A stretch of 32,000 bases of DNA, from assembly GCA_963666265.2 (NCBI GenBank), contig CAXXHW010000001.1, positions 566,088-598,087 on the forward strand, in the 5' to 3' direction. Positions 1 through 32,000 of this stretch are shown in pieces. The stretch is from Dehalococcoidia bacterium (GTDB lineage: Bacteria; Chloroflexota; Dehalococcoidia; SHYB01). The notes below the pieces were generated by a model, which saw nothing but the letters and a program-made list of their open reading frames with translations, had not been told where the DNA came from and did not search any database. How positions within the stretch are numbered: position 1 is the stretch's first letter; each line of letters begins with the position of its first letter. Both the position numbers and the translations under genes were made by a program.

Positions 1-239
1 ACGTGATAGTCGGCCCGCATCGACAGCGCGAAGAAGTCCCAGCTGTGGGCCGTCTGAGCCCCGCCGTGCAGCAGGAGCATTTTGGGCTTATCGGCAATGC
101 CCCAGTCTAAATAATGAAGCTTTAGCCCGCCCACTGTGACTGACTTGTCTTCAGGGACCGCCTCTTCGCCGAACTGTATCCCCATGGCCCTGGCGGCGTC
201 GTGCAGGGTCATTCCGCCTAGTTGCTCCTGGATGGTCAT
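1..239 (-). CDS. alpha/beta-fold hydrolase, first ~79 codons only (gene runs off the left edge)
   Basis: Absent from the ORF track because it is open at the window edge. Reverse-strand ATG at 237-239 is preceded by GGGAGGA. Translation MTIQEQLGGMTLHDAARAMGIQFGEEAVPEDKSVTVGGLKLHYLDWGIADKPKMLLLHGGAQTAHSWDFFALSMRADYH shows the LLLHG..Q..H.W N-terminal signature of alpha/beta hydrolases. Confidence 0.7.
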   Translation of the reverse strand, partial: MTIQEQLGGMTLHDAARAMGIQFGEEAVPEDKSVTVGGLKLHYLDWGIADKPKMLLLHGGAQTAHSWDFFALSMRADYH

Positions 240-287
240 CGTGTCCTCCCTGTGTTTACCTTTCCAAAGTTCCCATACACCGCTAGG

Positions 288-470
288 TCAGCGATTTCTT
301 CGGTTCAGTCTTAATATCGTCACGTTGAAAATTAAGGTGGTGCCGATGAATGCGAGAACGCCAAAACCGGGATTCCCCGTGAACCGTAAGACCGCCAGGG
401 TCACGGGTATGGACACCATCATTCCTGACCATCTCAGCCACCTCGGCAGATTCTCAAAATCGTCTTTCAC
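288..470 (-). CDS. small hydrophobic protein (two predicted TM segments), function unknown
   Basis: 60-aa ORF with a GTG start 9 nt downstream of the nfo stop, same strand. Has hydrophobic stretches MMVSIPVTLAVL and GFGVLAFIGTTLIF. No recognisable family. Confidence 0.35.
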   Translation of the reverse strand: MKDDFENLPRWLRWSGMMVSIPVTLAVLRFTGNPGFGVLAFIGTTLIFNVTILRLNRRNR

Positions 471-479
471 TGTCTCAGG

Positions 480-1316
480 TCACCGCATCCCTTTAAGAAT
501 GTCGACGTTCCTCTTGTCCGGTCCAGTCTTTTCGAAGCCCGGGACCTCTAACAAAAAGGGCACCTCTGCGAAGGCCGGGTGCTGCATGATCACCTCGAAC
601 CCCGCCTGGCCGATGAAACCCTCGCCGATGTTCTCGTGGCGGTCTATGCCCCCCAGGAGAGAACACTTGGAATCGTTGGCATGCACCGCGACGAGCTTGT
701 CCAGGCCGATCTCTCGGTCGAACTCCTCCATGGCGGCATCCAGCCCGTCCTTGGTGCCGACGTCATAGCCATTGGCAAAAGAGTGCTGGGTGTCCAGGCA
801 GACCTTGACTCTGTCGTTGCCAACCTCCTGGATGATCCGGCCTATCTCGCCGAAGCTGGAGCCGATGGACTGGCCCATGCCGGCGCTATTTTCAATGATG
901 AGCCACGGCTCCTCCGGGGTGTTTTCCAGGACTTCATGGAACGACCTGACGACCTGGGGCAGGACCGTGTCGAACCCCGCTCCCCGGTGGCTTCCCACGT
1001 GGAAGATCGTTCCCTTGCATCCGATGTCCGCCGCCGCCTGCTGGTACTTCAACAGGGAGTCTATGCCCTTCACCAGGTTCTCGGCGTTGGGCGTCCCGAG
1101 GTTGATGAGGTAGACGCCATGAAAGAAAGTCGGCTCGATGCCGGTCTCTTGAGCCTTTTTCCTATAATCCTCGGCGACATCCGGGGTAGGCTCCTTAACA
1201 CGCCAGGCTTGAGGGCCTGAAAGGAATATCTGGACGGCCTCGGCTCCGATCTCGGCGGCCCGGTCTAGAGCGTGGTCCAGCTTGCCCGCAGCGGAAACGT
1301 GGGCGCCTATCTTCAC
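480..1316 (-). CDS. nfo: endonuclease IV (AP endonuclease family 2)
   Basis: 278 aa. Collinear by eye with E. coli Nfo: MKIGAHVSAAG, YLINLG, FHVGSH, IENSAG.G, CLDTQH.FA.GYD, HANDSK...G...DRHENIGEG.IG. Confidence 0.92.
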   Translation of the reverse strand: MKIGAHVSAAGKLDHALDRAAEIGAEAVQIFLSGPQAWRVKEPTPDVAEDYRKKAQETGIEPTFFHGVYLINLGTPNAENLVKGIDSLLKYQQAAADIGCKGTIFHVGSHRGAGFDTVLPQVVRSFHEVLENTPEEPWLIIENSAGMGQSIGSSFGEIGRIIQEVGNDRVKVCLDTQHSFANGYDVGTKDGLDAAMEEFDREIGLDKLVAVHANDSKCSLLGGIDRHENIGEGFIGQAGFEVIMQHPAFAEVPFLLEVPGFEKTGPDKRNVDILKGMR

Positions 1317-1440
1317 GCGTCGGTATCCTTCACTAGCCTCTCCGAAGACTGCTCAGAAAGGGTTGTCCACGTGCGGCTTGACACGGGGCCTATGGTACCA
1401 TGAGCCGCCTTTTGCTGACTACGGGCCATGCGATCATCAG

Positions 1441-1507
1441 GCGAGGGAGTAATCGGCATCCTTCTCTCCTACGCCGCCAGGCACAATGCCAGCGGGCGCT
1501 GCCCGCT
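1441..1507 (+). repeat. GC-rich palindromic intergenic repeat (core GCCAGCGGGCGCTGCCCGC), copy 1
   Basis: gcgagggagtaatcggcatccttctctcctacgccgccaggcacaatgccagcgggcgctgcccgcta aligns with the copies at 27916-28033 and 28526-28641. Core forms hairpin GCGGGC-gct-GCCCGC. Its last bases (cta at 1506-1508) are the TAG stop of bcp on the reverse strand. Confidence 0.85.
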
Positions 1508-1970
1508 AGCCGCCCTTGATCGCCTCCAGAAGCTCTTCGCCGTGCCGGTCGGGCTTGACCTTGGTCCACACCTTTTCGATGTCGCCCTTCTCATCTATCA
1601 GGAAGGTCATCCGGTTCATCCCCATGAAGGTGCGGCCATAGAGCTTCTTTTCCCCCCAGGCCCCATAGGCGGCAGCCATGGTCTTGTCCTTGTCAGAAAG
1701 GAGAGGGAACGGAAGGTTGTACTTGGCGCCGAACTTGTCGTGGGACTGCACGCTGTCGGCGCTGACGCCCAGCACAACCGCCCCCGCCTGCTGGAGCGCC
1801 TGATAGTTGTCCCTGAAGTTGCAGGCCTCTCGGGTACAGCCCGGCGTGCTGTCCTTCGGGTAGAAGTAGACGACCACTTTCTTTCCGGCCAGGTCTTTCA
1901 GCGCTATGTCCTGCCCTCCACTTGCCGGGAGGGTGAAGTCCGGGGCTTTATCGCCTTGTTTGAGAGCCAT
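1506..1970 (-). CDS. bcp: thiol peroxidase / peroxiredoxin, Bcp type
   Basis: Track ORF 1506..2075 trimmed to the internal ATG at 1968-1970, which is preceded by GGGGAGG. MALKQGDKAPDFTLP...VVVYFYPKDSTPGCTREAC (peroxidatic Cys context) ...HDKFGAKYNLPFPLLSD is the canonical Bcp/AhpC-TSA pattern. Confidence 0.9.
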   Translation of the reverse strand: MALKQGDKAPDFTLPASGGQDIALKDLAGKKVVVYFYPKDSTPGCTREACNFRDNYQALQQAGAVVLGVSADSVQSHDKFGAKYNLPFPLLSDKDKTMAAAYGAWGEKKLYGRTFMGMNRMTFLIDEKGDIEKVWTKVKPDRHGEELLEAIKGG

Positions 1971-2097
1971 TTTGGGGACCTCCCCTACTATTCGCTGGGA
2001 AATGTGGCCGCTGCAAGATGTGGTCGCTGCGAAATGTGGGTGCATGATAGCACAGGTACTCTCTGTCGTTGACACGCCGGTAGCCGGCCCCTAGCAT

Positions 2098-2141
2098 GAT
2101 GCCAGGCGCCCGCCTGAGGCGGGCAGCGGGCGCTGCCCGCC
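2098..2141 (+). repeat. GC-rich palindromic intergenic repeat, variant copy 2
   Basis: atgccaggcgcccgcctgaggcgggcagcgggcgctgcccgcc shares the agcgggcgctgcccgc core. Contains two overlapping alternative hairpins: GCCCGCC-tga-GGCGGGC and GCGGGCAG-cgggcg-CTGCCCGC. Lies in the divergent bcp/yfcH intergenic region. Confidence 0.7.
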
Positions 2142-2156
2142 CCGTGGAGGAAGCAC

Positions 2157-3065
2157 ATGCACGTTCTGGTGACCGGCGCCACGGGCTTCATCGGCTCCAG
2201 CTTGAGCAACGCCCTGGCAGAGGCCGGCCACACCGTCAGCGCCTTGTCTCGTGAACCCGCCAGGGCAACCCAGAGGCTGCCGTTCCTGTCCCGCGCCGCC
2301 AAGTGGGAGCCGACCGCCGGACCGCCTCCCCCGGAAGGGATGAGCGGCGCCGAGGCCGTCATCCATCTCGCCGGGGAGCCCCTCCGAGGTCGATGGAGCA
2401 GCCGCAAGAAGCGCCGCATCGCCGATAGCCGCATCACGGGGACACGTCACCTGGTCCAGGGCATCGACGCGATGGAGGCCAAGCCCAGGGTGCTGCTCTC
2501 CGTCAGCGCCGTCGGCTTCTATGGAGACCGGGGCGACGAGGAGCTCGATGAGGGCTCCTCGCCCGCAGGCGACTTCCTGGCCCGGCTCACCGAGAGTTGG
2601 GAGGCGGAGGCCTCCGCGGCAAGGGCGTTCGGAGTTCGGGTGGTGAACCTCCGTACGGGTATTGTGCTGGGGCGCAGCGGCGGCGCGCTGGCCGCGTTGC
2701 TGCCCCTCTTCAAACTGGGCCTGGGTGGTCCCCTGGGCTCCGGCCGTCAATGGTGGCCGTGGGTCCACCAGGAAGACGTGAACGGCCTGATTTCGAAAGC
2801 CCTGGACGCTGATTGGGACGGCCCTGTGAACATCACGTCGCCCACGCCGGTGCGGCAGCGGGAGTTCGCCCGTGTCCTGGGCCTGGTCGTGAAGCGTCCC
2901 GCCCTGATCCCGGCCCCCGCATTTGCTCTGAGGCTCCTCCTGGGCGAGTTCGCCGGCGAGCTGCTCTCCAGCATGCGCGCGTTACCGGTCCAGGCTCAGG
3001 CTTCGGGCTATGAGTTTCGGTTCACCGACCTAGAGGCCGCTCTGCGGGACCTGCTGGGCCGGTAA
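2157..3065 (+). CDS. TIGR01777/YfcH-type NAD-dependent epimerase family protein (SDR fold plus DUF1731-like C-terminus)
   Basis: 302 aa. ATG preceded by GGAGGA. MHVLVTGATGFIGSSL Rossmann loop. Length and C-terminal ...GYEFRFTDLEAALRDLL are typical of the YfcH family. Confidence 0.85.
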   Translation: MHVLVTGATGFIGSSLSNALAEAGHTVSALSREPARATQRLPFLSRAAKWEPTAGPPPPEGMSGAEAVIHLAGEPLRGRWSSRKKRRIADSRITGTRHLVQGIDAMEAKPRVLLSVSAVGFYGDRGDEELDEGSSPAGDFLARLTESWEAEASAARAFGVRVVNLRTGIVLGRSGGALAALLPLFKLGLGGPLGSGRQWWPWVHQEDVNGLISKALDADWDGPVNITSPTPVRQREFARVLGLVVKRPALIPAPAFALRLLLGEFAGELLSSMRALPVQAQASGYEFRFTDLEAALRDLLGR

Positions 3066-3157
3066 CGAGTTGCGGCCTCCCGCGCCCCTTCCCACTGCGG
3101 AGCCACCGCCGCTGCTAGAATAGTGCCCATGCGATCCCCGGCAACGGCGGCCACCCC

Positions 3158-5182
3158 GTGACCTCCGCCCAACCTCAGGCCATCGTCGGCGTCGACGTCG
3201 GCGGCACCTTCACCGACTTCGTCGTGCTGATCGACGGCGCGCTGCGCGTGCACAAGGTCCTCTCCACCCCCGACGATCCTGCAAGGGCCGTTTTACAGGG
3301 TCTTCGGGACCTCGATGTGCCTGCAGGCGTCGCCGTCGTGCACGGATCCACCGTGGGCACCAACGCCGTATTGGAGCGCAAAGGCGCGCGGACCGCCCTG
3401 GTGACGACCAAAGGGTTCGAGGATGTGCTGGAGATCGGCCGCCAGAACCGCGCCAGTCTTTACGACTTTCTGGTGACCAGGCCCGAGCCTCTGGTGCCTT
3501 CCGAGTGGCGGCTGGGGGCCGCCGAGCGGGTCGATAGCGAAGGCAATATTCTGCTTGCCCTCGGTGAAGGCGATGCCATGACACTGGCCCGCCGGATCAA
3601 GCGCGGGAAGATCGAGTCCGTGGCGGTCTGCTTCCTGTTCTCGTTCCTGGCCCCGGCCCACGAGAGGCTCGTCAAGCGGGTCCTGGAGGGGCAAAATGTC
3701 GGCTCGTATGTCTATGTCTCCAGCGAGGTGCTGCCCGAGTACCGGGAGTACGAGCGGGTCAGCACCACCGTTGTGAACGCCTATATCGCTCCCGTTGTGG
3801 ACCGCTATGTAACACGGCTGCATAAGGAGCTTGGCGACGGCCTCCGCGTCGTCCAGTCCTCGGGCGGCTCCGTGACACCGGCGGGAGCCATGGCCAGGCC
3901 GGTGCAGACTATCTCGGGCGGCCCCGCCGCCGGGGTCGTCGGCGCCTTCCACCTGGCCGGAGCGGCCGGATTTTCGAGGGTGATCGGCTTCGACATGGGT
4001 GGCACCTCCACCGATGTCTCGCTGTGCCCCGGCCGCGTCCCCGAGACCTCGGGATGGTCCCTGGGTGGCCTGCCCATCAAGACCCCGGCCATCGACGTCT
4101 ACAGCGTTGGCGCCGGGGGCGGCTCCATCGCCCGGACCGACGCCGGAGGCGCCCTGCTCGTGGGGCCCGAGTCCGCCGGCGCCGACCCTGGGCCGGCCTG
4201 CTACGGTAAGGGGTCGCAGCCCACCGTGACCGACGCCAATCTTCTGCTGGGCAGGCTGGACCTTGAGCATTCCCTGGGGGGTGGTGTGGTCCTTGATCCC
4301 AAGAGGGCGCGTGAGGCCCTGGCACCCCTGGCCCGGAGCATCGGTCTAAGCGTTGAGGAGGCGGCTGCCGGTGTCGTCCGGGTCGCCAACGCCCACATGG
4401 AGCGGGCCATTCGCGTGATCTCCGTCGAGCGAGGCCACGACCCCCGAGACTTCGCCATGGTCCCCTTCGGCGGGGCCGGCCCCATGCACGCTTGCGAGCT
4501 GGCCGAGGCCCTGGGCATCCCCCAGGTGCTGGTGCCCCGGTACCCTGGTGTGCTCTCGGCACAGGGAATGACCTTCGTCGACATCACCAGGGAGTACTCG
4601 ACGACGGTCATGCTCAGGGGCGCTGACCTGAAGAGGAAAACGGTGGTCGAGGCCTTTGCCAAGCTCCGCGAGCAGGGAATCCGCGACCTGGAGGCGATGG
4701 GCGTCCCAGCCGCCGGTGTCGAGGCGTCGCTATCGCTGGACATGCGCTACACCGGCCAATCTCATGAGCTGACGGTGCCCTGCGAGGTCGATGGCCTCGA
4801 AAAGGCCCTCGCTGACTTCCACCATGCCCACCACGAGCGGTACGCCTACTCCCATGATGAACGGCCTGTTGAGGTCGTCAACGCGCGGCTAAAGCTGGTG
4901 AGCCCTGTAGACAAGCCCTCGGAGGAGCCCCTGCCGGAGGAGGGCGAGGATGCCACGGCGGCCATCGTGGGCCGGCGCCCGGCGATTTTTGACGGCATAG
5001 AGGCGGAGACGACGCTCTATGCCCGAGACGCCCTGCGCTGCGGAAACCGTATACCCGGCCCGGCCCTTGTGCTCCAGTACGACAGCACGGTGGTCCTCCC
5101 CCCGGCGTGGAAGGCGCGTGTCGACCCGTTTCTGAACCTGGTCATGCACCTTCTCCCAGCTTCCCGAGGAGGAGAGTCGTGA
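3158..5182 (+). CDS. hydantoinase/oxoprolinase family, A (HyuA-like) subunit
   Basis: 674 aa, GTG start. IVGVDVGGTFTDFVVL N-terminal ASKHA-type motif, GFDMGGTSTDVS second phosphate motif, and length typical of Hydant_A_N plus Hydantoinase_A. Confidence 0.85.
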   Translation: MTSAQPQAIVGVDVGGTFTDFVVLIDGALRVHKVLSTPDDPARAVLQGLRDLDVPAGVAVVHGSTVGTNAVLERKGARTALVTTKGFEDVLEIGRQNRASLYDFLVTRPEPLVPSEWRLGAAERVDSEGNILLALGEGDAMTLARRIKRGKIESVAVCFLFSFLAPAHERLVKRVLEGQNVGSYVYVSSEVLPEYREYERVSTTVVNAYIAPVVDRYVTRLHKELGDGLRVVQSSGGSVTPAGAMARPVQTISGGPAAGVVGAFHLAGAAGFSRVIGFDMGGTSTDVSLCPGRVPETSGWSLGGLPIKTPAIDVYSVGAGGGSIARTDAGGALLVGPESAGADPGPACYGKGSQPTVTDANLLLGRLDLEHSLGGGVVLDPKRAREALAPLARSIGLSVEEAAAGVVRVANAHMERAIRVISVERGHDPRDFAMVPFGGAGPMHACELAEALGIPQVLVPRYPGVLSAQGMTFVDITREYSTTVMLRGADLKRKTVVEAFAKLREQGIRDLEAMGVPAAGVEASLSLDMRYTGQSHELTVPCEVDGLEKALADFHHAHHERYAYSHDERPVEVVNARLKLVSPVDKPSEEPLPEEGEDATAAIVGRRPAIFDGIEAETTLYARDALRCGNRIPGPALVLQYDSTVVLPPAWKARVDPFLNLVMHLLPASRGGES

Positions 5183-5265
5183 TAGGTGTATCCCATGTAT
5201 ACTCACCGTGGGTTGGCCCGCCTCTCGGCAGTCGGTGAAAAGAAGGCGGCGGAAGGAGGTCAATT

Positions 5266-6138
5266 TTGAAGTTCAGTCTGCACATCCCTGATTTCACGTG
5301 GCCGGGAGGTCCCAGCCAGCTGGGGCCGGATTTGGCCCGGATCGTCGAGACCGCGGAGGACTGCGGATTCGACATGGTCAGTGTCATGGACCATGTCTTC
5401 CAGATCGGGCCCGTTGGCCCTATCGACCATGACATGCTGGAATGCTACACGACACTGGGTTTCCTGGCCGCCAGAACTTCACGAATAAACCTGACCGCGC
5501 TGGTCACCGCCGCGCCCTATCGCCATCCCGGCCTTCTGGCCAAGGCGGTCACTACGTTGAACGTGCTCTCCGGTGGGCGCGCCTGGCTCGGCATTGGGGC
5601 CGGCTGGAACGAGGAAGAGGCAAAGGGGCTTGGCATCCCCTTCCCACCGCTGAAGGACCGTTTCGAGATGTTGGAAGAGACGCTGCAGATTTGCCTGCAA
5701 ATGTGGCGAGGCGATGAGCAGCCGTATCAGGGGAAGCACTACCGCCTGGAGAGGCCGCTGAACGCACCGCAGGCGCTCACTCGCCCCCATCCGCCGATCC
5801 TGATCGGCGGCAGAGGCGAGCGAAAAACGCTCCGGCTTGTGGCCCGCTACGGAGATGCGTGCAACCTCTTTGCCGGTCCCGACCTTCAACACAAGCTGGA
5901 CGTTCTGCGTGCCCACTGCGAGACGGAAGGACGAGATTACGACTCGATCATGAAGACCTGCACCATGGGCATCGATCCTGGGGATTCTGAGAGTAAGGTT
6001 GACGAAGTCATTGACCAGCTTCGGAAGCTGCAGGCGATGGGCATCCAGATGGTGACCAGCTCCGTGAGAGGAGTCCACAACATCACGCCCTTGGAAGTTA
6101 TCGGCCGAAAGATCATCCCCGCCCTGGCTGACCAATAA
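5266..6138 (+). CDS. luciferase-like (LLM class) oxidoreductase, F420-dependent-type subfamily
   Basis: 290 aa, TTG start. MKFSLHIPDF...MDHVFQ...LGFLAARTSRINLTALVTAAPYRHPGLLAK...LSGGRAWLGIGAGWNEEE resembles LLM-class F420-dependent oxidoreductases. Cofactor assignment is inference. Confidence 0.8.
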   Translation: MKFSLHIPDFTWPGGPSQLGPDLARIVETAEDCGFDMVSVMDHVFQIGPVGPIDHDMLECYTTLGFLAARTSRINLTALVTAAPYRHPGLLAKAVTTLNVLSGGRAWLGIGAGWNEEEAKGLGIPFPPLKDRFEMLEETLQICLQMWRGDEQPYQGKHYRLERPLNAPQALTRPHPPILIGGRGERKTLRLVARYGDACNLFAGPDLQHKLDVLRAHCETEGRDYDSIMKTCTMGIDPGDSESKVDEVIDQLRKLQAMGIQMVTSSVRGVHNITPLEVIGRKIIPALADQ

Positions 6139-6185
6139 GCCGGTGGGGCGCCGTACACCATAACGCTGTAGTGTGGCTCTAGCCC

Positions 6186-7748
6186 GTGAATGACGCCATA
6201 ACCCTGGAAATCTTCAAGAGCCTGTTCTCCTCCATAGCGGAGGAGATGGGGGCGGTACTGGGCCGAACGGGATTCTCGCCGAACATCAAGGAGCGGCAGG
6301 ACTACTCCTGCGCCCTCTTCGACGGCGAAGGTCGCATGGTGGCGCAGGCGGCCCATCTGCCCGTGCACCTGGGCTCCATGCCTGCCTCCGTCGCGGCGGC
6401 CATCGACCACGTCGACCTGGGACCGGGCGATATCGCCATCCTGAACGACCCCTTCCTCGGCGGGACGCACCTGCCGGACATCACCCTGGTCGCTCCCGTG
6501 CACGCCGGAACGCGGCTCATCGGCTACGTCGCGAACCGCGCTCACCATGCCGATGTCGGCGGAGCCTCTCCCGGCTCGATGCCCTTGTCGACAGAGCTGT
6601 ACCAGGAGGGGCTGATTATCCCACCCGTGAAGTTGGCCGAGGGTGGGCGGATAGACGAAAAGCTCGTCACCCTGCTCTGCCGCAACGTGCGTACGCCCGA
6701 GGAGCGGCGCGGGGACCTGGAGGCGCAAATCGCCTGCGCCGGCGTTGGTAGCCGGCGGCTGGTGGAGGTCGCCGAGAAGTACGGCCTCGACGAGATAGGG
6801 CACGAGATGCAGCGCCTGATTGACTACTCCGAGGCCATGACCAGAGATGCGCTCCGTAAAATCCCCGACGGGGCCTATTCCTTCGAAGATGTCTTGGACG
6901 ATGACGGTCTATCGAACGAGCCGGTAAGGATACAGGTGCGGATCTCGATCGACGGCGACACCCTCACCGCCGACTTCGCGGGGAGCGCTCCGGCCTCCGA
7001 CGGCCCGGTGAACGCCGTGCTTGCCGTCACCGAGTCCGCCGTCCTCTACGTCGTACGGTGCATCGCCGGGGAGGCCGTTCCAGCAAACCACGGCTGCATG
7101 ATACCCCTGACGGTGCTCGCCCCTCGGGGTAGTATCGTCAACGCCTTGCCGCCCCACGCCGTCTCCGCCGGCAACGTGGAGACCGGGCAGCATATCGTCG
7201 ACGTGCTTCTGGGGGCCATGGCTCAGGCCCTTCCGGACCGGATACCCGCCGCCAGCCAGGGGACGATGAACAACCTGGCCTTTGGAGGCCGCGACCCCAT
7301 GCGGGAGCGGCCCTTCGCCTACTACGAGACCATCGCCGGGGGCATGGGGGCCAGGCCGGGCATGCCGGGTATCTCAGGCATACAGACCCATATGACCAAC
7401 ACCCTCAACACTCCCGTCGAGGCTCTGGAGTTTGAGCTGCCCATACGCGTCCGCGAGTACGCTATTCGGCGCGGGTCGGGCGGTCATGGCCGCTACGCAG
7501 GCGGGGATGGACTGCGGCGCAGCATCGAATTCCTGGCGGAGACCGACTTCACGGTCATCTCGGACAGGCGCCGGCGTGGGCCCTACGGCCTTGCTGGAGG
7601 GGAGGCGGGCTCGCCGGGTCGCAATCTGCTCACCCGGTCTGGGGCCTCGCGGCCTCGCCTGCTGCCTTCCAAGGCCCGTGTCGCCCTGGCGCCGGGGGAC
7701 GTGGTCACGGTGGAGACCCCAGGCGGCGGAGGATGGGGCGAGGCCTAG
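6186..7748 (+). CDS. hydantoinase/oxoprolinase family, B (HyuB-like) subunit
   Basis: 520 aa, GTG start. MNDAITLEIFKSLFSSIAEEMG, DYSCALFD, NDPF.GGTHLPD, ANRAHHADVGG are characteristic Hydantoinase_B blocks. Confidence 0.87.
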   Translation: MNDAITLEIFKSLFSSIAEEMGAVLGRTGFSPNIKERQDYSCALFDGEGRMVAQAAHLPVHLGSMPASVAAAIDHVDLGPGDIAILNDPFLGGTHLPDITLVAPVHAGTRLIGYVANRAHHADVGGASPGSMPLSTELYQEGLIIPPVKLAEGGRIDEKLVTLLCRNVRTPEERRGDLEAQIACAGVGSRRLVEVAEKYGLDEIGHEMQRLIDYSEAMTRDALRKIPDGAYSFEDVLDDDGLSNEPVRIQVRISIDGDTLTADFAGSAPASDGPVNAVLAVTESAVLYVVRCIAGEAVPANHGCMIPLTVLAPRGSIVNALPPHAVSAGNVETGQHIVDVLLGAMAQALPDRIPAASQGTMNNLAFGGRDPMRERPFAYYETIAGGMGARPGMPGISGIQTHMTNTLNTPVEALEFELPIRVREYAIRRGSGGHGRYAGGDGLRRSIEFLAETDFTVISDRRRRGPYGLAGGEAGSPGRNLLTRSGASRPRLLPSKARVALAPGDVVTVETPGGGGWGEA

Positions 7749-7828
7749 GCCCGCTTTTCCCGTAGGTGCGTGCCATGCTATGCCTCCCGTCCTTTCGCCG
7801 GCGCGGGTTACACCTCCTCCTTCGTCCA

Positions 7829-7873
7829 GGTCCGACTTTGTCCCGATGACGAATCGGGATGCAATCGGAGCTC
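7829..7873 (+). repeat. 45-nt hairpin element (core TCCCGAT-gacga-ATCGGGA), copy A
   Basis: gtccgactttgtcccgatgacgaatcgggatgcaatcggagctca is the reverse complement, with a few indels, of 9154-9202. Confidence 0.8.
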
Positions 7874-7914
7874 ATAACAACCACCGAACGGCCTTCGTGT
7901 TTTCTCGGTTGGGC

Positions 7915-7943
7915 ATGACTTTGCCACGGAATACCTTTATAAT
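7915..7943 (+). promoter_or_regulatory. sigma70-like promoter of the uORF/K+ channel unit (-35 ATGACT, 17 nt, -10 TATAAT)
   Basis: TATAAT at 7938-7943 and ATGACT at 7915-7920. The whole block is duplicated upstream of mscS, where the -35 reads GTGACA. Confidence 0.5.
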
Positions 7944-7975
7944 GGTTTTGAACTTTATTAAAATTGGTGGCCGCT

Positions 7976-8074
7976 ATGCCGGATGTGGACTTCAAATTCA
8001 ATCCAGCGAACATAGTCAACCGAGGAGGGACCATCGCACGGAAAGACACGGCTAGTGCGTACGGGGTGAGGTAA
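7976..8074 (+). CDS. 32-codon upstream ORF, a truncated paralog of the MscS N-terminus
   Basis: ATG at 7976 preceded by GGTGG. MPDVDFKFNPANIVNRGGTIARKDTASAYGVR; the first ~28 codons are homologous at DNA level to mscS codons 1-28 (MPDVDFTFNVAGMVNRGVTVAI...). TAA at 8072-8074 lies 1 nt before the channel GTG at 8076. Below the ORF-track size cutoff. Confidence 0.4.
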   Translation: MPDVDFKFNPANIVNRGGTIARKDTASAYGVR

Positions 8075-8075
8075 C

Positions 8076-9103
8076 GTGTTCGTTCTTGTGATCTTCCGGC
8101 GAGTAGTGGCAAGGGCTGCCAAGGGGAATCCGCGAGTTCTTCTACTCCTCTCAGTCGCCCTGCTCTTCCTCGGCTCCGCGGCCATCTACTTTGTCGAGCA
8201 TACCAGGAACCAGGATTTCGCAACCTTCGGGGAGAGTGTCTGGTGGGCGATAGTAACGACGTCCACAGTGGGTTATGGGGACAAGGTCCCTATCACGGTC
8301 CCGGGCCGGGCCATCGCATCGGTTACTATGATCGGGGGTCCTATCCTGCTGGCATCGCTTGCAGGGGCGGTAGCTGTCCTTGTGTATGAAGAATGGCGAA
8401 GGGTGGTGACAGGAATGTCCCAGGTCGTCTCGAAGAAGCACATTTTGGTCTGCGGATGGAACCCCAGGGCGAAGGACGCCATTGAAGAACTCCGGTTAAG
8501 CCGAAGGTTCCGCAGCTGGCCCATCACCATAATTGACGATCGGATCGACACCAAGCCCATCGGGAATGGAAGGTCACCTTTGTCCATGGCAGTCCGGCGG
8601 ATTCCGGCGTGTTGGAACGGGCGAATACTCGCGAGGCGGCGTTCGTCTTTGCGGAAGATGCAACACCCGCGGCTGACCAAAGGACGGCCCTCACCGTCCT
8701 GGCGATCAAGTATCTCAATCCTTCGATCCAGTGCAGCGCTGAACTGAATGACGCCAAGAATGAGCCCCATCTTCGCCGCGCCGGTTGTGACGTCGTGGTG
8801 AATACCGGGAACCTGACGAGCAAGCTGCTGTCCCTCTCCATTGAAAATCCCGCCATTAATCAGGTTGTCAGTGAGCTGGTATCCCGTACTCGCGGCAATG
8901 AGGTCTACCGCGTTGAATCTCCACCCAGATACTCCGACGGGCCTTTTTACGAGGCTTTCCAGGCTTTGAAGCGCTCACACAACATGATCATCATTGGGGT
9001 TGAACGGGAAGACCAGAGCCTGATCAACCCTTCGGCCGATTTCGCTTTGCGACCTGGCGACGCCTTCTTGGTCATCTCGGAACAGTCTCCCGTTCTAGAT
9101 TAG
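8076..9103 (+). pseudogene. MthK-like two-TM K+ channel with RCK (TrkA-N plus TrkA-C) domains, interrupted by a 1-nt frameshift near 8568-8572
   Basis: Track ORF 8076..8747 gives TM1, pore helix plus filter WWAIVTTSTVGYGD, TM2 and the start of the Rossmann domain (HILVCGWNPRAKDAIEEL). After ..DTKPIGNG it degenerates into Arg/Ser-rich nonsense. Frame +2 (track ORF 8609..9103, open from 8537) continues with KVTFVHGSPADSGVLERANTREAAFVFAED... and a TrkA-C domain. Adding one base in ggaagg (e.g. gga-aag) gives continuous ..PIGNGKVTFVHG.. Confidence 0.8.
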
Positions 9104-9153
9104 GACAGTTAGTAGCTCCTCCTGCGCTGGCTCGCAGTTACGCCAGATGGGCC

Positions 9154-9202
9154 TGAGCTTCCGATTTGCATCCCGATTCGTCATCGGGACGAAGTCGGGA
9201 CT
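9154..9202 (-). repeat. 45-nt hairpin element, copy B (inverted relative to copy A)
   Basis: tgagcttccgatttgcatcccgattcgtcatcgggacgaagtcgggac is the reverse complement of 7829-7873, with 2-3 small differences. Confidence 0.8.
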
Positions 9203-9243
9203 TGTCGGAAGACGCCTTCTTTTTGGAATAGCCTCGGTTAGGC

Positions 9244-9272
9244 GTGACATCGATGCGGAATTCATATATAAT
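9244..9272 (+). promoter_or_regulatory. sigma70-like promoter of mscS (-35 GTGACA, 17 nt, -10 TATAAT)
   Basis: GTGACA at 9244-9249 and TATAAT at 9267-9272. Paralogous to 7915-7943. Confidence 0.55.
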
Positions 9273-9305
9273 AGGTTTTGAACTTTTTTGAAATTGGTGG
9301 CTGCT

Positions 9306-10190
9306 ATGCCGGATGTGGACTTCACATTCAATGTAGCGGGTATGGTCAACCGAGGAGTCACCGTCGCCATTATCCTGGTGGCGACCTGGATCCTCGTGAG
9401 AATTGTGAGACGGGTGATCACAAGGTTGATAACCGCTCAGATTCCGAAGTTGCGAGCGGAATCGCCGGAGGAGCTGGCCTCCCGTTCGCATACCCTGAGC
9501 GCGGCGATCAGTCAGACCGTCGGCACCGTCATTTGGATCATCGCCGGGATGATGGTCCTGAGCGAAGCCGGGATCAACATCGGTCCGCTGGTGGCGGCCC
9601 TTGGACTGGCCTCCCTGGCGTTGGGCTTCGCAGCCCAGGGGATTATCCGTGACTACATTCATGGCATGTACATCCTTCTGGAGGACTGGTATCGGGTGGG
9701 GGAGGTGGCCATCGTGGCGGGGATCGGCGGCCTGGTGGTGGATATCACTCTCCGGAGGACTGTCCTCCGAGACCTCGATGGGGTGTGGCACAACATCCCC
9801 AACAGCAAGATAGAGATGGCCAGCAACGTCACCAGGGACATGGCCCGCATCAATCTGAACATTGAAGTCGCTTACGGGGAGAACCTGGACAACGTGATCC
9901 GGGTCATCAACGAGGTCGGCGTCGAGCTCAAAGCGGATGAGACCCACGGACCAAACCTATTGACTACCCCCAGGGTTGAGGGTGTGGACAAGCTGGGCTC
10001 GTCCGGTATCGAGATCAAGATTCTCGGCGATACCAAGGCCGGTACCCATTGGGGGCTAACTCGCGAGCTAAGGAAACGACTCAAAGACCGGTTCGACGAA
10101 GAGGGGATCGAGATTCCCTGGCCCCACGCAAAGGTTTACTTTGGTGACGAGCTCCGTCACGCCGAGAGTGTCATGGGGGACCGCCGCTAG
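9306..10190 (+). CDS. mscS: small-conductance mechanosensitive channel (MscS family)
   Basis: Track ORF starts at TTG 9288. ATG 9306, with GGTGG 6 nt upstream, is preferred. TM helices (VTVAIILVATWILV, VGTVIWIIAGMMVL, LGLASLALGFAAQG) are followed by the MscS beta-domain block GEVAIVAGIGGLVVDITLRRTVLRDLDGVWHNIPNSKI. Confidence 0.88.
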   Translation: MPDVDFTFNVAGMVNRGVTVAIILVATWILVRIVRRVITRLITAQIPKLRAESPEELASRSHTLSAAISQTVGTVIWIIAGMMVLSEAGINIGPLVAALGLASLALGFAAQGIIRDYIHGMYILLEDWYRVGEVAIVAGIGGLVVDITLRRTVLRDLDGVWHNIPNSKIEMASNVTRDMARINLNIEVAYGENLDNVIRVINEVGVELKADETHGPNLLTTPRVEGVDKLGSSGIEIKILGDTKAGTHWGLTRELRKRLKDRFDEEGIEIPWPHAKVYFGDELRHAESVMGDRR

Positions 10191-10291
10191 CGACCGGCTT
10201 GACGCCTTCCCATGGCATGATACTGAAGAAGGCCTGCCTTGAGCTCGTCGTAGGGGGGCGCCCATCAAGGGCCTTCATCCATTCCTTGTCC

Positions 10292-10512
10292 TCTTCCCCT
10301 TGATAGGGGAGAGTGGCCTTGCACAAGATGTCATTCTGAGTCCTGACGTGTCGGGACGAAGAATCTGGGGTGGGGCAGACTTCACCCCCATCCTAACCTC
10401 CCCCCTTCAAGGGGGAAGGGACTCATCCCCAGACCCTTCGGCTTCGCTCAGGGTGACACAGCATTTCTCACTTTTTGTGCAAAGCCGCGGGAGAGATAGA
10501 GAGGGGGTGTTT
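10292..10512 (+). repeat. MITE-like composite intergenic repeat, copy A
   Basis: Shares with 13220-13428 the blocks gcacaagatgtcattctgag, gaatctgggg and ccccagacccttcggcttcgctcagggtgaca. Near-terminal inverted match ggccttgcacaa / ttgtgcaaagcc. Internal hairpins TCCCCT-tgat-AGGGGA and CCCCC-ttcaa-GGGGG. Sits between convergent mscS and orf122. Confidence 0.75.
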
Positions 10513-10524
10513 TTCAGCACCCTG

Positions 10525-10893
10525 CTACTCCGGGACGATGTCGGCGATTTCGAAGCTCAGGTCGCCTAGCCCCACAACGGCGAACCCGATACCGACCTTG
10601 TGAGGCCCCGGCCCCAGCTTTCGGCCCTTCACCATCATCACGGACTCTCGGTTCATCACAAGTGTGAAGGGGTTCTCCTTACTCACCGACGAGAATGGAG
10701 TCTCCTCTCCTTCCACCATGAAGAATGAGCTTTCCAGGGGTACCTCTTCGCCGTCCACCTTCAAGGGGAGAAGCCGCTGGGCGTAGCCTGATCCCAGCGA
10801 GTTCTTCAAGGAAAGCTTGAACCCATCCTCCGTGTTTTGCAGGCTGCCCTTCACGTAGAGCCGTTTGAGAATAAAGCCGGGAACTTTGATCAT
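10525..10893 (-). CDS. hypothetical protein (122 aa), third gene of the kinase-aldolase operon
   Basis: ATG 19 nt after the aldolase stop. Non-shadow composition (MIKVPGFILKRLYVKGSLQNTEDGFKLSLKNSLGSGYAQRLLPLKVDGEEVPLE...). No family recognised. Confidence 0.6.
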   Translation of the reverse strand: MIKVPGFILKRLYVKGSLQNTEDGFKLSLKNSLGSGYAQRLLPLKVDGEEVPLESSFFMVEGEETPFSSVSKENPFTLVMNRESVMMVKGRKLGPGPHKVGIGFAVVGLGDLSFEIADIVPE

Positions 10894-10912
10894 GCGGCTT
10901 TCTTGACCTTTG

Positions 10913-11590
10913 CTAAGAGTTGGGAGCTTCAGTAAGGTGGGTCATCCGGAAAAGATCTTGTTCGATGGCTACAACCTCATCGGGGAGCAGGTTGACTCGG
11001 TCGAGGGCACGCGCCATCAAGTAGATATGGGCGGCCCGTTCCACCATTTCGCAAACGGCCAACGCCTCTCGAAGGTCCTTGCCGACTCCCACCAGGCCGT
11101 GGTTAGCCAGCAGCGCGGCGTTGCGCTCGTCAAGGGCCGCCGCCACATTGTCGGCCAGCTCCTCGGTGCTGGGAAAGGCGTACTCAGCCACCCTGACCTC
11201 GCCACCGACCGATGCCACGATCTCGTCGATGACGGGGGGGAGCTCCAGTCTGGCGACCGCCAGGACGCTGGCATAGACGGAGTGGGTGTGGACGAAGGCC
11301 CCGACGTCCGGTCGGGCGCGATAAGCCGCCACGTGCATCAGGGTCTCAACCGAGGGTAACAGGTCCCCCTCCACCGGCTCTCCCTCGAAATCGATCACCT
11401 GAATGTCGTCGGCCTGCAGCTCGTCGTAGTACTTACCACTGGGTGTGATGGCCAGCAGCTCTTGGCCTTCGCCGAGGCGCATGCTGACATTGCCCGAGCT
11501 CCCGACCACGAGCCCTTTGCGGGCCATGTCCCGGCCCGTTGCCAGCACCGCTTCCTTCTCTTGCTGCCACCTGCTCGTCATGCTGCTCAT
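10913..11590 (-). CDS. class II aldolase/adducin-family protein (fuculose-1-phosphate-aldolase-like)
   Basis: Track ORF 10913..11683 trimmed to ATG 11588-11590 (GGAG upstream), which removes the overlap with the kinase gene. GSSGNVSMRL, ITPSG, metal-binding HTHS and ANHG blocks. Confidence 0.85.
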   Translation of the reverse strand: MSSMTSRWQQEKEAVLATGRDMARKGLVVGSSGNVSMRLGEGQELLAITPSGKYYDELQADDIQVIDFEGEPVEGDLLPSVETLMHVAAYRARPDVGAFVHTHSVYASVLAVARLELPPVIDEIVASVGGEVRVAEYAFPSTEELADNVAAALDERNAALLANHGLVGVGKDLREALAVCEMVERAAHIYLMARALDRVNLLPDEVVAIEQDLFRMTHLTEAPNS

Positions 11591-11609
11591 GATCTCCGTA
11601 TGCCGGACA

Positions 11610-13130
11610 TTATAGCCTATCGCCCAGGGCGTCCAGGCCTTCGTCCATGGCCAGCCAGCGGCTATAGTAGTCCTGGTAGTCAATGGATAGTATCGGGTCT
11701 TGAGGCATAAGCCGGCCTCGTTTCGCCATCGCTCCGGCCGCTTGCCTCAGCCCGGAATAGGCATCGGTACCGGCGGCTGCGCAAATTGCCGCGCCGAGCC
11801 CAGTGACCTCGGGGCTCCTCGCCAGGAGGAGCGGGCAGTCCAGGACGTTGGCCAGGATGCGGGTCAGCGTCCGGCTCTTCGCCATGCCGCCGCCGAAGCT
11901 TACACCGGACGGGGCGACGCCCGTGATTTCCTCGATCTGCGCGAGATTGCTCTTGATGGCGAAGGACAGGTTTTCCAGAGTGGCCCGGAACAGGTCAGCG
12001 TTGCCAATGGGCAGGGTGTCTGATAGCAGGGGGAAGAGGAGCCCGCCCCAGCGTGGCCCAACGTTCGCCATGTTTGCGGTCCGGGGTCCCAGGAACGCCA
12101 GGGCCGCGTTGGAGCCGGGTGGCGCATTCCTGGCCAGCCTATCGATGGCGGCGTAGCGGTCCTCGGAGCCGTCCACCGCCAGGTTCGTAGCAGCCCAGCG
12201 GTAGGCCCCGCCAGCCTCGGTAGCGCTGCTCTCCAACACCCAGCGATCGCCCATGAGGTGCCGGCCGCTCCAGGTCCGCATCGCATCGTCCAGGTAGAGC
12301 CGGTCCGTGACCGCTTGCACCGGGGCGCTCCACCCCGCGACGACCCCCACCTGTCCCGGCTCTGTGACCCCCATGCCCAGCAGACCGCATTGCGTGTCAG
12401 GCCCGCCGGCGACGACCCGAGTTTGACGGGAGAGTCCTGTCGCTGCGGCTGCCTCCGTGCTCACCTGGCCCAGGACCTGCCCTGACTCCGTGAGCGGTGG
12501 CAAGATATCCGTTGGCAGCTTCAGGAGTGACAGCAAATCGGTGGCCCACTCGCCGTCGGCGACATTGAGGAGTCCTATCTCCGCCGCCGAGGAGCGCTCC
12601 ACCGCCGGCACGCCGCATAGCCTGTAGGCGATCCAGGAATCCAGGCTCAGGACATGGCGGACCCGTTCGAGTAGCCCCGGACGATTGTTCTTGTGCCACT
12701 GGAGCTTGGCGGGGGCGAAGAGGAACGAGGGCAAGTGGCCCGTGGTGTTGTACACCTTGTCTTGGTGTTCCTCATCGATGCTCTGTCCCTCCATGAACGC
12801 CCGCAGGTCCGTATTCGGACCTGCATAGAGCTCCCGTCCCTCGCCGTCAAGGAGAACGATTCCCTCCCTCTGGCTGGTAGCGCTGGCCGCGGCTACGTCG
12901 GCTCCCCGGATTCCTGCCTCGCGCATCGACCTGCGTACCAGGCGGCCAAGGACGGTCCAGAGAGTATCGGCGGAAAGCTCCCTGCCCAGGGGCGCAAGGT
13001 CGGCGGGTGCGGTTGGCGCCACCTCCGACGACGCCTGGCCCACGATGTTGCCCCGGGCGTCGGTCACGATGCAGCGTAGACGGCTGCTGCCCAGGTCCAC
13101 CGCCAAAAAGTACGGGCCTGTTCTACTCAA
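11610..13130 (-). CDS. FGGY-family carbohydrate kinase (by eye closest to the LsrK/AI-2-kinase-like branch)
   Basis: Start moved to TTG 13128-13130 (GGAGGA 4 nt upstream), giving LSRTGPYFLAVDLGSS. ATSQREGIVLLDGEGRELYAGPNTDLRA and LDSWIAYRLCG parallel E. coli LsrK CSMREGIVLYNNEG..ACANVDARA and ISDWLAYMLSG. Substrate unknown. Confidence 0.82.
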   Translation of the reverse strand: MSRTGPYFLAVDLGSSRLRCIVTDARGNIVGQASSEVAPTAPADLAPLGRELSADTLWTVLGRLVRRSMREAGIRGADVAAASATSQREGIVLLDGEGRELYAGPNTDLRAFMEGQSIDEEHQDKVYNTTGHLPSFLFAPAKLQWHKNNRPGLLERVRHVLSLDSWIAYRLCGVPAVERSSAAEIGLLNVADGEWATDLLSLLKLPTDILPPLTESGQVLGQVSTEAAAATGLSRQTRVVAGGPDTQCGLLGMGVTEPGQVGVVAGWSAPVQAVTDRLYLDDAMRTWSGRHLMGDRWVLESSATEAGGAYRWAATNLAVDGSEDRYAAIDRLARNAPPGSNAALAFLGPRTANMANVGPRWGGLLFPLLSDTLPIGNADLFRATLENLSFAIKSNLAQIEEITGVAPSGVSFGGGMAKSRTLTRILANVLDCPLLLARSPEVTGLGAAICAAAGTDAYSGLRQAAGAMAKRGRLMPQDPILSIDYQDYYSRWLAMDEGLDALGDRL

Positions 13131-13219
13131 ATATCCTCCCCTCTTGTCGGGGAGGATTAAGGTGGGGGGTGCCCGGCCCACAACTTTTCCTCGAGGCCCT
13201 GGTATTTGCTCTGCTCATG

Positions 13220-13428
13220 CCCCCGTCCTATCCTTCCCCCGGCCCTGCACAAGATGTCATTCTGAGGAGCGCAGCGACGACAGAATCTGGGGGGGCAGAT
13301 TCAACAGAAAGCCCTCCACCTCCCCAGACCCTTCGGCTTCGCTCAGGGTGACCTGTTCATACGCTCAAGGTGACACATGATTTCTCAAAGCCCCGCAAGA
13401 GGGGAAGGGGTTACCCTCTCCCCCGTCC
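13220..13428 (+). repeat. MITE-like composite intergenic repeat, copy B, bounded by 9-bp direct repeats
   Basis: CCCCCGTCC occurs at 13220-13228 and 13420-13428, exactly 200 nt apart. Inverted CCTTCCCC (13232-13239) / GGGGAAGG (13401-13408) lie just inside. Internal blocks are shared with copy A. The last codons and TAA of the 2-HADH-like gene lie inside the right end. Confidence 0.7.
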
Positions 13429-14439
13429 GGCCTTCCATAACGACCGCCTTTTTGGCCACGCTTCGGGATTGACGAGGCGGTTGGGGCGCTTTCCTTCGAG
13501 GACCAGGAGAAGATCATCGGTGATCATCTTGGAATGGCGCTGGACGGTCTCTTTGGTCGCTCCGCCGATGTGCGGTGTCAGCACGACTCGGTCCAGCGTC
13601 AGGAGCTTGCTGCTGGAGGGCAGAGGCTGCCCGTCGAACACGTCCAGGGCCGCGCCGGCGATGCCTTCCCGTTCCAGGGTCTCCACCAGCGCCTGCTCCT
13701 CCACGACTCCCGGAGCAGACGTGTTCACCAGATAAGCGGTTGGCTTCATCATCGCCAGCTGCTGCTGTCCGATCATTCCCAGGGTGTCCGGCAGCGCCGG
13801 AGCGTGGACCAGGACGTAATCGGACTCGGCCAGTAGCCGGTCCAGGTCTTTAAGGGTGACGTCCAGGGCCCCGGCCTCCTCCGTGGTGACATAGGGGTCC
13901 GTGGCGATGACCGCCATCTCCATGGCCTGAAGCCTTCGGGCCACGAGCTTGCCGATAGCGCCGAGGCCGATGATGCCCGCCGTTTTTCCGGCCAGCTCCG
14001 TCCCCTGAAACACGTCGTAGGCCTCCACTGGGTCTGACCAGCGGCCCTCCTTGACGTGATGGTGGGCGTCCGGGATGTGGCGGGCCAGGGCCAGCATTGT
14101 CCCCACCGTGAGCTCGGCGACGGCGTGAGCGTTCCTCCCCGGCGTGTTGACGACCAGTATCCCCCGCTCAGTGGCGGCGTCGACGTCGACGTGGTTGATG
14201 GCGCCCCGGCAGATGCCGATAAACTCCAGACCCGGTACTTGCTCCATCGTCTCCTCGAAGACGAAGTCCGCCTCGATCACGACGCCCTGATAGCCGCCGC
14301 CGTTCAAGAGGTCGGCCAGCTCCTCGGGATCGTACAGCCGGTTGGTCGCAAGCCAGCTTTCGTGGTAGACGCTCATTGCCGCCGAGAGGCGCCGCAGCTG
14401 CTCCGGGGCGAAGGGGGCGAGTATCAGGACATTTTTCAT
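13411..14439 (-). CDS. D-isomer 2-hydroxyacid dehydrogenase-fold protein with non-canonical active site (Arg->Pro, Glu->Gln)
   Basis: 342 aa. ATG overlaps the hpnE stop (ATGA at 14436-14439). GIIGLGAIG NAD loop and LTPHIGGAT His block are present, but LVNTSAPGVVE replaces ..N.SRG..VD and DVFDGQP replaces DVF..EP (by-eye alignment to E. coli SerA). Confidence 0.85.
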   Translation of the reverse strand: MKNVLILAPFAPEQLRRLSAAMSVYHESWLATNRLYDPEELADLLNGGGYQGVVIEADFVFEETMEQVPGLEFIGICRGAINHVDVDAATERGILVVNTPGRNAHAVAELTVGTMLALARHIPDAHHHVKEGRWSDPVEAYDVFQGTELAGKTAGIIGLGAIGKLVARRLQAMEMAVIATDPYVTTEEAGALDVTLKDLDRLLAESDYVLVHAPALPDTLGMIGQQQLAMMKPTAYLVNTSAPGVVEEQALVETLEREGIAGAALDVFDGQPLPSSSKLLTLDRVVLTPHIGGATKETVQRHSKMITDDLLLVLEGKRPNRLVNPEAWPKRRSLWKAGRGRG

Positions 14440-15809
14440 GGGGCCCGCATGGTCTCCCTGGCGGCGAAGATGCCGCTCCGCACCGCGCTCTCCATGGTAG
14501 AGGGCCAGCCCGTATCAGTCCAGGCGCCTGCCAGGAACAGGTTGGGCACGGGCGTGCGGGAGGGCAGGCGGTTCGCCGCCGAGCCGGGGCTTGCCGTGAA
14601 GGTCGCGTAGCGCTCCTTGACGATGGTGTAATGGAGCACGGTGGCCTCCCGGCTGGCCGGTACGTGGCGGTGCAGCTCGTCGATCATCAGGGTGTAGAGC
14701 GCCTCCTGCGGCATATCGATGTACTTGTGGGCGGCGCTCAGGGAGATACAGAGGTACTGGCCCGAGCCGCCGTCCATCCCGTGGATCTCGCTCTTGTTGA
14801 AGAGCCACTGAAGCTCGCTGTCCAGGTAGGCGGCGAAGCTGCTGTCCGTTACTTTCCTGTCGAGCCAGAGATAGACGTTTACGATGGGGGACATGGCCAT
14901 GTTGGCCGCCTTCCGAAAGAACTCGTGCTCTTGAAGGGCAGGCGGAAGTAGGTCCAGGAGCTTGTTAGGGGGGACGGCCAGGATGTAGGCGTCTGCCTGG
15001 TGGACAGCCCCGCCATGGGTCGTCACGCTATCGATTCCTTCCACGGTACCGTCGAGACGAGCGGCGCTTTGGCCCAGAATAAGGCGGCCGTCTCGGGCCT
15101 CGATGTACCGGCTAGCCTCGTCGACGAGGAGTGTCGAGAGCCCCACCTTCGCGTAGCCCATGTCGGCGGCGTGGGGGTCCGCGAGAAACCCCACCTGGAA
15201 GATCATGATCGCCTGGGCGGCGCTGACGGCCCGGGCGTCGTCGTTGAGCGTCGGCAGGATGACCAGGTTCCAGAAGTTATCGATAGACCTTTCCGATTGC
15301 CGATGGGCCATGAGCCAATCGTAAAAGGTAACGTTGTCCAGACCGCGCCGCTTGCCTTCTGAGATGCGGCGCATAGAGGCGGCGGCATACCCGATGCGGA
15401 GCTTGTCACTCCAAGAAAGATGGCGATAGGTCAGAAGCGATGGCAACAGGTGCAGGGGGGATGGGAGGCGGGAGCCGGAGAGCACCGAGGCGTGTCCCTC
15501 AGCGCCCACTACCTTGACGGACAGCCGCTCTTGCAGGTAGGTCTTGTCGAGGACGCCCAGCCGCTTGAGCAGGTCGATGTAATAGGTGCAGCACTTCATG
15601 AAGACGTGCTGTCCGTTGTCGACCTCAGACCCGTTCTTCTTGTCCGTAAAGGAATAGGTGCGACCGCCCAGGTAGGGCCGTCTTTCCAGCAGGTCAACCT
15701 GGTAACCGCCGTCCGCCAGCTCGCTGGCCGCCGTAATGCCGGCCAGCCCGCCCCCTACGACGAGGACTTTGCGTTGGGCAGAAGACTTTTCAACGTCGTT
15801 GTCGTCCAT
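14436..15809 (-). CDS. hpnE: hydroxysqualene dehydroxylase (FAD-dependent amine-oxidase/phytoene-desaturase fold)
   Basis: 457 aa. KVLVVGGGLAGITAASELADGGYQVDLLERRPYLGGR dinucleotide motif. Positioned directly after hpnC-hpnD, as in known hopanoid clusters. Confidence 0.85.
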   Translation of the reverse strand: MDDNDVEKSSAQRKVLVVGGGLAGITAASELADGGYQVDLLERRPYLGGRTYSFTDKKNGSEVDNGQHVFMKCCTYYIDLLKRLGVLDKTYLQERLSVKVVGAEGHASVLSGSRLPSPLHLLPSLLTYRHLSWSDKLRIGYAAASMRRISEGKRRGLDNVTFYDWLMAHRQSERSIDNFWNLVILPTLNDDARAVSAAQAIMIFQVGFLADPHAADMGYAKVGLSTLLVDEASRYIEARDGRLILGQSAARLDGTVEGIDSVTTHGGAVHQADAYILAVPPNKLLDLLPPALQEHEFFRKAANMAMSPIVNVYLWLDRKVTDSSFAAYLDSELQWLFNKSEIHGMDGGSGQYLCISLSAAHKYIDMPQEALYTLMIDELHRHVPASREATVLHYTIVKERYATFTASPGSAANRLPSRTPVPNLFLAGAWTDTGWPSTMESAVRSGIFAARETMRAP

Positions 15810-16660
15810 ATCTTTCCAGCGAGCCAGATCTTGTGGGGGGTCGAGAGACGCACCCTGTGGTGATACACATTGTAGCCGTTGGCCTCAATGCGCTTCAGCA
15901 GCTCGCTGTACAGGCCTCGAAGGATAGCGGGACAAGAGCGAGAGCGAAAGGGCACCAGGGGCAGCATGCGGCTCCCCTCCTTGAAGTAGTGCCTGGCCCG
16001 CTCTGCCTGAAAGGCCATCATCTGCACGAACTGGTCGTTGACCACGCCTTGTAACAGGTCGCTCTCCGTATAGCCAAACCGTTCCAGGTCCTCCATGGGC
16101 AGGTAGATGCGGTCCCGATCCGAGTCCTCCTTGATATCCCGAAGGATGTTGACCAGCTGCATCGCGATTCCCAAGTCTATGGCGGACTGCTTGGCCTGGG
16201 AGTCGGAGTAACCGAAAATCTCGACGCAGACCAGGCCCACGACCGATGCTACGCGGTAACAGTAGGTATACAGGTCCTCGAAGGTTGCGTAGCGGGAGAC
16301 GGTGAGGTCCATTTCGACGCCGCTGATGATGTCATCGAAGTATTCGTGAGGGATCCGGTAGCGCTGCACCACGTCGTACAGGGCGACGAAGACCGGGCCT
16401 TCGGGCTCTCCTTTTAGGCACGCATGCAGCTGATCACGGTACTGCGCCAGAAGCCTGACCTTCTGTTCCAGCTCGATATCGTCGTCGGAGTAGTCGTCGC
16501 ATCCCCTGCAGAAGGCATAGGCAACGTAGATAGCCCGGCGTTGCTGCGCCGGTAGGGAGAGGAACGCGAAGTAGAAGTTACGGGCCCGGTCGCAGGTTAA
16601 CGCCTGGCAGAAGCGGTATGATTCCTCCAAGGACGTTTCCGTGGCGGCTCCGCTAGCCAT
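15755..16660 (-). CDS. hpnD: presqualene diphosphate synthase (squalene/phytoene synthase fold)
   Basis: Track ORF 15755..16789 trimmed to ATG 16658-16660, which overlaps the hpnC stop (ATGGCTAG). SYRFCQALT..ARNFYFAFLSLP..RRAIYVAYAFCRGCDDYSDD and DIKEDSDRDRIYLP Asp-rich motifs. Confidence 0.85.
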   Translation of the reverse strand: MASGAATETSLEESYRFCQALTCDRARNFYFAFLSLPAQQRRAIYVAYAFCRGCDDYSDDDIELEQKVRLLAQYRDQLHACLKGEPEGPVFVALYDVVQRYRIPHEYFDDIISGVEMDLTVSRYATFEDLYTYCYRVASVVGLVCVEIFGYSDSQAKQSAIDLGIAMQLVNILRDIKEDSDRDRIYLPMEDLERFGYTESDLLQGVVNDQFVQMMAFQAERARHYFKEGSRMLPLVPFRSRSCPAILRGLYSELLKRIEANGYNVYHHRVRLSTPHKIWLAGKIWTTTTLKSLLPNAKSSS

Positions 16661-17549
16661 GACTTCGACCGCCCGTTGCCCGTTGGAGAGCCAGCTTCGC
16701 CAGCGCGCCGAGGGCCAGCCGGGTCTTCTTCGCCTTGGACACCACGGGGCGCTTGGAGAGAACGTCGTACCCCTGTTGCTCAATCGCATCGAGGACGGCC
16801 AGTCCTCCCATGGTGAACAGCTTCAGGTCCAAGCGCAGCTCCCCATGGACCGTGTCGACCAGCTTCACGCCTTCGTGGAACAGGGACCGGGCCCGGTCCA
16901 CCTCGACTGCCATCAGGTCTCGAAACTGGGGATTGAACTCGCCGCGGGCCAGCTCCTCCTCGGTATAGCCGAAACGCTCCATGTCTTCCAGGGGTAGGTA
17001 GATGCGGCCCATGGCGTAGTCCCGCCGCACGTCCTGCCAGAAGTTCGCCAGTTGCAGCGCCGTGCACGTGGCGTCGGAAAGCCGGTGGCGCTCTGGGTCG
17101 GCGTAACCGAAGACATAGAGGACCATGCGCCCCACCGGGTTGGCGGAGTGCTCGCAGTAATGCAGGACATCGGCATACGTGGGGTAACGTTGGCTCCGCT
17201 GGTCCATCCGGTTGGCCTCTATCAGCTTGAGGAAGGGCTCGGGCGGTATGTCGTGCCTGCGGATGGTCTGCTGGAGGGCCGTCATGATCTGCTCGTGGGG
17301 AGAGCCGTCATAGCACAGCCGGAGCTCCTTTTCCCAGAGGTCCAGTAGCTCCAGGCGCTCCCCCGCCGCCTCGTCGCCCAGGTCGTCCGTATGGCGGCAG
17401 AAGGCGTAGACGCTGAAGGTGGATGGCCGCAGGGCCTTGGGGAGAAGCCAGGAGCCGACGGTGAAGTTTTCATAATGACCCTTGGCCAGCCGCTCGCAAT
17501 AGGCAAAGGCCTCCTCCACCGTTGAAGCCTTAGACTGGGTGTCTACCAT
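16653..17549 (-). CDS. hpnC: hydroxysqualene synthase (squalene/phytoene synthase fold)
   Basis: 298 aa. AFAYCERLAKGHYENFTVGSWLLP...VYAFCRHTDDLGDE and DVRRDYAMGRIYLP. The HYENF motif is typical of HpnC. Confidence 0.85.
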   Translation of the reverse strand: MVDTQSKASTVEEAFAYCERLAKGHYENFTVGSWLLPKALRPSTFSVYAFCRHTDDLGDEAAGERLELLDLWEKELRLCYDGSPHEQIMTALQQTIRRHDIPPEPFLKLIEANRMDQRSQRYPTYADVLHYCEHSANPVGRMVLYVFGYADPERHRLSDATCTALQLANFWQDVRRDYAMGRIYLPLEDMERFGYTEEELARGEFNPQFRDLMAVEVDRARSLFHEGVKLVDTVHGELRLDLKLFTMGGLAVLDAIEQQGYDVLSKRPVVSKAKKTRLALGALAKLALQRATGGRSHG

Positions 17550-17602
17550 CGTTTCCCGTCCGCCGTACAGGGTAGCGTGCTACGCCCGTACCAACCTCCG
17601 TC

Positions 17603-18811
17603 TCAAGAGCCCCATCTCTTCTCGACATAATCCTCGACCATCTTTATAAAATCCTCGGCGATGCCGGACCCTTCCAGGAAGGTCGTGCGTTCCCCGTCAA
17701 CGAAAACCGGCGCTCTTGGCGACTCCCCTGATCCCGGCAACGATATGCCGATATTTGCGGTCCTGGACTCCCCAGGGCCGTTGACCACGCATCCCATGAC
17801 CGCCACCTTGAGCTCTTCCGCTCCCGCATAGCGCGCCTTCCACTGTGGCATCTTCGAGTCCAGGTGCGCCTGTATGTCCCGTGCAAGCTCCCGGAACAGG
17901 ACGGAAGTGGTGCGGCCGCACCCTGGGCAGGCCGTCACGGCAGGCCGGAAGGAGCGCAGCTGCAAAGCCTGCAAGATCTCCTGGCATAGCCGCACCTCGC
18001 GGGCCCGGTCTCCTCCGGGCTCGGGGGTAAGGCTGGACCTGATTGTGTCTCCTATGCCGTCGTAGAGGAGTGTGGAAAGGGCCGCGGTGGTGGCGACGAT
18101 CCCTTTGGTGCCCATGCCGGCCTCGGTTAGGCCGATGTGGAGAGGGAGGTCACAGCGTCGGGAGATCTCTCGGTAGGCCTCTACCATCTGGGGGAGGCGG
18201 GACACCTTGCAGGAGATAATGATCTTATTCTCCGGCAGTCCGAGCGAGACGGCGGCCTCTGCGCTGGCGATGGCGCTCTCCACCAGCGCTTCCCGCTCGA
18301 CCTCATCGCCGGTGAGGGGCGACTGTCGCTGGTTATTGGCGTCCATCTTCTGGCCGAGGAGTTCCTGGTCCAGACTGCCGGCGTTAACCCCGATTCTGAC
18401 GGGCTTATCCAGCTCCCGGGCGATCTCGATGAAGGTGCGAAAGTTGTCATCATGCCGAGGGCCTCGGCCCACATTACCGGGGTTTATGCGGTACTTTTCC
18501 AGTGTCTTTGCGCAGTCCGGGTGGTCTCGGAGGAGGCGGTGCCCGATAAAATGGAAGTCGCCGATGAGGGGAACCCCACAGCCTACGTCGTCAAGCCGTT
18601 TCCGAATCTCCGGCACCGCCGCGGCAGCCGCATCGTTGTTGACGGTCACCCGGACAAGCTCGCTTCCGGCTTCGGCCAGGAGCTTCACCTGGGCGACGGT
18701 CGCCCGAATGTCCGAGGTCTCGGTGTCCGTCATCGACTGAACGACGATGGGGTTTTCACCACCGATGGGCACACTGCCTACAAAGGTTACTTTTGTTGGG
18801 CGCCTTTTCAC
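17603..18811 (-). CDS. ispG: 4-hydroxy-3-methylbut-2-en-1-yl diphosphate synthase (MEP pathway)
   Basis: 402 aa. GTG start 3 nt after the shc stop. [32 protein letters not shown] and GCVVNGPGE Fe-S ligand blocks. Confidence 0.92.
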
Positions 18812-18814
18812 CGG

Positions 18815-20809
18815 CTACCGCCCTCCGGAGTCGCCTTCGGCTGCCTGCCGATACTGGCCCAGGGCCATCAGCGGCCAATAATCACGGTACATGTGATAGT
18901 TGATCATGAAGTCGTTGGGAAATCCTGTTCCAGTGAACTCGGGTTCATCCCAGGAGCCGTGCCCTTGCTGTTTCATCAGGAGATATTCTACGCCCCTCCG
19001 GGCGGCGTGGCCGGCGGCGTCCCCAGAGGCTATTAGGGCCAGGAGCGCCCAGCTGGTCTGGGAAGGAGTACTGGGTCCCTGGCCGCCCCGGGAAGGGTCC
19101 TTATAGGACTCGCAGCCCTCGCCCCAGCCGCCATCAGGCTGCTGGCGCTTCTCCAGCCAGCTTACCGACTTGCGAATATAGGGTTGGCTCATGTCCTCCC
19201 CAGCCCATTTGAGGGCCGGCACGACCGCTCCCAGGCCGTAGAGATAGTTGACGCCCCAACGTCCCCACCAGGAACCGTCCGGTAGCTGGGTTTCCTTGAG
19301 GTAGGCCACGCCCCGCTCGATCGCCTGAGACGTGCCCCTGAGCCCCAGCCGTCCAAGCATCTCCACCATGTGGCCGGAGACATCCTCCGTCGGGGGGTCC
19401 AGTACCTCACCGAAGTCGCAGAATGGGATGTGGGTGACCCACTCCTTGGCGTTGTCTACGTCAAATGAGCCCCAGCCTCCGTTCTTGCTCTGCATGCTCA
19501 TCGTCCAATCGACACCACGTTGGATGGCGCGCCGCATCCTGGGGTCGTCGTTCCACTGCATCTTATGCAAGGCGATCAGGATTATCGCCGCGTCGTCGAT
19601 GTCCGGGTAGTTATCGTTTTTGAACTCGAAGGGCCAGCCCCCCGGGAGGGTGTTAGGGTTCTTGACCTGCCAGTCTCCTCCGCGGTCCAGAATTTGCTGC
19701 TTGATAAGCCATTCGGCGCCGTTCACCAGGGCAGGATGGCTCGGCGGTAGGCCGGAGTCTTGCAGGGCGAGCATGGCGAGGCACGTGTCCCAGCCGGGAG
19801 ATACGCACGGCTCCGTATGGAGAGTCTCGTCTGTTTCTCTCATGAAGGCATCGAATCCCTGGATCCCCGCTTTCATCACAGGATGGTCGATGGAGTAGCC
19901 GAGGGTGTGGAGCGCCATAAGGGAGTAGACCCAAGGGGGCTGGATGCCTCCCCAGGTGCCGTCCTCTTCCTGGCGGGCGATGATCCACTGCTCTGCTTTG
20001 CGAAGAGCGGTCCGGCGAATGGGGTTCCACGGGGATGCTTCCAGTAGCCGCAGCGATTTATCCACTCCACGGAAGAGCCCGTTCCAACTGAGCAGATCCC
20101 CCTTTTTCCCGTAGGAAGAAGAGGTCCGGTCGCGGCCTGATGGGAACAGCTCGTCCAGCTGCGCCCACTCGGGTACCTCGCAGACGGGCTTGAGAGTGAG
20201 CAGGATGGTGCAGGCGACGATGGTGCCCCGCGCCCAGGAGGCGAATTCATAGATGTTGAAGGGGAACCAGCTGGGGAGAAGGACCAGCTCCGCGGGCAAA
20301 ACGGGTGTGTCACGCCAGTCCCATTGCCCGAACATGGCCAGCCACATCTTCGTAAAGATTCGGACGTTGGGCAGGCCGCCCTGGGCGAGGATGAACCGTC
20401 TCGCCTTTGTCCTGGCAGGGTCGTTGGGGTCCACGCCCGCCAACTTCATGGCGAAGTAGGCTTCCGTGGTGATGCTCAGGTCTCCGGGGGCCCCGTACCA
20501 GATAGGCCAGCCTCCGTCCGGAAGCTGTTTGGATTTCAAATAGCTGACAATCTTCCCCCAGCGTTTGGGGTCCGGTATTCCCAGGAAATGGGTCAGCAGG
20601 ACGAACTCAGCATGGATGGAGCAGTTCGCCTCAAGCTCGCCCCACCAGTATCCCTCTGGGTACTGGAGTCCCAGGAGGTACTCTCTGGACCGTTCGATAG
20701 CCCGGTCCAGCTCAGTCGAGACCCCGCGGTGCGTCGCCGCACCGTTAAAGGGCGGCGCTGCGCTGGCGGGCTGGGCCTGGGTGAGCTCACGCAGCTGACC
20801 GTCACTCAT
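18815..20809 (-). CDS. shc: squalene-hopene cyclase
   Basis: Track ORF trimmed to ATG 20807-20809 (GGAGGAG upstream), which overlaps the hpnG stop (ATGAGTGA). DxDD-type protonation motif YPDIDDAA. Multiple QW repeats (QLPDGSWWGRWG, QQPDGGWGE, QGHGSWDE, QEEDGTWGG). Confidence 0.93.
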   Translation of the reverse strand: MSDGQLRELTQAQPASAAPPFNGAATHRGVSTELDRAIERSREYLLGLQYPEGYWWGELEANCSIHAEFVLLTHFLGIPDPKRWGKIVSYLKSKQLPDGGWPIWYGAPGDLSITTEAYFAMKLAGVDPNDPARTKARRFILAQGGLPNVRIFTKMWLAMFGQWDWRDTPVLPAELVLLPSWFPFNIYEFASWARGTIVACTILLTLKPVCEVPEWAQLDELFPSGRDRTSSSYGKKGDLLSWNGLFRGVDKSLRLLEASPWNPIRRTALRKAEQWIIARQEEDGTWGGIQPPWVYSLMALHTLGYSIDHPVMKAGIQGFDAFMRETDETLHTEPCVSPGWDTCLAMLALQDSGLPPSHPALVNGAEWLIKQQILDRGGDWQVKNPNTLPGGWPFEFKNDNYPDIDDAAIILIALHKMQWNDDPRMRRAIQRGVDWTMSMQSKNGGWGSFDVDNAKEWVTHIPFCDFGEVLDPPTEDVSGHMVEMLGRLGLRGTSQAIERGVAYLKETQLPDGSWWGRWGVNYLYGLGAVVPALKWAGEDMSQPYIRKSVSWLEKRQQPDGGWGEGCESYKDPSRGGQGPSTPSQTSWALLALIASGDAAGHAARRGVEYLLMKQQGHGSWDEPEFTGTGFPNDFMINYHMYRDYWPLMALGQYRQAAEGDSGGR

Positions 20810-21650
20810 GGTGCTCCTCCCCGGTGTTGCCACAAATCTTAGAAAAGAAAAGGGAGGCAAAGGCCCCCAAATTGTTGCTGGCGCGGCGGGCTCGCCGTGC
20901 CAGACTCGGTACGCTGAGCAAATCCTTGGGATGCGTCAAGAAATACAGGGCAGCGCTCAATGGCCGGACCTCGCCCATCTCATCTTCGAAACGCCCGTAG
21001 TCTGGCAGCGGGTCATCTGCCCTATCGGAGACCGCCCTCACGGCGAGAAAAGGCACCCCATGCTTCTTTGCAACCTCTCCTATCCAGTAGCTCTCCATCT
21101 CTACGGCCTTGACAGGATAGCGTGTCCCCAACCATTTTTTCATCACCGGCCCCATGACGTTCGGCACGGTCATGAGGTCCCCGGTATGCGTAGGTATGCC
21201 TTCATCCTTCAGTACCAGTGTCGCCGCCTCCAGTAACGCGCTGTCAGAAGTTACGTCGTTTCCATCCAGCCGTTCACCCTGAGCTTGTCGAAAGGCGTCC
21301 TCTGATTCGGCAAACTCGCCACGAGCGGGGCTTTTTATCTTCGCGATGGCCTCAGCGTCCAGGGGGTAAACCCTCTCGCCCAGGACCAGATCTCCTCCTT
21401 CTACTTCCTGGGCCACGCCCCCGGCTAAGCCTATGGAAATGAGGGCCTCCGGACGGCATGTCTCCATGACAGCGAGAGCGCCTTCACGGGCCCGTTCTTT
21501 TCCTATCCCCGATTGGACCAGGGCGACCGGCAATCGGCCGACGGTGCCACGGCGGATGATACAGCCCCGGACGCGTGACTGCTGCTGGACCTGGACCAGC
21601 GGCTCCAGGCGGCTCAGTTCCCTGCCAAGGGCTGCGATGAAGACCAGCAC
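20802..21650 (-). CDS. hpnG: hopanoid-associated nucleoside phosphorylase-family protein (adenosylhopane nucleosidase type)
   Basis: 282 aa, GTG start immediately following the orf132 stop. PNP_UDP_1-like blocks: SGIGKERA, LISIGLAGG, VEMESYWIGEVAKKHGVPFLAVRAVSDRADD. The hpnG assignment rests on fold plus position between hpnH and shc. Confidence 0.75.
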   Translation of the reverse strand: MLVFIAALGRELSRLEPLVQVQQQSRVRGCIIRRGTVGRLPVALVQSGIGKERAREGALAVMETCRPEALISIGLAGGVAQEVEGGDLVLGERVYPLDAEAIAKIKSPARGEFAESEDAFRQAQGERLDGNDVTSDSALLEAATLVLKDEGIPTHTGDLMTVPNVMGPVMKKWLGTRYPVKAVEMESYWIGEVAKKHGVPFLAVRAVSDRADDPLPDYGRFEDEMGEVRPLSAALYFLTHPKDLLSVPSLARRARRASNNLGAFASLFFSKICGNTGEEHHE

Positions 21651-22049
21651 TTAGTCCACGCTCCCTGGCCCGGTGTCACTCGTTGAGTCTGCTCCATGAC
21701 CTGCCGCCTCGCGGGCAAGGCCGTCCTTCTCCCGTTGCTTGCGATCTACCCAGGCCTGCCAGGACTTGCCTGCGGCGGTGTCCCTGCCGGTGAACTTGAT
21801 AGTCGCTATGTCAGCATAGACGAGGGTGTACGGTCCATTCCCTTCTTCATCTATGACCTGAATGAAGGGCTCGGGCGCCTCGCGGTTTCTGTTGAAGATG
21901 TAGCCCACGATCTCGGAGCCGTCCGTCTTGACGATGGTGGTGTTCCCCCGATAGTCGAACGCCAGGTCAATGATGCGCTCCAGAGTCACCTCTCCGCCAA
22001 GCTCCGGCGTCCAGCCCTGTAGACTTTTCTCCTCGGTCATTACAACCAC
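21651..22049 (-). CDS. hypothetical protein (132 aa) embedded between hpnH and hpnG
   Basis: GTG 22049 (GAGGG 6 nt upstream) or ATG 22040. Soluble, no TM segment. EVTLERIIDLAFDYRGNTTIVKTDGSEIVGYIFNRN...YADIATIKFTGRDTAAGKSWQAWV plus an acidic/Ser-Thr tail. No family recognised. Confidence 0.6.
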   Translation of the reverse strand: MVVMTEEKSLQGWTPELGGEVTLERIIDLAFDYRGNTTIVKTDGSEIVGYIFNRNREAPEPFIQVIDEEGNGPYTLVYADIATIKFTGRDTAAGKSWQAWVDRKQREKDGLAREAAGHGADSTSDTGPGSVD

Positions 22050-22109
22050 TCTTTACCCTCTAAGCGAATGAGTACGCCGTTAATGGGGAATACCCCCATG
22101 TGATCAATA

Positions 22110-23132
22110 TCAAAGTTTCCCGGTAACCGTTGTTAAGGCCGTGTTCCAAATCCCTCTCACGGACCCAAAGGTCTCGTTGACGGCCGTCGCCTCATAGCCG
22201 CAGTGGACCAGGCAGTCGGCACATTTTTCGTTGCCGCTGCTCCTGCCGTAGTTTTCCCATGCGGTCTCCTCAATCAGCTCTTTAAAAGTCTCCGCATACC
22301 CCTCTTGAAGCAGATAACACGGTCGCTGCCATCCAAACATGTTGTACAAAGGGTTGCCCCAGGGGGTGCACTCGTAGTCGTGCTTGCCCATCAGGAACTG
22401 GAGAAAGAGGGGTGATTGGTTAAATTTCCATTCCTTTTTCTTGTTGGATAGAATATCGCTAAAAAGGTTGTTGGTCCGCTCCTTCCGCAGGAAATGTTCC
22501 TTGTTTGGCGCCTTGGCGTAGCTGTATCCGGGAGAGATCATCATCCCCTCGATGTCGAGGTCCATCATCTCATCAAAGAATTCCCGGACTTGCAAAGGGG
22601 CGGCATTGTCGAAAAGAGTGGTGTTGGTGGTCACCCGAAAGCCGCGCGCGACGGCCTCTTTGATTCCCTCGACTGCTTGATCGTAGACTCCATCCCGGCA
22701 CACGGACTCGTCATGCGCCTCTCTCAGACCGTCCATGTGGACGCTGAAGCTCAGGTATTTTGAAGGGGTGAAGGCCCCTTTTTGCAGAGTATCCTTCAGC
22801 AGGATGGCGTTAGTGCACAGATAGATATATTTGCCGCGCTTCTCCAGGCCCTCCACCAACTCATGAATGTGTGGGTACATGAGGGGTTCCCCACCGGCGA
22901 TACTGACCATTGGGGCTCCGCATTCGTCGACTGCCTCCAGCGCCTTTTCCAGGGGCATGTTTTTCTTGATAATCTGGGATGGATACTGGATCTTGCCGCA
23001 GCCGGAGCAGGCTAGATTACAACGGAAAAGCGGCTCCAACATGAGGACCAGTGGATACTTCTGTCTCCTGGCCAATTTCTGCTTCAAGACGTAACTCGTC
23101 ACTGCCCATGCCTGGGATACCGGCACTCCCAT
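22110..23132 (-). CDS. hpnH: adenosylhopane synthase (radical SAM)
   Basis: 340 aa. YPLVLMLEPLFRCNLACSGCGKI (CxxxCxxC). Overall collinearity with HpnH-type radical SAM proteins, including the C-terminal Cys-rich CADCLVHCGYE. Confidence 0.9.
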   Translation of the reverse strand: MGVPVSQAWAVTSYVLKQKLARRQKYPLVLMLEPLFRCNLACSGCGKIQYPSQIIKKNMPLEKALEAVDECGAPMVSIAGGEPLMYPHIHELVEGLEKRGKYIYLCTNAILLKDTLQKGAFTPSKYLSFSVHMDGLREAHDESVCRDGVYDQAVEGIKEAVARGFRVTTNTTLFDNAAPLQVREFFDEMMDLDIEGMMISPGYSYAKAPNKEHFLRKERTNNLFSDILSNKKKEWKFNQSPLFLQFLMGKHDYECTPWGNPLYNMFGWQRPCYLLQEGYAETFKELIEETAWENYGRSSGNEKCADCLVHCGYEATAVNETFGSVRGIWNTALTTVTGKL

Positions 23133-23180
23133 ACTTACAGCCCCGTTCCTAGTCGCTCATCAGTGCTGTGAAACGTGCTC

Positions 23181-23189
23181 ATGATAGCA
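23181..23189 (-). promoter_or_regulatory. candidate extended -10 promoter element (TGcTATCAT) for hpnH
   Basis: Reverse strand reads ggcttaTGcTATCATgagc about 45 nt upstream of the hpnH ATG, inside a 196-nt gap. No convincing -35. Confidence 0.3.
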
Positions 23190-23328
23190 TAAGCCACTCT
23201 GGTGGGTATGCTCCGCCCCGGAGGTCCCGTGCCCGTTGCCGTAGTCCCCGCGTGCCTGAACGTGCCCAAGGATAAGAGCGATACGACAGGGTTCGCGCGG
23301 AGGAAGTGGAGATACATGTACGGGGACA

Positions 23329-24360
23329 CTAAAAGTCACGCTCGGAAAGAAATGTTACCAGTTCCTGGCATTCTTGCTTGGTACTAGGGGTTAGATCCAG
23401 CCCCTCCAACTCTTTGAGTGTCTGATGCGCCTGATCTCTCACGATCCCCTGACAGAAATCTTGGCTTTTGACCTCGTCGAGAATAGTGAAGAGGTCCGTC
23501 ATGTCCTTATCAGAGAGTGGCTCCTTGCTGCCATAGATCGTTGCGAAGCGCGCTGCGGAAGGGTTGTCGGAGGCGTGCCAGAGGGCGTGCACCACCGGCA
23601 AAGATTTTTTCCGCCTGTGGAGATCACTGGCTGTGGGTTTGCCCGTCGCTTCTTCAAGGCCCCATATGCCCAGGATGTCGTCCCGGACCTGGAACAGGCG
23701 TCCAATGCCGAAGCCGAAGCCGCGCATCCCCTCGACCGTGGCCGCACTCTCGCTACCGATGACAGCGCCGATATGGAGCGCGCATTCCAAGAGAGCCCCC
23801 GTTTTCTTTCCGATCATGAGCAAATAGTCGTCGACTGAGACGGAAGGACGCTGCTCGTAGCTAAGGTCCAGGACCTGACCCTCGATCATTTGCGCGCAGG
23901 CCTTGGTAAGGATGCGGGAGACGTTGAGGGTAGTCGCGGCGGGTAGGGAGGTCGAGCCATTGTGGAGCAGCGCTAGGTGAGCGAGAATGTTCATCGCATC
24001 CCCGGAGTTCAGGCCGTGGCTGTGACCCCAACAGAACCATAAAGTGGAGCGGTGGTGCCGCTTGGTATCGCCGTCCTGGATGTCGTCGTGGATTAGCGAG
24101 AAGTTGTGAATGAGTTCGATGGCTGCCGCCGCGGGAAGGGCCCGGTTCCAGTCCCCTCCGACCGAATCACATGCGAACAGGCAAAGGGCGGGCCGAACCG
24201 CTTTCCCTGTGACGGTCTCCGTCGGGTGGAATTCCTCATCCACCCAGCCCATGTGGTACCGGAGCATGTCATAGAGGGGAAGATCGCCCTGCGACAGCGC
24301 GCTTCGGAGTTCGGCGTCGATGTGGGGCCGGAATCTCGAGAAGACGTCGGGTAGCTGCAT
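23329..24360 (-). CDS. short-chain polyprenyl diphosphate synthase (FPP/GGPP synthase family)
   Basis: Track start is a TTG at 24363; the ATG at 24358-24360 is preferred. First Asp-rich motif LIHDDIQDGD and second FQVRDDILG. An aromatic residue (F) five positions before the first motif is consistent with a short-chain product. Confidence 0.88.
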   Translation of the reverse strand: MQLPDVFSRFRPHIDAELRSALSQGDLPLYDMLRYHMGWVDEEFHPTETVTGKAVRPALCLFACDSVGGDWNRALPAAAAIELIHNFSLIHDDIQDGDTKRHHRSTLWFCWGHSHGLNSGDAMNILAHLALLHNGSTSLPAATTLNVSRILTKACAQMIEGQVLDLSYEQRPSVSVDDYLLMIGKKTGALLECALHIGAVIGSESAATVEGMRGFGFGIGRLFQVRDDILGIWGLEEATGKPTASDLHRRKKSLPVVHALWHASDNPSAARFATIYGSKEPLSDKDMTDLFTILDEVKSQDFCQGIVRDQAHQTLKELEGLDLTPSTKQECQELVTFLSERDF

Positions 24361-24438
24361 CAAACTCTGCTCTGGCCACTCCCTTGGGGGGAGCCGGCGT
24401 GGAGATTGCGGCTCCGTACCTCGGCTAACGATGCTGGG

Positions 24439-24468
24439 AGGCTACCACAAACAGAGTAAACCTGTCAA
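24439..24468 (-). promoter_or_regulatory. candidate promoter for the polyprenyl synthase gene (-35 TTGACA, 18 nt, -10 TAGCCT)
   Basis: The reverse complement of 24463-24468 is a perfect TTGACA. The -10 is weak (3/6). Confidence 0.3.
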
Positions 24469-24613
24469 TTTACGTCTGCCGCGCACAGGGCACCGAGGTT
24501 GGCCGCAAACGGCGAGATGGGGTGGGAAGAAAGACCCGGGCCGTAGGCTCGAGGCATGCTGAAAAAGGGCGGAGGTCGAAGGGCTCTTGAGGGAGCTTGG
24601 GGGTGTTTTTCAG

Positions 24614-26731
24614 CTAGGAGGCGCTGGCCTCTTTGGCCTTTTCGTCAGCGATCGATCCGGTAAACGGCGGCGACTCCGATGCGAACAACGCGTCAAGCTC
24701 TGTCCCCTCGATGGTCTCGTGGGTGATGATGTGGCGCGCCAGTTGTTCCAGCTTGCCGCGATCAGTAGTAAGAATGTGCTCCGCCTGGTGCCTGGCGTCA
24801 TCGATGAGCCCGCTGATCTCGTCGTCTATCTCCTCCGCGACCCTGTCACTGTAATCGCGCTGCTCCGATATCTCTTTGCCAAGGAACACCATCTCTTGCC
24901 TCTGGCCGTAGGTGCGGGGGCCCAGTCCCGAGAGCCTGCGGGAGCTCTTCACAAGAACGTTGACGCCGCCATCGGGGCCGGTCTCGACCCCGGCTTTGGC
25001 CAGCACCTCAAGCAGGCTTGAATCCGGCTCCTTGCGGGACCGGTAGAGCTTGCCGCCGTTCACGGTTAGGAGAAGATCGTCACCGTACACCTCAATGCTT
25101 CCGACATCGCCCGCGCGGGCCCAGGCGATCATGGTGCTGATGGGCACTTGTTCGGAGACGCCGTCTCGCTCATGACTCATGCCGTATGAGGTAACCATCT
25201 TTTTGGCGATCTTGGTGGCATTCTCCAGGTCGCTGGAGGCGCCGGTGGTGATATCGCCAAAGACGATGCGCTCCGCAGTGCGGCCACCCAAGGCTACCGC
25301 AAGCATCGCCTCGAATTGCTGCCTGCTATAGAGGAACCGGTCCTCGTCTGGGAGCAGGCGGGTGTAGCCTCCCATAGACCCTCGGGGAATGATGGAGATC
25401 TTGTGCACGTGGTCCGCGTGCTCCATATGATGGGCCACCAATGCGTGGCCGGCCTCATGGTAGGCGGTCACTTCCTTTTCCCGGGGGTTGATGATCCGGC
25501 TCTTGCGCTCGGGTCCGGCGATGACTCGGTCTGCCGCCTCTTCGAGCTCTGAAGTGCCTATCAGCTTCTTGTTACGGCGGGCTGCCAGGATCGCGCCCTC
25601 GTTGACCAGGTTGGCCAGATCGGCGCCGCTGAATCCAGGCGTTTGTTTGGCGACGGTATCCAGGTCCACCTCTTCCTCTAGAGGTTTCCCTTTGATGTGG
25701 ACGTTCAGGATCGCTATCCTGCCGGAGATATCAGGCGCGTCGAGCACGACACGGCGGTCAAAGCGGCCAGGTCTCAACAGCGCTGGGTCGAGGATGTCCG
25801 GTCTATTGGTAGCTGCGATGAGGATGATATTGATGCTGGAATCGAAGCCGTCCATCTCGACGAGGATCTGGTTAAGAGTCTGCTCTCTCTCGTCGTGGCC
25901 GCCGCCCAGCCCTGCTCCCCGGTGGCGGCCCACCGCGTCTATCTCGTCTATGAAGATGATGCAGGGCGCGTTTCGTTTGGCCTGGTCAAAGAGGTCCCTG
26001 ACCCGAGAGGCGCCCACGCCCACAAACATCTCGACGAACTCACTGCCGCTAATATGGAAAAAGGGCACCCCGGCCTCGCCGGCTACCGCTCTTGCCAAGA
26101 GTGTCTTCCCCGTACCGGGCGGTCCAACCAGGAGTACACCCCTGGGAATCCGAGCGCCCAGCGCGGAGAATCGCTCCGGGAACTTTAAGAACTCCACGAC
26201 CTCCTGAAGCTCTTCCTTGGCCTCAACAACTCCCGCAACATCGGAAAAGGTAACGGTCGTGGTATTTCCGGTAAACCTTCGAGCACGGCTTCTTCCGAAG
26301 CTCATCGCCTGGTTGTTGCTCCCCTGGGCCTGACGCATCATGAACAGGATAATCGCGCCAAAGAAGATCAGGGGTAGGAAGGTGAGCATTACACCACCGA
26401 GGTTGCTCCATGAGCTCGACGACTTCACCTCGACGCGAACGGCATCCGCTCCTGAGATTGGGACACCGCCTGCCTCCAACAGCTCCAGGATGCTGACATC
26501 GCTCTCTTTGCGCGATTTCAGCTTATCCCCCTCTGTCGTCAAGGCCTTGATCTTGTCACCATCGACGACGATCTCCTCGATCTTCCCATCCTTGGCCAGA
26601 GTGATGATCCTCGTGATACTGACATCTTCTTCGCTGGACGAGGAGCCACCAAAGACGTTTATGAAAATAAGCACTATCGCCACAAGGATGAGGAGATAGA
26701 TGATGCTATTTCTCACCCAGCGTTGGTTCAT
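24614..26731 (-). CDS. ftsH: ATP-dependent zinc metalloprotease FtsH, with ~82-aa insertion in the M41 protease domain
   Basis: 705 aa. TM1 [18 protein letters not shown] and TM2 [17 protein letters not shown]. Walker A GPPGTGKT, Walker [33 protein letters not shown], zinc motif HEAGHA. Extra residues ~521-602 lie between YGMSH and [26 protein letters not shown]. Confidence 0.93.
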
Positions 26732-26821
26732 GTCGCCTCCAGGGTGACATCGCCACCCTGTAAAACCCTGTAACGCGCTGGTGGTTTAGACCAGGCGCTC
26801 TCTTACGTTTCAACCCCGGCC

Positions 26822-26850
26822 ATTATAACAAATATGTGCCGTCTCCGTAA
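26822..26850 (-). promoter_or_regulatory. candidate ftsH promoter (-35 TTACGG, 17 nt, extended -10 TGtTATAAT)
   Basis: Reverse strand reads TTACGGagacggcacatatttgtTATAATgg. The leader then contains hairpin CAGGGTG-gcgatgt-CACCCTG (26739-26759), directly abutting the GGAGG Shine-Dalgarno. Confidence 0.45.
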
Positions 26851-26919
26851 AAAGACAGCAGGAAAAAAGGCCCCACGTTCTTCAGGCCCTGCCAGGTGTA
26901 CGGTGGCGATCAGGTATGC

Positions 26920-26925
26920 TATCAT
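26920..26925 (+). promoter_or_regulatory. candidate extended -10 element (TGcTATCAT) for the greA-like gene
   Basis: caggtaTGcTATCATgttac about 60 nt upstream of ATG 26984. Same 12-mer tatgctatcatg as upstream of hpnH. Confidence 0.3.
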
Positions 26926-26983
26926 GTTACTGTATAAAGCCGGTGACCCTGCTAGAGTTGCTTACCCAAGGAGGCTGCGTCTT

Positions 26984-27787
26984 ATGCCCGATCCCGCAAC
27001 CGTTTGCCTGGGGGACGCTGTAACAGCTTTCTTGGTCGGTCAGAGCGCAAAAAACACTCCTGCTTTCCAGCAAGAGCTCCAGCGGATGGTGAGGTGGTAC
27101 GGACGAGACAGAGACCTGTGCGCGTTGAGCCCTTGGGAGATAGAGAGTTTCGGACAGAGCAGCGGTGCAGACTCCTCAGCAAAAATCGCTCCGGTGAAAG
27201 CCTTTCTAGCCTACGTCTATAAAGAAGGCGTGACTACCATAAACCTGGCGAATCACCTGAAGGTCAAGCGGACTCCCATACGGCAGAGACAGGCACGGAG
27301 AGTGGCAGCCCAGGCCGTCGCACGCCTATCCCCCGAGGGGCTTCAACGGATCAAAGATGACCTGGAAGGGCTTAAGGGACAGCGCATACGTGTAGCCGAC
27401 GACATCAAACGGGCCATGGCGGACAAGGACTTTCGGGAGAATGCTCCCCTGGATGCCGCGCGGGAGCAGCAGGGTCATCTCGAGTCCCGTATTCGAGATC
27501 TGGAACAGACCCTGAGCCATGCAGTGTCAGTGGATGAAGGCGGATTTCCGGAGGCTGGGTTCGGGGTATCCAGGCTGGGCAGCCGGGTCGTCGTCCACGA
27601 TATGGAGGTTGGCGAAGAGTTAACATACACGCTGGTTGACCCCTCAGAAGTAGACCTGGTTAAGGGCAAGATATCTGTCGATTCCCCGGTAGGAAAGGCG
27701 TTCTTGAACAGGTCTCCCGGCGAGATGGTCGAAGTCAATGCTCCCGGAGGAGCGGTGCAGTACCGGATCGAAAGTATCGACAGATAA
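26984..27787 (+). CDS. greA: GreA/GreB-family transcript cleavage factor fused to a ~113-aa N-terminal domain resembling an integrase SAM-like/core-binding fold
   Basis: Track ORF 26834.. trimmed to ATG 26984 (AAGGAGG 9 nt upstream). C-terminal ~150 aa align with E. coli GreA (LKGQRIRVADDIKRAMADKDFRENAPLDAAREQQGHLESRIRDLEQTL; ISVDSPVGKAFLNRSPGEMVEVNAPGG). The N-terminal part has no Gre counterpart. Confidence 0.8.
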   Translation: MPDPATVCLGDAVTAFLVGQSAKNTPAFQQELQRMVRWYGRDRDLCALSPWEIESFGQSSGADSSAKIAPVKAFLAYVYKEGVTTINLANHLKVKRTPIRQRQARRVAAQAVARLSPEGLQRIKDDLEGLKGQRIRVADDIKRAMADKDFRENAPLDAAREQQGHLESRIRDLEQTLSHAVSVDEGGFPEAGFGVSRLGSRVVVHDMEVGEELTYTLVDPSEVDLVKGKISVDSPVGKAFLNRSPGEMVEVNAPGGAVQYRIESIDR

Positions 27788-27806
27788 CTAATATCGGTCG
27801 ATAAAC

Positions 27807-27838
27807 AAAAGGCCTGCTGGGTTAGCGGGCCTTTTTTT
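27807..27838 (+). terminator. rho-independent terminator of the greA-like gene
   Basis: aaaaGGCCTGCtgggttaGCGGGCCttttttt: 7-bp GC-rich stem with one G-U pair, followed by a T7 run, about 20 nt after the stop codon. Confidence 0.65.
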
Positions 27839-27915
27839 AGTTGCTCAGCGGACGCTCCCTGACTGATGACAGCAGGATGTTTCAGCCGAAGGGGGTGCCC
27901 TGATCATCCCCGCAG

Positions 27916-28033
27916 AGGATGCTTTGAACCCTGGCGTAACCAGGTCTCTTGACGGAGGTGGGGTAAGGCCAGGAAGCGATCGGCATCATTCTCTCCCGCG
28001 CCGCCAGGCGCCTTGCCAGCGGGCGCTGCCCGC
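27916..28033 (+). repeat. GC-rich palindromic intergenic repeat, long copy 3
   Basis: aggatgctttgaaccc...ctcttgacggaggtggggtaaggcc...cggcatcattctctcccgcgccgccaggcgccttgccagcgggcgctgcccgcc aligns over ~115 nt with 28526-28641. Its end abuts the cta at 28034-28036, the reverse-strand TAG stop of the FmdB gene. Confidence 0.85.
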
Positions 28034-28450
28034 CTAGTCCAGAGCGGTCTCTTCTGGACCTCCCCCGGTGACCTCCCGGCTCTTCTCGTGAACCTTATGC
28101 TCCAGCATAGGCCCCGGGTCATAGAGGTCCCAGACATCCTGCCCGGCCTCGACCTTCTCAGCCATCTCTTTAAATTCCGAGCCCGCCTCACCCATCTCTC
28201 CGGCTACTCTCCGGGCCCATGCCGCCTGGCTTCGCTTGTCCCTTCCCTCGTAATGGCCCATCAAGCGGCTGGTGTCGATGCCGGTCAGAGTGCCGGCTCC
28301 ACCCTTTGCTATGACTACGCGAGATATCTTGCGGTGCAGGTGGTCCCCGCCGCAGTCGGGACAGGCTGGGTCGTCTTGGGACGCCATGCTGCGGAAAAAA
28401 ATACTGACGATCTTCCGGCAGTCTGTGCAGGCGTATTCGTAGATCGGCAT
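28034..28450 (-). CDS. FmdB-family zinc-ribbon protein
   Basis: 138 aa. MPIYEYACTDC....(CxxC)...CPDCGG is the N-terminal signature of the FmdB/CxxC_CxxC_SSSS family. GGAGGGAAGC precedes the ATG. Confidence 0.8.
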   Translation of the reverse strand: MPIYEYACTDCRKIVSIFFRSMASQDDPACPDCGGDHLHRKISRVVIAKGGAGTLTGIDTSRLMGHYEGRDKRSQAAWARRVAGEMGEAGSEFKEMAEKVEAGQDVWDLYDPGPMLEHKVHEKSREVTGGGPEETALD

Positions 28451-28525
28451 GCTTCCCTCCGAAATGCTCCATCCCTATTGTAGATATCGGGGCAAGCGGG
28501 GTCTAGCAGGATGCTGGGGTTTAGC

Positions 28526-28641
28526 AGGATGCTTCAGGGGGGGGTGTTCAGGACTCTTGACGGATGCGGGGTAAAGCGAGGGTGTGAGCCGCATCCTTCT
28601 TCCTGCGCCGTCAGGCGGAATGCCAGCGGGCGTTGCCCGCC
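28526..28641 (+). repeat. GC-rich palindromic intergenic repeat, long copy 4
   Basis: aggatgcttcagggg...ctcttgacggatgcggggtaaagcgagggtgtgagccgcatccttcttcctgcgccgtcaggcggaatgccagcgggcgttgcccgcc. Same orientation as copy 3, so the FmdB gene is bracketed by direct copies. Confidence 0.85.
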
Positions 28642-28684
28642 CTGCCGGGCTTCACAGTCGCGACTTCTGGAAGCTGCAGGTGGG

Positions 28685-28795
28685 TCAGGCGACTCTGCGC
28701 AGGTTGTCTGGACTCTCGCGCTTTCGAGATTTACGGGCAACGTAGAGTGCGCCCAGAAGGCCGATAACCGCTAAAAGCAATAGTAGCTTTCTCAT
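28685..28795 (-). CDS. possible 36-aa single-TM peptide
   Basis: MRKLLLLLAVIGLLGALYVARKSRKRESPDNLRRVA: a signal/TM-like hydrophobic core followed by a basic tail. Weak SD. Below the ORF-track cutoff. Speculative. Confidence 0.3.
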   Translation of the reverse strand: MRKLLLLLAVIGLLGALYVARKSRKRESPDNLRRVA

Positions 28796-29023
28796 CCGGT
28801 GACACCGCCCAACTTTTCGTCATGCTGGGTAACGACCTTTGACTGTTACCAGCATAGCATAGGACTTCCACGTGATCCCAGAGCCTGGTGTCACCCTGCC
28901 CGCGGCTTCGGCTGTCACGCCTGACCCGGCCCCGGAGAGCCGACCCTTTCCGGTTTCCCGCGTCTTGTGTCGGTGGTATCATTGTTCCTGCCGTCGACCC
29001 ATGCATTGCAGGTGTCAAACGAT

Positions 29024-30205
29024 ATGGACTTTAGCTTTACGCCCGAACAAGAAGCTTTCCGCCAGAAGATCCGTGATTTCCTGGCCCAAGAGCTCACCCC
29101 GGAATTCCGTCGCCGCGCATTGGCGGAAGGCGGCGGCGAGGGCCATGCGGTGGCGAGGGCCTTCTCTCGCACGCTAGCTGACAAGGGATGGATAGGCCTT
29201 TCATGGCCGAAAGAGTACGGAGGCGGAGGCCTGGGACACGTGGAGCGGGCCATCTATAACGAGGAGATGGTGCTGAACGATGTCCCGGAGATCCATCACA
29301 CCGCGGAGCGGCAGATGGGGCCAAGCATTATCGTCTACGGCACGGATGAGCAGAAAAAGCGCTACCTTCCACCTATAATCCGGGGCGAGGCTAGCTACGC
29401 CATCGGCTACAGCGAGCCGGGGAGCGGTTCTGACCTGGCCGGCCTTGAGATGCGCGGGGCTGAGGACGGCGATGACTATGTCATCAACGGCACCAAGCTC
29501 TGGGGCGGCACGAAGGAAGCGGACTACCACTGGCTGGCCGTCCGCACGAACCCGGACGCTCCCAAGCATCGCGGGATCAGCGTCTTCATCGTCGATCTGA
29601 GAAACACTCCGGGTATCACCATCAACCCCATCGTGGCGATGTCCGGCAACGCGGGTAACCTCTGTGAAACGGTCTACGAAGATGTTCGGGTCCCCAAGGA
29701 GAATATCATCGGAGAGAAGGACCAGGGGTGGTATGTAACAACCGGGAACCTGGATTTCGAGCGCTCTGGCATCGAACGAGTGGCCAGCAACTACAGGACT
29801 CTCCAGGACATCATCGCCTTCGCTCGCGACGCCCGGGTAGATGGAGTGCCCATCGCCTACCACCCCGCCATACGGCACCGTCTCGCGGAGCTGGCCATAG
29901 AGTTTCAGATCGGCCGGACCCTGTCGTATGTCGTCGCCTGGAAGCAGGGTGAGGGGCTGGACTTCAACCGAGAGGCCACGACCAATAAGCTGTTCGGGAC
30001 CGAGGTCAGCCAGCGCGTGGGCCGTATGGCCATCGAGGTGCTTGGTCTCTACGGTCAGCTATCGACCGGCTCCAGGAGGGCTCCCCTGGGTGGCCGGTTA
30101 GAGCAGGCCTATCTTCACAGCGTCTCCCTTACCATCGCAGGGGGGACCTCCGAGATACAGCGCAACGTCATCGCCACACGCGGCCTGGGACTCCCGCGCT
30201 CTTAG
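29024..30205 (+). CDS. acyl-CoA dehydrogenase family protein
   Basis: Track ORF trimmed to ATG 29024 (MDFSFTPEQEAFRQKIRDFL, the classic ACAD N-terminus). YAIGYSEPGSGSDLAGL, INGTKLW, and C-terminal IAGGTSEIQRNVIA. Confidence 0.9.
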   Translation: MDFSFTPEQEAFRQKIRDFLAQELTPEFRRRALAEGGGEGHAVARAFSRTLADKGWIGLSWPKEYGGGGLGHVERAIYNEEMVLNDVPEIHHTAERQMGPSIIVYGTDEQKKRYLPPIIRGEASYAIGYSEPGSGSDLAGLEMRGAEDGDDYVINGTKLWGGTKEADYHWLAVRTNPDAPKHRGISVFIVDLRNTPGITINPIVAMSGNAGNLCETVYEDVRVPKENIIGEKDQGWYVTTGNLDFERSGIERVASNYRTLQDIIAFARDARVDGVPIAYHPAIRHRLAELAIEFQIGRTLSYVVAWKQGEGLDFNREATTNKLFGTEVSQRVGRMAIEVLGLYGQLSTGSRRAPLGGRLEQAYLHSVSLTIAGGTSEIQRNVIATRGLGLPRS

Positions 30206-30335
30206 CGGGCGGGCAGCGCCCGCTGGCATGCGCCTTACGGCGGGGGAGAGGCACCAGAGCAGGTCCTTCGACAAGCTCAGGGCGAACGGGAGGCGGGCAG
30301 CGGCGGGTAGTACCCGCTGGCAAATCATGCTCGCA
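30205..30335 (-). repeat. GC-rich palindromic repeat, copies 5 and 6 (opposite orientation), separated by a ccttcgacaagctcagggcgaac block
   Basis: TAGcgggcgggcagcgcccgctggcatgcgccttacggcgggggagagg begins at the acyl-CoA dehydrogenase TAG (30203-30205). A second degenerate unit, ggcgggcagcggcgggtagtacccgctggcaaatc, lies at ~30291-30335. Confidence 0.75.
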
Positions 30336-30374
30336 GGGTTGCCGAATGGCACGTCCTGAATGGAAAGAACATCT

Positions 30375-32000
30375 ATGCGACTGACCAGACTCTTCGGCAA
30401 AACGCAGCGTGAGGACCCGGCGGATGCCGAGACCGCAAGCCACCGGCTCATGATGAAGGCGGGGCTGATCGCCCCCCTGGCGGCAGGCCTCTACAGCATT
30501 CTTCCCATGGGCTGGCGCGCCATCCAAAATCTGGAGCGGGTCATCCGCGAGGAGATGGACCAGGCCGGCGGCCAGGAGCTTCGCATGCCGGTCCTCCAGC
30601 CGTTGGAGATATGGGAGGAATCCGGCCGTCGCGCCGGTTTCGGCAAAGGCATGTTTGCCCTGCAGGACAGGCGTGGCCGGGACATGGTGCTGGCCCCCAC
30701 CCATGAAGAGGTGATCGTCTACCTGGTGCGCCAGCATGTCAGCTCCTACCGCGACCTTCCCCAGATGCTCTACCAGATTCAGAGCAAGTTCCGTGACGAG
30801 CCGCGTCCCCGTGCCGGCCTGCTGCGGGTCCGGGAGTTCGACATGAAGGACCTGTACAGCTTCGATGCCGACGAGGAGGGGATGGAGGTCAGCTACAAGC
30901 GCATGCTGGAGGCCTATCGCAACATCTTCTCCCGGTGCGGGCTGCCCTCGTTGCAGGTGGAGGCCGATAGCGGCGCCATCGGTGGAAAGGACTCCCACGA
31001 GTTCATCCTTCCGGCGGAGAGCGGCGAGGACCAGGTCCTCCGGTGCTCCTCATGCGGCTACGCCGCCAACCGGGAGCGGGCCAGGAGCGTCAAGCCTGTC
31101 TTGAGCCAAGCCGAAGGGTCCGATGCGGCCGCAACCGGTGCCCTTCCCCTGGAGCCCGTCGACACGCCGGGGCTCAAGACCATCGAGGAGCTCTCCCAGT
31201 TCCTGGGTATCTCGAAGCAACAGACCATCAAGGCGGTCTTCTACAACATCGACGGCGAGGTCGTCTTCGTCGCCATTCGGGGAGACCTGGAAGTCAACGA
31301 GGTAAAGCTCCAGAACTTGCTCGGAGCCAAAGAGCTGCGGCTGGCCTCCGACCAGGAGGTGCAGGCGGTGGGGCTTGTGGCCGGGTCGGCGTCGCCGGTG
31401 GGGCTGGCGGGCCGGGTCAAGATCGTGGCCGACGACTCCGTCACCATGGGGTCCAACTTCGTCGTCGGCGCCAACGAGCCGGACGTTCATCTTCGCAACG
31501 CCAACTACCCTCGGGACTTTCAGGCGGACCTGCTGGCCGACATCGCCAACGCCGAGGAGGGGCACGGCTGTCCCACCTGCGGCAACCCCCTGGACATGAC
31601 CCGGGGCATCGAGGTGGGGCATGTCTTCAAGTTCGGGACATCGATGAGCGAGAAGCTGGGGGCATATTACCTGGACCGAGAGGGGGTCCAGCACCCGGTG
31701 GCCATGGGCAGCTACGGCATCGGCGTGGGGAGGCTTCTCGCAGCGGCGGTCGAGCAGAACCACGACGACAAGGGGATCATCTGGCCCGCCCCCATCGCTC
31801 CCTACCAGGTCCACATGGTCGCCCTGGGCAACAGCCCCGAGGTGACCGCCGAGGCGGACCGCCTCTATGAGGAGCTCCAGCAAGCCGGCCTCCAGGTCCT
31901 GTACGACGACCGCGAGGAATCGGCGGGGGTCAAGTTCAACGACGCCGACCTGCTGGGCATGCCCGTCCGCATGACCGTCAGCGCCCGCAACCTCAAAAAC
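30375..32000 (+). CDS. proS: prolyl-tRNA synthetase, bacterial type with INS editing domain (3' end beyond window)
   Basis: Absent from the track because it is open-ended. Hand translation from ATG 30375 stays in frame through 32000: MRLTRLFGKTQREDPADAETASHRLMMKAGLI..., motif 2 FRDEPRPRAGLLRVREFDMKD, INS region IKAVFYNIDGEVVFVAIRGDLEVNEVKL, motif 3 GSYGIGVGRLLAAAVE. Confidence 0.93.
   Translation, partial: MRLTRLFGKTQREDPADAETASHRLMMKAGLIAPLAAGLYSILPMGWRAIQNLERVIREEMDQAGGQELRMPVLQPLEIWEESGRRAGFGKGMFALQDRRGRDMVLAPTHEEVIVYLVRQHVSSYRDLPQMLYQIQSKFRDEPRPRAGLLRVREFDMKDLYSFDADEEGMEVSYKRMLEAYRNIFSRCGLPSLQVEADSGAIGGKDSHEFILPAESGEDQVLRCSSCGYAANRERARSVKPVLSQAEGSDAAATGALPLEPVDTPGLKTIEELSQFLGISKQQTIKAVFYNIDGEVVFVAIRGDLEVNEVKLQNLLGAKELRLASDQEVQAVGLVAGSASPVGLAGRVKIVADDSVTMGSNFVVGANEPDVHLRNANYPRDFQADLLADIANAEEGHGCPTCGNPLDMTRGIEVGHVFKFGTSMSEKLGAYYLDREGVQHPVAMGSYGIGVGRLLAAAVEQNHDDKGIIWPAPIAPYQVHMVALGNSPEVTAEADRLYEELQQAGLQVLYDDREESAGVKFNDADLLGMPVRMTVSARNLKN

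What the first reader, a model, noticed from the sequence alone, without database searches (positions are those of the whole stretch)
7890..9368. The same ~145-nt promoter/leader/5'-CDS module is duplicated in front of two different ion-channel genes
Region 7890-8038 (upstream of the K+ channel) and region 9213-9368 (upstream of and into mscS) align with small indels. The shared elements, in order, are:
- gccttc..ctcggtt[g/a]ggc[a/g]tgac
- cggaat..tataat
- ggttttgaacttt..aaattggtggc[c/t]gctATGccggatgtggacttca[a/c]attcaat
- gtcaaccgaggag

Both copies keep a -35-like hexamer (ATGACT / GTGACA), a 17-nt spacer, a perfect TATAAT, a GGTGG Shine-Dalgarno and the ATG. The second copy is the genuine mscS start. 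The first looks like a captured copy of the mscS control region now driving the K+ channel.

This would place a K+ efflux/uptake channel and an osmotic-release valve under identical transcriptional and translational initiation signals.
Basis: seen in the sequence. Interest (0 to 1): 0.65.

Follow-up and report, generated by a model that had tools for sequence, protein, structure and literature searches.

The report
Duplicated mscS promoter before broken K+ channel
A Chloroflexota genome has copied the promoter, leader and first 21 codons of its mechanosensitive-channel gene and placed the copy in front of a newly acquired potassium-channel gene; this is an ordinary case of promoter capture, and the channel gene is now frameshifted.

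Summary
The repeat is real. Window 7904-8037 and 9233-9367 align at 111/135 (82%), far above shuffled controls. Both copies carry a -35-like hexamer, a 17-nt spacer, TATAAT, GGTGG and ATG.

Orthologous mscS loci in three related Chloroflexota contigs keep the same TATAAT-leader-ATG layout and have no K+ channel upstream. Copy B is therefore the native mscS control region. Copy A is a duplicate made within this lineage.

- **Leader ORF.** The ATG of copy A opens a 32-codon remnant ORF (7976-8074). It stops 1 nt before the channel's own GTG (8076), which has its own Shine-Dalgarno. Only the transcription signals are shared.
- **Broken channel gene.** The gene has a 1-nt deletion (about 8562-8575) and a 6-nt deletion (about 8640). 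The frameshift is also present in an independent assembly that is 99.9% identical. The gene is probably a pseudogene.
- **Inverted palindrome.** A roughly 55-nt palindromic element lies upstream of each copy, in opposite orientation (7818-7873 and 9153-9212).

I found no RNA family match and no conserved leader structure. I found no further copies, but the rest of the genome could not be searched.

Verdict: promoter capture by local duplication, a known kind of event. Interest is modest.

The parts
6186..7748 (+). Hydantoinase B/oxoprolinase gene, the upstream neighbour (context only)
   Evidence: Pfam PF02538, E = 3e-209. A Hydantoinase_B gene also lies upstream of mscS in relative L138, with three other genes between them.
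7818..7873 (.). Palindromic element X, left copy. Nested hairpin TCCGA..TCCCGAT-GACGA-ATCGGGA..TCGGA.
   Evidence: It is the inverted repeat I1 partner of 9166-9212 (47 nt, 85%). The core of 39 nt is 95% identical. Inverted Smith-Waterman score 71 against shuffles of 18.4 +/- 2.3. RNA fold -22.5 kcal/mol, z = -2.5.
7890..8038 (+). Copy A of the mscS control module. It holds a -35-like ATGACT (7915-7920), TATAAT (7938-7943), GGTGG (7966-7970), ATG (7976) and 21 mscS-derived codons.
   Evidence: It is closest to copy B (83%) and 57-61% identical to the orthologous regions.
7976..8074 (+). Remnant leader ORF of 32 codons, MPDVDFKFNPANIVNRGGTIARKDTASAYGVR*. The first 21 codons come from mscS. The TAA stop lies 1 nt before the channel start.
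   Evidence: Most differences from copy B are non-synonymous, as read from the codons.
8076..9103 (+). K+ channel gene with a two-transmembrane TVGYGD pore and an RCK/TrkA domain. It is disrupted by a 1-nt deletion at about 8562-8575 (ORFs 8076-8747 and 8609-9103) and a 6-nt deletion at about 8640.
   Evidence: Pfam Ion_trans_2, TrkA_N and TrkA_C. Intact homologues are 339-347 aa. Indels were located against L005, L006 and L140. The frameshift is shared by L001.
9153..9212 (.). Palindromic element X, right copy, inverted relative to the left copy
   Evidence: RNA fold -29 kcal/mol, z = -2.4. No T-tract terminator was found.
9213..9368 (+). Copy B, the native mscS control region. It holds GTGACA (9244-9249), TATAAT (9267-9272), GGTGG (9296-9300), ATG (9306) and codons 1-21.
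   Evidence: TTATAAT and the ATG position are conserved in L002, L003 and L138.
9306..10190 (+). mscS, an intact 294-aa small-conductance mechanosensitive channel
   Evidence: Pfam MS_channel_1st, 2nd and 3rd. It is 72-75% identical to the orthologues P0002-P0004, of which P0002 and P0004 are 294 aa.

Best explanation
Within this Chloroflexota lineage a K+ channel gene arrived between the hydantoinase gene and mscS. It brought only about 38 nt of its own upstream sequence.

A copy of the mscS 5' control region now sits directly in front of it. The copy comprises the sigma-70-type promoter, a roughly 26-nt leader, the Shine-Dalgarno and the first 21 codons. It probably also includes the upstream palindrome X.

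This is promoter capture by local duplication: the promoter of the downstream gene is reused for the new upstream gene.

**Shown**
- The duplication, and its direction (copy B native, copy A derived).
- The channel gene is absent from this position in relatives.
- The channel gene is damaged.

**Inferred**
- The copy A promoter starts transcription near 7950. It produces an mRNA whose first ORF is the 32-codon mscS remnant.
- The channel is translated from its own GTG 8076. This happens either through its own SD (GGTGAGG) or by termination-reinitiation, because the remnant stop is 1 nt upstream.
- Read-through past the X hairpin would give mscS a second, distal promoter.
- The -10-to-codon-6 core is much better conserved than its flanks. 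This suggests copy A was kept working for some time.
- The 1-nt and 6-nt deletions indicate the channel has since become a pseudogene.
- The exact rearrangement path is not resolved. Candidates are a tandem duplication of the Cit+ / Li & Bock type followed by loss of the first channel copy, a one-step template-switch duplication-insertion, or insertion of a 150-nt promoter copy.
For: - **Repeat is real:**. It is reproduced in the independent assembly L001.
- **Promoter hexamers:** the spacing and both hexamers were scored as promoter-like sites.
- **Copy B is native:** TTATAAT about 32 nt upstream of the ATG is conserved in the mscS orthologues L002, L003 and L138.
- **Duplication is lineage-specific:** copies A and B are 83% identical to each other and 56-61% identical to the orthologous regions. 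Of the 23 differences, relatives side with A at 11 and with B at 8. Both copies therefore descend from one ancestor inside this lineage.
- **Channel is a newcomer here:** relatives keep the downstream synteny (HMG-CoA_red_N, aldolase, FGGY) but have no channel gene upstream of mscS.
- **Channel moves around:** its homologues sit in unrelated contexts with no module and no X.
- **Native channel start:** GTG 8076 aligns with the homologues' N-termini. The remnant ORF stops 1 nt before it.
- **Uneven conservation:** 53/56 in the core against 58/78 in the flanks, p = 0.002.
- **Experimental precedent for this geometry:** the downstream gene's promoter is captured by duplication, with junctions inside coding regions (PMC6614815). 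Promoter reuse is widespread in prokaryotes (PMC3575422).
Against: - The channel gene is frameshifted in both assemblies and lacks two otherwise conserved residues. No benefit of the captured promoter can be shown today.
- There are no expression data, and the promoter hexamers are only consensus matches.
- X is inverted between the copies. A simple direct duplication does not predict this.
- No trace of a first channel copy remains, although a plain tandem duplication would leave one.
- The high identity of the core could also come from a gene-conversion tract.
- The rest of the genome could not be searched, so further copies cannot be excluded.
Confidence: 0.7

Rival explanations
1. Copy A is a neutral scar. 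A rearrangement that brought in or moved the channel gene happened to duplicate about 150-220 nt of the mscS 5' region. Copy A never mattered for expression, and the whole channel segment is decaying.
For: - The channel gene is frameshifted and carries a 6-nt deletion.
- The remnant ORF differs from mscS almost only by non-synonymous changes.
- The copies differ by 17-18%.
Against: - After about 18% divergence, TATAAT, the TGAC of the -35, GGTGG, the ATG and the first six codons are all unchanged.
- The -10-to-codon-6 core is 95% identical against 74% in the flanks.
- In the promoter part, copy A keeps more ancestral states than copy B does.
Confidence: 0.2
2. The module, the palindrome X, or both belong to a dispersed repeat family. 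This would be a mobile promoter, MITE or REP-like element with more copies elsewhere in the genome, not a one-off local duplication.
For: - X occurs in both orientations.
- An X-like hairpin with similar flanks lies in an unrelated intergenic region of another Chloroflexota MAG (L011), next to a GATGTCATGCTGAG motif. That motif also heads another repeat in the window.
- The window holds several other intergenic repeat families.
Against: - Only two copies of the module and of X occur in the 32-kb window. None occurs in the nine related loci examined.
- The module includes 21 codons of mscS and is orthologous to the mscS 5' regions of relatives. This marks it as gene-derived.
- Exact-pattern scans of public genomes and metagenomes found no module relatives.
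Confidence: 0.08
3. The shared sequence is a conserved cis-regulatory RNA, such as a leader, riboswitch or thermometer, that controls both channel genes after transcription.
For: The best-conserved stretch is the 5' UTR plus the first codons. The copy B leader folds better than shuffled sequence, z = -2.5.
Against: - No Rfam match at the gathering threshold or at E <= 1.
- The copy A leader folds worse than shuffled sequence, z = +1.6.
- The consensus fold of five leaders gives only -6.3 kcal/mol, with 9 scattered pairs.
- The predicted UTR is only about 26 nt.
Confidence: 0.03

Closest known systems
Promoter capture by tandem duplication. Examples are Cit+ evolution in the E. coli long-term experiment, as summarised in PMC3575422, and activation of a transferred ble-GFP gene in Li & Bock 2019 (PMC6614815).
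   Same: - The promoter and 5' end of the downstream gene end up in front of the upstream gene.
- The junction lies inside the coding region of the promoter donor, so a short remnant ORF precedes the recipient gene.
- The recipient is a newly arrived gene.
   Different: - A plain tandem duplication would leave a first copy of the channel gene upstream of copy A. None is present.
- The palindrome X is inverted between the copies.
- The copies are old (about 18% diverged), not recent.
- The recipient gene is now broken.
Putative mobile promoters (Matus-Garcia, Nijveen & van Passel 2012; commentary PMC3575422)
   Same: Highly similar upstream sequences lie in front of non-homologous genes within one genome, and no known mobile element is involved.
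   Different: - The homologous stretch sits at different distances from the two annotated starts (-186..-38 for the channel, -93..+62 for mscS) and runs into a coding region. The authors say their screen excludes such cases.
- Only two adjacent copies are known.
REP, REPIN, Correia or ERIC-type palindromic intergenic repeats (for element X only)
   Same: X is a short imperfect palindrome in intergenic DNA. It is found in either orientation and lies next to promoters.
   Different: - Only two copies are seen, with one X-like sequence in another MAG.
- No defined ends or target-site duplication.
- No genome-wide census was possible.
MthK-type prokaryotic K+ channels (two-transmembrane pore plus RCK) and MscS-family channels
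   Same: Domain content and the TVGYGD filter match for the channel. All three MscS Pfam domains are present in mscS.
   Different: The channel reading frame is interrupted inside the RCK Rossmann fold.

Membership tests
Promoter capture by local duplication | Two homologous copies of a promoter-bearing segment in one genome, in front of non-homologous genes | tested here: met
   82% identity over 135 nt. The downstream genes are a K+ channel and MscS, which belong to different Pfam families.
Promoter capture by local duplication | One copy is the native control region of its gene, shown by orthology | tested here: met
   Copy B aligns with the mscS 5' regions of L002, L003 and L138, including TTATAAT and the ATG.
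Promoter capture by local duplication | The recipient gene lacks this arrangement in relatives | tested here: met
   There is no channel gene upstream of mscS in L002, L003, L138 or L139. There is no module upstream of the channel homologues in L004-L007 or L140.
Promoter capture by local duplication | The captured copy actually initiates transcription of the recipient gene | not testable with these tools
   Only consensus matches are available. This needs transcription start mapping.
Plain tandem duplication (Cit+ type) | Head-to-tail repeat of the whole unit, including a first copy of the recipient gene | tested here: not met
   The sequence upstream of copy A is X and then the hydantoinase gene. 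No channel remnant is present, and there is no similarity between 7749-7830 and 9095-9160. A later deletion would have to be assumed.
Putative mobile promoters (PMC3575422 criteria) | At least 80% identity over at least 50 nt within -150..-50 of both translation starts, with non-paralogous coding sequences | tested here: not met
   The -150..-50 intervals are 7926-8026 for the channel and 9156-9256 for mscS. Their homologous parts barely overlap, and the repeat extends into the mscS coding region (coordinates; criteria).
MITE or REP-like element (module or X) | Multiple dispersed copies with defined terminal inverted repeats and target-site duplications | tested here: inconclusive
   - Only two copies are present in the window, and none in the related loci.
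- There is one X-like hit in L011.
- The 8-nt CTCGGTTG / CAACCGAG pair inside the module has its right arm in conserved mscS codons and is not kept in orthologues.
Cis-regulatory RNA (Rfam family or conserved structure) | A covariance-model match, or a conserved fold with covariation | tested here: not met
   No Rfam match. The consensus fold is negligible.
MscS family | Transmembrane helices 2/3, beta domain and C-terminal domain in an intact ORF | tested here: met
   PF21088, PF00924 and PF21082 all score above their cut-offs. Orthologues are 72-75% identical.
RCK-gated two-transmembrane K+ channel (MthK-like) | Pore with a T[VI]GYGD filter plus an RCK domain in one intact reading frame | tested here: not met
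   The domains are present, but the frame is broken by a 1-nt deletion, and a 6-nt deletion removes two conserved residues.

The most novel reading that the evidence does not exclude
The palindrome X together with the promoter forms a portable regulatory cassette. X has four TCCCGA-type half-sites spaced about 11-13 bp apart, centred about 65-70 nt upstream of the -35 in both copies. It would be the operator of an unknown regulator, working in either orientation. It was copied with the promoter, so the K+ channel and MscS would answer to the same signal, perhaps an osmotic one. Alternatively, the two inverted X copies are the ends of a small non-autonomous element that carried the channel gene to this site.
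Probability: 0.08. Interest if true: 0.5.

Novelty: new member of a known kind. Interest (0 to 1): 0.3.

Why it matters
This is a clean natural example of how a newly arrived gene gets a promoter: a local copy is made of the neighbouring gene's control region, complete with a remnant leader ORF. It comes from a poorly studied phylum (Chloroflexota), and orthologous loci make the direction of the event clear.

It also identifies a probable real sigma-70-type promoter and start codon for mscS in these organisms.

It does not reveal a new mechanism. Because the channel gene is broken, it says little about joint control of K+ flux and osmotic release.

Tried and rejected
1. **Exact-protein look-ups.** Three window proteins were not on record: MscS from the ATG, hydantoinase B and the AP endonuclease. 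Only the TTG-started MscS (P0001) led to the sister contig. I could therefore not extend the genome beyond the window or search it for further copies.
2. **Genome-collection scan with the X core.** It gave ten hits in unrelated phyla. Two lie in RNase P-like sequence of Chloroflexia MAGs, and only L011 has similar flanks. The source genome is not in that collection.
3. **Metagenome scan with ATGCCGGATGTGGACTTCA.** All hits I listed were unrelated coding sequence, mostly a gut-bacterial gene encoding ..FMPDVDFIIDIGGQDMKCFKI. This scan was wasted.
4. **Rfam at two thresholds.** Nothing relevant was found.
5. **Consensus folding of five leaders.** No conserved structure.
6. **Terminator scan.** No T-tract terminator at X.
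7. **Plasmid and phage collections.** No match.
8. **The CTCGGTTG / CAACCGAG inverted pair as the ends of a mobile element.** Rejected. The right arm is conserved coding sequence, and the pair is not conserved in orthologues.
9. **Programmed frameshift in the channel gene.** Rejected. I saw no slippery heptamer at the site by eye, and the full-length homologues (339-347 aa) are single ORFs.
10. **X as the native 3' flank of the channel gene.** Rejected. It is absent downstream of the homologues.
11. **Short direct repeats flanking X as target-site duplications.** CCTTCGT around the left copy and ACGCC around the right copy are too short, and they differ between the copies, so no conclusion is possible.
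Full report
**1.

- The repeat finder reports 7944-8037 and 9274-9367 as a 94-nt direct repeat at 86% identity.
- A gapped local alignment extends it to 7904-8037 vs 9233-9367, 111/135 identical. The score is 148, against 18.4 +/- 2.3 for 200 shuffles.
- Weaker similarity (GCCTTC, a T-rich run, CTCGGTT) carries it to about 7890 / 9213.
- The promoter scan picks out ATGACT-17-TATAAT (7915-7943) and GTGACA-17-TATAAT (9244-9272) as two of only three sigma-70-like sites in 2.8 kb.
- GGTGG lies 5 nt before an ATG in each copy, at 7976 and 9306.
- An independently assembled contig of the same organism (L001, 99.9% identical over 20 kb) has the same structure. It has one SNP in copy A, at 7954.

**2. 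The genes**

- ORF 9306-10190 is an intact MscS-family channel with all three Pfam domains.
- ORFs 8076-8747 and 8609-9103 together are a K+ channel with a two-transmembrane TVGYGD pore and an RCK/TrkA domain, split by a frameshift.
- Full-length homologues are single ORFs of 339-347 aa, 66-74% identical.
- Against three of them the window gene lacks 1 nt at about 8562-8575 and 6 nt at about 8640. The second deletion removes two residues conserved in the other sequences that cover that stretch.
- The frameshift is also in L001. The only indel between the two assemblies lies elsewhere, at 10253. All other large genes in the window are intact. The channel gene is therefore most likely a real pseudogene, though a systematic sequencing error cannot be fully excluded.

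**3. Which copy is ancestral**

MscS homologues point to Chloroflexota, with names such as Dehalococcoidia. Three related contigs carry mscS orthologues at 72-75% protein identity.
- L002 and L138 keep the downstream synteny: HMG-CoA_red_N, class II aldolase and FGGY kinase.
- L138 also has a hydantoinase B gene upstream.
- None has a K+ channel next to mscS.

Their mscS 5' regions align with both window copies. TTATAAT sits about 32 nt upstream of an ATG that starts MPDV/MAEV/MPDF, and L002 and L003 also share GCRTGACTTT at the -35 position. This supports TATAAT as the working -10, ATG 9306 as the true start, and copy B as the native control region.

Copies A and B are 83% identical to each other but only 56-61% identical to the orthologous regions. 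The 23 differences split 11:8 between A-ancestral and B-ancestral states. The duplication therefore happened inside this lineage, and both copies have drifted since.

**4. How copy A joins the channel gene**

- mscS homology stops at 8038, which is codon 21.
- The next 38 nt resemble the native upstream region of the channel homologues only faintly.
- GTG 8076 aligns with the homologues' N-termini.
- The ATG of copy A therefore opens a 32-codon ORF, MPDVDFKFNPANIVNRGGTIARKDTASAYGVR. Its TAA (8072-8074) lies 1 nt before the channel GTG, which is preceded by GGTGAGG.
- The two genes can share a promoter type, but not a translation start.
- The differences between the remnant and mscS codons are almost all non-synonymous, so the peptide itself is not conserved.

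**5. Conservation within the repeat is uneven**

Identity is 53/56 from the -10 through codon 6 and 58/78 in the flanks. Fisher p = 0.002, on a partition chosen after looking at the data. This fits selection on the initiation signals of both copies, or a gene-conversion patch.

**6.

A roughly 55-nt nested palindrome (X) lies upstream of each copy, at 7818-7873 and 9153-9212, in opposite orientation.
- 47 nt are 85% complementary, with a 39-nt core at 95%.
- The hairpin core lies exactly 116 nt before the ATG in both copies (coordinates).
- X folds stably in both orientations, at -22.5 and -29 kcal/mol. It has no T-tract.
- It is absent from the orthologous mscS loci and from all channel-homologue loci.
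- An X-like hairpin with similar flanks occurs in one other Chloroflexota MAG, in an unrelated intergenic region.

X could be a flipped part of the duplicated unit, a small dispersed palindromic repeat, an operator, or a terminator-like insulator. I could not decide between these.

**7. Origin of the arrangement**

The channel homologues lie in five different contexts. One is disrupted by an insertion sequence. One sits beside a different 366-aa MscS-family gene. The gene therefore moves around in these genomes.

The geometry is the downstream gene's promoter plus its 5' coding sequence placed in front of the upstream gene. This matches experimentally observed promoter capture by duplication with junctions inside coding regions (PMC6614815). 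It also matches the Cit+ case as summarised in PMC3575422.

A plain tandem duplication would leave a first channel copy upstream of copy A, and none remains. A later deletion, a one-step template-switch duplication-insertion, or insertion of just the 150-nt module all remain possible.

**8. Rejected readings**

- There is no Rfam family match.
- There is no conserved leader structure.
- There is no plasmid or phage relative.
- Public-collection scans for further copies were uninformative.

**9. Verdict**

The duplication is real and is best read as a lineage-specific promoter capture, a known kind of event. It overstates the identity of the signals and misses that the captured promoter now fronts a damaged gene. 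The rest of the source genome could not be searched, and no expression data exist.

Noticed in passing
window 10315-10470 and 13241-13370: Two copies of an intergenic repeat with the layout GCACAAGATGTCATTCTGAG, a variable hairpin, GAAGAATCTGGGG, then TCCCCAGACCCTTCGGCTTCGCTCAGGGTGAC (32 nt, 100% identical). The GATGTCATGCTGAG head also occurs in Chloroflexota MAG locus L011 at 4554, just upstream of an X-like hairpin. The 11-mer TCGGGACGAAG is shared with the right X copy (9184) and with 10351.
   Followed up: partly
window 1439-1506, 27966-28033, 28549-28640, 30207-30229, 30302-30323: Another repeat family that ends in a GC-rich palindrome (TGCCAGCGGGCGCTGCCCGC). There are three direct copies of 68-92 nt and two inverted short copies.
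   Followed up: no
L006 8156-11035 and L007 368-3247: In a related contig the K+ channel homologue (68% identical) lies downstream of a different 366-aa MscS-family gene and a 92-aa ORF. This is a second, independent case of a K+ channel sitting next to a mechanosensitive channel.
   Followed up: no
L004 8284-10761: The closest partial channel homologue (76% identical) is itself truncated at its 5' end next to a DDE_Tnp_1_4 insertion sequence, and it is frameshifted. The same 441-aa transposase lies just downstream of mscS in L003. Several other long-read contigs also show split channel genes (P0165, P0169, P0172). This may reflect low-coverage indel errors or repeated loss of the gene.
   Followed up: partly
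L008 7387-7406 and L014 959-978: The 20-nt X core GTCCCGATGACGAATCGGGA also occurs, exactly, inside what looks by eye like RNase P RNA in two Chloroflexia/Chloroflexi MAGs. The flanks are unrelated to X, so this looks coincidental.
   Followed up: partly
window 10253: This is the only indel between the window and the sister assembly L001. It is a G-run length difference (GGGGGG vs GGGGGGG) in the intergenic region downstream of mscS.
   Followed up: no

What the first reader, a model, noticed from the sequence alone, without database searches (positions are those of the whole stretch)
13411..14439. Active-site-altered 2-hydroxyacid-dehydrogenase homolog translationally coupled to hpnE: candidate for the unassigned reductive step of hopanoid side-chain synthesis
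The gene start overlaps the hpnE stop (ATGA, 14436-14439), so it is the last cistron of hpnC-hpnD-hpnE. It keeps the D-2-hydroxyacid dehydrogenase fold, with the GIIGLGAIG dinucleotide loop and the LTPHIGGAT His block.

It was aligned by eye to E. coli SerA (..LINASRGTVVD..AAIDVFPTEP..LTPHIGGST). The substrate-carboxylate-binding Arg is Pro (LVNTSAPGVVE). The Glu of the Glu-His dyad is Gln (ALDVFDGQP). Losing the carboxylate anchor argues for a substrate that is not a 2-oxo/2-hydroxy acid.

The same cluster encodes HpnH (adenosylhopane) and HpnG (ribosylhopane). To my knowledge, the NAD(P)H-dependent reduction of ribosylhopane to bacteriohopanetetrol has no assigned gene. A nicotinamide-dependent dehydrogenase without a carboxylate site, embedded in a hopanoid operon, is therefore a plausible candidate. 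This is a hypothesis, not a demonstrated function.
Basis: partly seen in the sequence, partly recalled or inferred. Interest (0 to 1): 0.75.

Follow-up and report, generated by a model that had tools for sequence, protein, structure and literature searches.

The report
Triad-less dehydrogenase module in hopanoid operons
The gene is a real dehydrogenase-fold protein that has lost two of its three catalytic residues; with a sugar kinase, an aldolase and a small C-glycoside-lyase-like protein it forms an uncharacterised module attached to hopanoid-lipid operons across Chloroflexota, so it more likely reworks the sugar-derived hopanoid side chain than acts as the missing bacteriohopanetetrol reductase.

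Summary
The ORF (13411-14439, minus strand, 342 aa) is real. Its ATG overlaps the hpnE stop (ATGA) and it has a confident D-2-hydroxyacid-dehydrogenase fold.

Alignment confirms loss of the catalytic Arg and Glu, with His290 kept. Glu is replaced by Gln271.

All 120 closest homologues lack both residues. They form one Chloroflexota clade, nested among relatives that keep the Arg-Glu-His triad.

The gene is not the last cistron. It heads a conserved module:
- the dehydrogenase;
- an LsrK-like FGGY kinase;
- a FucA/DrdA-like class II aldolase;
- a small protein with the fold of the C-glycoside-deglycosidase beta subunit.

The module follows hopanoid or squalene genes in 14 of 17 informative loci, across at least five operon layouts. 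Relatives occur as single kinase-dehydrogenase-SCP2-aldolase polypeptides, which shows the three enzymes work together and suggests a lipid-borne substrate.

Best reading (inferred): an NAD-linked redox step in a phosphorylate, oxidise, cleave pathway on the ribose-derived hopanoid side chain. The product would be DHAP plus a C32 hopanoid.

The simple ribosylhopane-to-BHT reductase idea is not excluded but is less likely. No biochemistry exists for any member.

The parts
13411..14439 (-). Triad-less D-2-hydroxyacid-dehydrogenase-fold protein (342 aa), first gene of the module
   Evidence: ORF. Pfam PF02826 4e-58 and PF00389 2e-21. No NCBIfam equivalog reaches its cut-off; the best is PGDH at 262 bits against 454. 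AF2 pLDDT 94, with top folds McyI, GRHPR and PGDH.
14436..14439 (-). ATGA overlap of the hpnE stop and the dehydrogenase start (translational coupling)
   Evidence: Read directly. The same 4-nt overlap, or a gap of at most 16 nt, with the upstream squalene-synthesis gene is seen in L001-L005, L086, L087, L088 and L091.
13714..13716 (-). Ala242 at the position of the catalytic, carboxylate-polarising Arg
   Evidence: HMMER alignment to 1wwk and 1ygy. In 121 sequences the position is A, G, D, S, N or T, entropy 1.97 bits.
13627..13629 (-). Gln271 at the position of the Glu of the Glu-His dyad
   Evidence: In 121 sequences the position is H, Q, W, Y or A, entropy 1.43 bits.
13570..13572 (-). His290, the retained catalytic acid/base
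   Evidence: Invariant in 121 sequences.
13897..13968 (-). GLGAIG dinucleotide loop (residues 158-163) to Asp181, the NAD(H)-preference Asp at the end of beta-B
   Evidence: Invariant. The meaning of the Asp is taken from PMC6303947.
14134..14208 (-). Clade-defining Cys77-Arg78 and Arg102-Asn103 in the substrate-binding domain loops
   Evidence: Invariant in the triad-less clade. Shared with the triad-keeping sister clades and with the fusion proteins; absent from ordinary PGDH and GRHPR relatives. Their role as anion (phosphate) binders is inference.
13182..13410 (-). 229-nt spacer between the dehydrogenase and the kinase; contains a copy of an intergenic repeat (13241-13352)
   Evidence: Repeat families D4 and D8 have a second copy at 10315-10457. 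No promoter-like or terminator-like site on the minus strand. RNA fold z = -0.18. No Rfam hit. In L003-L005, L086, L088-L091 and L172 the kinase gene abuts or overlaps the dehydrogenase gene.
11610..13181 (-). FGGY-family kinase, LsrK-like (the true start is probably some codons downstream of 13181)
   Evidence: Pfam FGGY_N and FGGY_C. Best PDB hit is LsrK 5ya0 at 1e-61, against glycerol kinase at 7e-33. It is 34-38% identical over its full length to the kinase domain of the fusion proteins.
10913..11683 (-). Class II aldolase-family protein, FucA/DrdA-like (probable start near 11590)
   Evidence: Pfam Aldolase_II 2e-54. PDB FucA 4c24 at 2e-40 and DrdA 6btd at 2e-39. It keeps FucA Glu73 and the three metal-binding His residues. 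FucA Tyr113 is replaced by an acidic Asp-Glu pair in the whole subfamily.
10525..10893 (-). 122-aa all-beta protein with the fold of the C-glycoside deglycosidase beta subunit (DUF6379 / Pfam HMG-CoA_red_N)
   Evidence: Pfam PF25653 1e-18 and CGDB at E 0.0033. Profile against PDB DUF6379 gives 2.5e-5. AF2 pLDDT 89.7. The top 17 Foldseek PDB hits are all CGD beta subunits, E 1e-7 to 2e-5, TM 0.62-0.72.
14436..17549 (-). hpnC (16653-17549), hpnD (15755-16789) and hpnE (14436-15809): squalene synthesis
   Evidence: NCBIfam TIGR03464, TIGR03465 and TIGR03467, all above cut-off.
17603..24363 (-). Upstream part of the operon: polyprenyl synthase (23329-24363), hpnH (22110-23132), conserved unknown ORF (21651-22049), PNP/HpnG-like (20802-21650), shc (18815-20860), ispG (17603-18811)
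   Evidence: NCBIfam and Pfam. The HpnG-like gene is below cut-off: HpnG 91 bits, MTA/SAH nucleosidase 98 bits.

Best explanation
The protein is the NAD-binding redox component of a conserved four-gene module. The module also contains an LsrK-like FGGY kinase, a FucA/DrdA-like metal-dependent class II aldolase and a CGD-beta-like accessory protein. In many relatives a GalE-like SDR and a RihC-like nucleoside hydrolase are added. Chloroflexota append this module to their hopanoid operons.

Proposed mechanism:
1. The ribose-derived C5 side chain made by HpnH and HpnG (ribosylhopane, or its reduced form BHT) is phosphorylated on the terminal C35 hydroxyl by the kinase.
2. The neighbouring C34 CHOH is oxidised to a ketone by this dehydrogenase, using NAD+. 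His290 acts as the base, and Arg78 and Arg102 hold the phosphate.
3. The resulting ketose-1-phosphate-like chain is split by the aldolase between C33 and C32. The beta-sandwich protein helps hold the hydrophobic part.
4. The products are DHAP and a C32 hopanoid aldehyde.

The loss of the carboxylate-polarising Arg and of Glu fits a neutral polyol or sugar substrate rather than a 2-oxo acid.

Shown here: the fold; the residue losses; clade monophyly; module conservation; linkage to hopanoid operons; fusion of the three enzyme types with SCP2 in relatives; the CGD-beta fold of the small protein.

Inferred: the substrate, the order of the steps, the direction of the redox step and the products.
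For: - Module conservation and coupling: the four genes are contiguous in every triad-less locus examined. The kinase start lies within 0-25 nt of the dehydrogenase stop, or overlaps it, in L003-L005, L086, L088-L091 and L172.
- Hopanoid linkage: 14 of 17 informative loci place the module directly after hpnE, SQS or shc-DUF116, in at least five operon layouts and at 48-72% identity. One of the three exceptions abuts dxs.
- Rosetta-stone fusions: at least 90 clusters of FGGY + 2-Hacid_dh + SCP2 + Aldolase_II polypeptides, plus FGGY+2HADH and 2HADH+aldolase fusions. Each domain is a full-length relative of the window proteins (37-42%, 34-38% and 30-38% identity).
- SCP2 is a lipid carrier domain. 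In UbiJ it presents isoprenoid lipids to soluble enzymes (PMC9499169).
- The small protein has the fold of the CGD beta subunit. In CGDs this subunit forms the substrate cavity of an oxidise-then-cleave C-C lyase acting on C-linked sugars.
- The aldolase keeps the metal ligands and the catalytic Glu. Its best matches are D-erythro ketose-1-phosphate aldolases (FucA, haloarchaeal Ru1P aldolase, DrdA). That stereochemistry is the one expected for a D-ribose-derived chain.
- The former Arg and Glu positions drift freely, while His290, the NAD site, Arg78 and Arg102-Asn103 are invariant.
- The invariant Asp181 is the family's NAD(H)-preference marker. I infer that NAD-linked enzymes more often run in the oxidative direction.
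- The nearest NCBIfam model is PGDH, a phospho-substrate enzyme.
Against: - No biochemical data exist for any member of the clade, the module or the fusions.
- Three or four triad-less loci (L006, L010, L089, probably L009) are not next to hopanoid genes. They are nested within the clade.
- The fusion proteins and the Actinomycetota sister clade keep the full Arg-Glu-His triad. They occur in lineages not known for hopanoids (Anaerolineae, Clostridiales), so the ancestral substrate is something else.
- The kinase, dehydrogenase and aldolase are families that usually act on soluble substrates.
- The aldolase lacks FucA Tyr113. It could instead be an epimerase, dehydratase or decarboxylase.
- No compensating catalytic residue specific to the clade was found, so the protein might be a weak enzyme or non-catalytic.
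- Loci were chosen for long contigs, several come from one sample, and they are phylogenetically related. The 14/17 figure is therefore not a set of independent events.
- No native C32 hopanoid pathway is known.
Confidence: 0.4

Rival explanations
1. One reading: the protein is the missing NAD(P)H-dependent reductase that reduces the open-chain aldehyde of ribosylhopane to bacteriohopanetetrol.
For: - The carboxylate-binding Arg and the Glu are lost, while the His and the NAD site are kept. An aldehyde needs less polarisation than a 2-oxo acid (inference).
- Tight linkage to hpnH, hpnG, shc and hpnCDE in 14 of 17 loci.
- The step has no assigned enzyme (PMC12583986).
Against: - It does not explain the co-conserved and fused kinase and aldolase, or the CGD-beta-like protein.
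- Asp181 predicts NAD rather than NADP. From memory, the cell-free reduction used NADPH; the paper is not held.
- The clade was seen only in Chloroflexota. From memory, characterised BHT producers (R. palustris, B. cenocepacia, M. extorquens, S. coelicolor, Z. mobilis) have no such gene in their hpn clusters.
- HpnA, an SDR of unknown function, sits beside hpnG in many of the same operons. It is at least as good a candidate.
- Module members also occur away from hopanoid genes.
Confidence: 0.12
2. The module handles a soluble 5-substituted pentose released from a nucleoside. The most likely substrate is 5-deoxyribose from 5'-deoxyadenosine (the radical-SAM by-product), or ribose itself. It would be a Fuc-like variant of the DHAP shunt: redox isomerisation by the dehydrogenase (with or without the SDR), FGGY phosphorylation at C1, and aldol cleavage to DHAP plus acetaldehyde or glycolaldehyde. 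Alternatively it could run through an AraD-like 4-epimerisation to 1-deoxy-D-xylulose-5-phosphate and feed the MEP pathway. On this view it is co-expressed with isoprenoid and radical-SAM genes rather than acting on the lipid.
For: - The aldolase's third-best PDB hit is DrdA, the 5-deoxyribulose-1-phosphate aldolase. The known pathway is nucleosidase, kinase, isomerase, class II aldolase.
- PNP-family and RihC-like nucleosidases sit in the same operons.
- The kinase is closest to LsrK, which acts on a 1-deoxy-pentose derivative.
- Non-hopanoid contexts fit this reading: cofC and cofD (F420) in L006, dxs divergently adjacent in L010, purine genes in L089. From memory, F420 synthesis uses the radical-SAM enzymes CofG and CofH.
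- dxs and ispG lie in the hopanoid operons.
- The acidic residue in place of FucA Tyr113 is reminiscent of the AraD catalytic Asp (from memory).
- My hand-worked stereochemistry shows that 5-deoxy-D-ribose converted to 1-deoxy-L-ribulose-5-P and then 4-epimerised would give DXP.
Against: - From memory of the mechanism, HpnH incorporates the 5'-deoxyadenosyl radical into adenosylhopane and does not release it.
- A housekeeping salvage route has no obvious reason to be translationally coupled to squalene synthesis genes in 14 of 17 loci.
- SCP2 fusion in relatives and the CGD-beta-like partner point to a bulky hydrophobic substrate.
- The metal-ligand acid is Glu, as in FucA, not Asp as in AraD (the AraD residue is from memory).
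Confidence: 0.2
3. The module is an ordinary sugar or sugar-acid catabolic cassette. An example would be a tetronate-like route: kinase, then dehydrogenase, then an OtnC-like decarboxylase or aldolase. Its position beside hopanoid genes would be lineage-specific synteny without functional meaning.
For: - The sister clades with an intact triad sit beside FGGY and aldolase genes in Actinomycetota, Bacteroidota and an Asgard archaeon, without hopanoid genes.
- The aldolase hits the OtnC model weakly, at 2e-35.
- The SDR after the module hits D-erythronate dehydrogenase weakly.
Against: - The linkage survives extensive operon rearrangement and divergence down to 48% identity, with start/stop overlaps.
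- No transporter or regulator typical of catabolic loci is seen within the Chloroflexota operons.
- Loss of the Arg argues against an acid substrate.
- The CGD-beta-like partner and the triad loss arose together with the hopanoid association.
Confidence: 0.08
4. The protein is a pseudo-enzyme: an NAD(H)-binding scaffold or redox sensor for the kinase-aldolase pair, comparable to CtBP. It would have lost catalysis along with the Arg and Glu.
For: - Two of the three triad residues are gone and their positions drift, at entropy percentiles 69 and 53.
- No compensating clade-specific polar residue was found.
- Matelska et al. list no active 2HADH subfamily without the Arg.
Against: - His290, Arg78, Arg102-Asn103 and other substrate-side residues are invariant in 121 sequences. 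Such conservation is not expected at a dead active site.
- The fused relatives keep a full triad in the same architecture, so the ancestral role was catalytic.
Confidence: 0.1

Closest known systems
D-3-phosphoglycerate dehydrogenase (SerA), glyoxylate/hydroxypyruvate reductase and McyI (D-2-hydroxyacid dehydrogenase family; PDB 1wwk, 1ygy, 5aov, 9jnr)
   Same: Two-domain fold (TM 0.77-0.83), the GxGxxG loop plus Asp NAD site, and the catalytic His. Sequence identity is 33-37%.
   Different: It lacks the Arg and the Glu of the triad. It carries the clade-specific Cys-Arg78 and Arg102-Asn103. It reaches no NCBIfam equivalog cut-off.
NAD-dependent formate dehydrogenase (2HADH family)
   Same: It is the known family member in which the triad Glu is replaced by Gln (PMC6303947), and its substrate is not a 2-hydroxy acid.
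   Different: FDH keeps the Arg. The window protein scores only 139 bits on the FDH model, against a cut-off of 329. In the clade the Glu position is mostly His or Trp, not Gln.
L-fucose pathway FucK (FGGY) and FucA (class II aldolase) with FucO, and the 5-deoxyribose DHAP shunt DrdK-DrdI-DrdA
   Same: An FGGY kinase plus a FucA/DrdA-type metal aldolase, cleaving a deoxy-ketose-1-phosphate to DHAP and an aldehyde. A nucleosidase sits upstream and a dehydrogenase is associated.
   Different: There is no isomerase (FucI, DrdI or MtnA); a 2HADH-fold protein stands in its place. The kinase is LsrK-like, not FucK or MtnK. The aldolase lacks Tyr113. The module is embedded in a lipid-biosynthesis operon and has a CGD-beta-like partner.
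C-glycoside deglycosidase system (DgpA oxidoreductase plus DgpC/DgpB or CarB/CarC alpha-beta lyase)
   Same: The logic is oxidise a sugar hydroxyl, then cleave a C-C bond with a metal enzyme. The small protein shares the beta-subunit fold.
   Different: There is no TIM-barrel alpha subunit in the module. The oxidoreductase is of a different family. A kinase is present. Sequence similarity to CGDB is below the Pfam cut-off.
Uncharacterised FGGY-2HADH-SCP2-aldolase fusion proteins (for example MEW6179088.1 from Chloroflexota, HJN75793.1 from Myxococcota, Bellilinea KatS3mg045_0765)
   Same: The same three enzyme families, each domain being the closest multidomain relative of the window proteins. 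The 2HADH domain shares the Cys-Arg and Arg-Asn signature.
   Different: The fusions keep the full Arg-Glu-His triad. They carry SCP2 instead of the CGD-beta-like protein.
HpnA (TIGR03466, hopanoid-associated SDR of unknown function)
   Same: A nicotinamide-dependent oxidoreductase in hopanoid operons with no assigned reaction. It is present in L004, L005, L086, L087 and L172 beside hpnG.
   Different: It has a different fold (SDR). From memory, it is widespread across hopanoid-producing phyla. It is absent from this window.

Membership tests
D-isomer-specific 2-hydroxyacid dehydrogenase (2HADH) family | Two-domain fold matching PF00389 and PF02826 | tested here: met
   Pfam 2e-21 and 4e-58. 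AF2 pLDDT 94; Foldseek TM 0.77-0.83 to McyI, GRHPR and PGDH.
D-isomer-specific 2-hydroxyacid dehydrogenase (2HADH) family | GxGxxG dinucleotide loop and the beta-B Asp (NAD(H) preference) | tested here: met
   G158, G160, G163 and D181 are invariant in 121 sequences. The meaning of the Asp is from PMC6303947.
D-isomer-specific 2-hydroxyacid dehydrogenase (2HADH) family | Catalytic His (acid/base) | tested here: met
   His290 aligns with the catalytic His of 1wwk and 1ygy and is invariant.
D-isomer-specific 2-hydroxyacid dehydrogenase (2HADH) family | Catalytic Arg that binds and polarises the 2-oxo/2-hydroxy acid | tested here: not met
   Ala242 in the window. A, G, D, S, N or T in all 120 closest homologues.
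D-isomer-specific 2-hydroxyacid dehydrogenase (2HADH) family | Glu (Gln in FDH) paired with the His | tested here: not met
   Gln271 in the window. H, Q, W, Y or A across the clade.
Named 2HADH equivalogs (PGDH/SerA, GhrA/GhrB, PdxB, FDH, D-LDH/VanH) | Score above the NCBIfam curated cut-off | tested here: not met
   The best is PGDH TIGR01327 at 262 bits against 454. All 23 hits are below cut-off.
Ribosylhopane reductase (hypothetical enzyme of BHT synthesis) | Genomic linkage to hpnH, hpnG and shc | tested here: met
   14 of 17 informative loci.
Ribosylhopane reductase (hypothetical enzyme of BHT synthesis) | Presence in BHT-producing bacteria in general | tested here: inconclusive
   Named members of the triad-less clade are all Chloroflexota. 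The nearest relatives in other phyla keep the triad and are not next to hpn genes. Genomes of classical BHT producers could not be searched directly.
Ribosylhopane reductase (hypothetical enzyme of BHT synthesis) | NADPH-dependent reduction of ribosylhopane | not testable with these tools
   This needs an enzyme assay. The sequence marker Asp181 predicts NAD rather than NADP. The original paper is not held.
Fuc-type / DHAP-shunt-type deoxy-sugar cleavage pathway | Kinase plus a metal-dependent class II aldolase with the catalytic Glu and three His ligands | tested here: met
   FGGY kinase. The aldolase has the SVE, VHTH and ANHG motifs aligned to FucA.
Fuc-type / DHAP-shunt-type deoxy-sugar cleavage pathway | Aldose-ketose isomerase (FucI, RhaA, MtnA or DrdI) in the cluster | tested here: not met
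   No such gene is present in the window or in any of the annotated loci.
Fuc-type / DHAP-shunt-type deoxy-sugar cleavage pathway | FucA Tyr113 proton donor | tested here: not met
   It is replaced by an Asp-Glu or Glu-Glu pair in all aldolases partnered with Cys-Arg/Arg-Asn-type 2HADHs.
C-glycoside deglycosidase (CGD) | Beta-sandwich beta subunit | tested here: met
   The top 17 Foldseek hits are CGD beta subunits. Profile hit to DUF6379 at 2.5e-5.
C-glycoside deglycosidase (CGD) | TIM-barrel (sugar isomerase-like) alpha subunit encoded alongside | tested here: not met
   No such gene is present in the window or in the related loci.

The most novel reading that the evidence does not exclude
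Chloroflexota, including marine SAR202, possess a previously unknown hopanoid side-chain-trimming pathway. In it BHT or ribosylhopane is phosphorylated, oxidised by this triad-less dehydrogenase, and cleaved by a class II aldolase with a CGD-beta-like partner. The products are DHAP and a C32 hopanoid. This would be an enzymatic counterpart of the periodate cleavage chemists use on BHT. It would mean that C32 hopanols and hopanoic acids can be primary biosynthetic products rather than only products of diagenesis.
Probability: 0.2. Interest if true: 0.85.

Novelty: new variant of a known kind. Interest (0 to 1): 0.65.

Why it matters
Hopanoids are major bacterial membrane lipids and among the most abundant molecular fossils. 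Interpreting them depends on knowing which side chains organisms actually make.

This work identifies a conserved and entirely uncharacterised enzyme module inside the hopanoid operons of Chloroflexota. The phylum includes the abundant deep-ocean SAR202 group, which I do not recall being treated as a hopanoid source. If the module edits the C35 side chain, it adds a new tailoring route and a possible biological source of short-chain (C32) hopanoids.

It also defines a 2HADH clade that breaks the family's near-universal Arg-Glu-His rule. In addition, it reveals a large family of kinase-dehydrogenase-SCP2-aldolase megaproteins of unknown function.

The unassigned ribosylhopane-to-BHT step is made testable here, but these data do not solve it.

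Tried and rejected
They returned mostly distant, triad-keeping relatives. The metagenome scan added nothing to the tally for the triad-less clade.
- Clustering neighbour ORFs in high-GC Actinomycetota loci gave many spurious antisense ORFs. I kept only the kinase and aldolase adjacency from it.
- I looked for a clade-specific polar residue that could replace the lost Arg or Glu. None was found.
- I considered that the LsrK-like kinase plus a reductase might turn phospho-DPD (AI-2) into DXP. I rejected this on stereochemistry worked out by hand: (S)-DPD gives the L-series at C4.
- I looked for a riboswitch, RNA element, promoter or terminator in the 229-nt spacer. There is no Rfam hit, the fold z-score is -0.18, and there is no minus-strand site. 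The spacer is explained by a repeat-element insertion.
- Literature searches for this gene trio, or for hopanoid operons containing a kinase and an aldolase, found nothing.
- Bodlenner 2015 and Liu 2014 are not held.
- The genomic context of the fusion proteins could not be fetched because the look-ups were exhausted.


Full report
**Observation.** The ORF at 13411-14439 on the minus strand encodes 342 aa, and its ATG is the first possible start after an in-frame stop. The sequence reads ...CGG GCC CCA TGA for the end of hpnE, with ATG AAA AAT for the new gene sharing ATGA at 14436-14439.

- Pfam gives 2-Hacid_dh_C (4e-58) and 2-Hacid_dh (2e-21).
- An AlphaFold2 model built on 34 homologues has mean pLDDT 94. 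Its best PDB folds are McyI, glyoxylate/hydroxypyruvate reductases and phosphoglycerate dehydrogenases, TM 0.77-0.83.
- The surrounding minus-strand genes are: polyprenyl synthase, hpnH, a conserved unknown ORF, a PNP-family HpnG-like gene, shc, ispG, hpnC, hpnD and hpnE.

**Active site.** In HMMER alignments to PDB 1wwk and 1ygy, NTSAPGVV aligns with NTSRGPVV. DVFDGQP aligns with DVFEEEP, so the Glu is Gln271. TPHIGG keeps His290.

No NCBIfam equivalog is reached; the best is PGDH at 262 bits against a cut-off of 454.

The reference classification of the family (PMC6303947) says the triad is conserved in almost all 2HADHs. It lists only three exceptions: Glu to Gln in FDH, His to Lys in SerA type IIIK, and His to Trp in X4. 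A clade without the Arg is not described there.

**The subfamily.**
- All 120 best database hits (at least 52% identity) lack both residues. The Arg position holds A, G, D, S, N or T, and the Glu position holds H, Q, W, Y or A. His290, the GxGxxG loop, Asp181, Arg78 and Arg102-Asn103 are invariant.
- The two former triad positions have entropies of 1.97 and 1.43 bits, the 69th and 53rd percentiles. They evolve like unconstrained sites.
- All source-named members are Chloroflexota (Dehalococcoidia, SAR202).
- In a neighbour-joining tree of 151 sequences, the triad-less loci form one clade. Its sister is an Actinomycetota clade that keeps Arg-Glu-His. Both lie inside a larger group defined by Arg78 and Arg102.
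- No clade-specific polar residue replaces the lost ones.
- At 50% clustering the clade has about 10-13 representatives among 1.84 billion proteins.

**Not the last cistron.** Downstream on the same strand lie three more genes:
- An FGGY kinase (11610-13181). Its best PDB hit is the AI-2 kinase LsrK at 1e-61.
- A class II aldolase-family protein (10913-11683). Its best hits are FucA at 2e-40 and DrdA 6btd at 2e-39.
- A 122-aa protein (10525-10893; Pfam HMG-CoA_red_N).

The 229-nt gap after the dehydrogenase contains one of two copies of an intergenic repeat. It shows no promoter, terminator, Rfam family or unusual fold. In most relatives the kinase gene abuts or overlaps the dehydrogenase gene.

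The small protein was modelled at pLDDT 89.7. Its top 17 PDB fold hits are all beta subunits of C-glycoside deglycosidases (E 1e-7 to 2e-5), followed by a clear gap. A sequence profile also reaches DUF6379 chains at 2.5e-5. Its family of about 200 proteins consists only of stand-alone proteins, with Chloroflexota names only.

**Synteny.** I annotated 17 triad-less loci that had enough upstream sequence.
- In 14 the module directly follows hopanoid genes: the window, L001-L005, L007, L008, L086, L087, L088, L090, L091 and L172.
- These span at least five operon layouts: with or without ispG, hpnE, HpnA, HpnN (MMPL), YjbQ, DUF116, dxs and idi2.
- SAR202-type operons add a GalE-like SDR and a RihC-like nucleoside hydrolase after the small protein.
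- Three loci are not next to hopanoid genes. L006 sits between cofD-cofC and F420-type oxidoreductases. L010 is divergent from dxs. L089 follows purine genes. L009 is too short to judge.
- In the tree these exceptions are nested among the hopanoid-linked members.
- In the triad-keeping sister clades the persistent neighbours are the aldolase and an FGGY kinase, without hopanoid genes.

Caveat: loci were chosen for long contigs, several come from one sample, and they are related lineages.

**Fusions.** The exhaustive representative search turned up multidomain relatives.
- Proteins of about 1260-1490 aa have the architecture FGGY + 2-Hacid_dh + SCP2 (one or two copies) + Aldolase_II. There are also FGGY+2HADH proteins (about 888 aa) and 2HADH+aldolase proteins (560-576 aa).
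- At least 90 such clusters exist. Named members come from Chloroflexota (Bellilinea, Anaerolineaceae), Myxococcota, Clostridiales and Actinomycetota.
- Each window protein matches the corresponding domain over its full length, at 37-42%, 34-38% and 30-38% identity.
- The fusions keep Cys-Arg and Arg-Asn and also a full Arg-Glu-His triad.

This is Rosetta-stone evidence that the kinase, dehydrogenase and aldolase act on one pathway. SCP2 is a lipid-carrier domain. In UbiJ it is proposed to present isoprenoid intermediates to a soluble enzyme complex (PMC9499169).

**Mechanism (inference).** The evidence points to a phosphorylate, oxidise, cleave pathway acting on a polyhydroxylated chain attached to a hydrophobic group.
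- The aldolase keeps FucA's Glu73 and three metal-binding His residues. It replaces Tyr113 with an acidic pair in the whole subfamily.
- Its best matches are aldolases for D-erythro ketose-1-phosphates (FucA, DrdA, haloarchaeal Ru1P aldolase). That is the configuration of a D-ribose-derived chain.
- Adenosylhopane is a 5'-substituted 5'-deoxyadenosine. Removal of adenine leaves a 5-substituted ribose, the lipid analogue of the DHAP-shunt substrate 5-deoxyribose.

The proposed steps are:
1. The kinase phosphorylates C35-OH of BHT, or of a ribulosyl form.
2. The dehydrogenase, with NAD+ (Asp181), oxidises C34-OH. His290 is the base, and Arg78 and Arg102 bind the phosphate.
3. The aldolase, helped by the CGD-beta-like protein, cleaves C33-C32 to give DHAP and a C32 hopanoid aldehyde.

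The CGD parallel is an oxidoreductase followed by a metal-dependent C-C lyase, whose beta subunit forms part of the substrate cavity (PMC8563793).

Alternatively, the dehydrogenase could reduce the aldehyde product, as FucO does, or act as a redox isomerase. The data cannot order the steps.

**Rival explanations.**
It explains none of the partner genes, conflicts with the NAD marker, and cannot be general because the clade is confined to Chloroflexota. HpnA beside hpnG in many of these operons is an alternative candidate for that step.
- A soluble 5-deoxyribose or ribose salvage route fits the DrdA and LsrK similarities, the nucleosidases, and the F420, dxs and purine contexts. It could be a DHAP-shunt variant or even a DXP-forming shunt. 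It does not explain the tight coupling to squalene genes or the lipid-type accessory domains.
- Pure coincidence of synteny, and a pseudo-enzyme role, are less likely but not excluded.

**Novelty.** Nothing in the searchable literature describes this trio, this clade or these fusions. The protein is a member of the 2HADH fold family that fails two of its defining catalytic features, so I file it as a new variant of a known kind. If the module does what is proposed, it would be a new hopanoid tailoring pathway. The ribosylhopane-to-BHT enzyme is still unassigned as of 2025 (PMC12583986). A 2026 review figure even calls the step non-enzymatic (PMC13459092).

**Limits.** There is no biochemistry, no structure coordinates were inspected, no context was obtained for the fusion proteins, and the loci were not sampled at random. 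Several mechanistic comparisons rest on my memory and are marked as such: the AraD catalytic residues, the NADPH dependence of the cell-free reduction, and the contents of classical hpn clusters.

Noticed in passing
window 10315-10457 and 13241-13352: Two copies of an intergenic repeat of about 110-140 nt, with a 32-nt core that is 100% identical (TCCCCAGACCCTTCGGCTTCGCTCAGGGTGAC). One copy lies just after the small-protein gene. The other lies in the spacer between the dehydrogenase and the kinase, and explains why the window, unlike most relatives, has a gap there.
   Followed up: partly
window 21651-22049 (-): A conserved ORF of 111-132 aa between hpnH and the HpnG-like gene. It is present in L001-L005 and L086 and has no Pfam or PDB match. 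It is an unannotated component of Chloroflexota hopanoid operons.
   Followed up: partly
proteins P0266, P0301, P0315, P0369, P0304, P0282, P0321 and about 90 further clusters: A large family of uncharacterised megaproteins that fuse an FGGY kinase, a 2HADH, one or two SCP2 lipid-carrier domains and a class II aldolase. They occur in Anaerolineae, Myxococcota and Clostridiales; Actinomycetota have the kinase-2HADH form. Their function and genomic context are unknown.
   Followed up: partly
L006 8246-15641: In one Dehalococcoidia chromosome the four-gene module lies directly after cofD and cofC. It is followed by a PNPOx-like gene and an F420_oxidored gene. This is either a link to F420 or a coincidence.
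   Followed up: no
L010 8037-14487: Here the module, followed by a GalE-like SDR, is divergently adjacent to dxs, with no hopanoid genes within 10 kb. A transposase follows, so the module may have been relocated.
   Followed up: no
L088 13603-15443; L090 14871-16812; L091 13602-15466: SAR202-type hopanoid operons extend the module with a GalE-like SDR and a RihC-like ribonucleoside hydrolase. They also carry YjbQ between shc and the squalene synthase gene. The operons therefore contain a second nucleosidase in addition to the HpnG-like PNP.
   Followed up: partly
L004 2627-3613; L172 6573-7571 (also L005, L086, L087): A bona fide HpnA (TIGR03466, 436-444 bits against a cut-off of 368) sits between the HpnG-like gene and shc in many relatives. 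It is absent from this window and from L001-L003. As an SDR of unknown function next to hpnG, it is an alternative candidate for the ribosylhopane reduction.
   Followed up: no
L086 9123-10010; L088 9100-9984; L090 9059-9937: Some of these operons carry a single SQS_PSY gene and no hpnE in place of hpnC-hpnD-hpnE. This suggests a one-enzyme squalene synthase in those lineages.
   Followed up: no
window 7944-8037 and 9274-9367; inverted repeat 7818-7864 / 9166-9212: A 94-nt direct repeat (86% identity) and a 47-nt inverted repeat flank a segment of about 1.3 kb upstream of the 9288-10190 ORF. In the related locus L002 a mechanosensitive-channel gene lies downstream of the module. This may be a local duplication of a gene start.
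   Followed up: no
proteins P0267, P0271, P0385, P0321, and locus L092: Intermediate active-site states exist in the Cys-Arg/Arg-Asn group: Arg-His-His, Ser-Glu-His, Gly-Glu-His and Lys-Glu-His. The triad is therefore unusually plastic in this part of the family.
   Followed up: no

Follow-up and report, generated by a model that had tools for sequence, protein, structure and literature searches.

The FtsH protein encoded in the window, the whole stretch of 32,000 nucleotides of Dehalococcoidia bacterium DNA that was analysed, carries a second copy of the FtsH N-domain nested in its M41 peptidase domain. FtsH is a universal and intensively studied AAA+ protease. The whole is probably best explained as a canonical FtsH with a nested N-domain copy, which was gained once, was lost repeatedly and serves as an accessory cytoplasmic module. 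An earlier inspection of the letters and open reading frames (the sequence-only reading) was not aware of any description of this architecture, and a literature search likewise found no description of an FtsH with an N-domain copy in its protease domain.

The host protein is an otherwise canonical FtsH

The ftsH gene (24614..26731, minus strand, as are all features below) is a complete ORF of 705 aa and is apparently active. The Pfam families FtsH_ext, AAA, AAA_lid_3 and Peptidase_M41 were all found. Two transmembrane helices, TM1 (aa 4-27; 26651..26722) and TM2 (aa 108-136; 26324..26410), enclose the N-terminal extracytoplasmic FtsH_ext domain (aa 34-107; 26411..26632), as in FtsH proteins generally. 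Helices were predicted at 3-27 and 108-136, and the Kyte-Doolittle hydropathy (19-residue mean) exceeded 1.6 at TM1, from aa 4, and TM2 alone in the whole protein. PF06480 matched the N-terminal domain at aa 10-94 (E 1.7e-11); this domain is presumed to be the source type of the insert. The AAA+ ATPase module and lid follow at aa 199-398 (25538..26137; Pfam AAA 199-330, PF00004 E 1.1e-46, and AAA_lid_3 355-398). The M41 peptidase (PF01434 E 3.8e-62) is in two parts. Its N-terminal part (aa 412-521; 25169..25498) contains HEAGH at 425-429, D501 and a helix terminating in YGMSHE, and the Pfam stretch 412-522 corresponds to profile positions 1-111 of 191. Its C-terminal part (aa 603-686; 24674..24925) contains the C-terminal helices and, before them, the LGPRTYG... 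loop, which corresponds to the 'central protrusion' of AFG3L2.

Walker A, Walker B, SRH, the pore-loop F, HEAGH and the third zinc ligand D501 were all invariant in an alignment of 70 sequences, confirming that the canonical FtsH blocks are intact. The M41 zinc site (H425, E426, H429 and D501), invariant in the same 70 sequences, aligned to that of T. maritima FtsH, and the whole protein matched T. maritima FtsH 7TDO at E 6.6e-188 (phmmer, solved structures). As judged from its sequence, the protein is thus an otherwise canonical FtsH with intact catalytic motifs. Solved FtsH proteins (T. maritima 7TDO/2CE7 and E. coli 7VHP/7WI3) have the same order of TM1, extracytoplasmic domain, TM2, AAA+ and M41, share all catalytic motifs with the window FtsH and are collinear with it after removal of aa 522-602.

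An extra segment of 81 residues interrupts the protease domain

The extra segment was bounded by the phmmer alignments to solved structures. Residues 6-521 matched T. maritima FtsH 9-523, ending at E523, and residues 603-686 matched 524-607, leaving exactly aa 522-602 (81 residues; 24926..25168) between YGMSHE and LGPRTYG. The sequence-only reading had put about 82 extra residues at aa ~521-602 (24926-25171, codons 521-602); the insertion stands, with its extent corrected by one residue. When aa 522-602 were deleted in silico, 129 residues from both sides aligned to T. maritima FtsH 479-607 with a net indel of 0. The insert sits in the loop between the YGMS-ending helix and the LGP strand of the M41 domain, and it splits the Pfam Peptidase_M41 match into two stretches.

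The maximum hydropathy over aa 515-610 was 0.73 (Kyte-Doolittle, 19-residue mean), and no hydrophobic segment flanks the insert, which must therefore be cytoplasmic together with the protease domain, as had been proposed. An FtsH_ext domain would normally be extracytoplasmic, enclosed by TM1 and TM2, but this one lies inside the M41 domain. An intein or other self-splicing insertion was rejected: the insert starts with RDGVSEQ and ends with RRLSG followed by LGP, and splicing residues and Hint-domain blocks are absent. A mobile element was also considered and rejected. FtsH_ext was the only Pfam match inside the insert, and tRNA and Rfam scans of the window found nothing.

The insert is a copy of the FtsH N-domain

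The homology of the insert to the N-domain was examined at the levels of sequence and predicted structure. In a single BLASTP comparison, the insert and the N-domain of the same protein were identical at 35 of 79 positions (44%) with 2 gaps (E 3e-13), which is stronger than the hand alignment of the sequence-only reading (28 of about 70). The 44% is the maximum of the set, for which the mean own-copy identity was 31%. The HHalign comparison that had been proposed was carried out with family profiles, and 38 inserts against 38 N-domains gave a probability of 99.9% and an E value of 3e-33 over 76 aligned columns, upholding the relationship. The SRKE motif is common to the insert and the N-domains, and phmmer with the insert retrieved the N-termini of many FtsH proteins. 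Two PF06480 matches had been predicted. Two FtsH_ext stretches did appear in the whole protein, but the insert alone scored 16.4 bits (E 0.011), below the gathering cut-off of 25.5 bits. It covers profile positions 26-97 of 103 in a model that includes TM1, and 20 of the 38 inserts individually matched PF06480 at E <= 0.01.

The predicted order of secondary structure, beta-alpha-beta-beta-beta-alpha-beta, is identical in both copies. In the AF2 monomer model, the elements of the N-domain (H39-47, E51-57, E60-65, E70-74, H81-87 and E99-102) have counterparts in the insert (H531-539, E543-549, E552-557, E562-566, H573-579 and E590-595). Residues 531-590 were modelled at pLDDT 81-92, with low values directly after the insert (aa 601-624), and a separate model of the insert gave 78.7. 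In a Foldseek search of the PDB, the top matches of the predicted insert were 2MUY, 4V0B, 7WI3 and 4M8A (probability 1.00, TM 0.5-0.6), of which 2MUY, 4V0B and 4M8A are solved FtsH periplasmic N-domains. Sequence, order of elements and predicted fold thus all support the first reading of the insert as a copy of the extracytoplasmic N-domain of FtsH that has diverged and is nested in the M41 domain.

The insertion site corresponds to a central loop of the AFG3L2 protease ring

The insert lies in the loop homologous to that of the human m-AAA protease AFG3L2, between K669 and V670, as located by the conserved GM...G motif and a structure-sequence alignment. M518, G604 and T607 of the window protein are equivalent to M666, G671 and S674 of AFG3L2. 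This probable correspondence was checked against five residue identities in 10.1101/551085. In AFG3L2, the E668-G671 loop lies centrally in the protease ring, where it mediates inter-subunit contacts, and single substitutions at this site abolish hexamers (Puchades et al., preprint 10.1101/551085). Residues 673-695 form the 'central protrusion' (10.1101/551085). The region is a mutation hotspot of SCA28. AFG3L2 itself shows only small loop changes there compared with other FtsH-type proteases and has no inserted domain.

By equivalence with AFG3L2, we infer that six cytoplasmic copies of the insert lie near the six-fold axis of the hexamer. Since the site is at the ring centre, a hexamer would carry six extra domains of ~9 kDa clustered by the axis. 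Their placement, on the distal face and either ring-like or splayed, is derived from the published description of the homolog; the membrane-distal face of the protease ring is the most plausible position, because the chamber side is occupied.

The insert is a clade feature of Dehalococcoidia and Chloroflexota

The same protein was found on contigs of two ENA assemblies and in NCBI, and the window gene differs from the genes of these two assemblies by 3 synonymous substitutions, one within the insert. Among the 120 best-matching FtsH proteins, from Dehalococcoidia/Chloroflexota MAGs, 58 carried an insert of 78-84 aa at the identical site. Additional carriers were found among 1.84 billion representatives (P0002, P0060, P0061, P0063, P0065 and P0069). 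The insert is therefore a clade feature of many Dehalococcoidia/Chloroflexota FtsH genes and not peculiar to the window genome. The sequence-only reading had asked whether it might be a common and already annotated feature; it is common, but databases annotate the insert-bearing proteins simply as FtsH. Other searches returned little. A scan of species-representative genomes with the insert was uninformative on its taxonomic range: among the matches listed, the confirmed loci (7/7) were N-terminal domains of insert-less FtsH, matched via the shared SRKEPDSS motif. A profile search with the insert alignment against a collection of 5.8 billion proteins found one short fragment, and a search with the insert plus flanks retrieved only fragments.

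The descent of the insert was followed with neighbour-joining trees and bootstrap; the domain tree contained 58 inserts and 120 N-domains over 76 columns. The inserts formed one split against the N-domains, present in the NJ tree and in 79 of 200 bootstraps, so the exact split has a support of only about 40%. Distances among inserts correlated with those of the core protein (Spearman 0.40, Mantel 0/500), and the nearest neighbour agreed between insert and core in 49 of 58 cases. Because the inserts group in a single clade and diverge in step with the host gene, one old gain is indicated. It is strongly inferred that an FtsH N-domain was duplicated and inserted in frame once, in an ancestor of a Dehalococcoidia/Chloroflexota FtsH lineage, and that vertical inheritance under purifying selection followed. 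The duplication is ancient.

Presence and absence of the insert on the core tree required 12 Fitch changes (bootstrap range 9-14), compared with 41 for shuffled states, and clades mixing both forms had 84-100% support. The GreA-FtsH-polyprenyl synthase synteny of the window is shared by the insert-less P0144 and P0167 and the insert-bearing P0150. Positional orthologs with and without the insert were found at 86-94% core identity; P0162, with the insert, and P0220, without it, have 94% core identity and shared synteny. The absence of the insert from positional orthologs points to repeated clean loss, and the whole module was very probably lost at least 9 times in such orthologs. The module is therefore not essential.

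Alternative explanations for the origin and distribution of the insert

An assembly chimera or frameshift artefact, in which sequence coding for the N-terminus was joined into the 3′ region of the gene, is practically impossible. The a priori oddity of the architecture speaks for it and nothing else does, whereas a copy only 44% identical to the N-domain cannot come from repeat collapse, independent assemblies carry the insert with synonymous differences, and diverged inserts occur at the same site in 57 other clusters, some on contigs of >3 Mb; an artefact is refuted for practical purposes. As to the donor, the protein's own N-domain and that of a paralog could not strictly be distinguished. 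Capture from a paralogous FtsH or from a non-FtsH carrier of the same module, rather than copying within the lineage of the window gene, is improbable. The window insert is 46% and 45% identical to the N-domains of two distant Chloroflexota FtsH proteins (L002 and L003) compared with 44% to its own, the module does occur in non-FtsH proteins, and at least one further type of FtsH paralog, which lacks the insert, is encoded in other genomic surroundings (L012). However, the non-FtsH copies are more distant (34-40% identity), and the N-domains closest to the insert clade are those of insert-bearing proteins. An HMM of the inserts scored same-clade FtsH N-domains at up to 82 bits, and the best N-domains anywhere in the 1.84 billion representatives reached 79-84 bits. 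Capture would in any case change only the donor and not the nature of the feature.

The patchy distribution might also reflect homologous recombination or gene conversion, which would have swapped segments with and without the insert among alleles, paralogs or co-occurring populations in place of repeated deletion. All 62 insert-less relatives have the canonical YGMS-x-x-LGP junction at the same length, mostly with R before LGP, and such identical junctions are odd for independent deletions. R precedes LGP in 5 of 6 insert-less sister lineages where their insert-bearing sisters have G, and no direct repeats or microhomology, as candidate mediators of excision, were found at the insert borders. 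Moreover, orthologs of both kinds were found together in one sample (ERZ26167216), and in the closest pair the nucleotide identity drops mildly on the 5′ side of the junction. Recombination is still rather unlikely. When junction DNA was compared via codon alignments, insert-less DNA within 40 codons of the junction was closest to the insert-bearing sister and not to any of the other insert-less genes sampled, as for L018 and L014 (0.79/0.86 and 0.75/0.81 on the two sides). No foreign conversion tract was found around the junction of insert-less genes, where the flanks follow the sister relationship with mild local fluctuations. The insert phylogeny tracks the core, which argues against lateral spread of the insert. 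The insert could also be a tolerated passenger in a low-harm loop, without its own function and kept or lost by drift. Such a passenger would fit at least 9 losses among 120 relatives, close positional orthologs included, and the failure of residues elsewhere in the protein to co-vary consistently with it. Against this, the insert was kept in lineages so far apart that their synonymous sites approach saturation (third-position identity about 0.5), with its length held at 78-84 aa. Its conservation exceeds that of the bona fide N-domain in the same proteins (mean pairwise identity 44.5% vs 37%), with near-invariant PIS, VYGxDLL, RSRKE and GLGGL motifs, and it is confidently predicted to fold. 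Its site is also a tightly packed inter-subunit contact and not a permissive surface loop, given that substitutions there abolish AFG3L2 hexamers (10.1101/551085). These observations make a passenger unlikely.

Possible role of the nested N-domain

In the preferred explanation, the insert would be an accessory module of the cytoplasmic ring that contributes inter-subunit contacts, a surface on which partners or substrates could dock, or both. The N-domain, which is inserted as a loop between two TM helices, has adjacent termini, and it self-associates around the same axis in solved structures, so it may have been a pre-adapted cassette for this site. A useful yet dispensable module would fit both the conservation and the repeated loss. 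We were also interested in whether other parts of the protein had changed with the insert. Across six independent contrasts of sisters with and without it, no residue elsewhere co-varied consistently with its presence, so no docking surface is indicated; global associations with insert presence, such as Y/H at 647 and 667, are confounded by phylogeny.

A further possibility, which we regard as doubtful, is that the six inserts assemble round the six-fold axis on the distal face as a second 'crown' mirroring the N-domain hexamer on the extracytoplasmic side. Both ends of the particle would then be capped by homologous domains, and the cap in the cytoplasm would hold the protease ring together at the inter-subunit contacts that are critical for disease in human AFG3L2. 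Such a cap might act as a gate for the axial opening or as a docking site for partners specific to the lineage, and the N-domain would be a portable C6 assembly cassette re-used within one polypeptide.

Comparison with known systems and implications

The insert shares homology, element order, fold (TM about 0.6) and SRKE with FtsH N-domains (PF06480; 2MUY, 4V0B, 4M8A). It differs from them in lacking flanking TM helices, in being cytoplasmic, in its sub-gathering Pfam score when taken alone, in its own motifs VYGxDLL and GLGGL, and in its higher conservation. None of 15 matched solved FtsH-family sequences has extra residues at the site where the window FtsH carries its 81-residue domain, and the matched bacterial, mitochondrial and chloroplast structures are without a folded domain inserted in the protease ring. 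Folded accessory domains nested in loops of AAA+ ring enzymes are known from the I-domain of HslU and the M-domain of ClpB/Hsp104, which place six copies on one ring face and modulate interactions with partners or substrates. These domains belong to the ATPase module and do not duplicate any other domain of their own polypeptide. In the window FtsH, by contrast, the protease domain acts as host to a copy of the protein's own extracytoplasmic domain.

For domain-based annotation pipelines, such proteins would be reported with a split Peptidase_M41, and the second FtsH_ext may be missed. The re-use of one module across the membrane within a single polypeptide is unusual, and so is its insertion into the loop that keeps the protease ring together and is homologous to the SCA28 hotspot of AFG3L2. 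The structural load tolerated at the ring centre, the N-domain as an autonomous hexamerisation or docking unit, and the use of the membrane-distal face and axial opening of FtsH all become testable. Orthologs with and without the module at 86-94% core identity provide a natural deletion series for such biochemistry.

An Extra N-Domain in the Protease Domain of FtsH

The ftsH ORF (24614..26731, minus strand) encodes 705 aa, in which Pfam recognized the full FtsH set of FtsH_ext, AAA, AAA_lid_3, and Peptidase_M41. Two separate stretches matched Peptidase_M41; profile positions 1-111 of 191 fell in the first, at aa 412-522. When the protein was compared with all PDB sequences by phmmer, aa 6-521 aligned to T. 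maritima FtsH 9-523 and aa 603-686 to 524-607. Because these flanking stretches align to adjoining T. maritima residues, the 81 residues between them (aa 522-602; window 24926-25168, minus strand) are extra. With this insert deleted, the region aligned to T. maritima FtsH 479-607 with no net indel, and was also collinear with E. coli, Thermus, and Aquifex FtsH, yeast YME1, and human AFG3L2. The sequence-only reading, which had put about 82 extra residues at the YGMSH junction (24926-25171, codons 521-602), was correct to within one codon. Where the window FtsH has 81 additional residues, the matched FtsH-family sequences of solved structure have none. The canonical blocks had been described as intact, and Walker A, Walker B, the pore-loop MFVG, SRH, HEAGH (425-429), and the third zinc ligand D501 were all present and invariant across a 70-sequence alignment. 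In all its testable defining features, the protein is a genuine FtsH, and by its motifs it looks like a working protease.

The insert was compared with the N-domain of the same protein (FtsH_ext, between TM1 and TM2). BLASTP showed 35/79 identical residues (44%) with two 1-residue gaps (E 3e-13), and when profiles built from 38 inserts and 38 N-domains were compared, they matched end to end over 76 columns (99.9% probability, E 3e-33). When the full-length protein was modeled with AlphaFold2 (mean pLDDT 81.7; 81-92 for aa 531-590 of the insert), the element order was equal in both: helix 39-47, strands 51-57, 60-65, and 70-74, helix 81-87, and strand 99-102 in the N-domain, and helix 531-539, strands 543-549, 552-557, and 562-566, helix 573-579, and strand 590-595 in the insert. 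A separate model of the insert, searched against the PDB with Foldseek, gave FtsH periplasmic N-domains as best matches (2MUY, 4V0B, 7WI3 chains, and 4M8A; probability 1.00). Homology of the insert to the FtsH N-domain is established; the likeness to the N-terminal loop, originally aligned by eye, holds in the profile and structure comparisons, either of which might have left the two segments unrelated. The expectation of two FtsH_ext matches was borne out in part: the whole protein was matched in two stretches, but the insert alone scored 16.4 bits against PF06480, a model that spans TM1 as well, below the gathering score of 25.5. Of the homologous inserts, 20/38 matched PF06480 singly at E <= 0.01. 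With respect to formal PF06480 membership, the window insert falls short of the curated score and does not lie between TM helices.

The 19-residue mean hydropathy exceeded 1.6 solely at aa 4-27 and about 108-135, and peaked at 0.73 within aa 515-610. This places the N-domain outside the membrane and the insert, with the protease domain, in the cytoplasm, in agreement with the proposal that an outward-facing module was copied into the cytoplasmic ring.

Reality and Spread of the Insert

The identical protein was found on contigs of two ENA assemblies (ERZ26167216 and ERZ25766445) and in NCBI, and cluster members one residue apart occur on contigs as long as 3.39 Mb. Between the window and the two ENA copies there are three synonymous changes, all at third positions; one, at codon 555, falls within the insert. 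The insert is real and not an assembly artefact. Among the best 120 full-length matches, 58 carry a 78-84-residue insert at exactly the same site and 62 a single residue there. The insert is thus widespread within one clade, as a common clade feature would be, but it is unmarked in the source names met, which read plain FtsH from "Dehalococcoidia bacterium," "Chloroflexota bacterium," or "Chloroflexi bacterium." A search of 1.84 billion representative proteins with the insert alone returned further insert-bearing fragments (P0002, P0060, P0061, P0063, P0065, and P0069) and many ordinary FtsH N-termini. The named MAG GCA_015661265.1 (locus L001) has an insert-bearing gene with the same gene neighbors as the window; there, ftsH is called as three ORFs of 211, 201, and 256 aa (L001 2742-4724; contig JACVYC010000057.1), reflecting either assembly frameshift errors or a pseudogene. 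P0079 (563 aa) looks chimeric, with a Sir2-like N-terminus, an FtsH fragment with the insert, and an unrelated C-terminus, and is probably a misassembled contig, not a true fusion.

The same search found FtsH_ext-like modules outside FtsH, in P0059, P0075, P0092, P0084, P0132, P0105, P0089, P0106, and P0108; Pfam called FtsH_ext in none of these nine. P0059 (1122 aa) had 13 matched stretches, P0106 and P0108 are membrane-anchored with two tandem copies each, and other copies are joined with PKD, cadherin and Por_Secre_tail, or RCC1 repeats. This module seems to be a promiscuous domain of the cell surface that mostly goes unannotated.

A Probable Single Gain and Repeated Loss

When 58 inserts were aligned together with 120 N-domains, the NJ tree separated the inserts by one split, which recurred in 79/200 bootstraps on just 76 columns. 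Mean identity was 44.5% among inserts versus 37% among N-domains of the same proteins; insert and own N-domain averaged 31%, the window's 44% being the maximum. Insert distances followed those over 454 core columns (Spearman 0.40, with 0/500 Mantel permutations as high), and for 49/58 proteins the nearest insert was that of a protein among the five closest in the core. The single split and the tracking of the core point to a single ancient gain and vertical descent thereafter, rather than recurrent duplication or lateral spread. The insert HMM scored in-clade N-domains up to 82 bits, and the best N-domains of the whole representative library reached 79-84 bits, which fits an origin within this FtsH lineage, with a paralog as a possible donor.

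Insert-bearing (+) and insert-less (-) proteins were interleaved in the core tree, several mixed clades having 84-100% support. Fitch parsimony required 12 changes (9-14 over 200 bootstraps), versus 41 with shuffled states. The closest core relatives of the window protein, P0144 and P0146 (86% identity), are without the insert; the closest insert-bearing relative is P0140 (84%). The insert-less P0144 (L014) and P0167 (L015) and the insert-bearing P0150 (L016) share one gene context, with ftsH between a divergent 266-267-aa GreA-like gene and polyprenyl synthase/radical-SAM genes, as in the window and L001; these genes and the window ftsH are the same locus. The closest pair, P0162(+)/P0220(-), both from sample ERZ26167216, has 94% core and 85% nucleotide identity and common neighbors (hydrolase, small ORF, GreA-like, and DUF3090, unrelated to DUF3463).

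An insert-less state could arise by deletion in situ or by import of an insert-less segment. Over 40 codons on each side of the junction, insert-less genes were most similar to their insert-bearing sisters, which favors in-situ deletion; no foreign tract was found around their junctions, and no repeats were found at the insert borders. The canonical YGMS-x-x-LGP junction, with exactly one residue in the insert slot, is present in all insert-less genes (62/62). The residue before LGP is mostly R in insert-less relatives (the AFG3L2 K669 position) and G in insert-bearing sisters. Noted at P0144, P0167, P0204, P0216, P0220, P0246, and other insert-less relatives, this junction is more uniform than would be expected of at least 9 independent losses. 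At third codon positions, identity of the window to L014 was 0.79 over the 40 codons after the junction (window 24800-24925) and ~0.5 elsewhere in the gene, a small sample; the rise just 3' of the insert site may be noise.

P0223 (L012), an insert-less FtsH in a different gene context, is probably a paralog. In sample ERZ28763718, L011 (contig of 3,330,002 bp) has the insert-bearing P0197 adjoining DNA ligase and a 155-aa GreA, and L012 (contig of 3,329,525 bp) has the 614-aa P0223 adjoining GrpB and a Fer4/CCG protein, an arrangement suggesting that, in some of these genomes, the two forms coexist as paralogs.

A GreA-like gene with a long N-terminal extension adjoins ftsH across the clade (window, L001, L014, L015, L016, L017, and L018), usually divergently transcribed, with homologs called at 266-271 aa. 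The window copy (26834-27787, plus strand) is a 317-aa ORF with GreA/GreB domains confined to aa 165-316. Directly downstream of ftsH lies a hopanoid-type isoprenoid cluster (16653-24363, all minus strand) of polyprenyl synthase (23329-24363), radical SAM/DUF3463 (22110-23132), a PNP_UDP_1 phosphorylase-family protein (20802-21650), squalene-hopene cyclase (18815-20860), GcpE/IspG (17603-18811), and squalene/phytoene synthase (16653-17549).

Place in the Ring and Possible Role

YGMS/LGP, the slash marking the junction, corresponds to AFG3L2 FGM(666)NEK(669)/VG(671)QIS(674). The AFG3L2 sequence agrees with all five residue identities quoted by Puchades et al. The correspondence was drawn from collinearity of the insert-deleted segment with 6NYY and from those identities (10.1101/551085). 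For AFG3L2, that paper describes the loop as central in the ring and as mediating contacts between subunits; M666 is reported to be packed in a hydrophobic pocket that lies between neighboring subunits, and M666R to abolish hexamer recovery (bioRxiv 10.1101/551085). Because the site matches this loop, the 81-residue domain would lie, by analogy, at the protease ring's center, on an inter-subunit contact that bears load, rather than in a peripheral loop. In the monomer model, aa 601-624 have low pLDDT, which fits a segment that would be ordered solely in the hexamer.

Six inserts would have to be housed near the six-fold axis, likely on the membrane-distal face, since the chamber side holds the protrusion loops and the translocating substrate. 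Being by nature an insertion in the loop joining two helices, the N-domain has its termini side by side; N-domains of solved structure associate with one another around the six-fold axis, and 4V0B is deposited as a hexameric N-domain. For these reasons, the insert most likely serves the cytoplasmic ring as an accessory module for assembly or docking, which would be under selection in the lineages that have it and dispensable to some others. That the inserts form a closed second crown is rather doubtful.

No description of such an FtsH insert was found in the full-text literature of the library searched, in line with the initial impression that the architecture was undescribed. The architecture is unusual: a duplicated module is re-used across the membrane, at the center of the ring, and has been lost repeatedly.
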